DNA of 64,000 nt from Macrostomum lignano (lineage: Eukaryota), in the NCBI GenBank assembly GCA_002269645.1, contig NIVC01002969.1, positions 1 to 64,000 on the forward strand, given 5' to 3'. A model generated the notes under the pieces. It worked only from the letters and a program-made list of their open reading frames with translations. It was not told the origin of the DNA and did not search any database. Positions within the stretch are counted from its first letter, which is position 1; every line of letters begins with the position of its first letter. Below, piece by piece: positions 1 to 64,000 of this stretch. The translations under genes were made by a program, and so were the position numbers.

Positions 1-776
1 AAAACGGTAATAATCACTGCGGTTTTGTTTTTTTGTTCGAAACTAGTTGCCATGCGAGTCCAAAATATTTTTCAAATGCGGTTTGTTCCTCTGTTCAATT
101 TTTTTTGTTATAGTAGCACATCATTTCAAATATTCGACTTTTCGAACTCGAACTTTTGTCTAGGGGGAGGGAGTGTCATGAATGTGTTATGACAGTGTGC
201 TCTTTGCTAAGTTGCTGCACCGGGCCAGTGGGCCGTCCTCTCCCTCCCCCCTCCTTAGAATTTTCTGACTCACCCACCTGCACTTCTGCGCGTGCGTACC
301 CCTCCCCTCCCTGCTAGACCTTTTCTGTTGAGTCAACCCCCATGCTCTGCGTGCGACCCCCCCCCTGTGCGACCCGCCCCATTATTTTGTTAGCTTTGGC
401 TGCCCGCCCCTGTTTGTGATTGGCCAGTCCCAGTCTGCCGTGCTGCGCCCCGGCGATTGGCTGGTACAGCTCATGCGTTGCCTTGGCTGATGTCTAAGCC
501 CCTTTTCTGCCTTTATCCGCGCCCTCAACCCCCAGTTTGCTGCCTATTTATTCAGAGCCCCGTGAGACCCGCATTCTCGTTGTCTTCGTGGCTCCTCGGC
601 GATTGTGCCAGCGTTGGTTGCGGAATTGCTATTCTCGCCGAATTGCTAGAAAATATATAAGTAAAGAATATCGAGATCACCACTGCTCTGACGGCGCTGT
701 TTCTTGTACGACTGAAATCGCGGGCTGGTAAGCCTTCAATTTGCACGTCATTTGGGTCTGCATCTGTACTAGGCAC

Positions 777-1172
777 CTTAGAGGATTAACTGCGTCGTAC
801 GCCGGTCCCACCCCAAGCAGCTCTGCGTCGTACGCAAGTCTGTAGGCTGTCGGCGTCGTACGCTCGAACAGCCTAGTCCCGACGGACACGCGTCGTACGC
901 GTGTCAGTGAGGCGTAGCCAGGGTCAGTACACGAACCCGAGTCTGGAAAGGGGCACGAAAGGACCGAGCCCTTGAGCCCCATCATCACACTAAGGTGTAG
1001 GTGGATTGTTTAAACTGAATTTCAGGTAGTCTAATTCCATAGTCAAAAGTCTTTGGGACATCAAAATGCAGAAAAGCGACTTACCGCCTTGCTTGTATTG
1101 AAAGTCAGCACGGTTCACGGACTCCGATTGAAACGATTGAAACGGCTCGGTAGGTGGCGCAATCCAGGACAT
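777..1172 (-). CDS. Tentative two-exon 5' part of a small gene (exon 1 1172-1085, exon 2 942-777+), possibly a ciliary microtubule-inner-protein-like product
   Basis: ATG at 1172, MSWIAPPTEPFQSFQSESVNRADFQYKQG|GTAAGT donor (phase 1); pyrimidine-rich acceptor ...CCCCTTTCCAG at 944-943 continues in frame DSGSCTDPG...TTPTAYRLAYD; perfect X-box 253 bp upstream. Downstream structure unresolved. Confidence 0.4.
792..900. repeat. Four exact copies of 11-mer GCGTCGTACGC (792, 825, 853, 890) with unique spacers
   Basis: Read directly; start-to-start spacing 33, 28, 37 bp. Confidence 0.9.
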
Positions 1173-1424
1173 TCTGGCGGGCAAACTGGGAAGATAAGCA
1201 GATCAATGTATCCACAGGATGGGTATTTCTACAGTCGCAGCAGATGCGCGGAATCCGTGAGTGGCGATTTATACATCCGAGACCCGCAGAGGGACTGTCT
1301 GTGCAGGCGGAAATATAAAACTCTCAGTGTCCTTCAAAGCGTCGCAAAGGACTGGGGGAGAGGGGAGAGCAATTGGGTGGAGGGAAGGGCAGGTCGGAGA
1401 GAAGCCATCGGCAGGAGCGCGCCG

Positions 1425-1438
1425 GTTGCTATGGCAAC
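1425..1438. promoter_or_regulatory. RFX X-box GTTGCTATGGCAAC
   Basis: Matches the established palindromic RFX consensus GTTGCYATRGCAAC. Confidence 0.7.
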
Positions 1439-1646
1439 TAGCAGAGAATTGGGGCGCGGGATACAGGGGAAGAGAAATCGATTTTCTCCTGAGTATAGAG
1501 AAAAGGGGGAAGGAGGGCGTCAGTAGGTACTCAGTTCCTGCTAAGCCGAGCGACTGCAGGGGGCGAGACAGGAAAATACAAAGCGCCGCTCCACACAATC
1601 AGCAGGAGGAGCGGGCGAGCTGGCAGTCAAGCAGGGACAGATTTCA

Positions 1647-1660
1647 GTAGCCATGGCAAC
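1647..1660. promoter_or_regulatory. Second X-box-like site GTAGCCATGGCAAC
   Basis: One mismatch to RFX consensus, ~220 bp from the first site. Confidence 0.55.
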
Positions 1661-2637
1661 TGGCCAGGCCGTGTGGCACTGAAGGCGCGAGTGCGAGGAG
1701 GCGGAAGCGTGCGACTTGAGCAAATCCAATTAGAGCTGCTGAGAACAGTGAGAATCGGTCCCGGAACTGAGCACTGTCGCAAAAGAGAAATAACTAATGG
1801 CCAGCATAGCACCGTCAGGTGGAATTGATTGCGATAAAACGCGGGCGCAGCGGCGCACGTTAAATGAAATCCGAAGCGAGGCGATTCGCAACGCAATATT
1901 GCAGCCAGTGTATTTGCGGGAAGCTTAAAAACAGGACAAAATGCAGGCCGCGCAAGGCGAAATGCAAGGGCAAACGGACCAGCGCGAGCACAATAGAAGG
2001 GCGCACAGCACAAAGAGCAAAGTTGCACGAAAATGAAGGGCAAAAGCAAGTAAAAATCAGGCAAGAACAAAGCGGGCTCAGCAGGTTCGATGCGGCATTC
2101 AAGTGGCAGATTAGCACAGGCAGGCTAAACAGGCCAGCAAGCGATAGAAAGAAGGGGATACCAAAAGCAGAAAAAGCACAGAAAATAATGCAGATAACTG
2201 TACTGGGAAAGGCTATAACAATATAAATGCTACTGACGGCAGTTCAGAACTGGCCAATGGGGCAAAGGCGGTGCAAAAACGCGAGTGGTGCTGCTCATCA
2301 ATACAAAAAAAACAAACTCTTGGAAGCGAAACGAAGCGGAAGGAGGGAGCTGGCATGGAGAAATGTGGGCGAATCAAAATAATTTGGGTAGAATAATTTT
2401 TAATATAACAGGAATGCAGCCGCACGCCACAAAGGCGAATGCAGCAGATGAAAGCGCATGAACTCACGAGCTCACAGAGCTAACAGACAGTCCCCAGATC
2501 TTATAAAAAATAAATGCGACTGCCAGGGGCCAGAAACTGATTACTAACAGTAGTTAGTGCACAGAGCTGCATGTGAAACCCAAAATGTAAAAATACAAGC
2601 AAACTCAGAAGCAATATAAAAGCAAACTTGGCTCAGC

Positions 2638-4595
2638 TCAGCCCAGGTAAGAAAGAGAGTGGGCGTCTAGCAGGTCATAGCAGAGGCAGTGGAGCAGCCG
2701 CTGCAGGCTGAGCCTGCGCAGAGGGTCCGGATGCAGCAGCGCAGTGACGCACTGGTACAGCAGGGAGTCCATGTCGGCCGGTCGGTCCACTTCGCCGCGC
2801 TCTAGCAGCCGCAGCCGCGCCTCGCCATCACTGGGGCTGTCCGTGGACTCCGGCACGTGACCGCCCGCGGCCTCGAACACGCACAGACCCAGGGAGAAAT
2901 TGTCCACCAGACGAGGGTCCGGGTGCCGTCCGAGGTCCAGGGCGTCCATTGGCATGAAGCGGCCGTTGCCGTCCTCCAGGTTCTCCAGGTCAGCCGTGTC
3001 CCTGGCATGGCCGAAGTCGCCCAGCTTGAAAAGCAGCCGCTCCCGGAGGTCAGGCATCATGGCAGCCAGCCTACCGTGCCGCTCCGACAGCGGCATCGCA
3101 GGTGGCAGGCTGGCCCTCGGTGCCCTGATGAGGATGTTGCTTGTGCTGCAGTCCAGATGGGCCAAGCCCTCAGAGTGCATGAAGGCCAGGGCGCTGCCGA
3201 TGTCCCGCACCAGGTGGCGCAGGCGCTCGTCGGGCAGGCGGACGCGGCAGGCGAGGTACTGGCGCAGCGCCAGGCCGTTGCAGTACTCCAGTTGGATGTA
3301 CAGTCGGTCGAACTGCACCCAACAACCGTAGTACTCCACTATGTTGGGATGGCGCTCACTTAGCCCGGCCATCGCCCACACCTCCTAAAATTCGAGCGAG
3401 TTCGAATTGCATGCCACAGGGATAACTACCTGGCCTCCACCATACCGCAGGGACCACCAGAATGCAACTCATGCCACAGGGATAACTACTTGGCCTCCAC
3501 CATACCGCAGGGACCACCAGAATGCAACTCATGCCACAGGGATAACTACCTGGCCTCCACCATACCACAGGGACCACCAGAATGCAACTCATGCCACAGG
3601 GATAACTACTTGGCCTCCATCATACCGGTGACCACCAGCATGCAAATCATGCCAATATGGGATAACTACCTGGCCTTCAGCGTGTCACAGACCTCCAGAA
3701 AACTTACCTGGATGCCCTCCTTGGCCTGAGCAGAGGCGCTGGGACCGTCACGAGTTTTTTGCGGCAGGGCGGTCTTGAGGCAGTACACCCGGCCGTCCAG
3801 CCGTTGATGGCGGTGAACACGAAGCCAAAGGAGCCGCTGGCAACGGCCCTGGTGTTGTCCTCATCAGTGAGGTCGAACTCGGTGTAAAGCCGGTCGGAGT
3901 TCAGCAGCCGTTCGTCCATCAGCCGAGGCGCTTGGCCCGGCGTCAAGGCGAGTTTCCGCCTGCCTTCGGGGTGCACCGGTTGATGTTGGAACCGGACAGG
4001 CAGCGGATGGCCTGGCAGTTCCTGTACATGCGGCTCTGCTCACTGCGCACACTCAGCAGCAACTCCGGTGCCTGCGGGCCCGACTGGCCAACTGGAGTAG
4101 CGGGCGGGGCGGCTGCCGCTGCTCGGGGCTCGCAGATGTTTCGCTAGCGTCATCGTCAAAGCGCAGCACCCGACAGACGTCGGCACCGAAGGCCAGCTTT
4201 GCCGGCGCTGTTCGCAGCAACTGCAGCTCCTTGCGCCGCGTAAACATGACCTCCTCCATCTGGACGGTCTCAAAGAACTCCTGCTCTTGCTCCTGCACAG
4301 CAGTCAGCTGCCATTGCTGCTGATGGCCGGCCAGCTGCTGAGGCACAGCCGAGTGAGCCAGGCCAGAGTCGCAGTACTCCACCTGCTCGACCGCGTTCGG
4401 TGACAAATCCAGGTCGGGATTCGAGCAAGAAGACGAGCTGAGGTATTCCGTCAGGTCCTGGCGAGGCGTTGAGGCACTCTTGGTCGGCTCAATGGAGTGG
4501 AACAGTGCCATGCAGGGCGGTTCGCCGCGGTCCTCGCAGCCCGAGGTGTCCATGAGACAGTTTTCAAATGACAAATCAGCCGGTCGTGACTCCAT
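2638..4595 (-). CDS. wee1: Wee1-like protein kinase, 2 exons (4595-3708, 3384-2638), ~545 aa after repairing three 1-bp deletions (~4100, ~3969, ~3802)
   Basis: SNINRCTP (cf. Wee1 NINPFTP), RLYTEF...ASGSFGFV...RLDGRVYCLK, QEVWAMAGL..HPNIVEYY..W.....LYIQLEYCNG, HLDCSTSNILI, KLGDFGHA, EDGNGRFMP; intron 3707-3385 CAG|GTAAGT...TTTTAG in phase 0. Confidence 0.85.
3407..3675. repeat. 60-bp minisatellite (~4.5 copies) filling the Wee1-like intron
   Basis: Unit TGCAACTCATGCCACAGGGATAACTACCTGGCCTCCACCATACCGCAGGGACCACCAGAA. Confidence 0.95.
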
Positions 4596-7500
4596 TGCTT
4601 TCTGCAAGCAAGAATTGCTGGTTGGTGCAAGCAAGAGTTTACAAGTGAAACGAGAGTTTCAACCAAGTGTAATTTTAGCTGTACAGTGTTTTAAATCTAT
4701 AAAGGCCTTAAAGAAGGGTTAAAAAACTTGATTTAAATTTTAAAGCTAGTTGAAAGGTAAAATTCGATATAAAAGCATGCTAAGACGTCAAAGAAAACTG
4801 GTCATGCATGCAAAATAAAATTTTCAGTTTAAGCCAACTGTCTTTAGTATCTTATAGTGAACAATAGGGTTGTTAAAAAGCCAGATGCCTAAAAAAGTCG
4901 ATGAGGTAACAGTTGATATGCTAAGATAATGGTAGTAAGGCCTATGGGAAGTCTTAGTTAAAAGGCTAGGAATAATTTCTAAAACAAATATATTGTGTCT
5001 TATTATGCATTTATCCAAGTGTCTACAAAATAATGTATTTTTCATATGCATAATACATATACTTGTACCAACAAAATTTTGCACAATTTTTAAAAGTAAA
5101 AGCATAATTATGATTGTTTAAAATTAAAAAAAAATTCGAAGCTTTGATAGAACAACCTGACCTTATAGTACTTTTCTGCTTATTCATTTTTAGGTATATT
5201 TTAAAATACCAAAAAGTATTTTGTCTACAAAAAAGCACAAAAATGATATACTGGTACAATGGTATAGCTAAGATAACAATAGGATTTCTTTAGTCTTGTA
5301 GTGGGATTTGTAGAGTTAAGATGTTTTAATTGCTTTATAAGCTTTTTAGAATACACATAAGATAAATGAACAGGTTTGTAAGCTTGAATACAGTTTTATT
5401 TTTGCTTAACAATTTAGAAGTAAGGTCTGGTTATTATACTAATAGCTATCAGCTCATCACCTTTGAAATATAGTTTAGTACAAAAGCAGCATTTTTTTCT
5501 AGAAATAAGAAGCTATTTTTATATTTCTATGAACTATAATTATTGCTACTTTTGTTAAGATAAATGTGGATAGTCAGTAGTTCTAAACTTTTATATCTAT
5601 GTTTTGGTAGATATTTTCAAGGATATAAATTTATCTATCATTTCACTGTACATATTCTTAGGCATGACTTTTGGACTTATGGTAAGCATATATAGTACAT
5701 TATAGAACTGAACTGTATGGAATCTGCCTTGTTTGTAAAAATGGACAAAAAAGGACAGCATCAGCTTTTCAAATTATTACATATTATTACAAATTATTAT
5801 TACAATTGTTTCTAATGCAATTGCAATTGGTAAAAGTAGTTATTTTACTCAATAAACACTACTACTACAATATAGCAAAAAAAACAACAAACAAGGAAGC
5901 TGAAGTCTAGGAAATATTCTAGATATTCTAGATGAATCTAGTTTTATATTTTTCAAGTTTTTCTATAGATATCTAAGAAGTCTGAGTGCATTCAATCAAA
6001 ACTACTTTCACTACTTGTTGCTAGCTTATTGACTTACTATAAGTCTATAGTTGAGTTCCTACAACATTCGTCTAAACTTTTGTTTGCATTGCATGTTTTT
6101 TTAAAGATATTAAAGTTGATATAGAAATGAAAGTTGCAATTATAAATTTGTGTAAAATCCATACTTACAATGATATCCTTTTGCCAGGAAAATTCTGATG
6201 CACAGAAGCCTTCTCAGGCTTCTCAGCACATGTGGCATAGATGGCATAGTTGCAACATAGTGGCATAACATAAGGCAGACTGTGCAATATTTAAAATGCA
6301 GCATATCAAATATAAAAGAAAAAGCATATTTAAATTAAAAATCTATGTATTAGACTATGTTGGAATATAGTTTAAATATTTTAATTTTAGAAAAAAATAT
6401 AGAGTTTACAATTTATTTTTTTGTCTTTATCACCTTAAAATTTACATACTTTAGTAATTTCATTGGACAAATATAGCAATATAACTAAATATATATTTCA
6501 ACAAATGTTGGCTTATAATAATATAGACTGGTGCATATCATCATCCTGTATCTATCTATTATTTTTTATCTATTCTGCTTTATATTATATAACTAAATAG
6601 GAAAAGTTTTTATGTATGTATATATACGAGCTATATATATAAGTATTGTATGTATATAATCAATTTTAAAAGATTTATCCAACCATTTTTTTCAAGCTTG
6701 CACTTTTTATTCAAAAATTCTTATGAATTAGTACAGTTCTCTTGGCTAAAAGATTGCTCCATTTTAAAGGGATTAAGTATAAAAAGCATGCCTTTTTGCA
6801 AAGGTCAAGTAGATTTTTTCAAATTGAAATACATTATAAGAATGTTGGAGAAAAAAACTGACTGGCTAAATTTTTTTTCTAAAAAGATTGCATCCTAACT
6901 GGATTGTAACTCTAACTTAAATTGTGCTACTGTGTTGAAAACACAGTGTGGAAAGATAGCACAAGACTTGATTTAAATGGAGTAACACATTGTTAACTTT
7001 AATTGAGACTGATACCAACTTCTTGAGAAATTGATTGTCAACTGCTTTGTGTGATATATTCTTAGCTTTGAGTATTGAAAGTGTTGAATTATTTTGAATT
7101 ATAAGTGCTACAAAGATAGCCCAAAGGTGAACAGGCTAAACTAGGCCTACTAATGTAGCAACATGGGTTCAAATTTTCAGTCTAGAGTTTATTATTAAAA
7201 CTTTTTTGCTGTCAAGAAACTAAAGAACACTTTAAAAGAAGCATCATGTAAAACATTAAAAATGAATTAAGTAAAGCATAAAAGAAGTGCCATGTAAAAA
7301 CCTTATATATAATCTTATTTACACTATTGTATACATTTTAGTATAGTGTACATCATTAGTATACACAACCTAGCACTTAAAGTCAACTTGAATGAAAAGT
7401 ACACTTACACATTCAAATAATTATAAAAATGTAAATGGACCCAAGATAATTGACAATAAATATATTGATTTTAAGCTCCAAGCTCACTAACAATTAAGTA

Positions 7501-8099
7501 TCGTTTCTTTAGCTTTAATGAGTCCAAGGTACACCTCATTTTCCTTGACTTTTTATGAATTCATAAAATCATAATAAACTCATACTTAATATATTTAATT
7601 TAATTTGAATTGCTCAAAGTGGAATCAATTGTTTGAATTGTTGAAGCCAAGTATTACTAAGGTACATAATCACTTAAACAGAAATGCTAGTGTGCAATGA
7701 TTCTTGCACCAAAATGTGAGTATCTATGTTTAGAAGTTTGGAACAATTCAAATTTATAATGCATTTGTAAAGCCTAGCACAAAATATAACAATACCTTCA
7801 ATATTGTAACTGCAGCTTTTGTAAGTTCTTCTTTTCAATGGATATTTAAAATTTATATCATATTAGCAATGTAGTGCCATCCTTTGGGGTGTTCAATAAG
7901 CAAGAAGCAAAAATTACTCATACAAATCTGTAAAGAAACATTTTCTTGAGAAACAACTTTTTTGGTTTTATAGATTATCTTATTCAAGTAAAATTGTCAT
8001 AGACAAAGATGTTTGCTAGGCCTATGAAACTTTTGTTAGGGCCTATCTAAAAGTAAATAAGTATGCAATAAAATAAAGCCTTCAAAAAGATAATATATG

Positions 8100-8460
8100 T
8101 TCCCCCTAAGTTGAAAACATTCCCCAGATGGCAAATATCACCTAGATAGCAAGCAACCCCAAACAGCAAGTATCTACCAATAGCAAGCAACCTTAGAAAG
8201 CAATCACCCCCCAATAGTAAGTAAGCATATCCTAGGCCTAATAGCAAGCAACCCCAGACAGTGAGACAGCAAGTATCCTCTAAAAGCAAGCATTCCCAGA
8301 TAGGCCTAGCAAGCAACCAAAAAAGCAATCATCCTTCAGATAACAAACATCCCCCAAAAGTAAGTACCTCAAACAACAAGCATCTCCCAATAGAATAGCA
8401 AACAACCCTAGATAGCAAGCATCCCTCAACAGCAAGCAACCCCAAACAGTAAACAAACAA
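8100..8460. repeat. Degenerate ~20-bp tandem repeat (AGATAGCAAGCAWCCCC family)
   Basis: Repeated TAGCAAGCA/ACCCC motifs; same family recurs at 14090-14190 and 14776-14970. Confidence 0.8.
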
Positions 8461-8839
8461 AATTATGCTTAGATTAGAAAAGCTGACATCCTATTTTAAC
8501 TCTTTTTGCATGAATTGCAATATTTAACTATGAAAAATTAGCCTTACTAGCTATATAGTAGCTATAGCCTATACTTTAATTTTTCTTCTCAAACAAAAAG
8601 TCATTTTGTCTGCTAGCAGACAAAAAGGTAGCAGACAAAATGACTACAACTGTGTACCTTTTAGCATAGGCATTGCCATTATATACATAGTCATACTCAT
8701 ACGTCATAGCTATAAATGTTTTTTTTACCTTAATACTATATGAATAATATATAGTATTATATATATATAATTTTAGATAATTAGGTTAATTGAATAAGTT
8801 TGAAAACTCCTACAATTTTTTAAGTAAAGTAAATGTAGA

Positions 8840-9134
8840 GGTAATGGCTAGAGTTCCGGCACCGAAACCCGTTTTCTAACAGCTAAGGATCCGGCAGTGC
8901 TGTATAGAAGCATATAAAGACTGCTAAGAACATATCTTAACTTAAGAAGTCTGAATATTAGAAGCATCTCGTCCCGAATCTTATCATATCGTCTTAAATT
9001 TTAATCTAGAATAAAATCTTAATATCGGCCACCTGAAGAAAGAAAAATATAATGTTCCATCTATATTATAATGGCACTGCCGGATCCGTAGCCGTTAGAA
9101 AATGGGTTCCGGTGCCGGAACTCTAGCCATTGCC
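8840..9134. mobile_element. 295-bp MITE with ~61-bp TIRs and 9-bp TSD (Mutator/MULE-like)
   Basis: TIRs 8840-8900 and 9074-9134 (GGTAATGGCTAGAGTTCCGGCACCG...); AAATGTAGA duplicated at 8831-8839 and 9135-9143. Confidence 0.9.
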
Positions 9135-11279
9135 AAATGTAGACTACAATAAATAAAATTATGTGCTATGTTTTTTATGATTTACGCTATACATAATTTG
9201 TCCAAGGACGACGACTTAAGTCGTCCTTGCCTTCTACTTAAGTCGTCCTTGAATTTGTCATTCCAAGAAAGACACTATAATATTTTTTGAATAGAATAAT
9301 TTTCTATGCCATGTATATAATTTTTTCTAGTTATATAGTTTTTAATAATATTACAAACTTATTTAATATATAAAAATATACGCTTCTTTCTATAATTTGT
9401 TTTAATCTACATTTTTATGCTTAAAGTTTAATTGTGTGTGTGTGAGTAAAAAATACTTCTTATATCACGTACATATGCAGCGCAGCCGCCAGCCAGACTG
9501 ACTAAAGGTCTAAATAAAGCATTGATGTCTATCTTAGCCAAAAAGTTCTTGTGCAAGTGGTGCATACTCTATGACAGATTTGTTATCTAGATATTACAAT
9601 ACTAGACTCTAGTAGGTATTCTAGAGGCTACCAAATATAATATGGATAGCATTGACATGATAGACTGGCTTACCTAATATTAATAAAGAATAAAATGTCA
9701 TATGAAGTCCTATGAAGAAAAAAAGGCACCTGTATATTAGGGCTAGGGAGCAGAGCACTGGCTCAAACTATCTGCTAGGCCTATCTAAGACTTATTTTAT
9801 CCAATATAATATATACTTTAACTGTAAACCTAAACTAAAAACAAAGTGCTTCAAAAAATATATAGATGCCAATCTGATTTCAAACTCACTATCATTAATG
9901 CTCTATACACAAATTCTAATCTTTTAGCTTTAACATAGTTTTTAATTAGTGGTGGAGATCAAATTTTCTGGCATTCCTTTGTCTTTGATTCATGATTATT
10001 TCAAACAGTGATAACCACCACTTAAAATAGTTGTAAGACATAAAAGCTGACAATAGTTTCAAATGAAAAAAAATCAAAAGTTGGCAAACTAACCTTGTTT
10101 ATTTCAAAGGATAGTAAGAGTATTGTAACTTATATATTGCTATTTTGCAGTTTTTAATTACCTAAATATACATTTCCTATTAAAATGATTTTAAACCAAA
10201 GCTAGCTATAGGAAAGGCTATCAAATAGTCCCACATGTCATTGTCTGTCAAGTAGCAAGTTTGAGCTAGTAGCTTATTATATCATCTTTGGTTTATAATT
10301 ACTTCTACACATGCACTTTACTAAAATTATTGCAAACTAAAGCTAGCAATATTACATTTACTCTAAGTACATATGCATTACATAGGTGGAATAGGCCTAC
10401 AATATTATTGTTAACCTAGTTTTAACTTTGGTTCACGATCATTTTTTATGTGCATTACACATTCAAATGATCATATACCAAAGCTGATATATAAGTATTA
10501 TCCAAAATACCACACTTTCAATTTTGCATATTTTTTATTAGCCGGTTTTGAACATGCCATTTTTGTGCTTCAAAAATAACAAAACTAATTTTTTATACAA
10601 AGTTAAAGTATAGTATAGACTCAGTAGCATTTTGCTATAAGCTCATTATCATTTATCAAAAAATACTTGCAAATCACAATAGATATATAAAAAATATATA
10701 TTTTTTAAAACTTAGAAAATTGCTAAAATTAGACCTATGCTTTTATATAGCATTTAAAGTCTAGTTAAAGCTTTCATTGAAAACATATTAAAGCAAGGCA
10801 TTTAAAATATCATTTAAAACAGTCAATAGACAATAGTCAATATGACATTATAGACAATGTCAATTTTCTTTTTTGTAGTGCCTAAACAAACTTGGATTTT
10901 CTTAGTAACTTATTGAACTATATGTTATATGCAATTTTGGATCTAGGACATGACAAGATGCTTCTTGGCAACAAATGTTTTAGCAACACACAACAAGTCA
11001 TATCGGCAACAGATGTTGCAGTAATTTAATTATAGCATAGTAGATAGAGTTCCTAACTTTGTTATAGTCATTTTAATGCGTCACTAAGGACTAGGGGCCT
11101 TAGGCTACAGGCATAGTGCTGTCATATCTACTTTTCTAAACCATGCCACAGTAAAAATTGAAAGCCATTGTAATGTAATCTACACAAATCAAAATACCCT
11201 GCCGGCTACCAAAAATGAATTTTAGATACTGTGCCAATGCAACATTGCAATGAAATCACTGGCCATGCTGTACACAACC

Positions 11280-12495
11280 TCCTATTTTGAACAAAGTCTT
11301 GTTCAAAAGAAACAAGCAGAACTTTAATTCAAACACTTTAAGAAATATCAGCCCTTGTGGAAATTCAATTTAAACAAAGTCCTTTTCTATTGAAATAGAA
11401 GAACTTCAATTCAGACTGTTTGTGGCCAAAATTGTCCTTGAGTGATGCGCATGCACATATTTGAAATTCAAAAGAAACAAAGTCACACTCTATTTCAACA
11501 CAGGGATAAAACATAGCATATCGACAAACATAAGAGTAAAATGAAAAACAGGAACAAGACAGTGTTAGTTGGCCAACTTAAGACACCTAACCATCAATTG
11601 CCTGTCCACCAATGCAGCAAGGTATGTATGTAAACACATGGTTTAATCACTTAGTGCATTTGTCCACAGAGATGCAGCCAATGGTTCTGTCCACCATGTT
11701 GTACAGAATGTCTCACCAATAGGCCGCCATTGACTGATTCCCATGCTGCTCAGCTATCGGAGTGATGAAATTTTGCTGGTCTGTTGCCAGTTTTCTCTTC
11801 AGAGTGTCCTTCTAATAGGAGATTGAGTTCTCCACAGGAATCAAAAATGGACTGTATGGTAGAAGCCACTTGACCTGAATGGTGTCTGGAATCTTATAGG
11901 CTGCTTTTCCACTCTCCTTGACCTCACAATTGTGTTTGCTGTTGACCTCTTGACTCCAAGTTGGTGCGCCAGTTCCACAAGTCATCCCCAAACAATCAGC
12001 AGCCCTGATGATATAGTCTCTGTCACTGTTGCTTAAACAATAGCGCACTGCCAAGACTGCTGTTCCATGATATCTTCATTGAATTCTGCTTCAAATTCAT
12101 TGATTCCATCTTCTTCTAGCAATTCATCGTCTTCTTCAATCTGATCTTATAGCATTCATATCATTTCTTGTTGTGCAACGACTGTACAGTTATGCAGTAT
12201 AGGGAAAACAAAAAAATTAGACTAATGTACTAAAATGTACTTGTTATGAAATTTCACCTATGTGCAAAAATCTCTGTCAAAATAGAATGTGATTTTGTTT
12301 CTTTTGAATTTCAAATCTGTGCATGCGCGTCACTCAAGGACAATTTTGGCCACAGACAGTCTGAATTGAAGTTCTTCTGTTTCAATAGAAAGGGACTTTG
12401 TTTGAATTGAATTTCCACAAGGGCTGTTATTTATTAAAGTGTTTAAATTGAAGTTTTGCTTGTTCCTTTTGAACAAGACTTTGTTCAAAATAGGA
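11280..12495 (-). mobile_element. Non-autonomous Tc1/IS630-like element with ~210-bp imperfect TIRs and a transposase remnant
   Basis: Inverted repeats ~11280-11493 and ~12283-12495; internal KWLLPYSPFLIPVENS resembles the Tc1/IS630 LPPYSPxLNPIE motif. Confidence 0.7.
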
Positions 12496-12505
12496 ATTAA
12501 AATGG

Positions 12506-12575
12506 TGTAGTAGTAGTAAGAATTTAGCTTAGGCAATTAGCCTGGCATGTGCCACTAAGGTGGGGCGGAGAAAAT
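12506..12575 (-). mobile_element. LINE 3'-end relic with (TAC)n tail
   Basis: GTAGTAGTAGTAAG..TTAGCTTAGGCAATTAGCCTG resembles the 3' end of the full LINE at 15670-15715. Confidence 0.5.
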
Positions 12576-14775
12576 TTAGAATTTCTTGGTTGCACAGGTT
12601 TTGCTGACACCAATGAGATAGGCAGATTCTGTGTCTGAATTGCTGCTGGCATTGAGTTCACACAAATTAAATCCAAAAAAATTGTGCAGACAAATCACAA
12701 CAAAATTCTTTTTTCCTGTTTTACTCCGACTGCCAGGGTTCTTAATTCCGGGGAGGGTAGTCGTAATCATAGCAGAGCAGTCGTTAGAGTGGCACAGTCG
12801 TTCAGATGGTAGACACCGGAAATTCTGACACCGTAAATTAATGTGTCATTTTGTTGAGCTGATTACTAACAGTAAGGTAGATGTTGCCACCACCATAATT
12901 TACGTATTATGGAACGTTGAAGTCTCAAACTTTCTTTGAGTTGAGAACTTTGGGTTGTTTTATGCCCCATGGGCAAATGACTCAAAATAAAGCTATGGGT
13001 TAATGTACAAACAGTTGATTATTAATTTGCTATTTATTATTGCTATCAAACAAATAGTTAAAATATTAGAGAATGAATTGAGATGGCCTCGACTAATGGG
13101 TCCAGTGTGCCAGATGCAGGACAACTAATTAAATCTAATGTAAGACAACTATAGCACCAAATGCAAGCAAAAAGGAACGGAAATGAGGAAGAAAAAGTGC
13201 ACATGAAAATATGGGCTCCAAACAGCACTATATAAATAATAATAAAATTACATCTTGCCAGAGGGCAGGACACCTGTGGATCCAGTGAATGGAAAATGAT
13301 TTGCCATCTTGGAGATCCTTGACTGGCTGCTACGCAAAAAAATTAGAAAAAATTATTAAAAGGAAAATTGAATCGCTTGGGGCAGTAATTGGGGCATAGC
13401 ATGGAGGCAATTACATTTGATTGGGCAACAATTGGGGCATAGCATGGAGGCAATTACATTGGATGGGGAAGCGCCTAGGCCAACTAGTGGCATGATGTCA
13501 GGAGCTCACAGTGGCAAATTTCACAAAAACTAAGCAAATTAATGCAAAATATTAATATTGACCTTAAGCAAATTATTTGACAAAAAATGAAGCAAAATTA
13601 AAATCCTTAAAGTAAATCATGCAAGTGAATTAATGGGAGGGATTAATGGGGAGCAATGCACAAATTAATTTGCCAATTTGATCAATTTCACTCAGTGGTA
13701 GACGCACTACCACACCACCACCTTAAAATTCTAAGAAATTATATACTCTTAACAAAGCCAACTTATTATTTATCATTTTTAAATATTCTGGAATATAATT
13801 GTTTGTAAAAAATGATTAAAAAACATTTTAGAATATTCTTGCTTATTAGCGCAGCACCTCTTGATTTTTTTGTTGAAATTTTTAAAACTTTTCAATTTGG
13901 ACTGTTTGTCTGCGGGGCAGTCCAGTCAGCTGGCAGAATAATAGCCCAGTACCCACAATTTTAGGCCCTACTAGCAATCTTTCCCCCCCCCCCGATGGGG
14001 GACATCTTGATAGAATCTTTGTTCATTACAAGTAACAAATAGACAGTGAAAAAAAACTTTCATAAAAAACAACAAAAATTCTCTCTAAAAACAAAACATC
14101 CCAAGATAGCAAACATCCCCAGACAGCATTCAGGCATCGATCCCTAAATAGTAAGCATCCCCCAGATAGCAAGGATCCCCCAGACCCTATTAGAATAAAT
14201 GTTAAAAACCCGCGGACGCGCACTTTAGGAAAGAGTCAAACTATTTTACCATGCTTTAGGATTATTAGAGATGTTCCGAAAGATCTGCAGTTTTGTTGAA
14301 ATCAAAATTCGCTAACTTTCCAAAATCAAAATTGAAATTTCCCAAAATCATAATTCAGAAAAACAAAGTTTAGTATGATCAACACTCACTTTTTTACTTT
14401 CAATTTACTGCTTAAGCAAAAAGTAATACATGTATATGTAGTAGAAAGTAGTTTATTTTTAGCAACTTTTTAGACACTACCAAAATTTTCACTTCTAATT
14501 TTTTGTTGAAATTGAAATTTGCTCTAAAAAATTCAAATTTTGGAAAATTGAAATTGAATTTTCGAAACATCTATAAGCTTAATAAATAACAAGTGTATAA
14601 GCCCCTTCCATAGAGGTATTATACCCATTTCCATGTATATGTATTTGCTAAAGCAGCAGCCAATAAGAAAGGGCAGCGCGTGCACAGGTGATGTGCCTGT
14701 GCGCGCGCTGTGCTTTAGAAAAATTTCAAAAGTGCGCCAGACACCATCCACGGTTTTATAACTTTTTCTTATAGG

Positions 14776-14970
14776 GCCCCCAGATAGCAAGCATCCCCCA
14801 GATAGCAAGGATCCCCCAGATAGCAAGCATTTCCCAATAGCAGATAACCCCAGTAGCAAGCATCCCTTAGATAGCAAGCATCCCTCAGATAGCAAGCATC
14901 CCTCAGATAGCAAGCATCCCCCTAATAGCAAGTATCCATCCTTAAATAGCAAGCATCCACCAGAGAACAA
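14776..14970. repeat. ~20-bp minisatellite AGATAGCAAGCATCCCCC
   Basis: About 9 degenerate tandem copies. Confidence 0.9.
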
Positions 14971-15019
14971 GTAGCTAGTGCAACAATTTCCTTAGCTTTA
15001 TAGTGGCTCCATTTTGTTT

Positions 15020-15663
15020 GGCATGACACTTCTTTTTATGTTTGAAACGGTGGCTCTTCTATTTTTGACATAGTAGCTCTTTAATGTTGACATGGTGGCT
15101 CTTCTATGTTTGACATGGTGTCTCTTTTATGTTTGACATGGTGGCTCCCCTTTGTGTGACATGGTGTCACTTTTATGTGTTTAACATTTGACATGAAGTC
15201 ACCTATATGTGTGACATGTTGGCTGTTTAATGTTTGACATGGAGTCATGTATATGTTTGACATGGTGGCTCTTTAATGCTCGACATGGTGGCTCTTAAAT
15301 GGTTGACATGGTGGCTCTTTTATGTCTTACTTGGTAGCATTTTTATGTTTGAAATGGTGGCTCTTTAATGTTTGACATAGTGGCTTTTAAATGGTTGAAA
15401 TGGTGGCTCTTTTATTTTTGACATGGTGGCTCTTTTATGTCTTACTTGGTAGCATTTTTATGTTTGAAATGGTGGCTCTTTTATGTTTGACATGGTGCCT
15501 CTTTTCTGTTTAATGTTTAATGTTTGACATGGTGGCTCTGTAATGTTTGACATAGAGTTATGTATATGTTTAACATGGTGGCTCTTATGTTTGACATGGT
15601 GGTTCTTTTATGTTTGACATGGTGGCTCCTTAATGTTTGACATGGAGTCACGTATATGTTTGA
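15020..15663. repeat. ~23-bp minisatellite TGTTTGACATGGTGGCTCTTTTA, left part
   Basis: Many degenerate tandem copies; resumes at 20766 after the LINE. Confidence 0.9.
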
Positions 15664-16230
15664 ACTAAATATAGTAGTAGTAGTAGTAAGTTTGGCTCAG
15701 GCAAGAAGCCTGTTTGGCCAGTATAAGACAGTATATTTAATAATCCAATAGGAGATATTTATGTATTATAAGTACATGATGCGGTCAAGGTTTTGCAATA
15801 ATATAGTATTTGAAAGAGTGCTTAAATTTTTTTTTATAAGAAATTTCAAACGATCTTTAAAACGATTAATGATTTACGACTTCCCAATTCATTTAATCCC
15901 ATAGGTGATAAAAATAGGTGTATATGTATTAATTAGGCAATAAAAGATGAAAGAAAGAAATAACCACAAATAGAGCGCTTATTAAAATAAAGCGCGATTA
16001 GAAAAAATAAATTTGGTATATACAAATAAATGCGTAGAACGGGATAAATTTCACCGGTATTGTTTAAAAGAGGAGGAGCAGGGACTAAAATGCAGGGAGA
16101 TACATAGTAGCAGGAGGGATCGAATAATAATAGTGAGCCTCAAGGTAACCAAGGATTCTATTGATGGAAGACGGGCAGCAACAGCGTGGTACATGGTGTT
16201 TCTGCATACATATTATTAGACATATTATTT

Positions 16231-19200
16231 TCATGTCGATTGTGGAGGAAGATTTGCTATGAGTTTATAGATCTTCTCAATAGCTAGCAAATCTTTTTTA
16301 TTTTTGTTTTCATTTGTAGCATATCCTAAGCTGTAAAAATGCCTTATGCTCAGATGACTTTGTTTAAGGTATTTTTTCCTGGTATCTAGTATGCCGACAC
16401 ATTCAGTTGTATAGTGTAAGATATTATTTCCTGAATCTCTGCCACAAAGTTTGCATTTTTCTTGGGTGTATTTGTTTGGTAAGAACTCAGTTTTAAGCTT
16501 AAGCAGAATTTCTAGATATTTTTTATTTCTAAAAATACTGGGGAAGTAGTTTCTTAAGTTAGGCTTGAAAATATTCTTATAGATGAAGCAATTTTTGTAA
16601 TGCATGACTTTCGTGTGGTTTTCTATTTTTTTGAAGAGTTCACGCTCCCAGGAGATGAGTAGTTATGTGGTCATTGTTGTTTTATCTTTGTTGTAGCTGT
16701 CACCAGGTTCCGATGTTTGTAAATTAAGCAGGTGAGATAAACCAAGGTTTTGTAGTTTTTTAGTGATGTTCGTTTTCCAGGGGTTGTTTGGGCAGTTGTT
16801 TGATTCGAAAATGTCTATAGTGGTACTACTCAGTTTTTTATGTTTAATTTTGAGCCAGTATGTAAGAAAAAAGTTCGAGATAGTAAGTGAGATAGGTGTT
16901 AAATTAAGTTCTGCATATAAAACAGAGTTGCAGGTACTTTTAGGTAGGTTAAGGAGGTATTTGTAGAAATTTGTTTGGATTTTGTCGATGTTCTTGAGTT
17001 CAGTACAGGTCGCTAGAGGTCCCCAGATTTCACAACCATACGTTATAACTGGTGTGACCAAAGAATTGAATAGTCTACTGATAAGCATGATATCCAGCGT
17101 GGTGCCTTTTACTTTGTGCAGCAGTGAAAACATGGCGGAGTTACCTTGTTTCATCTGATAAGCAACGCATTTTTTAAAACTATTATTGGGTTCAAAGATG
17201 ATTCCCAGGTATTTAAATTCATTTACTTCTTCAATCTGTTGCATTTCGTAGAGAATTTCAGTATCATTTTGCATTTGCTTGTTTTTACCCTTGCAGGCTT
17301 TTATGTATTTTGTTTTGCTGGCGTTTATTTTGAGGTAGTTCTGTCTACAGTAGGTTTCCATTGTGCGGAACATGTGTTGGAGATCAGTTTTGTTTTTGCT
17401 TAGTATGGCTTGATCATCTGCGAAGAGTAGTATATGTGGATAGGGGGGAGCGACGAAAAAATTTCGATAAGTAGAGGTTTCAAGGTATGATATAGATCTC
17501 AAAGAGAATGGTAGATAGTGGGTTACCTTGAAGTACACCTTTGTTGATTGGGATGGGCTCAGATAAGTCGCCATTTTTTTGCAGGAGGAAGCATGCATTT
17601 TCATGCATGTTCTCGATTAGGTTCATCATCTTTCCTTTGATACCTTGGTTGGCTGTTTTGTACCAGAGTGTTGGTTGGTTAATACTATCAAATGCTTTTT
17701 CATAGTCAATGAAGCCGATAAAAAGGGTCTCCTTTTCACCCCAGGTTTTATTAATAATGTTGTATAGATTAAAGCACTGGTCAATTGTGTTGTGATTCTG
17801 TTTGAAGCCATACTGGTATTTAGAAATGAGGTTGTTCAAATGGGCGAGGTTTTCAAGGCGCGTTTTGATGAGCGAGCAGAGAAGTTTACCTAGAATGGGT
17901 TGAACGCAGATGCCTCTGTAGTTGTTTGGGTCAGAGGGACAACCTTTGTTTTTGTAAACGGGGTATAGGATGTTAGTGATCCAGTTGGAGGGGAAGGTTC
18001 CTCTATCTAGGATCTTGTTGAATAGTTGGCATAGAGCTTCTGATAAGTCTACTCTGAAATGTAGCAATGTTTCAGCGTATAATTTGTCTTTGCCAGATGC
18101 TTTGTTTGCTTTAAGTTTTTTGATGTGTTTCCTAATTTCATCAGGTGTGAAGGGAGAGTTGAAGACATCAAGGTTGAGGAGCTTAGTGTTGTCAAGATGG
18201 AAGTTGTATGTAATATTGATTTCATTGTTTTGTTCAGTTGATAGGTTCTGGAAGTGTGTTTTGAAGTTTTCATCAATTTGTATGCTAGAGTTTGTTTGGT
18301 TGATAGGCTGTATGAGGTTCCATAGTTCCTTGGTTTCATTTTTAATAAAAGCTTGGTTTATTAGGTTTTCCTTGCTTAGAACAGTTTCATGCTTCCATTG
18401 TGTGATGCTTTTTTCATAAGATTTCCTTAGGGTTCTCTTTTTGTGTAGGTTGCAATTAGATGGGTAAAGTTTGAATCTTCTGCAGGCATGTTTGAAAGCA
18501 TTTCTAAGTTTCTTTAGGTGAGAAGGTATAACAAAGTTAAGCGAGTTGTCTTTATTTGTTAGCAAAAGTTTTTGCAATGACTTTAGCTCAGTGCAAATAT
18601 TTGATGTTGTTTCTTCAATATCATCAGTTTCAGCCAGAATCTTAATGTTTTCCACGATGTTGTTGTGTTGGCTTTTATGGCTTAAATCTTGTGTACTAGT
18701 TTTTTTCAGGAAGGAGAATTTGGTTGTTTTAGGTATAGATGAGGTGTTTTTGGGTAGATTAGTATTCATGTTTTTGTCTGATATGAAGTAGTTTGATAGT
18801 GTTAGTACAATCTGGTTGTGGTCACTGAATATTGTATTTTGTTTAACTTTAAAGTCAGAGAAGTATTGTAGCATATTGTTTGATATATAACACAAGTCTA
18901 TTACAGATGAGCCTAACTTGGAGTTAAAAGTATATGCACCATATGGGTCTGATGCTGATCTTCCATTGACAATGTGCAGACCAAAGGAGTCAACTATTTT
19001 AGTGAGTGTAGATCCATTTTTGCATATTTTATTGTCAAGACTTTGCCTAGCATGGCTAATATTATTGCAGAGTACATGGTTTGAAGAGATAGTATGTAGA
19101 AGAGTTGTGCCAATACGTGCATTAAAGTCACCTAATAGGATGATATTTTCATTAATGCTGTGGAGTGTAAGCAATTCTTCTAGTTGATCCCAAATTGATT

Positions 19201-19678
19201 CATTATAGTATATTGATGATGCAGGTTGTATATATGAGTTAATAATAGTAATGTTCTTTTCTTTTTTGGTTTTATGCTTGAGTTTAAGAATAAGAAAGTT
19301 TTTAGTGGCGTTTTTTACTTCAGAGATATCATATAGTTCTTCTAAGGTTTTCTTATATGCAATAAGTAACCCCCCAGAAGCTCTACCTTCTGAAGAGTTG
19401 CCTTTCTTTGAGGCTGGTGTATGTATTAAATTGTATTCCTTATGTTGAATACTATGGTGTGTAAGTTTCTTTTGATTGTCTGTGTCTAGTAGCCATGTTT
19501 CTTGAATACAACAGATATCATATTTTAGCCAGGAGTCCTCATGAAGGTCATCCAATTTGGAAAATTTTGTTGAATTTTTAAATTTGTAGAGTCCAGCAAT
19601 GTTTAAGCTACTGATGGTAGGATTAGTAGGTTTTTCTTTTTTTATGCCAAGGGAGTTGATGTTTCTCTTAGTATTCAT
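16231..19678 (-). pseudogene. LINE ORF2: AP endonuclease + reverse transcriptase + C-terminal CCHC-like motif; frameshift ~17490 and in-frame stop at 16663
   Basis: SLNIAGL, CIQETWL, LLGDFNAR, SVIDL; NYRGI, QYGF, FIDYEKAFDS, GVLQGNPLS, LLFADD, FKYLG, YGCEIWG, CKLC...H....C. Confidence 0.9.
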
Positions 19679-19807
19679 GTTTAAGCTCTGCTTTTGTGAG
19701 TGTAGATTTAGAGAAAGAAGAGTTTCTTTACTGTACTGTAACCGTCTTACATCTCTATATGGGTTTGAAATCGAATCAAGACTTGGTTTTTCAGTTTCTG
19801 AGGGGAG

Positions 19808-20664
19808 TCAGTAGTTTCTGATATATGGAGTTCCACTCTTGTATGCTATCCTTAAGTTTGATTCGCCTGCTGCACGACGTGTTTTGAGCTCTTCAATGAT
19901 TTTGGCTTTGAACTCTCTCTGCCTTTTGGTTAGGTCACATTCCAGTTTAATCTTGGCAAACTTATCTTTTTCCCTGAGGTTGCGCAGGTTGCTGAAGATC
20001 TTGGCTTTAGCAGATTCCTTTGCCAGTGAGATGATCAGAGGGCGAGGTCTGCTGCTACTCGGTTGTGGTCGTCCAACTCGGTAAGTCCTACTAATCGGAA
20101 CTTGGTCAGCTGGCACTTGCAGGCCCTCTTCGAGGAGGTCAACAACCGCTGCTGCATCGTTGTCTCTCTCGGGTAGGTTGAAGCAGATTAGGTTATTTTT
20201 TTTATCGATGCGCTCTTCAACCTCCTGAACGACTTCAGCGTAGCTGATTGTGTAGGATGTAACCTGTTTACCTTCTTCGAGCTCCTCTAGGGAGGTTAGC
20301 CTTTTGTCGAGATCATCAATTTGGCTTAAGATTTCTTTTAACTTCTCCGATCCTTTACCAAGTATAGTCCTCGTGACGCCTTTGCAGGAGCGACAGGCCC
20401 AGAGGATGCTGTCGGAGTTGGCCTTAGCGATCGCGACGAAGCTGTCCTTGTCGAGGCCAGAGCATCCCTGGTGACACCAGGCGTCACAGATGTCGCACTG
20501 TATATGGTACCATCATGGACGATGGATTTGCAGCACAGGCAGAGGGAGTCGACATCTGTTGGTGATGCATTGTCGGCAGTTCTTTGGGCCTTGGCGCCGG
20601 GTGCTGAGCCAGGGGATTGCTGATTCGAATTATTTTTTCTCTTCGATGGCTGCTGCGATGGCAT
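19808..20664 (-). pseudogene. LINE ORF1 with PHD finger, coiled coil and RRM-like region; 2-bp frameshift ~20505
   Basis: CLCC...QCDICDAWCHQGC...WACRSC after repair; NNLICFNLPE; RVGR...RPRPLII; DLTKRQRE. Confidence 0.85.
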
Positions 20665-20765
20665 GGCGCTGGTTTTGATTAGTTGGTAAAGTATGCTATG
20701 CTCTGAGGTGGTGGTTTCAGTTAGCATGCGAGTAGTTAGTAATAGAATAGATTAGTAAAAGTAAT

Positions 20766-21220
20766 TGTTTGACATGGTAGCTCTTTGATGTTCAAAATGG
20801 AGTCATGTATATGTTTGACGTGGTGGCTCTTTTATGTGTTTAATATTTGACATGGAGTCACATATATGTTTGACATGGTGGCTCTTTTATGTGTTTAATA
20901 TTTGACATGGAGTCACATATATGTTTGACATGGTGGCTCTTTTATGTTTGATATGGTAGCTCTTTTATGCTTGACATGGTGGCTCTTTAATGTTTGAAAT
21001 GGTGACTCTAATATTTGACATGGTAGCTCTTTCATGTTTAAGATGGTGGCTCTTTAATGTTTGACATGGTGGCTCTTTAATGTTTGACATGGAGTCACGT
21101 ATATTTTTGACATGGTAGCTCTTTTTATGTTTGACATGGTGGCTCTATTATGTTTGACATATTGGCTCTTTTATGTTTGATATAGTAGCTCTTTTATTTT
21201 TGACATTGCGCTTCTTTTAT
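20766..21220. repeat. ~23-bp minisatellite TGTTTGACATGGTGGCTCTTTTA, right part
   Basis: Same unit as 15020-15663. Confidence 0.9.
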
Positions 21221-21266
21221 GTTTAGCAGTTTTGTGTTTTTAAGGTGTTTTAATAAAAAATTTTTT

Positions 21267-21335
21267 GCACTACTAAGATTCGAACCCAGGTCGCTAGATT
21301 AGCAGTCCAGTCTGTTCGCATCGAGGCTATCTCTT
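21267..21335 (-). pseudogene. tRNA-like relic or SINE head (GCT anticodon-type loop)
   Basis: Minus strand CTGGA-CTGCTAA-TCTAG anticodon arm, CGAC, CTGGG-TTCGAAT-CTTAG T arm; no pairing acceptor stem seen. Confidence 0.5.
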
Positions 21336-21688
21336 TTCAATTGGAGAACATGATTTGTGGCCCTTATAATTCAATACTTACAGCAAGTCGGGTAGAGTAA
21401 AAAGTTATGACATAATCAATTTCTCAGTTAGCCAGTATCAGTCTCAATTTAAATTAGCAATATTGGTTATGCAATTTCAATCAAGTCTTGTGTGCATTTC
21501 TTTGGCACTGTTTTCACCTTGTTGTGATGCAATCTATTTCAGAATCAGAATTCAACAAGTCAGTTTTTTCTCTAGCATTCTTACAATGTATTTCAAGTCA
21601 AAAATTTTGCTTGACCTTTGCAAAAAGCATGTTTTTCAAATATTTAATCCCTTTAACATTGAGCAATTTCTTAGCCAACATGCATGTA

Positions 21689-23004
21689 CGAGGGGTGATC
21701 AAAAAGTTCTGCAAGTGACCTCACAACTCTGTGCTACAGCAGCCGAGGCGTCTAATCAGTGTCACATTCCCTAAAAGTACTTTCCACCACTATCTATGCA
21801 CCGTCGCATCCGTGTGCACCATGTCTGAAAGCAGTCCTGGTACTCCGAAGTTGGTATGCCCTGTAGAGCTGAATGTACCGCTTGGGCAAGGTCTTGCATG
21901 CGTGAAAATGGCCTCCCAGAAATGACGGATTTGATCCTCGGGAACAGCCAAAAGTCGCACGGTGCTAGGTCTGGAGAGTAGGGTGGATGGGGCAGCAGCC
22001 GGACCCCCTGCTGCTCCAGGTACGCCATGGTTGAGGCCGCTCTGTGCGGTGCCGCATTGTCATGGTGCAGCAGGAGTCGAGGTCCATGCCTGGTTCGCGC
22101 ACATTCCTGCCGCTCCTGTAGTACGCCTGGCAGAACAGTGTCTGTGTAGTACCTGGCAGTCACTGTGGCACCCGCTGGAAGGATGTTCACCGATACAACA
22201 CCCTGAGAGTTGAAAAAATGGTGAACATCCGCTTCCGACTGCGGAATCCGGTCTTCAGCACCTCAGGCCTTGGCTCATCTTCTGCCAGCCAGACCATGTC
22301 AGACTGCTTATCCTTCATGGTAAAAGAAGGAGATCCAACATTCGTCTCCTGTGATGACATCCGACAGTCGTCGTGGGCCGTGGGGCTCAAACATTTGCAG
22401 CCACAAGCAACAGATGCGCACCCTCTCTGCTTGCTGCTCCGGAGTGAGAAGATGGGGTACCCACCGAGCGCAGGTCTTTGTGCGGCCTAGTTGCTCATGC
22501 ATGATGTTATGAGCACTTCCACAGCTGACACCAAGCTCATAGGCAATGAATCTTAGCATAATGCTCCAATCCTCACGAATTATTGCATCGGCACGGGCCA
22601 CGACATCTTCGGTCACGGATGTCCGGGGTCAGCCAGACCTCGGTTCATCGTTGAAGCTGTCCCAGCCTTCCAAGAAATGGCGCAGCCAGCGGGCAACCAT
22701 GTCAAATGATGGAGCAGAGTCAGCTAAAACATTCACCAGATCGGTGTGAATCTGTCACTTTGCAACCAAGTTGCATGCACATAAAGATATAGAAGCGAAC
22801 ACTGTCTTTTGTTGTTTCCATCAGCTACTGAAAACACATGGAAAATATATGGCTGTGAAATTTTACTGGAGCACATTTGGAAGCCAAAAATGCATATAAA
22901 TATAGCAAACAGATACAGCTGCATATGTGTAAGTTTTTGGCTTTTCCCGATTCTATAACTAAAAGCTATAACAAAAGGTTGCAGAACTTTTTGATCACCC
23001 CTCG
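21689..23004 (-). mobile_element. Mariner (DD34D) transposon, 1316 bp, defective transposase (~21771-22790)
   Basis: 26-bp TIRs CGAGGGGTGATCAAAAAGTTCTGCAA, TA on both sides; WVPH, ITGDECW, HHDNA..H, YSPDLAPCD (34 residues between the last two Asp); stops/frameshifts. Confidence 0.95.
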
Positions 23005-24949
23005 TACCATCCCAGGAAAATTTCTGATTGAATGGTGCAAATTTGAAGAAAATTGGTTTAGCATTTTTTTCTGAAAATAATTGCATACCCATATACATAC
23101 CTAGATAACTCATTTTTAATATAAAGGAATTTTAATAAGTCCAAACTAAGCTAACTATGCATTTGACTTTGAAATGCATATATTTTAAAGGAACTAACAA
23201 GACTAACAATAGCCACTTTTTGAACCATAGGCCACTTTGGTCTGCTTACCAAGTGAAATTAATAAATAAAAAGTTTTGTTAATGTTAGATGATAAAAACT
23301 TGTTTAAGAATGATTATTGATACTGGAACTATTATCTAGCCACAAAATTATTATTCTTTGCTATTGTTTGAGATTAAGATAGTCATAATTAATAAATTAA
23401 TAAATAAAAAGTTTAAAGTCAAAAGTAGTATAAGTAAAAGTAAGTAAGTATAAGTAAGTATAAGTATTTATTAATCAATATTAAGCTGGGCTATACTTTA
23501 ACATCTATTAAACAAGGTCTTATTAGGCCATTTGCTAGTGTTCCACTATAAAGGGGGTTTATAGATAGTAGCCATAGCTATAAGCAAAACTATGGCTTTT
23601 TCCAATTCTCTATATTATGTAGCCATATGGACCCCAATATTACTATATTCCCATAGTTCTCATAGCCACAGTTTTAACAAAAAGTCTAGGATATAAAGTA
23701 GTTTGAATTAGGAATTAGGTTTAACTTAATATTTAAACAATTAGAAACAAAGATAAAAGCTAAGTTTTTGAATCTATGATGCTGTTTATAAAGTTAATAA
23801 GTTAATAAAGTTTATCATTTACACTATAGTAGAGTTTGCAAAATCAATCAAGTATTAGTGCTGTCATTAGTTCTCCTAAGCCACAAGTTGAATTTATATT
23901 TATATTAATATAGTGAACAAGGTAGCTGAAATATCTGCAGTAAATTATTGGTTAGGATTGTCTATTGGGAAGAGCATTATGACTAACTGAAAAGTATGAG
24001 GCTGTATTGCTAAACATAAAATATGATTGCTTATTTAATAGTTAAAAATTGTATTATTCTAAGCTGGGAATGTGTTGTCTATGCATGGTAATTTTGATAA
24101 AGACTGGAATATTATATCAAATAATCTCCTCAAAATCAGGGGCCAATTTTATGAAGCACTGGTTAATAACTAGTAATAAAAAACCAAAAATAGCACCAGT
24201 GCTGATAATTTTGATTTTATGAAGCATAGATAAAATCAGTCTAGATGCTAATAGTTAATCAACTAGTATGTAAATATTATAAATGTAAATTTTATTATAT
24301 AAGCCTATATTTGGAAGTTGGCCCATAGACACTAGAAGAAACTGTGTTAATCTTTCTATCTCCTTATGTAGTCTATCTTCTAAAAGACCAACATAAGGCT
24401 CAAGCCTTTCCTTAAGCATGAATCCTTGAATGAATCAGCTTGGACCCACCCTCTCCACTCCCTCTCTCTGGCTCTCTATCTTATCCACACTGTGTACATT
24501 GACTAGAGCATAGATGCAATCTGTGGCTCCAACTATTGAAACCTCAAAGTGCATTCTAAGCACTGAACAAAGTAGCCATCATTGTCCATGAATGCTCTCT
24601 CAATATAAACAAGACCGGCGTCATTTGTCATTGACTTCCCACAATTGGAGCAGATCTATGCTCGAAATGCTAGTCTGTTATTAGTATAGTTGGCTTTTAT
24701 CCTGCTTTGAAGGTGGATAAAATTTTCTTGATTTTATCTACAATTTTTTACCAGTGGTAGACTGATAAGAGCTTTGTAAAATTGGATTCAGCACCTCTGC
24801 CACACAAAATTTATATGGTTGATAGGTGGTAAAAAATCAGTGCTTTGTAAAATAGAGATAGAAAAATACCATTGGTTTGCTAGTAATTTACCAGTGGTAA
24901 GTGCTTCATAAAATTGGTCCCAGAGCAATCAAATTTCATATATAATTAT

Positions 24950-26100
24950 GCCATTTAATTTATCATAGTCTATGGTTAGAATATCCTCAGTTGCAATCAA
25001 TGGTCCTCAGCTCACTTTGCTCGCCCAAGGAATTCTAAATCTAGCAACTGGAATGACAACTGAAATAGCGGTGAAGACTTTTTTATACAAGATGAGGCTT
25101 ACTGCAATTGCCACAGACATAGGATTTGTTTGCCGTATCAACTTAGATTGCCACTAAGAATCAGCTTCATTCACCTTATTTTGTCTTTGTCTTAAGAGTG
25201 ACTTTCCTAAAGCCAAGTCTCTGCATCCTCTGCAAGATTTAGAATTCCTTGGCTTACCTTGTGACCATTAAATGGAGCCTCAAACATTGTATCATTTTGG
25301 AGGGGTTTTTAGGGGTGTACCAATGAAGCTAAATTGCTGCACATTTTAAATGTCTATGGCCAAACCACACTGAGAAAACACTTCAGCAAAAATCCAAGCA
25401 AGCCAGAATCTCAACTCAGTCAATAGGCCTGCGAAAAAAAGATAGCAAGCACGTAGTACACCTTCTGTTGAAGAATGGGTCATTTTGGTCCAAGTCAAAG
25501 TCCTTCAGTCAAAGTAGCAGCGTTACTTTTCCAAATCCTGTCTCCAAAGCACAGATGGTTTCACGGAGCCACCTGACTTGATGAACATTGGCGGTGGTGG
25601 CTTTGAATTGAAGATTGGCCTTTCCGAAATGTTGATCCTCAATGATATTGATTCCACAGACACGAAGTAGATAGCAGAATAGACCAGCTTGCAGGTGCAG
25701 GTGCATAAAATCTGCCATTAATCTTGCGTAAGCGTAGAAGAGTGTAGAAGATGCTCAATCCAGTGACTAGATGTTGAATATCGGCTGTCGCTGGATTGCA
25801 GAAGTAGCTCTTACTCGACAGAACCTCGCTAAACTTACAAAGCACCAATTTTCTTGAAATGTTCTTTTCACTAGAACAGACTGGCATATTGCCCAATTGC
25901 ATAGTATTTATTTTATTGATCTCAGTGGAGGAGCTTCAACTTCATCGGCATCCAATTGAATGATATCGTCAAGCATGCTGGGAACTAACTGGGAACTCAA
26001 AGCTCCAACAACGTCACCTTGCAACATGTTCAATAGTCCAATACGAGTGCCGGTTGTTGAATCCAACATGAAAACCATATGCTTTTGGTCGCAGTCGCAC
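24950..26100 (-). pseudogene. Decayed coding-like remnant, possibly from a DNA transposon with a SWIM-like CxC motif
   Basis: Higher GC than flanks, broken ORFs, ILCTCTC..AGLFC segment; no confident family. Confidence 0.3.
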
Positions 26101-26133
26101 ATTGAGCTTTAGCTAGCTATGAACCTTCTGCTA

Positions 26134-26721
26134 TACTGTCCGTCAAAAGTTCCGGAACCCTTGCTACGATGTCTTCTAGCGGACATAGTTTCAGTCCGTT
26201 TCAATTGTAACTTGATTCAAATGAAAGCTGCGGATCTCAGCTCCATGATGTGGTCAAGAAAAAGTTTATTCGAAGGAGCGCGTGTGAACAGACCAGTGTT
26301 ATGTACATAAAGGTTAGAGAAAAAAGTGAGGAAAAGACAAACAAGCAATTGACTCTCCCATGAAAGCTGACTGCACAAGAATCCATAAGAGCCTGTTGAT
26401 TTCAACACAAGTTTTGGCCATATACTAATGTTAGCCAGGCTGAACACTGCGCGCAAACCGATTCCTTCCCATGTGTGTTTGCTCCATAGACTCAGCAACC
26501 ATAGACAATTGCTTGTTTGTCTTTTCCTCACTTTTTCTCTAACCTTTATGTACATAACACTGGCCTGTTCACACGCGCTCCTTCGAATAAACTTTTTCTT
26601 GACCACATCATGGAGCTGAGATCCGCAGCTTTAATTTGAATCAAGTTACAATTGAAACGGACTGAAATTATGTCCGCTAAAAGACATCGTAGCAAGGGTT
26701 CCGGAACTTTGACGGACAGTA
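26134..26721. mobile_element. ~590-bp fold-back MITE with ~216-bp near-perfect TIRs, TA-flanked (Tc1/mariner-type)
   Basis: 26136-26351 is the reverse complement of 26506-26719 with few mismatches; TATA|CTGTCCGTC...GACGGACAG|TATA ends. Confidence 0.9.
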
Positions 26722-26895
26722 TATTTGACTTACAACTTCATGTCTACACTTTCTATTTTGGACCATAGATATTTTGAGCGTGCAGCATTAGCTCTCAGCA
26801 TAGCTATATAATTGCTACTCTATGCTTTTCAATTGCTTAAATTTAGATACTTTAGATTAGATTCAGGACTCAGGTTCCAAAAAACAACTAGTTAA

Positions 26896-30612
<3,717 letters not shown>

Positions 30613-31466
30613 GTCGTCAGAGACGTCAGAGGATGCAAGCAGCGACGATATCAGGGGAATCAGGAGTTCAGCTGCTAAATGAATTGTCTGCATGATTTCT
30701 AGTTCAGTTTCTGCTCTTGTTTTGCGATTTTGATCCCTCATTGCTGGTGCAATGCCCGCAGAAGTTAAACCTTGCTGGTCTGCGCTAATCCCAGGGCTGA
30801 CGTTCAGTGTGCCATTTTTATTCATCAGTCAGTCATTCTGCTTCTTGCCCTGCGCACCTTCGGCGAGCACTTGGTTATCGAGCCGTGCCGGAGACACTTG
30901 AGATTCTGTAAGCCAAGTTGGCTCTGCTATTCATTGCTTTACCATTACGCTTAGCGATTATGCTAATCAGTTATTATGAGACACTGTGATTTCCGCTAAT
31001 TCCCTTTTTGATTCCCCTATTTTGCTACTGTTAATCACTGACGTTATCTTGTTGCCCTGCGCAGTTGTTTTACTTGGCTTCGAACTGTTATTTTAGTGTA
31101 CATATCCTACAGGTAGATTGTAGCTTCGTTGGTGATCGCAGTTTACGACTAGTCTGCGTCTCAACTATTTTTAGCTTTGTTCTTTGTACGCCCACCAGAA
31201 AGGTTTTATATCTGCACTTTTATATCTTATATCTTCACAGAACAGTTCGTTGTGCACAAATATTCTATTCCAGCTAAGTATTTCCCTTTGATTATTTTAT
31301 CATTGCAAAGGTTTAAAAAAATAGACAGAATAGCGGAGTGCCATTCCGGCAACTCCTTCAGTTCAATAGCTGATTTGAGTCCTCTTCAGTCTTGCTTTAT
31401 TTTCACTTAGTTTCATTTGGGCTTCGCAGGCGGTTCAGCTTAACTGCGGTGCAGAGGCAGGCATAC

Positions 31467-33534
31467 TCAGTCGAACTCGGCGCCCAGCGCGATGCTCACT
31501 TCGCCAGACTCAACTTCTGTCTCGTGAATCCACTTTGACGTCTTTAAAGCAACTGAAAACATTGGTGGGAAAATTTAGCCATGAACCTGGAAAACTGTAG
31601 CAGCCAACTAAATGTTGTAGCGACTCACTCATGTCCCCGGGTCTCAGCAAGACTTGATACACATGCTGGCAGGTATAGTAGCAATTCAGAGGCGGCCTCA
31701 GGCGCCACCGCTTGCTGCCCTGAATCTGCGCCTGCCACGTGTTGTAGTACACTGCGTCGATCTGCGTGGGGTTCAGGTTTTTTACGTTAGTTTTTGTACT
31801 TGGTTCGGTTTCTGGACTAGTTGGTTCAGGTTCGGTTTCTGGACTAGTTGGTTCAGGTTCGGTTTCTGGACTAGTTGGTTCAGGTTCGGTTCCGGGACTA
31901 GTTGGTTCAGGTTCGGTTCCGGGACTAGTTGGTTCAGGTTCGGTTTCTGGACTAGTTGGTTCAGGTTCGGTTTCTGAACTAGTTGGTTCAGGTTCGGTTC
32001 CGGGACTAGTTGGTTCAGGTTCGGTTCCGGGACTAGTTGGTTCAGGTTCGGTTTCTGGACTAGTTGGTTCAGGTTCGGTTTCTGAACTAGTTGGTTCAGG
32101 TTCGGTTCCGGGACTAGTTGGTTCAGGTTCGGTTCCGGGACTAGTTGGTTCAGGTTCGGTTTCTGGACTAGTTGGTTCAGGTTCGGTTTCTGGACTAGTT
32201 GGTTCAGGTTCGGTTACGGGACTAGTTGGTTCAGGTTCGGTTTCTGAACTAGTTGGTTCAGGTTCGGTTCCGGGACTAGTTGGTTCAGGTTCGGTTCCGG
32301 GACTAGTTGGTTCAGGTTCGGTTTCTGGACTAGTTGGTTCAGGTTCGGTTTCTGGACTAGTTGGTTCAGGTTCGGTTTCGGGACTAGTTGGTTCAGGTTC
32401 GGTTTCGGGACTAGTTGGTTCGGGTTTATTTCAGGACTAGTTGGTTCAGCTTCGGTTTCGTGCTGGCTGGTTCTGGCTTGGTTTGATTTCTGTTTAAAAT
32501 GCGATATCTGTTCTTTCGAATGCATTAATAAATTTTGTCAGCTGCACAGAAATAAAAAGCCAAATATTTGAAACTTTCCAAAGTAAATATCGATCGTAAT
32601 TCCTATCACGGTTGTGTACCTAAGATCAATTTTAGGCTAAGAAAGGCGTTGAAAATATAATCGCCCTAAAGACTCCAGAATAGCAGGTCTTTGTGCTCAC
32701 ATGGGCTGGCGCGCCCTTGCCGGGTCCGCCGACGAAAATCCACTCAGTGGCGCCGTGTTCGCTGTCGCTGGCCAGAAATCCCGGCCTTTTGTAGAGCCGC
32801 CTCAGCCTCCGAGCAACTCGCTGGTTGCAGACATTCCTGCAAGCGCGTGTTAGTGGCTGTTTGATGCTGACAATTCTCAAGGCCTGCAGTTAATATGCGA
32901 GCACCTTGAAGTGCAAATGCAGTCGTGTCACTCACCAACCGACGTACCAGGAGTCACGGCTCAGATTTTCCGGCTCCTTGGACCAGCGGAAAAAGTGGCC
33001 AAGCGTTGGGAACTGGTTCTTGTAGTCGAACATCTGGCAGAGCACGCTGGCCCCTCCACCGCCGCCCTCTGGGTGGCCTTCGTTGGTCCACCGGCCCCGC
33101 CGGGCCTCCCGATAGAGCCGGCGCAGCAGGTCGAGGTCGAGGCGCCTGGTCACCGCCGGCCAATCCGCTGCGCCACCGCGGATGACAACAGGCACGTTCC
33201 GCTCCAGGAACTCCGACCGGAACCGGGCTGGGCTGATGGCCTCGGCGCCTGCCTGCAGCTCTGGCAGGCTGGTGAGGTTGGCGCAGTGGCCGCAGTCGGT
33301 GTCGGGCTGCAGTAGCATCTGCACCCAACCCGACTGCGCCGCCAGCAGACAGGGTGCGCTGTACGGGTCGCTGCCGGGGTTCGCCCGCCTCGCCCAGGCG
33401 GCCATGGCGGAGTCAAAAAGTTCGGCCGCCCATCCTGGCGACTCCGGCTCAGGAGGCCAGGCGTGGCGGCCGAACAACAGCAGCAGCAGCAGAGCCAGTA
33501 GACCCCCGCCTACCTTTTTGGCAGTACCTGGCAT
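31467..33534 (-). CDS. N-terminally anchored JmjC/cupin-like protein; exons 33534-32936, 32836-32701, 31761-31629, 31552-31467 (317 aa)
   Basis: Hydrophobic LLALLLLLLF near N-terminus; PVVIRG.A.DW, CQMFDYK, WYVGW, WIFVGGPG.GAPAH|ID, WQAQIQG.K.W.L.PP, LRPGD, KWIHET...SIALGAEFD*; junctions GT-AG and in phase (954 nt). Confidence 0.85.
31797..32457. repeat. 27-bp minisatellite (~24 copies) in intron 2 of the JmjC-like gene
   Basis: GGACTAGTTGGTTCAGGTTCGGTTTCT. Confidence 0.95.
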
Positions 33535-34226
33535 CGCATGAGTTGGCGCGGCTGCTTGCAGTCTTCCGCACAGAGTATTATTTATACCTTGAGTTCAGGT
33601 CGACCAGGCTGCATCACGCAACAGGCCAGTTTCCTGGAGCCGGTCAGAGTTCTGCTGGTCGCGTCAATCAGGTCTACCAGAAATCAGCGAATTTCCGCCG
33701 TTTGTGGCTTTCTGAAAGCCCACAGGCTGGGACTCGCCATGCTGGCATTTCCTAGCGTGCATGAACGGATAAGAAATGGCCTCATTATTTGACTCTATTT
33801 TGCTCCCCTGACGAATCGATGCCTTCAAATTGGCAAAGCTCGTGCTGTACAGATTAGATTTGGCTTTTAGCTTGATGATAAATGAACAAGGTGTTAGTAT
33901 GCTCATATAGTGGTTTGAGGTGTAAAGGTTGTGTTGATATCGCTTGTGCATCTGTACTCATATATTCGTACTCATAATCGCCTATTGCACCTGCCCCTTC
34001 ACGCCAGTGCCTTTATCGCCTCTACGAGCTATTCTGATGTGTTTAATTGTACATTGCAAGTAAGTCATTCACCCTTAGCACCCCGCTAAAGCCTTGCGTC
34101 AAGCCCACTTTCTATTAAATTTAAAATCAAAAACCTGGCACACAAAGTACTTCCCCTTCTCTCCAGTTATGAAAAATAAATGCAGGTTTGGCTAAGCAGC
34201 AATCGGTCATGAGCCTCCACTACATA

Positions 34227-34655
34227 AAATCTCTGACGAGTCACAACAGTTCTCGAAATTTTCGCATGCCCATGCCCATGTGATCATATTAGCTACCGTT
34301 ACCTTACGTGAAATCTCTGACGAGTCACAACAGTTCTCGAAATTTTCGCATGCCCATGCCCATATGATCATATTAGCTACCGTTACCTTACGTGAAATCT
34401 CTGACGAGTCACAACAGTTCTCGAAATTTTCGCATGCCCATGCCCATATGATCATATTAGCTACCGTTACCTTACGTGAAATCTCTGACGAGTCACAACA
34501 GTTCTCGAAATTTTCGCATGCCCATGCCCATATGATCATATTAGCTACCGTTACCTTACGTGAAATCTCTGACGAGTCACAACAGTTCTCGAAATTTTCG
34601 CATGCCCATGCCCATATGATCATATTAGCTACCGTTACCGTACATGAAATCTCTT
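34227..34655. repeat. 84-bp minisatellite, 5 full copies
   Basis: Copies start 34227, 34311, 34395, 34479, 34563; partial at 34647. Confidence 0.95.
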
Positions 34656-34875
34656 CACGCGTCGGCCAAGCAACTGCATGCAGTGCTCTGTGATGAAGTT
34701 AAAAGAATTTAGTTTTTGCAGGCGAGTGCAAAACGAAGTTTTGAGTGCAGCATGGAGGAGCTCTGAGCACTTTCACGCCCAATTTCAGACAAAATCCTTA
34801 GCAAGATTTTATCTGCCTTGTAACTCGTAAATAATTAATTTTCTCAAACCGCCTCGCCCGACATGAGCACTGCTA

Positions 34876-34985
34876 GTTGCCAAAGCAGTTGCTCAAAAAC
34901 AAAGGAGCTGCACTTCCTTCGTAGCAATGGGTTGCCATGGTGTTGCTGAGCTTCGTGCGAGCCGCCAGACCGTTGCCAACGCAAA
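34876..34985 (+). promoter_or_regulatory. Cluster of imperfect X-box sites upstream of the polycystin-like ATG
   Basis: GTTGCCAAAGCAGT (34876), GTTGCCATGGTGTT (34931), GTTGCCAACGCAAA (34972); each has only one strong half-site. Confidence 0.35.
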
Positions 34986-35211
34986 GCGCAGCGAGCAATG
35001 CCGTACCCGTTTTTGACTCCATTATTCATGAAGCTGGGACAGCTCAATTTGTCGTTTGAATCATTGATGAGGCGCCCAGTGTCACCTCAGAACCATTTAA
35101 TACGGCGGAACGACCCCGCATCTCTCGCGCTCAAAGTTTCTTAAAGTCTTCGCCAGCAGGCTCTGATTTGTGAGATTCATTTCACAAGCACCAGCTTCAA
35201 GGACCTCAGTG

Positions 35212-38200
35212 ATGCTGCGGATTTTGCTGCTGCTGCTGCCGCTGCTTCTGCTGCAGCAGCTGCTTGGAGTCAGCGGCCAGGCGCAGGAAGGTGAGGCAAT
35301 CGGCAAGATTTCCCCCGAGTAAAATCGCTAAAGCTTGCTTAATAATATGAGAACTTAGAGTTTCTCATCATAGGACAGTATCTCTCACGAGCTCACAGCT
35401 TTAAATTAAAATCTGAAACTCTCGAACTAAGTGCCAGAGTCTTGAACTAGCTCTAACTCTCGAACTAAGTGCCAGAGTCTTGAACTAGCTCTAACTCTCG
35501 AACTAAGTGCCAGAGTCTTGAACTAGCTCTAACTCTCGAACTAAGTGCCAGAGTCTTGAACTAGCTCTAACTCTCGAACTAAGTGCCAGAGTCTTGAACT
35601 AGCTCTAACTCTCGAACTAAGTGTCAGAGTCTTGAACTAGCTCTAACTCTCGAACTAAGTGCCAGAGTCTTGAACTAGCTCTAACTCTCGAACTAAGTGT
35701 CAGAGTCTTGAACTAGCTCTAACTCTCGAACTAAGTGCCAGAGTCTTGAACTAGCTCTAACTCTCGAACTAAGTGCCAGAGTCTTGAATGGAGGCAACCA
35801 GAATCGCAAAGTCTGCGACATCAAAGGTGAAGGTCCTGCTACTTGTCTTCTTTGATGCAAGGGACATGTGTCAAGCAGTATCTGATGAACAGCAATGTTA
35901 CTTTGCTGGAGCAGTTTCCATCCAGGGATTTTTTCCTGAATCTCAGAGAGGGGGCGCAAAGGAACTCTTTTTCCCAACATAGATCATCAGGAGAGCCACA
36001 ACGAAGGAACTTTGGAGTGTTCAGACCACATGCACACAGAACTTCTTAAGGAACGACCTGGGAGAGGTTTATAGAAATTATATGCACTAATTTTTAAACT
36101 TTTCAGAGTCCTACACCTTGGTGATCAAGACTGGCAAAACGGGGACCACCAACAAGGTTTTCTTCAGCCTTAAGGGCCAGATGGGCGATTCCCCACAGCA
36201 GAGCATCAACTTTGATGGCTCCGACAAGCCTATCACGAGCATGTTCACACCGGGAAAGTGAGTGCCTTCACTGGGCTAGGGGAGCATTCCCAAGAGCACA
36301 GCATGTTCACACCGGGAAAGTGAGTGCCTTCACTGGGCTAAGGGAGCATTCCCAAGAGCACACAGGATGTTCACACCGGGAAAGTGAGCCCAGTTCACTG
36401 GGCTAGGGGAGCATTCCCAAGAGCACACAGGATGTTCACACCGGGAAAGTGAGAGCCTTCACTGGGTTAGGGGAGCATTTCCCAAGAGAACATCTGCAAC
36501 AGTCGCTGCCATTCTCTCTCGCAAGGGTGGATGTCATCGAAGGCAAATTTCGCGGAGCCCTGGGCTACATCAGCACAGTGAAGGTCAGCCAGGACTCTTA
36601 CAATGGCTGGGAAATCGAAAGTGTAAGTTGTCTTGCACTCGCTTGTCTGCTTTAAGTAGTTATTTAGGAGTCGCAGTGCTATGCTCATACCCTTTGGCCC
36701 CTTTGGCCACTGAAAGTGCCAGACTGGCGCGACCGAGTTCAGTTTTTGTTGTCTCTCTCAGTTAACAGCCACCTCATCAGTGGTATCGCTGATGTGCAAA
36801 GAACAACCGAAATCGGAAGGCCTTAGAATCCTGTTACACCGCGTTTTATGTTTCTGTTAGCGATGCATCATTATGTTTGCTGCAATTCCACGTGCCCTCT
36901 CAGATTGTGGTCTTCAGTGACACCACCAGGGTGTCCAACAACGAGACCTACATTGTTCGGCAGCCCCAGGACATCAGCTTCAACGGTGAGCAGCGAATTG
37001 TCCTTGCTCCATGCTATGACATTCCCATGACCCATGTGAGCACTGACACTGTGCTGTCCTGCTCCATGCTATGACATTCCCACGACCCATGTGAGCACTG
37101 ACACTGTGCTGTCCTGCTCCATGCTATGACATTCCCATGACCCATGTGAGCACCGACACTGTGCTGTCCTTGCTCCATGCTATGACATTCCCATGACCCA
37201 TGTGAGCACTGACACTGTGCTGTCCTGCTCCATGCTATGACATTCCCATGACCCATGTGAGCACCGACACTGTGCTGTCCTTGCTCCATGCTATGACATT
37301 CCCATGACCCATGTGAGCACTGACACTGTGCTGTCCTGCTCCATGCTATGACATTTCCATGACCCATGTGAGCACTGACACTTTGCTGTCCTGCTCCATG
37401 CTATGACATTCCCATGACCCATGTGAGCACTGGAACTGAGCTGCCCTTGCACCCTGCTATGACATACCATGACCCAATGACTTACAGTGAACTGCGGCTG
37501 GAGCGCCTGGAGCAGCTGGATGACCTGCCAAGGCACCTGCGCCACAGGTGGGGTCCAGATGCGAATCCGCAACCCGAACAGCCCGCCCAGGATCAACTCT
37601 GGCAAAGCGTGCGAGGGCTCCGAGTTCGAGCAGCAGCCCTGCAAACTGGCAATGGACTGTCCGGGTAACACTGGGGTTCGGGTGCTGGGTCCAGTGGCTG
37701 GGAATGCAACTGGGTAGCTGGGAATGCAACTGGGTAGCTGGGCATGCAACCGGGTAGCTGGGCATGCAACTGGGTAGCTGGGAATGCAACTGGGTAGCTG
37801 GGCATGCAACTGGGTAGCTGGGCATGCAACTGGGTAGCTGGGCATGCAACTGGGTAGCTGGGAATTCAACTGGGTAGCTGGGAATTCAACTGGGTAGCTG
37901 GGCATGCAACTTTTAGGAATTATTTAACTACAATTTTTTAGGTTAATTAGACCCTTAATTTTCAAAATTAATAGTACTTCTAAGTAAAAATTGGCTTTTA
38001 TAGTTTAAAAAAATATTAATTTTGTAAGTTAAAGATAATTCTTTTAGAGACCGGGTAGCTGGGCATGCAACTGGGTAGCTGGACATGCAACTGGGTAGCT
38101 GGGCATGCAACTGGGTAGCTGGACATGCAACTGGGTAGCTGGACATGCAACTGGGTAGCTGGACATGCAACTGGGTAGCTGGGCATGCAACTGGGTAGCT

Positions 38201-41200
38201 GGACATGCAACTGGGTAGCTGGACATGCAACTGGGTAGCTGGACATGCAACTGGTTAGCTGGACATGCAACTGGGTAGCTGGACATGCAACTGGGTAGCT
38301 GGACATGCAACTGGGTAGCTGGGCATGCAACTGGGTAGCTGGGCATGCAACTGGGTAGCTGGACATGCAACTGGGTAGCTGGACATGCAACTGGTTAGCT
38401 GGACGTGCAACTGGGTAGCTGGACATGCAACTGCATAGCTGGACATGCAACTGGGTAGCTGGACATGCAACTGGTTAGCTGGACGTGCAACTGGGTAGCT
38501 GGACATGCAACTGCATAGCTAGACATGCAACTGGGTAGCTGGACATGCAACTGCATAGCTGGACATGCAACTTGGTAGCTGGGCATGCAACTGGGTAGCT
38601 GGACATGCAAATGCATAGCTGGACATGCAACTGGGTAGCTGGGCATGCAACTGTATAGCTGGACATGCAACTGGATAGCTGGGCATGCAACTGGGTAGCT
38701 GGACATGCAACTGTATAGCTGGGCATGCAACTGTATAGCTGGACATGCAACTGTATAGCTGGGCATGCAACTGTATAGCTGGACATGCAACTGGATAGCT
38801 GGGCATGCAACTGGGTAGCTGGACATGCAACTGGGTAGCTGGGCATGCAACTGGGTAGCTTGGTAAGTGGTATTTAGTTTGCTTATCCGAGGTATGAAGC
38901 GGTATCAAGTAGCCATATCGGGTATTATTGGGTCGAGTAGACTCAAGCTCAAACAGTAAACACCTGGCCAGGCCGAAACTTATTGAGGTAAAAATTGAGT
39001 CAGAATTTCACTACCAGCATGTACAGAGTCTATCGGCCACTCACTCCACCTGTCAATTTTTACACCCCAAATTCCACAGTGAATGGCAACTGGAGCGACT
39101 GGTCCCCCTGGAGCACCTGCAGCGTCAGCTGCGCCCAAGGCAGCCGCAGCCGCAGCCGCACCTGTACGAACCCGGCGCCCGCAAACGGCGGACTGGACTG
39201 TGTCGGCGCCGCCAGCGACACCGGAGTCTGCACCGAGTCGCCCTGCCCCAGTGCGTCCTCAGATCTTACTCTGACTACTCTGAGTCGCTAGCAAATAACT
39301 CTGTATCTTGTATTGGAAACTGCTTATTATATCTGTCTGGCAGCTCAGACTCTTGTTACCTCATCTGGGATTTCATCTCTGGCAAACACGGAAACCCTGA
39401 TTTGATCAATCCGTTACTTCGCCGGCTGGCCCTGTGGGAAATATAGCTTACTATGTTAGACCAGATGTCGGGTGCCAAAAAGCGGCCAATATTGCAGAAA
39501 GATCGCCCCCAAGAGCTCCCCAAGCCAGCAGATCCGCACCCGCCCCGCAGTCGATGGCCAGTGGGGCAGCTGGTCCCCGTTCTCCGCCTGCAACGCCAGC
39601 TGCGGCCCCGGAGTCCAGACCCGAGCTCGCCTGTGCAACTCGCCAGAGCCGAAGTTCAACGGCAGGAACTGCCAGGGCGACGGAATCGAGCTCAAGACCT
39701 GCGAGCTGACTCCATGTCCCAGTGAGTTGGGCTGGCTTCCATAGCAACCATCACCTACATAAACCTGTTGAGTCACGCTCCCGTAGCATTCACCGCAAAG
39801 TCACAGCCTCACAGCCCCATCCGTGCCCCAACCCGCTGAGTCCGTGGCGCACTCGAAGTGCTGGGGTGGGCGTTGCGTGCAGCAGCCGGAGTCGGGACGA
39901 GGCTTCAGCGCGGCCGTTTCCTCGGCAACTTGTCGCCAGGAATTGTCCGAGGTAAGGTGCCGAATTTATCTCAGTAAATCTCTGTGTGCATGAATAAGCC
40001 TGCTTGAGCTGTGATTGGATAAAAGCTTTCAAATTTATTCAGCGCAAACTCATTTATACGATTTTTTTTAGCGTTAAAAAGATATATAGAATCGCTTCAA
40101 CACTAAAGCTCGTATTTCACAAATCCTTTCTTCCATGAGCTGCTGGCCCTCAATATGGACTGCAGCTTCAGTAGCTCTGGCACAAATCCTCACGCAATTC
40201 TGTCCATGAGCTGCTGGCCCTCAATGTGGACTGCAGCTTCAGTAGCTCTGGCACAAATCCTCAAGCAATTCTGTCCATGATCTGCTGGCCCTCAATGTGG
40301 ACTGCAGCTTCAGTAGCTCTGGCACAAATCCTCACGCAATTCTGTCCATGAGCTGCTGGCCCTCAATGTGGACTGCAGCTTCAGTAGCTCTGGCACAAAT
40401 CCTCAAGCAATTCTGTCCATGATCTGCTGGCCCTCAATGTGGACTGTAGCTTCAGTAGCTCTGGCACAAATCCTCAAGCAATTCTGTCCATGATCTGCTG
40501 GCCCTCAATGTGGACTGCAGCTTCAGTAGCTCTGGCACAAATCCTCACGCAATTCTGTCCATGATCTGCTGGCCCTCAATGTGGACTGCAGCTTCAGTAG
40601 CTCTGGCACAAATCCTCAAGCAATTCTGTCCATGATCTGCTGGCCCTCAATGTGGACTGCAGCTTCAGTAGCTCTGGCACAAATCCTCAAGCAATTCTGT
40701 CCATGATCTGCTGGCCCTCAATGTGGACTGCAGCTTCAGTAGCTCTGGCACAAATCCTCACGCAATTCTGTCCATGAGCTGCTGGCCCTCAATGTGGACT
40801 GCAGCTTCAGTAGCTCTGGCACAAATCCTCAAGCAATTCTGTCCATGATCTGCTGGCCCTCAATGTGGACTGCAGCTTCAGTAGCTCTGGCACAAATCCT
40901 CAAGCAATTCTGTCCATGATCTGCTGGCCCTCAATGTGGACTGCAGCTTCAGTAGCTCTGGCACAAATCCTCACGCAATTCTGTCCATGATCTGCTGGCC
41001 CTCAATGTGGACTGCAGCTTCAGTAGCTCTGGCACAAATCCTCAAGCAATTCTGTCCATGATCTGCTGGCCCTCAATGTGGACTGCAGCTTCAGTAGCTC
41101 TGGCACAAATCCTCACGCTTCACTTTAACAGTCATGAACAGAGCCGGAACGGCTGCACCAGGCTATGGCAGTCCCAACAAGAACTGCAACCCGACAGCCC

Positions 41201-44200
41201 GACATTCCAGACCAGCTTTACTTTATTGCTAATGGCTGGCGACTGAGATGCCCACTCCAGAGCCGTCTGCATCTCCAGATTTCCTCGCAATCGAACTCAC
41301 AGGTTCACAAAGTTACACAGTTCTGTGGCATTCTGTTGGTGCGTGGGTGCGTCTGAGAGCAACTCTGCGATTTTAATTTGCATAAATTAAGCCTGGCTGC
41401 CACCTCAGATTCAAGAGACAAAATGCCATCTTGATACCAGATTGCTCTTCGCCATAAGTCAGCGGATCCTCAGCTGATGGCCCATCAGTCAGCGGATCCT
41501 CAGCTGATGGTCCATCAGTCAGCGGATCCCAGACAATAGCCAATGAGTTGTTTCCCATATCGCCCAAAGCAAATTCGATGAACATCCCGCAGTCGACGGC
41601 GGCTGGTCCAGCTGGGGCGAGTTCTCCAGCTGCTCGAGCTCGTGCGGCGACGGCATCGAGATTCGAAACCGGCCCTGCACGAACCCGCCTCCCCAGTTCG
41701 GCGGGCGGCCTTGTCCGGGGAGCGCCAACGACTCGAGGTCATGCAATCTCAGGCCATGCCCGAGTGAGTGGCTAGGGGCTTCCCAGCAGTTTAATGGTGG
41801 TCGAATATCGGGATTTAATAAAAACTGCACGAGAGACCCGCAGAGACTCGAGATGTCCAATCCCGAACCCCTAAACCTTCCAGTTGACGGCCAATGGAGC
41901 GAGTGGTCCACCTTCTCTGGGTGCAGTCGCAGCTGTGGCTCCGGCAAGCAGTGGCGCGGCCGCCAGTGCGCCAGCCCGGTCCCGCAGTTTGGCGGTCTCG
42001 ACTGCCCCGGCGGAGCCAACGAGACCCGCGAGTGCAACACCAACCCTTGTCCAGGTGGGTGCTTCGCGTGGAACCAGTTTCCTGATCGAAGACTTAAATC
42101 CAGAGAAAGTAGAGAGAATCATTCGAGTAAAAGGGTTGACCACGTGTCCATTGGCAAGATAATATGACTTTTAGACTCTCTCAGCAGCCAGCCTCCCTGC
42201 ATCCGACGCCATTTTCTTGAACTTCCCTGCAGTGGACGGCGGCTGGTCTGCCTGGTCCGCCTTTGCTGACTGCAGCGTCACCTGCGGCAACGGCAGCCAC
42301 AGCCGCCAGCGCAGCTGCAGCAGCCCGGAGCCGCAGTTCGGAGGCCTCAACTGTTCTGGCAAGGCGGTCGAATTCGGCAACTGTAACCCCCGACCTTGCC
42401 CGAGTGAGTGACAGCCGCTGCTCTCCCTGCCAGCCCCACCTGCCCGAGTGAGTGACAGCCGCTGCTCTCCCTGCCAGCCCCACCTGCCCGAGTGAGTGAC
42501 AGCCGCTGCTCTCCCTGCCAGCCCCACCTGCCCGAGTGAGTGACAGCCGCTGCTCTCCCTGCCAGCCCCACCTGCCCGAGTGAGTGACAGCCGCTGCTCT
42601 CCCTGCCAGCCCCACCTGCCCGAGTGAGTGACAGCCGCTGCTCTCCCTGCCAGCCCCACCTGCCCGAGTGAGTGACAGCCGCTGCTCTCCCTGCCCAGCC
42701 CCACCTGCCCGAGTGAGTGACAGCCGCTGCTCTCCCTGCCAGCGACAGCGTGAGTGACAGCGGCAGGGGGAGCAGCGGCTATCACTCACTCGGGCAGGTG
42801 GGGCTGGGCAGGGAGAGCAGCGGCTGTCACTCACTCGGGCAGGGTGGGGATGGGTCTGGCTGCTCACTTCTTCATCGTACAGCTCACCTCCTCACATATT
42901 TGACCTTTTAATTAGCTTTCGAATCGACCAGAATTTATTACGAGCATTGAGTGCATGGTCCGGATGCGCAGTAATTAATGAGCCGTGGCAGCACTGGACA
43001 ACCTATGCACTCGCAATGGCAATTAAATCTCAGTGCTTCAAGCCAAGCCATGCCATGGAACTCTCCCGCAGTTGACGGAGCCTGGACCAGCTGGTCTGAC
43101 TACTCGGCCTGCTCGCTCACCTGCGGCAGGGGTCGCCAGTGGAGCCAGCGGAGCTGCAGCGCTCCGGAGCCGCAGTTCGGCGGGAAAAACTGCCCAGGAA
43201 ACTCCACCCGCGACCGAGCCTGCCTGGTCACTGAGTGCCCCGTGGACGGCCTCTGGGGATCCTGGGGCGCCTGGGAGAGCTGCAGCGTCACCTGCGGCAG
43301 CGGCACCGCCTGGAGGAGGCGGCACTGCGACTCCCCGGAGCCTCAGTTTGGCGGCAGCCGCTGCAGTGGTGCAGGCAACGAGAGCACGCCCTGCCATCCG
43401 GAGGACTGCCCCAGTGCGTGCTGCCGCATGGTCTTGCTTCCCATTTCCCCTGTACTCAGCGCATTTGTGCTTGGGCCATTTTCGCCTATTCCCCGCCCCC
43501 TGGTTTGTCAATTCAGCTTCACCTTGTAGACGCCGTCACCCGTTCACAGTCATCCCGCCGTTTCTTCCATATTATTTTTTTCAATTCTCCGTCATCGCCC
43601 AAATTTCAGTAAACGGCGGCTGGTCGCCCTGGTCGGAATTCACCGCCTGCTCCAGGTCTTGCGGGGGCGGCCAGCGCAGCCGCACTCGGCGGTGCGACTC
43701 CCCGCCGCCCCACGCCGGCGGCGCTGACTGCGTTGGCAGCGGAAGTGACGTCCAGGACTGCGGCACGGACCCTTGCCCAGGTCTGGCTTGTCTCCTACAA
43801 GACTATGCGATATGAGTTATGACCCCGCTGCCAACTATAGCAAGATTTTCCATCTATATTAAGCTGTTGCGTTTGTGTACGGTTGGGTTGCCAGACAGAA
43901 GAATGCCTGCAGGGCCATAGACTTCAGCAGGGGTGTAGCCAGTGAGACAAGGGTGCCGCTGATAAAACTCATGTCACCCCTTCGCAACTGATTTGGAGCC
44001 CATTCACGTCAGTTGTGGTGTCCCCTACCTGCTGATTTGGCCCCCTCACAGAAGGTGAGCCCTTGGTGCCCCTTGATGCTGGCGCCCCCTTGGTGCTAGA
44101 GCCCGTTGTTGATGGTGCTTTAGTGTCTCTGGGAGTATTTTGACCGGGTTGAAATTGCTGTCGCCAAACCGATTGAGGTGTATCGTCCTTCCTGTCTCGT

Positions 44201-47200
44201 TTTTGTTTCTGGTCTGGAAAAAGCGCAAACTTGAAATCATGAGATGCTGAAGAGAATTCACAGATGCATTTTTTATATCCGCCCTCACCCCAGTGAACGG
44301 AGGCTGGGCGCAGTGGAGCGCCTGGGGCAGCTGCTCCAGGAGCTGCGGCTCTGGCCTGGTGCAGCGCAGCCGCGGCTGCACCAACCCTGTGCCCGAATTT
44401 GGGGGCGACGACTGCGCTGGCGAGGCTGTCCAATCCACCGCCTGCGACATCCCCGCCTGCCCCGGTGAGGCCCGCCCTGCCCCCAAACACCGCCTGCGAC
44501 ATCCCCGTCTGCCCCGGTGAGGCCCGCCCTGCCCCCAAACACCACCTGCGACATCCCCGTCTGCCCCGGTGAGGCCCTCCCTGCTCTCTACCGGGTACTG
44601 CTCAGGATGACCCCTCAGCTCCCAGCTGACTTTTAAAGCTGATTAATCGGGTCGTCAGGCTGTTTAACGGCTCTGCAGCCCCGACCCACGAAGCCTCCCG
44701 AGAGTCAAAAAGTCACTGGAATCACAGAAATTCATGAGTTTTTTGTTCCATCTTTTTGTTAACTAGTTTGTTTCTTGATATTCTGTTTGACCTTTTCGTT
44801 CGCAAAGATTTACCTGTCTGCCAATCTGCCTTAAAAGCGAAGTGTAACTGAGCCGCCTGCCAATTCAATTCCATTCCCAATTCAATTCCAGTGAACGGAG
44901 GCTGGGGGGCATGGGGCCAGTGGGGCGACTGCAGCCTTAGCTGCGGTGGCGGCAACCAGCTGCGCTCTCGTCAGTGCGACTCGCCGAGACCGCAAAACGG
45001 CGGAGGAGCCTGCGTTGGCACCGCCAGTGACGGCAGGCAGTGCAACACGGACCCCTGCCCCAGTGAGTGCCCTCGTTTGTCCACACAAATTACTCATGTC
45101 TTCAGCACCACTCGACTGACTTCGGGCTTTCAACTTAGAGTTTTACCTGAAAGCAAGTCACACAGACATCCGCCCTCTCCGACTGCAGTTGACGGTGGCT
45201 GGTCAGCCTGGAGCGAGTGGTCCGGCTGCTCCACCAGCTGCGGTACCGGCAAGTCGACCAGGCAGCGCGGCTGCTCGAGCCCTGTGCCGCAGTTTGGCGG
45301 CCGGGGCTGCTCAGGCAGCGGCTCAGACATTCGCGACTGCCAACAAGGGCCCTGTCCAGGTGCGTTTCCTTGACCACTGACGTGACTTGGTCTTTCATGA
45401 ATATATCTATGTATGAAAATATTGTGGCATGGAATCGCTTCCGATTTTATGTGCTCATCAACAGTGCACGGAGGCTGGAGCGAGTGGACCGAGTTCTCGA
45501 ACTGCTCCGTAACCTGCGGCAATGGAACCCGTAGCCGGAGCCGCAGCTGCAGCAGCCCGGCCCCCCAGTACGGTGGCCGCTTTTGCCTGCCCTGCACCGC
45601 AAACCTTACCTATCCGGAGTCTGCCGACAACGCCTCTGTCTCTTTGGCAACTGTTGTCAAGGACTACGTGAGCGTTGAGGACAATTGCTCCTACAAGGGA
45701 AACTACTATGAGGTGGACGGCGATCTCATAATTTGGGACGATGACGTTCAGTACGCGAACTGCAGCATGGAGCCCTGCATATGTGAGTCACCCCATCGTA
45801 GTTCCTTTGGTCTCCCTATAAATTAGCGATAGCACATTTACTTCGCAACTCAACCCTCTCAATACGCAGCGACCCTTGCTGACAAGGCCAACAGTTTCGT
45901 TGACGAATTCCTCAAAGGCCTGAACAACTCAGGGACCAACAAATCCGTAAGTGCAGGAGAGCCCCTAGTTGCAATTTCGCTCAATTACTTTGCACCTATT
46001 TTGTAATTGCGGCTGCATCTTCTCTCTACGCTGGCCCGCAGGACTCGGAGTCTATGAAGGCCGCACAGGAGATGGTGAACAAGATTACAAACCTGTTGGC
46101 AGATCAGCTGAAGAACGCGGAGGTGGGTAAGCCTGTGATGATCGACGCCAAGGGCGTCTCCGTCGGCGTGTCGAAGGTGAACTCGTCCAACATGGCGGGC
46201 TCCGAGATGAAGTCCGGTGACAAGGGCGGCATCGTGCTGGGCGACGCAGAAGATACCGGGGTCGACGGCCAGGACGCCAGTCTGAAGTTCTCAGCCCTGG
46301 ACCCAAAGACCTTCTTCCCGGGCGCCGACAAGAAGGACCAGTCCGCGGCAGTTGTTTCCCTCAACCTGGCCCAGGGAACTGAAGTGAGTTGGGCTTTTCC
46401 CGGCCATCAGTGCTGAGCCAGAACCCAAAATGTCTCCTGGAAATCTGATTCATTTCATTATGGCAATTGATTTTAGGTGGTGAAGCCAAGCAACGCCTCA
46501 AAGGTGTCGCTAACGCTATCGCTGCCCAACCAGAACCAGGAGACCACCGAGAACCTGCTGCAGCCGGTGGCCATGAAGCGTGGCAAGCGGATGGTGCAGA
46601 AGTTCACGTTCGAGGCGGCGAACACTGCCATCAAGGTATGAGCAGCAGCGAGCCTCACTGCATTGTCTGAAAAATCGTGCTGTGAGACAGTGCGCAGAAA
46701 AGTTAGCTGAGCTCCGATGAAGAAATGAAGAAAAACCGAAAGCTCAGAGAAAAGCCGGGATGCATTAGCGGGACCTTTCAATGAATTTGCCGCCCCGCCC
46801 CTCAGGCGTCACTGGAGCTGCCATCTTCGGACTCCTACCTGATGATGTTCCGAGGCGGCGTCCCGGCCAACTTCAGCAAGCAGGCGAACTTTACGGCTTG
46901 GGTGCACTCAAACGAAACCATGAAGATCGAGACGGACGGCAGCCTGGAGGTCCGGCTGAAGTTCGACACCGCCTTGGCGGCTGCTCGGCGGCGACGGCGA
47001 CGCGAGACAGCCTCGCCGGAGAAGCCACTGACGCTGAGCGTGTTCATCCCCGGTGGCCAGATGGCGGCGGGCAGCGCCGTTTTCATGTCGCTGGAGCTCG
47101 CGGACAACGGGACGGCGGCGGCAGCCTCCGGCAGCAACGTGACGACGGAGTCGGCCAACATGAGCCTGACGGTGGGGGTGGCGTCCATTACGCCGAGGGC

Positions 47201-50200
47201 GTGGAGCGACCTGCTGGGAGGCTGGGTGGACACGGACGCAGAGGTGGCGGAGGAGTCCAGCATCGAAAAGATGGTGTTCAAGAGCAACTTCTTCGGCTCG
47301 TACTCGGGCAAGATGTTCATCGCGCCCAACACCATCAATTTTGCCACCGTTTTCAACAACTTCGCGGGCAAGCTGGCTGAGAACTTTGTCACGCTGTTGG
47401 TGCTGTGTCTCATCATAGGCATCTACGTGGTCGTCTCCGTCTGGATGTGGCGACTGGACCGACAGGAGGCTGCCAATGTAAGTGCCAGCAGGCTGGGACT
47501 ACGGCAAATTTGGATTACTTGCCACTGGGTCTCCGCATGTATAGGCCTTATTAGGCAGTGTCGGTGTTACGTTGAACATATGTGGTACAGTCACACAGTA
47601 TAAATTCCCTTAAGCTGTGCACAAAGGCTGCCTGAGCAATAATAAAGATCTAAGGATGATTTGGATTGCCAGAGTGAGCTAAGGGGACAGTGGCTAAGTG
47701 TTCTATTAACATATTTATTTGAGAGTTAACGCAAGCGCTAGTTTCTCTGAGATGGAAGAGTTTTGTTTTTACTGCAAAATTTATACTTTTTATTTCGAGG
47801 CTATGAGCTAAGTAGCCGATCTTTGTACACACTGCATGCTTCAACAAATGGAATGATTGGCACAGCATGCGGTCTCAACCCAATCCACTCACTCAGCTGC
47901 GGTATGAGCCCCTGGAGGACAACGAGTTCGACAATGACTACACCTTCATCATCAGCGTGTACACCGGGGACGAGTCCGGCGCCGACACCACCTCGAATGT
48001 GTTCATCAACCTTGCGGGCACCTGGGGCTCTTCTGGCCCCAGCCAGCTGTCTGACGGAGTGCGCCAGAACTTCTCCCGCGGCTCCGTCTGCAACTTCGCA
48101 ATGACCACCAGGGCTCCTCTCGGCGAGTTGCGCGGCCTGAAGGTCTGGCACGACAACAGCGGCAAAAAGCCGGGCTGGTTCCTGGAGAAGATACTCATCG
48201 AGGACCTGCAGACCAAGAAGAAGTGAGTTTCTTCTTGTCTTTCTTCCTGTCTAGCTCGTGTTCAGCATGTCCGCCCTTTTGCCGCTTGGCTGGTTTGTTG
48301 CTTTTACATGTAACACTGTGTGGTGGCTTTCAAACTGGATCATCGTTTCAGATGTATCTGTATATGCTCATATTAGTCATGAGTCTCTCCTCGGAACACT
48401 GCGATTCCGGTGGAGGTTCATAGTTTTCGAGGAATGCACAGGAACCCACTAAATGCCCACGAATTTCACTATTTCAGGAAACTTCACATCTTTAAAATGC
48501 TGGCCTATTTTCATAACCCTTAATTCTGGGCATATCAGGGTGTAAAGAAAGCAAAATTAGGGATAGAATTAGGGATAGAAGATGGAAAAATTTATTTGAA
48601 TAGTACAAAGCCTAGCGATTTTTACGCCTTCCACTAAATTCATTGCTAAGTCTACGACAATGCGACAATTTAGCCAATTTAGCACAAGACGTTCAATCTT
48701 GTGCTGAACACAGTCTGAATCTGCAAATTCCTTGCCCAAACTCACCTGCAGCTATGTCTTCATGTGCGATCAGTGGCTGGCTGAAAACAAGTTTGACAGC
48801 CGTACCATGCGGGTGCTGCCCGAGGTGAAGCAGGACCAGCGCTTCCAGGAGATGATGCTGCGGTACAAGGCGGGCGGGGTGGTCAACAAGCACGTGATCA
48901 CGGCGCTTTTCCGCAAGACCGGCCAGTCTAACTACTCCCGGCTGCAGCGCACAGGTGTGGCCAACGCCATGTTCTTCCTCACAATGGTGTGCAATGCCAT
49001 GTGGTACGGCAAGGGAGACGACCTGGATGCCGAGGCTAACTTCAGCATCGACCTCGGCCCGATTTCGGTCACCTGGTTCCAGCTGTACTCTGGCATTCTC
49101 TCCATGGCCATCACCTACCCCTGCATCTTCGCGGCGGCTGAAATCTTCCGCCGAACAAAGAAATGGCAGCGTCGCTGGAGCGAGGACGATGTGGAGAGCA
49201 AGAAGAAGGAAATTCGGCTGCCCAAGGGCTTCCTGGTCATCGGCTGGGGCCTCCTGCTCCTGGGCGTAGGGCTGAGTTTCTTCTTCACCTTCCTTTACAG
49301 CATCGAATGGGGCAAGGAAAAGGCCAACGGCTGGCTCAAGAGCTTCTTCCTGGGAATCCTGCAGTTGGTGGTGGTCACAGATCCCATCTGCCTGCTTATC
49401 GTGTTCGTCGTGGCCAAGAAGATCTTCGGCCAGAAAGAGTCGGAGGAAAACGTCTTCGAGCTGGATGATCTCATTAATGATGATCTCAAGCAGGTGAGGA
49501 GCCGAAACGATATGTTAATTGGTGGTAGTTATAGATAATTTAGTTCCGTATCTCTATTCTTGTAGCTATCTTTGAAAAGCTACAGCAATAAATGCTATTT
49601 GATGTATCTTCCTTCATGCGGCATTTGTCTGTCCTCGCTCCGATCACAACAGTTGCTGCCATCTAAATGGTGCTTCCACAACTCATGCCACACCTTACAC
49701 ACTTTCAGGTCCTGGATGGCACTGAATACGCTCCCCCGGACCCGACTCGGATGGAGGAAATCCGAGCTGAGCGCCGAAACAACCAGAAGATGTCGCAGAC
49801 ATTCACGGACGTGATGTCCTATGTGGTGTACATGTTCCTCCTCGTCGCTCTGGCTTACGACTCACGTGACCAGGTCAGCTTCCGCCAGAACCAAAACTTA
49901 AAAGACCAATTCCTCACGGCCGCGCCAACCCGGTTCAATGACTTTAAGCACGTTTTCGACTGGCTGAATGGCAGCATCGTGCCCAGACTGTACCGAACCA
50001 CCGAATACAACGGCGAACCACTCACTGGAGACCTCAAAGATGCGATCGACACGTGTGACTGCATCAAGCAGGGACCATTCAGGCTGAGGCAGCTGAGGGT
50101 CAATCCACGTGAGTCTAGGCTTTCCTAGTTGAAAATATTTGGGACTTATAGGATCCACTGCTTCTGGGGTTGCCACTGGATGGATTTAGCAGGTGGCTGC

Positions 50201-53200
50201 AGCAACCAGCCCTATCTCCCACAGGCAAGTGCCCGGTAACGTGGCCGTTCAAGGCGTACCCCAGAAATCGTGGATCTGCTCATCGGACTTCTCTCCCCAA
50301 GCGGCGGACCAGGCGGTTTACCGTCCGCTGTGGCTGCCCGACAGCAACGGCTGGGTGCGGAATGCGTCATTGCAAATGCGGGCAAAGTCGCAGATCAAGC
50401 GAATGCGGCCGGATGAAATCGTTCTACAAGCCTTTTGGTACCGTAGCGCTGACTCCATGATGAGCTTCCCGTTCGAGGGCGCCTTCACAACCTACCCGGG
50501 TGATGGCTATGCAGCCACGCTCGGGCTCAACAGTGCTGAGGCCATGTGAGTCCCAAACTCAAACGCTCACGCTGCTGAACGCTGTAGTTTTGTGAAAAGT
50601 GGCGGTGTGAAAAACTTGCAAAAAAGAAGCATATTCTCCCTGGTTTGAAGCGAAATGCATACAAACGCCTTAAAACTTTTTTCGTTTTTTTCCTATCGTG
50701 GACCCACAGGTGGATCATCAACCGGCTGCGGGCCACCAACTGGTTGGACGAGAAGACTCGAGCCATGTTCCTGGAGGGCACGGTGTACAACGCCAACACC
50801 AACCTGTTCACCACCATACAGATCCTGTTGGAGTTCCCGGCCGCAGGCGGAATTCTCACCTACAAGAACGGAGTCCGCACCTACCGCCTGTACAACTACA
50901 CCGGCGGCAAAGGCATCATCCTCATGGCCATGCAGGGCCTGTTCGCCCTCATCTGCCTGTACCAGATCTATCGGGAGACGCGCAGCCTTCTCACGCTACG
51001 ACTCAAGTACTTCGATGACCTGTGGAACAAGATCGAGTTCGTTAACATCCTGCTGTGCATCACAATCATGATCACGTACGGCATCCGCATCAAAATCACC
51101 ATCGACTCCATCGAGCTGATGATGAACAATAGGGGTGAGGGGCGGTGCTCGATTTAGTGAATTTGTTGTGAATTCTATTCCTGGCTGCGTGGCGTTTAAA
51201 CTTTTTGTTTTGCTAGGCGGAAAAACACGCTGTTGTCACAATAACTCAACAGAAGTTCTAAAACAGCACAATTCCATCCCTTCAGCATGCTGTTGTTTCC
51301 CTGCGTCCCTTCAGTCCTCAGTTTAAGTTGTTGCCGTGTTTCATACACTAGTGCTTGGGAAAAAATGCTGGAGAACAACAGACAGCTGTATTAATTCCCT
51401 TTCCCACAGGAATGTACGTGGCTTTCGACAACGTTATTGAGTGGGTAGAGGCAACATGCGTGGCCATGGCTCTAAGTGTGTTCCTCACGATCTTCCGGGT
51501 GCTGAAGTTCTTGGGCTTCAACAAGCACATCGCCATCCTGCTCGCCACCGTGAAGCAGTGCGCCCGCCAGTTGTCCTCGTTCGGCGTCGCCTTCGTGCTG
51601 ATCATGGCGGCCTTCCTGTCGGCTGGCACGATCCTGTTCTCGTTCACCGAGGCCAGCTTTGCCTCCGTGCTGTCCAGCTGCCGTTCGCTCTTCACTACCG
51701 CACTCGGCATTCAGGGTTACACGCAGATCTTCGTCAACAGCCAGGGCACGACTGCCAGCCTCATCTTTTTTGGCGGCTGGTCTTGCCTGGCGGTCTTTTT
51801 TCTGGTGTCAGTCTTCGTGTCCATCCTCACCGACACCTACAGCGTCGTGGTCAGCGACGGCCTCTATAGCTACGATGAGGAGTTTGTCAACCACATGTGG
51901 AGCAAGTGAGCAAAGTGGTCAAGTGCACCTACTCCCGAATGTGTTAAGTGTAGTTGGTAGGAACTGGTCTTCGAAGAGTTTTGGAGCACATGGAATGTTG
52001 TACGCTGGTGGTGTTCATGGATTAGTCCGGTCCATGTGTTAGTGTGCTATGCACTGGTCTGGCGTATTTGCGTGCCAATCTGTTGGGGCTTTAACTACAT
52101 ACTTACAGCATGTGTCGCTAGGCTAACCAGCCTTGATCATTCATTTACCTCATATTGGAATCCAAAATGCACTATGCTGCAAAATCATGCTTTCGAAACT
52201 ACAGATTTATGGGTACTATGGCCAGCATTACGTCAAAGAAGGACGCGCTGGGCGAGGCGCTGCAGAAGAGTGTCAGCGCTGTCAAGCGTCGAATGGGTGA
52301 GCCTAAGTTCAAGGATCAGATGCATAACAATCCGTTGCTTTCACTGCTGCTAATTTCTTTTCGCAGTGACGGAGGAAGACATCGAGATTCAGCTTAATGA
52401 GGACCGGCGCCAGGAGTCCGTTGGCGGGGCCGAGGAGAGCTCTGGCGGCAAAAAGGCAAAAGACAGTAAGCCTTGCTCAGTTCTTGGAGCCGGAGACTAC
52501 TCGTATTTATGGATGTACTAATTAGACATAGCTCGTAAAAGTATCTCCAGCACAGCATGTTAAAAGTTCGCGTTTGCGGGTTCGCTCAAATTAGCAAGTA
52601 TCCACAGAATGACACGTGCAAACATATAAAAAGTGCTCTCGAACATAAAGAGCATGTAACCCTACATCTCCCCTTCTCCCCTGGCCCGCAGTCAACCCCG
52701 GGCTCAAGATGAAGCTAGCGGTGGTAAACAGGGACAAGCCGGAGACCGGAGAAAGCTACGTCTGGACGCCCAAAGAGACGGGAGACGAGGTGCTCGTTGA
52801 CGCCGGCGAGCTGAGCGCCGTTGCCACAGAGGACGCGGAGCCGGACTGGATCCCCAGGTTCAAGTCAACCGCACTGGACTTGCAGCCGCCAGGACTTGAC
52901 GACAGCGGGGCGTCGGCTTTCCGCTTTGACCCGCTGGGCGACAGCGCCAGGTCTGGCCTGCACCTTCTGCCGTCGAAGCCTTCCGCATTGCCACCACTGC
53001 AGGTGAGTTGCTTTGGTGTGCAAAAAGATAGCGATCAGAGTCAATTACAGCTTCGAGCGCGTCCATGAGTGAATCCTTAGCTCAGTGGCAAGGACTCAGA
53101 ACCGGCCGTCCTGGCATTTCGCGTTTAAATCTTACTATTAGACAAACTTACGCTCGTAAAAGCTCACAATAAGGTTTTAGGAGAATGAATTTGGGTGCTT

Positions 53201-53423
53201 CTCTGGATGATTAAAATACTTTAGCATATTCGTACTACATTTATCCCAAAATTGCACTGTAGCTAAAAGTTCAGTAACTGATCAAACTTGAATTTGCTCA
53301 TGCGCTCTGTCTCGACAGGCTGATGAAAAAAAGGCGAAAAAGAAATCCAAGAAGGACAAGCGGCAGCCTGGCTCAGGCTCTGGTACTGATGAGACGCCGA
53401 AGCAGCTAGACTCGGAGATTTAA
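35212..53423 (+). CDS. Polycystin-1-like (PKD1L) 11-TM protein, ~2450 aa, 30 exons: signal peptide, N-terminal PLAT-like domain, 13 TSP1 repeats, GAIN-like region with degenerate GPS, TM1, PLAT, TM2-5, TOP domain, channel TMs, acidic/basic tail; one 1-bp deletion at C-run 50259-50262
   Basis: Exons 35212-35290, 36107-36257, 36526-36622, 36904-36985, 37488-37664, 39080-39250, 39551-39721, 41593-41763, 41884-42054, 42233-42403, 43072-43413, 43610-43780, 44294-44464, 44892-45062, 45189-45359, 45465-45782, 45870-45946, 46042-46383, 46477-46635, 46806-47477, 47897-48222, 48752-49493, 49709-50108, 50225-50545, 50710-51134, 51410-51905, 52205-52296, 52367-52465, 52692-53002, 53319-53423; all GT-AG and phase-consistent after adding 1 nt. 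Motifs APNTINF, SVYTG...ADTTSNV...[62 protein letters not shown]. Confidence 0.92.
35419..35870 (+). mobile_element. Mariner transposase fragment whose first part is amplified as a 38-bp minisatellite (9 full copies + partial, 35419-35788)
   Basis: Last copy reads ...TKCQSLEWR then [15 protein letters not shown], matching mariner ETKxQSxEWR and SKxKVMLxVFFDxxG motifs; lies in intron 1 of the polycystin-like gene. Confidence 0.6.
36241..36490 (+). repeat. 62-65-bp tandem repeat (4 copies) spanning the exon 2 donor of the polycystin-like gene
   Basis: ATGTTCACACCGGGAAA|GTGAG at 36241, 36303, 36367, 36432. Confidence 0.95.
36986..37487 (+). repeat. 55-56-bp minisatellite (~9 copies) making up essentially all of intron 4
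   Basis: GTGAGCACTGACACTGTGCTGTCCTGCTCCATGCTATGACATTCCCATGACCCAT. Confidence 0.95.
37697..38861. repeat. 20-bp minisatellite GGGCATGCAACTGGGTAGCT, split by an AT-rich ~140-bp insert (37912-38051)
   Basis: About 50 copies with position-clustered variants. Confidence 0.95.
40120..41117. repeat. 71-bp minisatellite (~14 copies)
   Basis: TGCTGGCCCTCAATGTGGACTGCAGCTTCAGTAGCTCTGGCACAAATCCTCAAGCAATTCTGTCCATGATC; starts 40141, 40212... Confidence 0.95.
41457..41530. repeat. 30-bp tandem repeat (~2.5 copies)
   Basis: GTCAGCGGATCCTCAGCTGATGGCCCATCA. Confidence 0.85.
42390..42846. repeat. 44-bp minisatellite spanning a TSP-exon donor (8 donors), followed by ~2 inverted copies
   Basis: GTGAGT at 42404, 42448, 42492, 42536, 42580, 42624, 42668, 42713; reverse-complement copies at ~42762-42846. 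Confidence 0.95.
44437..44577 (+). repeat. 52-bp tandem repeat (3 donors) spanning a TSP-exon donor
   Basis: ACCGCCTGCGACATCCCCGYCTGCCCCG|GTGAGG with donors at 44465, 44517, 44569. Confidence 0.95.
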
Positions 53424-54743
53424 AGTTCAGCTCACCCGAGGTCAGAGATCTGATGCACACACACACACCGAACAATGAGCCACGTTGACTCCATTCAAAA
53501 CTGATTCAAACCGACGGAAATTGAAATACCCCAATTACACGAGACTATTTTCTCACCTTTTAATTCACCTGGCATTAAGGATCCGTGTTACGCTTCTGTC
53601 TTTTTACTTTTTACTTATGGCTTCCTACTCAAAGTAGAGGGTCGCGAATGGTGCTGTCAGTTTACAATGTAGAGTTCAATCCCAATGTAGCCCGAGCAGC
53701 GCACGCCTGCAAACCCCGATTGTGAACAGAGAAATTTTCAGGCGCCAAAACAATATTCAGTTGTAGGAGCCTTAATGGTCCAGATTAAATTCTGCAGGGC
53801 CAATCGATTCCGCATTTCTGTCGAATCAATCATCGAGATCGTGACTCAGCAAACTCTGCACTGCCTTATTGTTTTAGCAGCTCCCAGTGGAGAAGAGGGT
53901 GAAATTCCTGACGGACTGACTCAGCAAGCACTGGGTGCACAGTGACTGCAGCGCGGTGTGCGAAATTCCCCAAGCGAGATTCCAGTCTGCTTTTCGTCCC
54001 TCTAATAAAAGCCAAAAAGCATTACTGAGGACAGAAACACTGCAGCAATTCTTCAACACACAGTTCTGTCCACAGATACTCATAAAAGCAGAAATATTCT
54101 TAGATTTATTTTGTCACAGCAATCAGCGAATACTCGAGCGACTGGTCGAAGGGGTCAGGCATGGGAACGTCAAGAGACTGCATTAAAGCAAGAACTGGGA
54201 ATAAATGAGAGGACAGAAGGAATGCATTGACCCAGGCAGCTTGGGCTCAGCTGGGCCAGGCACAACAAGAAACAAGAAAGCAGATAAAACTGACAAGTAA
54301 AAGAATACAATATCTCAAACACCAGTTGGCGGAAGCAGTCAAATCAAACAGTGAAGCCCCTATGGCGAGAATATGGCTGTCTCAGAAAAAACGACATAGA
54401 AGCACAGAAGCGTAGAGCAGCATTGGCTTGAGCTGTGCTCACTGCCAGCCCGTACAGCTAGAAGCTTGCGAGGAAGTGGGCAGAGAGAAATGAAGCCACA
54501 CTGCGCCGTACAGTGGCTTGATGCCATCAAATTCGTGCCTGATATTAGAAGTTTATATTTGAAAATTCTGTTCTTTCCACAGGAATTTAGCAGACTTTCG
54601 TAGAGTTTGGAGGAAAAAGGAAGAGCGGGCAATGCGAGCGGCAGGCAGGCAACTGTGAGCCCTGGAACTGTGCTTTGTCTGAACTGCAAAACTGAACAAA
54701 CAGAGCCGGTGCCGAACAGTTCGTTCAGGTAGAAAATTCACAA

Positions 54744-56294
<1,551 letters not shown>

Positions 56295-56559
56295 TCACTG
56301 GGCATTCAGACAGGCCAATAAAAATACATAATAAACATGCACTGGTTGTCTAACTAATGAAATTTTCATAAAGGTTTGGCTTTATAAAATTCAAGTTGTT
56401 CAATGCAGTGCAATACAAAAAACCATACTCTACACTCTATGATAATTTCTGGAAATACTTTGGAATCAGGACTGCAAATCTCACAACCCACTATAGATTA
56501 TTTTTATGTATATAATGGATGTCCCAAAAAAGGTCAAATTCGAATCCAAAACTGCACAA

Positions 56560-57345
56560 GGCTCATTCCATATAAGATGGACATTTTTGGAAAATAGAAA
56601 AAAGTCAATATTTTTGCTTGCCATTGCCTTATCAGCCAATTTTTTTACCAAATGTTTTTTATGTGTAATATCTACAATCTAAGAATAAATGAATGATAAA
56701 ATGTTAGATTAGTATGCTATCAAGTGGCAAAAAGTCATTTTTGTAAAAATTTAGACATTTTTCTAAGCAAAAGACATCATTAAGTTTGTGTACCTTTTAA
56801 AAACAAATAGAAAGCTTTGGAAGGTTGAAACAAACTATAGATAAAAGTATAGTACTTGCATCATCAGATAAAAGTATTGGTGACCAAATAATCTATTATA
56901 TTTTTAATATATTGGTACCTCAAAGTTACTGAATTGACAGAAAAAAAATGTTACGACCATAATGTTACGACCATAAGGCTGCCTTTTCTTTTGTATCTTT
57001 GTTGCCTTTTTGAGTTTATATATTCTACAAAAAGAGTATGATTACTAAAGATGTTCTTAGTCAAATTTTTTAAAATGTATTGCAAAATATCAAAAATAAA
57101 AATGTTATAAGACTTTTACCTTTTAGTTTCTATATGTAAAAAATCCTGTTGTTACGACCATAAGTGCCATTCAAGGTTTAATAGCATCTATAAAAATGAT
57201 GATATCTACATGAAACTCTATAAAAATATTTTTGACAAAATTATCTTTTATTTAAAATATTGGTTTAGTATATTCTATTATTATATTTCATTTTATAAGT
57301 AAAAATAGCCTGTCATGTTACGACCATGCTTATATGGAATGAGCC
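56560..57345. mobile_element. 786-bp AT-rich non-autonomous DNA transposon with short TIRs and 4-bp TSD
   Basis: TIR GGCTCATTCCATATAAG (56560-56576 / 57329-57345); ACAA at 56556-56559 and 57346-57349; four internal TGTTACGACCAT motifs. Confidence 0.8.
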
Positions 57346-57782
57346 ACAAAACTTATCTACTCTTATTTCCTAGCAACTAAATATGCATGTTGTATATTGG
57401 ATAATAACTACACAATTAAGTAGCAACAGACACCTTTATTTGTTTTTTATTATGTTTTTTCTCACTCATTTCTTATGCATGTTTATTGATTTTTATCTCT
57501 CTTCATTCTAATTGGCTATCTTTCTGCCTCCCTATCTTTATTATTACACTTTGCCTTCTGGTTATATCTCCTACCTATTCCCCATTGCATATCCTGATTT
57601 GTTTTCTGTATTATTTTCTATATACCTTGTGCTTTCATGCTCCAATTATTTACCCCTCTTATGTCTTAATATGCAAATACCTCTCTCTAAGTCAAATGTC
57701 ATAAATATATGTATGCGCAATATCTTGACAAGACAAGATTCAAGACAAGATCCTGACATTTTTTCTTGTCTCAAGAAGTCTT

Positions 57783-60700
57783 TGTAGTTGAATTGTAGTT
57801 AATTTGGATTGAACTTTTAGCGACGCTGTGCTATGCACAAAAAAACCACGATCCGAGCCTCACTGGGCTACAGTTTATTTATTAAATAGTTAATGAAGGC
57901 CGTGTAAAAAAGAGTAAGTTCACCTGGCTTGCGTACATCGCATTTGCGTACATTAAATTGATACGGGCATATTTGGAGAAAATCAATGTGCGGGCATAAT
58001 AGAGTCGGCGCAGATTGAGATGGAGTAATTGATTGAAAATAATGAATTGCACTTTCCGCCACACTCCCCCGCCAGAGGTTCGAACTCAGGACCTCTGGCT
58101 AAAAAGGAAAGGGCTGCAAAGTCTAACTTTCACTGAAAATAAAGACGAGACATTGAATGCGAGTTCTTTTATCGAATACAAATTTTCGAGCTAAACAAGC
58201 AAATGCACTTCGAGAAAATATTTGATATTGGAAATAAGTGCCTTGACACAAAGACAATCAAAAATTGGAACATTAAAATCAAACAAAACTATGATTAATT
58301 GCGGATTAAAAATAGTGCGTCGAATTTGCGTAGGTACTTACGACACCAAGAGGCATTATTTGATTGCCAGCAAAAATCATGCAAGTGAAACAGAATCAGT
58401 AACTAATCACGCAGTGGCTACAGATAGCTCGCAGAATTTAGACGACGCAAACGCAGACAAAGATAGACTGAGAGATCGACGGCGAGACAGCACGAGACAA
58501 GATCAAAGAAAGAAAGAGACAGGCTTAGACCTCCAGAGGAACCAGCGATGCCACCGGCCGCCGAAAATGCACAGCAGCGCGACTACGATGCGGACTAGCT
58601 AACCTCAGGAGGCACGACCTAGCAACGCCATCACGGCCATGATGTACCGCTTCCACAACCGCCAGCTTCCATTGCAGCCTCGGCACGCCGGCGTCCATCA
58701 CCAAAACGACATCTCCGACCTTGATTATGCGACCAGAAGTTCGTCCTTCCTTCCTTGCTGAACGCTCGCGCAGAGCCACGATGTACTCATTCAACCATTC
58801 TCGCCAGAATTTGGTCAGCATCCGCCGCACTTTGCTCAGACGCTCTGGAAGAGGCAGGACTGTTTGGCCTTTCGGATTCGCTTCTGGTTCTTTTGTCAGG
58901 CGATGCAGAACAAGAAAATGACTCGGCGTGATCACTTCCGCGTGCGCTTCGGACGAGACGAACCCGAGTGGTCTTGAATTCACAACTGCCTCCACTTCGC
59001 ACACAACTGTTGTTAACTCGTCCAGAGTGAGAAAGGCTTTGCAGACGGTCTTTTTCAAAGCCGACTTCACGACACCAACCAATCGCTCGTAGAATCCGCC
59101 CATCCATGGTGCTTTTTCTGGGATAAACGACCAGCAAATTCTTTTGGCGGCTAAAAACTCTTGACCTCCTGTGGTTTGAAGGGGCGCCGTGTGGGCGTCT
59201 AGTAGTCGCGCGGCTGCGTGGAAAGTCTTGAAGTTGTCCGAAATGATTGACGGAATCCCGCGACGAGCACAGAAGCGACGAAGACTCTGCAGAAAAGATT
59301 GAGTAGTCAAATCTGTGGTCACTTCAAGATGGACCGCTCGGGTGCCCATGCAGGCAAAAAGCAGGATGTAGGCTTTTTGTTGGCCATCTCCCTCCCCCCT
59401 GCGGTAGAAAAGCGGACCGCAGTAGTCCAGGCCAACATGCTGGAAAGCTCTCAGCGATTCGATTCTTGACAGGGGTAACTGCGACTGCTGACCAACTTTG
59501 TACGGCAAACCCTGGAGCCGGATGCAGGTGTTGCAACGTCGTAGAGTAGATTTAACTTTCTGCCGAGCCTTCAGCATCCAATACTTCTCGCGAATCTGCA
59601 CCAACGTAGCTGCAACTCCCCCGTGAGCCACCTTCCTGTGAGCATGCTCAGTAAGTATTTGCTGAAAGTTTACATCCGTAGGACATAAAATCGGTGACTT
59701 CTGATCCGGCGCTATATCCGATTCACCCAGGCGTCCTGAGCAGCGAAGGACGTCGTCGCTTTCCAGATACAGGCGGAGATTCTGGATTAATGGTGTCTTC
59801 GCGGAGTTTTTAGTGATGCACTGTATCTCCGGACTGAAGGCTTTTGCCTGAAGAGAACGAATCCATAGCTTCTCAGCGGAATGCAATTCGGCAGCAGTTA
59901 AGGTAGCCGACAAGGCACGGGTGCGATTCCTCAGCGATGTGACGAAGCGGAGGACCCACGCTGTCACTCGGAGAAGTCTCTCTAAACTGCTGAACTTCGG
60001 CAAGTATATCACTTCGTCTATTCGAATACGAGGTTCCGGAGGGTCGACGACTTCCAGAGTCACACAATGAGTGGAGCTGTCATCCAGGCTAGACTTGTCA
60101 GAAAAATCTGGCTGAACCGGCCATGTTGAAGAGTCGGACCACAGCCAAGTAGGTCCACAAAACCAGCAGGAGCGATTGTCGAGCAATTCCGGAGTGATGG
60201 GACGAGTCGCAATGTCAGCAGGATTTTCTTTCCCAGGGCAATGTCTCCAACTGTCCGGTGGAACCACTGACCGAATGAACACAACGCGGTTCTGGATGAA
60301 CATCTTCCAAGTTTTGTGTTCCGACTTTATCCACCACAACGCGTCCATGCTGTCACTCCAGCAGATTACGGCGGCATCAGGAAATTCTTTACGAACCTCA
60401 ACGATCATGTGAGCCAGTTCTCTGGCTGCCATCAGTTCTAGTCGAGGGATGGTCGTCTCAGCGATGGGAGTGACACGCGACTTGGCCATGAGCAGCGACA
60501 CCCTAACCTCACCAGACTCGAAAGTAGACCTCAGGAAGACGCAGGCTGCGTGCGCCACCTTGGAGGCGTCGCAGAAACCATGAATTTCGGAAGCGATTGG
60601 TGTTGATGTAGCAAGAGGCCTGTCGATGCAACAATTCCAGCCTTCCAACTCGCTGAAACACTCGTGCCATTGACTCCTGAGCGGTTCCGGAAGCGGCATG

Positions 60701-62024
60701 TCCCAGCCCAAGTTCAAGCGACAACTCTGCTGAAACAGCAATCGAGGACGTGTCAGAAGAGGACTGAGTAGACCCAAGGGGTCGAAAGTCTTTGAGAATG
60801 CCGACAACGTCGAGCGCTTTGTTAGTTCTGCATTCCGAATGTTTAGAGTAGGATGATCGTGGATTGAAAGCACGAAACTGTCCTCTTTCGGATCCCAAAG
60901 CATGCCCAGAACCTTGACCGTAGAAGAGTTTTGAACACCAGTGCCATCCTTATCGAAAACTTTGTTTAGCTCTGCTGAATTGGATATCCATCCTCGGATA
61001 TTCATTGAAGCTTCTTCGAATACTTCTCTGGTCTGTTTGTAGATCAAAATCGCTGAGCCGGCCGAATCAGACCCAGTCACGAGATTGTCCACGTACGTGT
61101 CCATCGCCAGCCGTTTAATGGTGTCCGGCGAAGCCTTTTGCGTGTTTCGAAAGTGATAGAGAAGCACCTCTTGGAGAATGGCCGGACTGCTCACCAAGCC
61201 GAACACGAGACGTACGTAGCGAAGTACTCGAATCGTGGACTCTTTCTGATGAGGATGTGTAAGCCACAGGAACCGAACCGCGTCGCGGTCCTTCTCCCGA
61301 ATGACAACTTGCAGGAATGCTTTCTCAACATCGCTTATCATCGCGACAGGATGAGTCCTGAACCGAAGCAGCAAAGAAGCCACAGACGGCAAGCAGCAAG
61401 GACCCTGTTCCAATACGTCGTTCAACGAACAGCCGGCTGCAGACTTGGCGCTCGCATCATTAAAAACACATTCATAAAAACACAAACGGGAAATTTGATT
61501 AGAAGTCAAATGAATTAGCAAAAAACAGAAAATTTCTCAACAAGTCCGCGCAGCCGAAGGAGTTTCACGAAGATGCTCTTGTTGATGAACCTCAGGACCC
61601 AGAAACGGATGCCGACAGGAGCCTTGAAGACGTAGGAACTGTTGAGCAGATTCAGACGATTCCTGTAGCTCCGATCCCAAGCCTGAACCTCAAAGCGCGG
61701 TTTGCTGAATCATAGCTAGTAGAATTTCACTGTTCGGGCGCCATGTAGTTGAATTGTAGTTAATTTGGATTGAACTTTTAGCGACGCTGCGCTATGCACA
61801 AAAAAACCACGATCCGAGCCTCACTGGGCTACAGTTTATTTATTAAATAGTTAATGAAGGCCGTGTAAAAAAGAGTAAGTTCACCTGGCTTGCGTACATC
61901 GCATTTGCGTACATTAAATCGATACGGGCGTATTTGGAGAAAATCAATGTGCAGGCATAATAGAGTCGGCGCAGATTGAGATGGAGTAATTGATTGAAAA
62001 TAATGAATTGCACTTTCCGCCACA
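57783..62024 (-). mobile_element. BEL/Pao LTR retrotransposon, 4242 bp, internally deleted
   Basis: 281-bp TG...CA LTRs 57783-58063 and 61744-62024 (4 mismatches), TSD GTCTT, PBS TGGCGCCCGAACAG (61743-61730, tRNA-Lys type), PPT GGGGGAG (58070-58064). Confidence 0.97.
58525..61521 (-). CDS. BEL/Pao pol remnant ORF (998 aa): partial RT, RNase H, H2C2, integrase
   Basis: DASAK..SLND.L..GP, DVEKAFLQV, YVDN, HGFCDAS, TIPRLELMAA, WSDS, NPADIATR, H...H...CNTC, GLDYCGP, SDN, GGFYERLV. Confidence 0.95.
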   Translation of the reverse strand: MLIHLTSNQISRLCFYECVFNDASAKSAAGCSLNDVLEQGPCCLPSVASLLLRFRTHPVAMISDVEKAFLQVVIREKDRDAVRFLWLTHPHQKESTIRVLRYVRLVFGLVSSPAILQEVLLYHFRNTQKASPDTIKRLAMDTYVDNLVTGSDSAGSAILIYKQTREVFEEASMNIRGWISNSAELNKVFDKDGTGVQNSSTVKVLGMLWDPKEDSFVLSIHDHPTLNIRNAELTKRSTLSAFSKTFDPLGLLSPLLTRPRLLFQQSCRLNLGWDMPLPEPLRSQWHECFSELEGWNCCIDRPLATSTPIASEIHGFCDASKVAHAACVFLRSTFESGEVRVSLLMAKSRVTPIAETTIPRLELMAARELAHMIVEVRKEFPDAAVICWSDSMDALWWIKSEHKTWKMFIQNRVVFIRSVVPPDSWRHCPGKENPADIATRPITPELLDNRSCWFCGPTWLWSDSSTWPVQPDFSDKSSLDDSSTHCVTLEVVDPPEPRIRIDEVIYLPKFSSLERLLRVTAWVLRFVTSLRNRTRALSATLTAAELHSAEKLWIRSLQAKAFSPEIQCITKNSAKTPLIQNLRLYLESDDVLRCSGRLGESDIAPDQKSPILCPTDVNFQQILTEHAHRKVAHGGVAATLVQIREKYWMLKARQKVKSTLRRCNTCIRLQGLPYKVGQQSQLPLSRIESLRAFQHVGLDYCGPLFYRRGEGDGQQKAYILLFACMGTRAVHLEVTTDLTTQSFLQSLRRFCARRGIPSIISDNFKTFHAAARLLDAHTAPLQTTGGQEFLAAKRICWSFIPEKAPWMGGFYERLVGVVKSALKKTVCKAFLTLDELTTVVCEVEAVVNSRPLGFVSSEAHAEVITPSHFLVLHRLTKEPEANPKGQTVLPLPERLSKVRRMLTKFWREWLNEYIVALRERSARKEGRTSGRIIKVGDVVLVMDAGVPRLQWKLAVVEAVHHGRDGVARSCLLRLASPHRSRAAVHFRRPVASLVPLEV

Positions 62025-62031
62025 GTCTTAA

Positions 62032-64000
62032 TGTGGCAAAGTGCCACTGGACTGATCTAAGGTTGCTTGGGGGTGTCTGGTTGCATGGGCACATTGATTA
62101 TTGCTTAAGTAGCTTGTATATACACCTCATTGATTGCTCATCCTCGCGTGTACATATATCGGGTACTAATGTACGTTGTGCTTATTAAATATATACGCGT
62201 GTGCGCTAACAAGCAGTCGCTCAAGTTTTCTTGAGAAGTTCTAACTTACTTAACCAGTGGAGTCCATGTGAGTTATTACAGTGGCAATGAGGAAATCTTA
62301 ATGGCTTTTAAATTTGATGTTTTTGACATTGCTGTTGAATCCTAGCCTGAGTATCAGGAATGCCTTGAGCAACATTTCCTAGCCAATGACAACATTTCAA
62401 CCCAAAGCCATTAGAAATTGTGCAGCTGAGAGCTTCATGTTCCACAACTGCATTCGTCAGTTGGATGAGTCTGTGTCTGTGTACATAGCAGAGCTTAGGA
62501 AGCTGTCCAAGCACTCCAACTTTGGCACCATGCTGGACAACATGCTGCATGATACCCTTGTCTATGGCATAAATGACCAGCAGATTCAGCACTAGCTTCT
62601 ATCTTAGGCATCTCTGATGCTGCAGTCTACTATAGACATTGCACTCACTAACAAGTTGGCCGCGGGCTTCTGTAAGGTTCTCTGCGCAACTGGAGAGACA
62701 GATAGATAGCCGGATGATGCTGTGCAGCAGGTGCCTATCATCTCGACACCTTCCTAGCCAATGTTCATTTCTAAACAGGTGCTGTTTCAACTGCAACAAG
62801 ACTAGGCACACAAGCAACTGCATCAGCCGCATCAGCAGCAGCATCAGCAACCTCACCAGGTCGAGGAAGGAAGCAATCAGGAGTTGCCAGAACTGCCTAA
62901 TCCCTCTATCACATTGGCAATGCAAAGAAGCCAAGTAAAGTCCTGCACTACACGACTCATCTGCTGATTGACGGGAAGGACTGCAAGATAGAAATCAACA
63001 CTAGCATCTCCGTGTCATTGGTCTCCGAGCAGACGTATTGCCAGAAGCTTTTGAGCGAACCTCAGCTGGAATCAACCAACATCCATCTCAACACATATTT
63101 AGGCCAGGCTGTCGAGATTCTAGGCAGACTGATTGTCAATGTCAAAGTAGCGGCACAGGACAGTCACTTGCAGCTGCCACTGCTAGTTGTGGTGGGCAGT
63201 GGACTGAATCTCCTTAGCAGGGACTGGCTACACAGCCTGCGCCTGGACTGGCAGTCAGTTCAATGACTGTCCTCAATGGCTTCTGACATCGAACAAGTGC
63301 AGCGTGTGTTCCCCGAGGTGTTCAAGGAACTGGGGACATTCAACGGGGCCCCTCTATCCATTGCCATCAAGGAAGGAGTGTGTCCTTGGTTTTTCAAGGC
63401 CTGCACCATGCCTTTTGCACTGAAAGATAAGGTGGAGCAACAGCTATGCAAGGAGATCAGCCAGAGGATTCTGCAACTGGTAAAGTCATCCAACTGGGCA
63501 TCGCCGATTGTCCCTGTGATAAAGTCTGATAGCAGGCTCTAGGTGTGCGCCAACTTCAAGCAGACTGTGAACGCCACTGTAGAACCGGACAACTACCTGC
63601 TGCCAAACATTGACGAGCTCTTCTCACAACTATCAGGTGGGAAAAAGTTCTCGAAGATTGATCTCAGCCAGGCATTTCAACAGCTTCCATTGGACGAGGC
63701 TGCACAAAAGTTGTGCACTATCACTATCTCACTGGGGCTGCTATGCTATACACAACTGCTGTTTGGGGTTTCAATGGCTCCTAGTATGTTCCAACGCGTC
63801 ATGGACAGTCTATTCATTGGCATCGAGCACTGCACAGCCTTCATGGACAACATTATCGTTACTGGTCAAGATGAAGCAAGTCATTTGAGGAACCTGCGAA
63901 AAGTCCTAACTGTGTTTAAGGACACGGGAGTCCGGGACTCACTTGTGACACAAAGAAGTGTAGCTTTATGCAAAACTCAGTGGTCTGTCTACCTTGGCCA
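62032..64000 (+). mobile_element. Decayed Ty3/Gypsy (Mag/K02A2.6-like) retrotransposon, 5' portion: putative LTR ~62032-62280, gag, protease, RT; many stops and frameshifts; runs off window
   Basis: PBS-like TGGCAATGAGGA at 62282; ESVSVYIAELRKL, CFNC...H, NWASPIVPV, YLLPNIDEL, KIDLSQAFQQL, APSMFQR, FMDNII. Confidence 0.9.

Follow-up and report, generated by a model that had tools for sequence, protein, structure and literature searches.

What kind of protein is encoded by the gene that starts at position 35212 of the window, the 64,000-nucleotide stretch of Macrostomum lignano DNA analysed here, and what might that protein do? The first-pass annotation had placed a polycystin-1-like receptor with an extracellular PLAT-like domain and TSP1 repeats at 35212-47477. 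These positions are exactly the start codon and the end of the exon that bears the first transmembrane segment (TM1), and the gene extends beyond them to a stop codon at 53421-53423. The gene, assigned below to PKD1L-2, was assembled by hand and comprises 30 exons on the + strand (35212-53423), encoding a protein of about 2450 aa. Every junction is GT-AG, exon phases agree throughout and the model contains no internal stop. The exons of the C-terminal tail were located from splice sites and a tblastn search, for which the query was the corresponding tail of P0123, a protein of Macrostomum in the same 90% cluster. The features of the gene are as follows.

35212..35290, + strand: exon 1 with start codon and signal peptide (cleavage before QAQE); phase-1 donor GTGAGG; same start in the deposited models PAA54099.1 and PAA82075.1
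36107..36985, + strand: exons 2-4 (36107-36257, 36526-36622, 36904-36985), predicted N-terminal extracellular PLAT/LH2-like domain, aa 27-136, no cysteines (Pfam, BLASTP, hhalign, AF2, Foldseek)
37488..45782, + strand: twelve phase-1/phase-1 exons holding 13 TSP1 repeats (Pfam TSP_1, splice boundaries)
37488-37664, 39080-39250, 39551-39721, 41593-41763, 41884-42054, 42233-42403, + strand: first six TSP1 exons
43072-43413 (two repeats), 43610-43780, 44294-44464, 44892-45062, 45189-45359, 45465-45782, + strand: last six TSP1 exons
45465-45782, + strand: truncated 13th TSP1 repeat, then a Cys-containing linker
45870..47477, + strand: exons 17-20 (45870-45946, 46042-46383, 46477-46635, 46806-47477), juxtamembrane stalk homologous to the GPS/GAIN region, and TM1 (alignment, hhalign)
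Within exons 17-20, + strand: RRRRRR insert; degenerate GPS FKSNFFG (K at 47280); TM1 at about 47385-47441
47897..49493, + strand: exons 21-22 (47897-48222, 48752-49493), canonical cytoplasmic PLAT and TM2-TM5 (Pfam, PDB match, hydropathy)
49709..51905, + strand: exons 23-26 (49709-50108, 50225-50545, 50710-51134, 51410-51905), TM6, polycystin (TOP) domain and channel helices S2-S6 (Pfam)
52205..53423, + strand: exons 27-30 (52205-52296, 52367-52465, 52692-53002, 53319-53423), cytoplasmic C-terminal tail and stop codon (tblastn, splice sites)

The deposited M. lignano "hypothetical protein" PAA54099.1 is 100% identical to the window gene and stops within the polycystin domain, after 1912 aa. 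A second genomic copy on contig NIVC01000496.1 contains all exons and is 97-99% identical, introns included. The deposited model is truncated because the C run at 50259-50262 in exon 24 has four C in the window copy where the second copy has five, which breaks the frame. The simplest account of this one-base homopolymer deletion is an assembly error; alternatively, it marks a null allele of a gene with a second intact copy. The presence of at least two copies of 97-99% identity and the truncation within the polycystin domain would also fit a duplicate that lost its function recently (as a pseudogene or null allele), with the full receptor made solely by the copy on NIVC01000496.1. We regard inactivation as unlikely, since the missing C is the only coding indel relative to the intact copy, all other exons are open and 98.8-100% identical to it, and long-read assemblies tend to introduce single-base homopolymer indels. 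The analysis thus gives a name to the "hypothetical protein" and corrects its truncated model.

When the whole protein was searched with Pfam, 13 TSP_1 stretches, two PLAT domains, Polycystin_dom (E 2e-30) and PKD_channel (E 9e-24) were found. The domain order is signal peptide, PLAT/LH2-like domain, 13 TSP1 repeats, a juxtamembrane stalk (about 340 aa), TM1, cytoplasmic PLAT, polycystin domain and channel. The cytoplasmic PLAT (aa 1364-1467) follows directly on TM1, and polycystin-1 (PDB 6A70_B) matches the TM1-PLAT-TM2/3 portion with an E of 2.5e-28. Hydropathy analysis gave the signal peptide and 10 TM segments over the threshold, with TM2 (about aa 1517-1537) just under it; counting TM2, the membrane body is predicted to have 11 TM segments in all. 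The signal-peptide peak (aa 2-20) is the sole hydrophobic segment ahead of TM1, none being present between aa 20 and 1315. Pfam found no match to REJ, PKD, Lectin_C or GPS in the M. lignano protein. REJ was likewise missing from the GPS-proximal stretch of about 400 residues in 10 clade members (see below) and 11 canonical relatives, for which the model is perhaps insensitive to invertebrate sequences or the stretch too short. Judged by its sequence, the locus codes for an 11-TM polycystin-1-like protein. The layout proposed in the first pass, from the signal peptide through the GAIN/GPS-homologous stalk to a second, canonical PLAT after TM1, is borne out by Pfam, hhalign and hydropathy.

In the TSP1 array, Pfam TSP_1 recognises exactly 13 stretches (E 3e-130), WxxW and Cxx[S/T]CxxG are present in all 13, and 12 of the 13 carry six cysteines, the last being truncated. 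Repeats 2-13 share 35-60% identity with each other, repeat 1 only 14-26%. The three-exon N-terminal module and the array could in principle have been drawn together from two genes: exons 1-4, with or without the TSP1 exons, would then form a gene of their own for a secreted protein, followed downstream by a shorter PKD1-like gene. Annotation is indeed imperfect, as three TSP1 exons are omitted from the model deposited for the second copy. Such a chimaera is nevertheless extremely improbable. Phase 1 runs unbroken from exon 4 across all TSP1 exons, the modules are separated by neither a stop codon nor an alternative start, and the protein entry of PKD1L-2 from the planarian Schmidtea holds N-domain, TSP1 repeats and channel in the same order within one reading frame. 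The concern that the first exons might belong to another transcript is also answered by two deposited Macrostomum models, which join these exons.

Besides the cytoplasmic PLAT, the protein has a PLAT-like domain at its N-terminus. Extracellular PLAT domains occur elsewhere, for example in secreted lipases and clostridial alpha-toxin; no description of one in a polycystin was found in the literature searched. The translation of exons 2-4, which includes WEIESIVVFSD, scored 28.1 bits against Pfam PLAT (PF01477; gathering cut-off 23, E 3.6e-6) and matched the cytoplasmic PLAT of the same protein with 32% identity (BLASTP, E 2e-5). A profile of the Macrostomum and Schmidtea N-domains aligned with 22 PLATs over 95 columns (hhalign 94.7%, E 6e-8), and an HMM from the two flatworm domains recovered LOXHD1-type PLAT repeats over nearly their full length. 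The AF2 model, from a 24-sequence alignment that included canonical PLAT domains and thus partly built in the fold outcome, had a pLDDT of 83.6. Its residues 1-90 (pLDDT above 89) match the PLATs of lipoxygenase and lipase in superposition (TM 0.65), the last 20 or so (residues 92-110) fall below 50, and its top Foldseek matches are all PLAT domains (lipoxygenase and lipase, including secreted pancreatic lipases). Pfam, hhalign, AF2 and Foldseek therefore agree on the PLAT assignment that had been suggested for residues ~27-135, with low confidence for the C-terminal strands.

The module might instead be a generic beta-sandwich that resembles PLAT, and is perhaps related to it, without working as a lipid- or partner-binding PLAT. 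The Pfam score lies just 5 bits over the threshold, phmmer against PDB sequences found no PLAT, and single-sequence AF2 gave no usable fold (pLDDT 40). In addition, the C-terminal strands are atypical, the nearly invariant HD position and the conserved Trp of the PLAT C-terminal strand are substituted, and the Schmidtea N-domain stays below a Pfam PLAT call. This reading appears quite improbable against the profile-profile alignment, the significant pairwise similarity to the cytoplasmic PLAT further along the chain, the recovery of LOXHD1-type repeats and the uniform Foldseek result. On sequence and model, the N-terminal module is best described as one PLAT/LH2-like beta-sandwich.

Over its roughly 340 aa, the juxtamembrane stalk shows homology to the GPS/GAIN region of other PKD1-like proteins. 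Its profile aligned with the canonical GPS-bearing region over 338 columns (hhalign 99.9%, E 9e-33); nothing was found when it was searched against PDB. In an alignment of the GPS region of 85 PKD1-like relatives, FKSNFFG stands where CxCNHLT is expected, all four GPS cysteines are replaced and neither His nor Thr is present. The degenerate state is common to 13 of the 85. Pfam GPS was called in none of 10 clade members (0/10), compared with 11/11 canonical relatives. The sequence around it keeps its homology to the canonical proteins, and the GPS is degenerate rather than missing. The "GAIN-like region" of the first-pass annotation thus holds as regards homology, although its GPS is degenerate and escapes Pfam. 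Because the HL|T triad is missing, we infer that the stalk cannot self-cleave and that the ectodomain would stay covalently joined to TM1.

The same 'FKSNFFG' motif recurs, together with a homologous stalk (about 340 aa) and a PKD1-like body, in proteins of Lingula, Owenia, Haliotis, Argopecten and Ylistrum. The heads of these proteins differ, with C-lectin, PAN and CUB/fn3 by Pfam and kringle-like, MAM-like and mucin-like regions by eye or database name; TSP1 and an N-terminal PLAT are absent from all of them. A spiralian PKD1-like clade with a putatively uncleavable 'FKSNFFG' GPS seems not to have been described.

An exhaustive HMMER search over 1.84 billion representatives yielded Schmidtea mediterranea PKD1L-2 (AKN21725.1, UniProt A0A0H3YFF8) as the top PKD1-like relative from another species, with 708 bits and 43% identity over query positions 8-904 (stalk to polycystin domain). 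The next PKD1-like protein scored 384 bits. The two proteins are colinear: Schmidtea PKD1L-2 has a signal peptide, a homologous N-domain (pairwise E 3e-8), TSP1 repeats, a cysteine-free 'FKSNFLG' GPS, TM1, PLAT, polycystin domain and channel. It differs in having 4 TSP1 repeats and 1814 aa (13 and about 2450 aa in M. lignano) and a more diverged N-domain that falls short of Pfam PLAT, whereas that of M. lignano is above the cut-off. Taken together, the locus is probably the M. lignano orthologue of planarian PKD1L-2, an 11-TM polycystin-1-like protein, with a putative mechanosensory role assigned by analogy with the orthologue.

Expression and RNAi data come from the Schmidtea side only. There, pkd1L-2 is restricted to the rheosensory organ, where it is expressed with pkd2L-1 and pkd2-4, and its RNAi lowers responses to vibration and water flow, in a setting of ciliated neurons (PMC11448475). 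To call the receptor "novel" was hence an overstatement, as gene models exist in GenBank and UniProt and Smed-PKD1L-2 is a studied mechanosensory gene (PMC11448475). The ectodomain of PLAT and 13 TSP1 repeats is likewise in sequence databases already, yet seems undescribed in the literature searched. With the role transferred from a 43%-identical orthologue, the M. lignano gene most likely encodes a mechanosensory polycystin subunit. By analogy with the orthologue, the protein would sit in cilia of mechanosensory neurons, pair with PKD2-like channel subunits via its last six helices and be required for water flow or vibration to elicit cation influx. From its anatomy, the long glycosylated, disulfide-stiffened TSP1 array with its PLAT tip may act as a force- or contact-collecting arm, and the uncleaved stalk may hand displacement to the channel body instead of exposing a tethered agonist.

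Binding to matrix and glycosaminoglycans is a classic property of TSP1 repeats, PLAT domains have lipids or proteins as partners, and gamete recognition has been proposed for PKDREJ/suREJ. The protein could accordingly be read as a receptor for contact or chemical cues (recognising matrix, glycans or gametes, or sensing lipids), a function also suggested by the lectin, kringle, MAM, PAN and CUB heads of its clade relatives. Another planarian PKD1-like gene, pkd1L-1, indeed gives chemosensory defects; however, knockdown of the direct orthologue is mechanosensory, not chemosensory, and its expression is confined to the rheosensory organ (PMC11448475). We judge a contact or chemical role to have a small chance. 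The "lipid- or matrix-sensing" function first proposed found no support, as the orthologue knockdown points to flow and vibration sensing.

A bolder form of the mechanosensory reading, which we hold to be distinctly unlikely as a whole, is that flatworm PKD1L-2 is a tethered mechanosensor new to polycystins. A rigid TSP1 array would stand off the ciliary membrane, its PLAT tip would be anchored to a lipid or protein surface, and with an uncleavable GPS the array would pull the channel body directly. The reading would also take in a PKD1-like clade spanning the Spiralia, whose members would have lost autoproteolysis at the GPS and would exchange their ectodomain heads. Were this so, that clade would offer a natural way to test whether exposure of a tethered agonist is required in polycystins at all.

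Among known systems, the BAI/ADGRB adhesion GPCRs resemble the M. lignano protein in carrying a run of TSP1 repeats ahead of a GAIN-type juxtamembrane region, a likeness already pointed out in the first pass. They have a secretin-like 7TM and HormR, whereas the M. lignano protein has neither and bears an 11-TM polycystin body instead; Pfam found no match to 7tm_2 or GPS in it. The likeness is one of layout and stands as an analogy only, and membership in the BAI/ADGRB family was rejected on the PKD channel body and the lack of 7tm_2.

For the N-domain, the C-terminal PLAT of pancreatic lipase is a structural neighbour of the model, and the closest sequences, orthologues aside, are LOXHD1-type repeats. 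Hair cells require LOXHD1 for mechanotransduction. In M. lignano, a single PLAT would sit at the tip of a receptor ectodomain, neither attached to a lipase nor part of an intracellular PLAT array.

Vertebrate polycystin-1 and PKD1L1-3 (PC1 solved: 6A70, 8Z6F) share with the M. lignano protein TM1, the cytoplasmic PLAT, TM2-5, the polycystin domain and the six-helix channel-like body. Their GPS-bearing region is homologous to its stalk, in which the HL|T and the cysteines are lost. By Pfam, the M. lignano protein is without REJ, PKD-repeat, LRR, WSC and C-lectin domains, and has an extracellular PLAT and a TSP1 array in addition. How ectodomain and channel are coupled in the polycystin-1 family is still debated, as is the need for GPS cleavage and a tethered agonist. 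In the flatworm protein, as in its spiralian relatives, the full PKD1-like body is retained along with an apparently uncleavable GPS and interchangeable heads. Macrostomum is amenable to transgenesis, and together with the clean behavioural read-out of the planarian orthologue (flow, vibration) this makes the roles of the ectodomain modules directly testable in the animal.

The gene model was assembled by hand on the + strand, starting at position 35212. The sequence is eukaryotic, with GC-rich exons and AT-rich introns full of repeats. GT-AG was observed at all junctions of the model, the phases are consistent and the number of internal stops is zero. The coding features are arranged as follows:

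35212-35290, + strand, exon 1, signal peptide
36107-36985, + strand, exons 2-4, domain of 110 residues without cysteines
37488-45782, + strand, twelve exons with phase 1 at both ends, 13 TSP1 repeats
45870-47477, + strand, exons 17-20, stalk of ~400 residues and TM1
47897-51905, + strand, exons 21-26, PLAT domain, TM2-5, polycystin domain and channel helices
53421-53423, + strand, stop codon of the closing exons 27-30, gene end

The interval 35212-47477, in which the first-pass annotation had placed its receptor, thus begins precisely at the start codon and ends together with the TM1 exon. When the spliced product was examined with Pfam, 13 TSP_1 stretches (E 3e-130), two PLAT stretches, Polycystin_dom (E 2e-30) and PKD_channel (E 9e-24) were found, while REJ, PKD, Lectin_C and GPS were all absent, which confirms the earlier reading of 13 TSP1 repeats without REJ, PKD or lectin domains. 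In a hydropathy scan, the signal peptide, TM1 and nine more segments were above the threshold, with TM2 slightly below it. The same scan yielded no hydrophobic segment between residues 20 and 1315, so that the N-terminal domain and the TSP1 array, which is rich in disulfides and N-glycosylation sites, share one side of the membrane and are extracellular.

Tandem repeats were detected in and around the gene. Three minisatellites and several arrays of high identity were recorded:

36241-36492, intron minisatellite starting within the last bases of the exon before it, period 65 bp, 3.9 copies
42389-42743, intron minisatellite starting within the last bases of the exon before it, period 44 bp, 8 copies
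44436-44584, intron minisatellite starting within the last bases of the exon before it, period 52 bp, 2.9 copies
34227-34654, high-identity tandem array, 84 bp x5
35417-35788, high-identity tandem array, 38 bp x10
36999-37476, high-identity tandem array, 55 bp x8.6
37697-38860, high-identity tandem array, 20 bp x58
40128-41115, high-identity tandem array, 71 bp x14, also in the second copy of the gene (NIVC01000496.1)

Since the minisatellites begin in an exon, every copy repeats the last exon bases together with a GTGAG donor, and sequences resembling a 5' splice site recur in tandem in all three. The periods of these minisatellites (65, 44 and 52) are not multiples of three, so that splicing from the donor of a later copy would change the reading frame. 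The 84-, 38-, 55-, 20- and 71-bp arrays lie upstream of the polycystin gene and in its introns.

The upstream neighbour is a serine/threonine kinase gene (26896-30700, + strand; Pfam Pkinase E 3e-52 for one exon), whose product looks like an AMPK/SNF1 alpha subunit in sequence and whose introns and 3' part contain long peptide-like tandem repeats. Just 3' of the polycystin gene, in tail-to-tail orientation, lies a gene for a small GTPase (Ras/Rab family; 54747-56055, - strand), Rab2-like by eye, with a large, repeat-filled intron. A further protein kinase gene (Pfam Pkinase E 2e-24), which resembles Wee1/Myt1 by eye, is located at 2641-4039 (- strand), and a cupin/JmjC-like exon, for which the Cupin_8 match is weak and under the Pfam cut-off, at 32935-33594 (- strand). 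Mobile elements occupy 16234-20512, 21774-22628 and 58528-61536 (all - strand) and 62300-64000 (+ strand); they comprise a LINE with endonuclease and reverse transcriptase, a DDE_3/mariner-like transposase remnant, a Pao/BEL LTR-retrotransposon pol (open over 1003 aa) and one more reverse-transcriptase element, interrupted by the window end.

With 100% identity, the product matches PAA54099.1 (BOX15_Mlig015709g1, UniProt A0A267DZT8), an entry from Macrostomum lignano, a free-living flatworm, that is annotated as 'hypothetical protein'. The whole-protein homology search was flooded by TSP1-rich proteins (SCO-spondin-like and others) and was informative only for the species and the deposited model, while a search with the C-terminal 1327 aa, in which only word-rich candidates were scored, returned only Macrostomum proteins. 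PAA54099.1 ends at 1912 aa, inside the polycystin domain, due to a run of four C at 50259-50262. The second copy of the gene (NIVC01000496.1, deposited model PAA82075.1) has five C at this position. Both copies share 97-99% identity, introns included, all 13 TSP1 exons are present in the second copy, and this run is the only coding indel between them. The comparison shows that the window is short of one C and that the true start of exon 24 is 50225; downstream of the run, the correct frame is open as far as the stop codon. We read the shorter run, on sequence grounds, as probably reflecting either a homopolymer error of the assembly or a null allele of very recent origin. An exon-24 acceptor at 50203 also gives an open frame, but is a workaround and was ruled out by the second copy. 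P0121, an older and frame-scrambled model of the same gene, was set aside. PAA82075.1 (2147 aa) is without TSP1 repeats 4-6, the exons of which are found in the DNA of the second locus at 8279-9571 with 99-100% identity; either exon skipping during annotation or an isoform accounts for this.

The N-terminal domain matched Pfam PLAT with 28.1 bits (cut-off 23, E 3.6e-6). Together with the corresponding domain of the planarian orthologue, it aligned to a profile of 22 PLATs with 94.7% probability (E 6e-8, 95 columns), and an HMM built from the two flatworm domains recovered PLAT repeats of the LOXHD1 type almost end to end. AlphaFold2 with an alignment of 24 sequences, PLAT domains included, gave a mean pLDDT of 83.6 (>89 for residues 1-90), and Foldseek placed this model among the PLATs of 5-lipoxygenase, 8R-lipoxygenase and pancreatic lipases (TM 0.65). 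Other approaches were negative: Pfam made no PLAT call for the planarian domain, phmmer against the PDB yielded chance matches only (e.g. Spt5/NusG), a homology search with the domain alone returned zero candidates, and single-sequence AlphaFold of the domain plus the first TSP1 repeat was uninformative (pLDDT 40). The domain also resembles the cytoplasmic PLAT of the same protein (32% identity over 77 residues, E 2e-5), and may have originated by duplication of this internal PLAT. The intron positions of the two differ and their similarity is not above that to LOXHD1-type repeats. The final 20 residues are of low AlphaFold2 confidence and the conserved Trp is missing. We conclude that the N-terminal domain, already suspected to be PLAT-like, is a diverged PLAT, possibly abbreviated at its C-terminal end.

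The region before TM1 was aligned across 85 PKD1-like relatives, 51 of which have CxCNHLT at the GPS position. The protein studied here has FKSNFFG and all four GPS cysteines are substituted; the residues required for cis-autoproteolysis are therefore missing. A stalk profile of ten proteins matched the GPS-bearing region of eleven canonical PKD1-like proteins (99.9%, E 9e-33, 338 columns), whereas the Pfam GPS model matched 11/11 of the latter and 0/10 of the former. Pfam REJ or GPS was not found in the members of the FKSNFFG clade that were scanned, nor did the stalk profile match the PDB. Hence, the term 'GAIN-like', a fair description of the short region, is based on homology to the canonical region rather than on fold; the degenerate state of the GPS has to be added to it. 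Thirteen of the 85 relatives, of brachiopod, annelid, mollusc and flatworm origin, share the FKSNF[FL]G-type motif (R or T replaces K in two). The N-terminal heads of these proteins are all different and include C-lectin, PAN and CUB/fn3 according to Pfam, as well as kringle-like, MAM-like and mucin-like heads by eye or database name. A run of six arginines (~47010-47030, exon 20, aa ~1190) lies within a Macrostomum-specific stalk insert, and several relatives of the same clade have SRRLL, KRRRRS or RKRRS ~45 residues before the GPS-like motif. Such arginine-rich sites could be candidate convertase sites in place of GPS autoproteolysis.

Residues 929-1834 were used in an exhaustive HMMER search, which returned 4514 proteins. 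Outside Macrostomum, the best PKD1-like match was PKD1L-2 of Schmidtea mediterranea (AKN21725.1; 708 bits, 43% identity), aligning from the stalk start onward, followed by the next PKD1-like protein with 384 bits. Apart from PKD1L-2, TSP1 was seen only in Macrostomum proteins among the 149 best representatives. The metagenomic protein P0115 (3125 aa; ~30 TSP1 repeats, two PLAT domains) is an unrelated secreted protein, probably from a protist, indicating that TSP1 and PLAT co-occur outside polycystins too. Expression of planarian pkd1L-2 is nearly confined to the ciliated rheosensory organ, where it is co-expressed with pkd2L-1 and pkd2-4, and its RNAi weakens the response to vibration and water flow (PMC11448475). 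In describing the domain structure of planarian PKD proteins, that study names REJ, PLAT, WSC and the channel; TSP1 and an extracellular PLAT are absent from its account. No paper pairing pkd1L-2 with thrombospondin, and none on an 'extracellular PLAT domain' or the Macrostomum locus tags, was found in the searchable literature.

Judging from the orthologue and from knowledge of the family, the protein would be located in cilia of mechanosensory neurons and may pair with PKD2-like subunits to form a cation channel needed for flow and vibration sensing. Anatomy suggests that the rod of 13 TSP1 repeats and the PLAT tip would act as a collector of force or contact. With the triad missing, the stalk is presumably incapable of self-cleavage, and an uncleaved stalk would keep rod and tip mechanically continuous with the channel. 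The first-pass annotation proposed a novel lipid- or matrix-sensing receptor. Such sensing by the whole receptor is not suggested by the flow and vibration phenotype of the orthologue, though the PLAT tip domain could still contribute it. Gene models are already deposited and the orthologue is named and studied, and the gene thus does not represent a new receptor class. Two features appear to be undescribed in the searchable literature: the ectodomain composition, in particular an extracellular PLAT on a polycystin, and, in a spiralian clade whose heads are swapped, a conserved loss of the site of GPS cleavage.

Taken together, the architecture, the topology, the PLAT and TSP1 identities and the degenerate GPS were established, and the gene is orthologous to planarian PKD1L-2. 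In an annelid study, PKD1-1 is described as the founder of an invertebrate-specific PKD1 family with a use in hydrodynamic startle (PMC6294549); as a lead, this family may correspond to the FKSNFFG clade. Schmidtea PKD1L-2 features the same order as the Macrostomum protein, namely signal peptide, homologous N-terminal domain, TSP_1, GPS motif, TM1, PLAT, polycystin domain and channel, but has four TSP_1 repeats instead of 13 and FKSNFLG instead of FKSNFFG.
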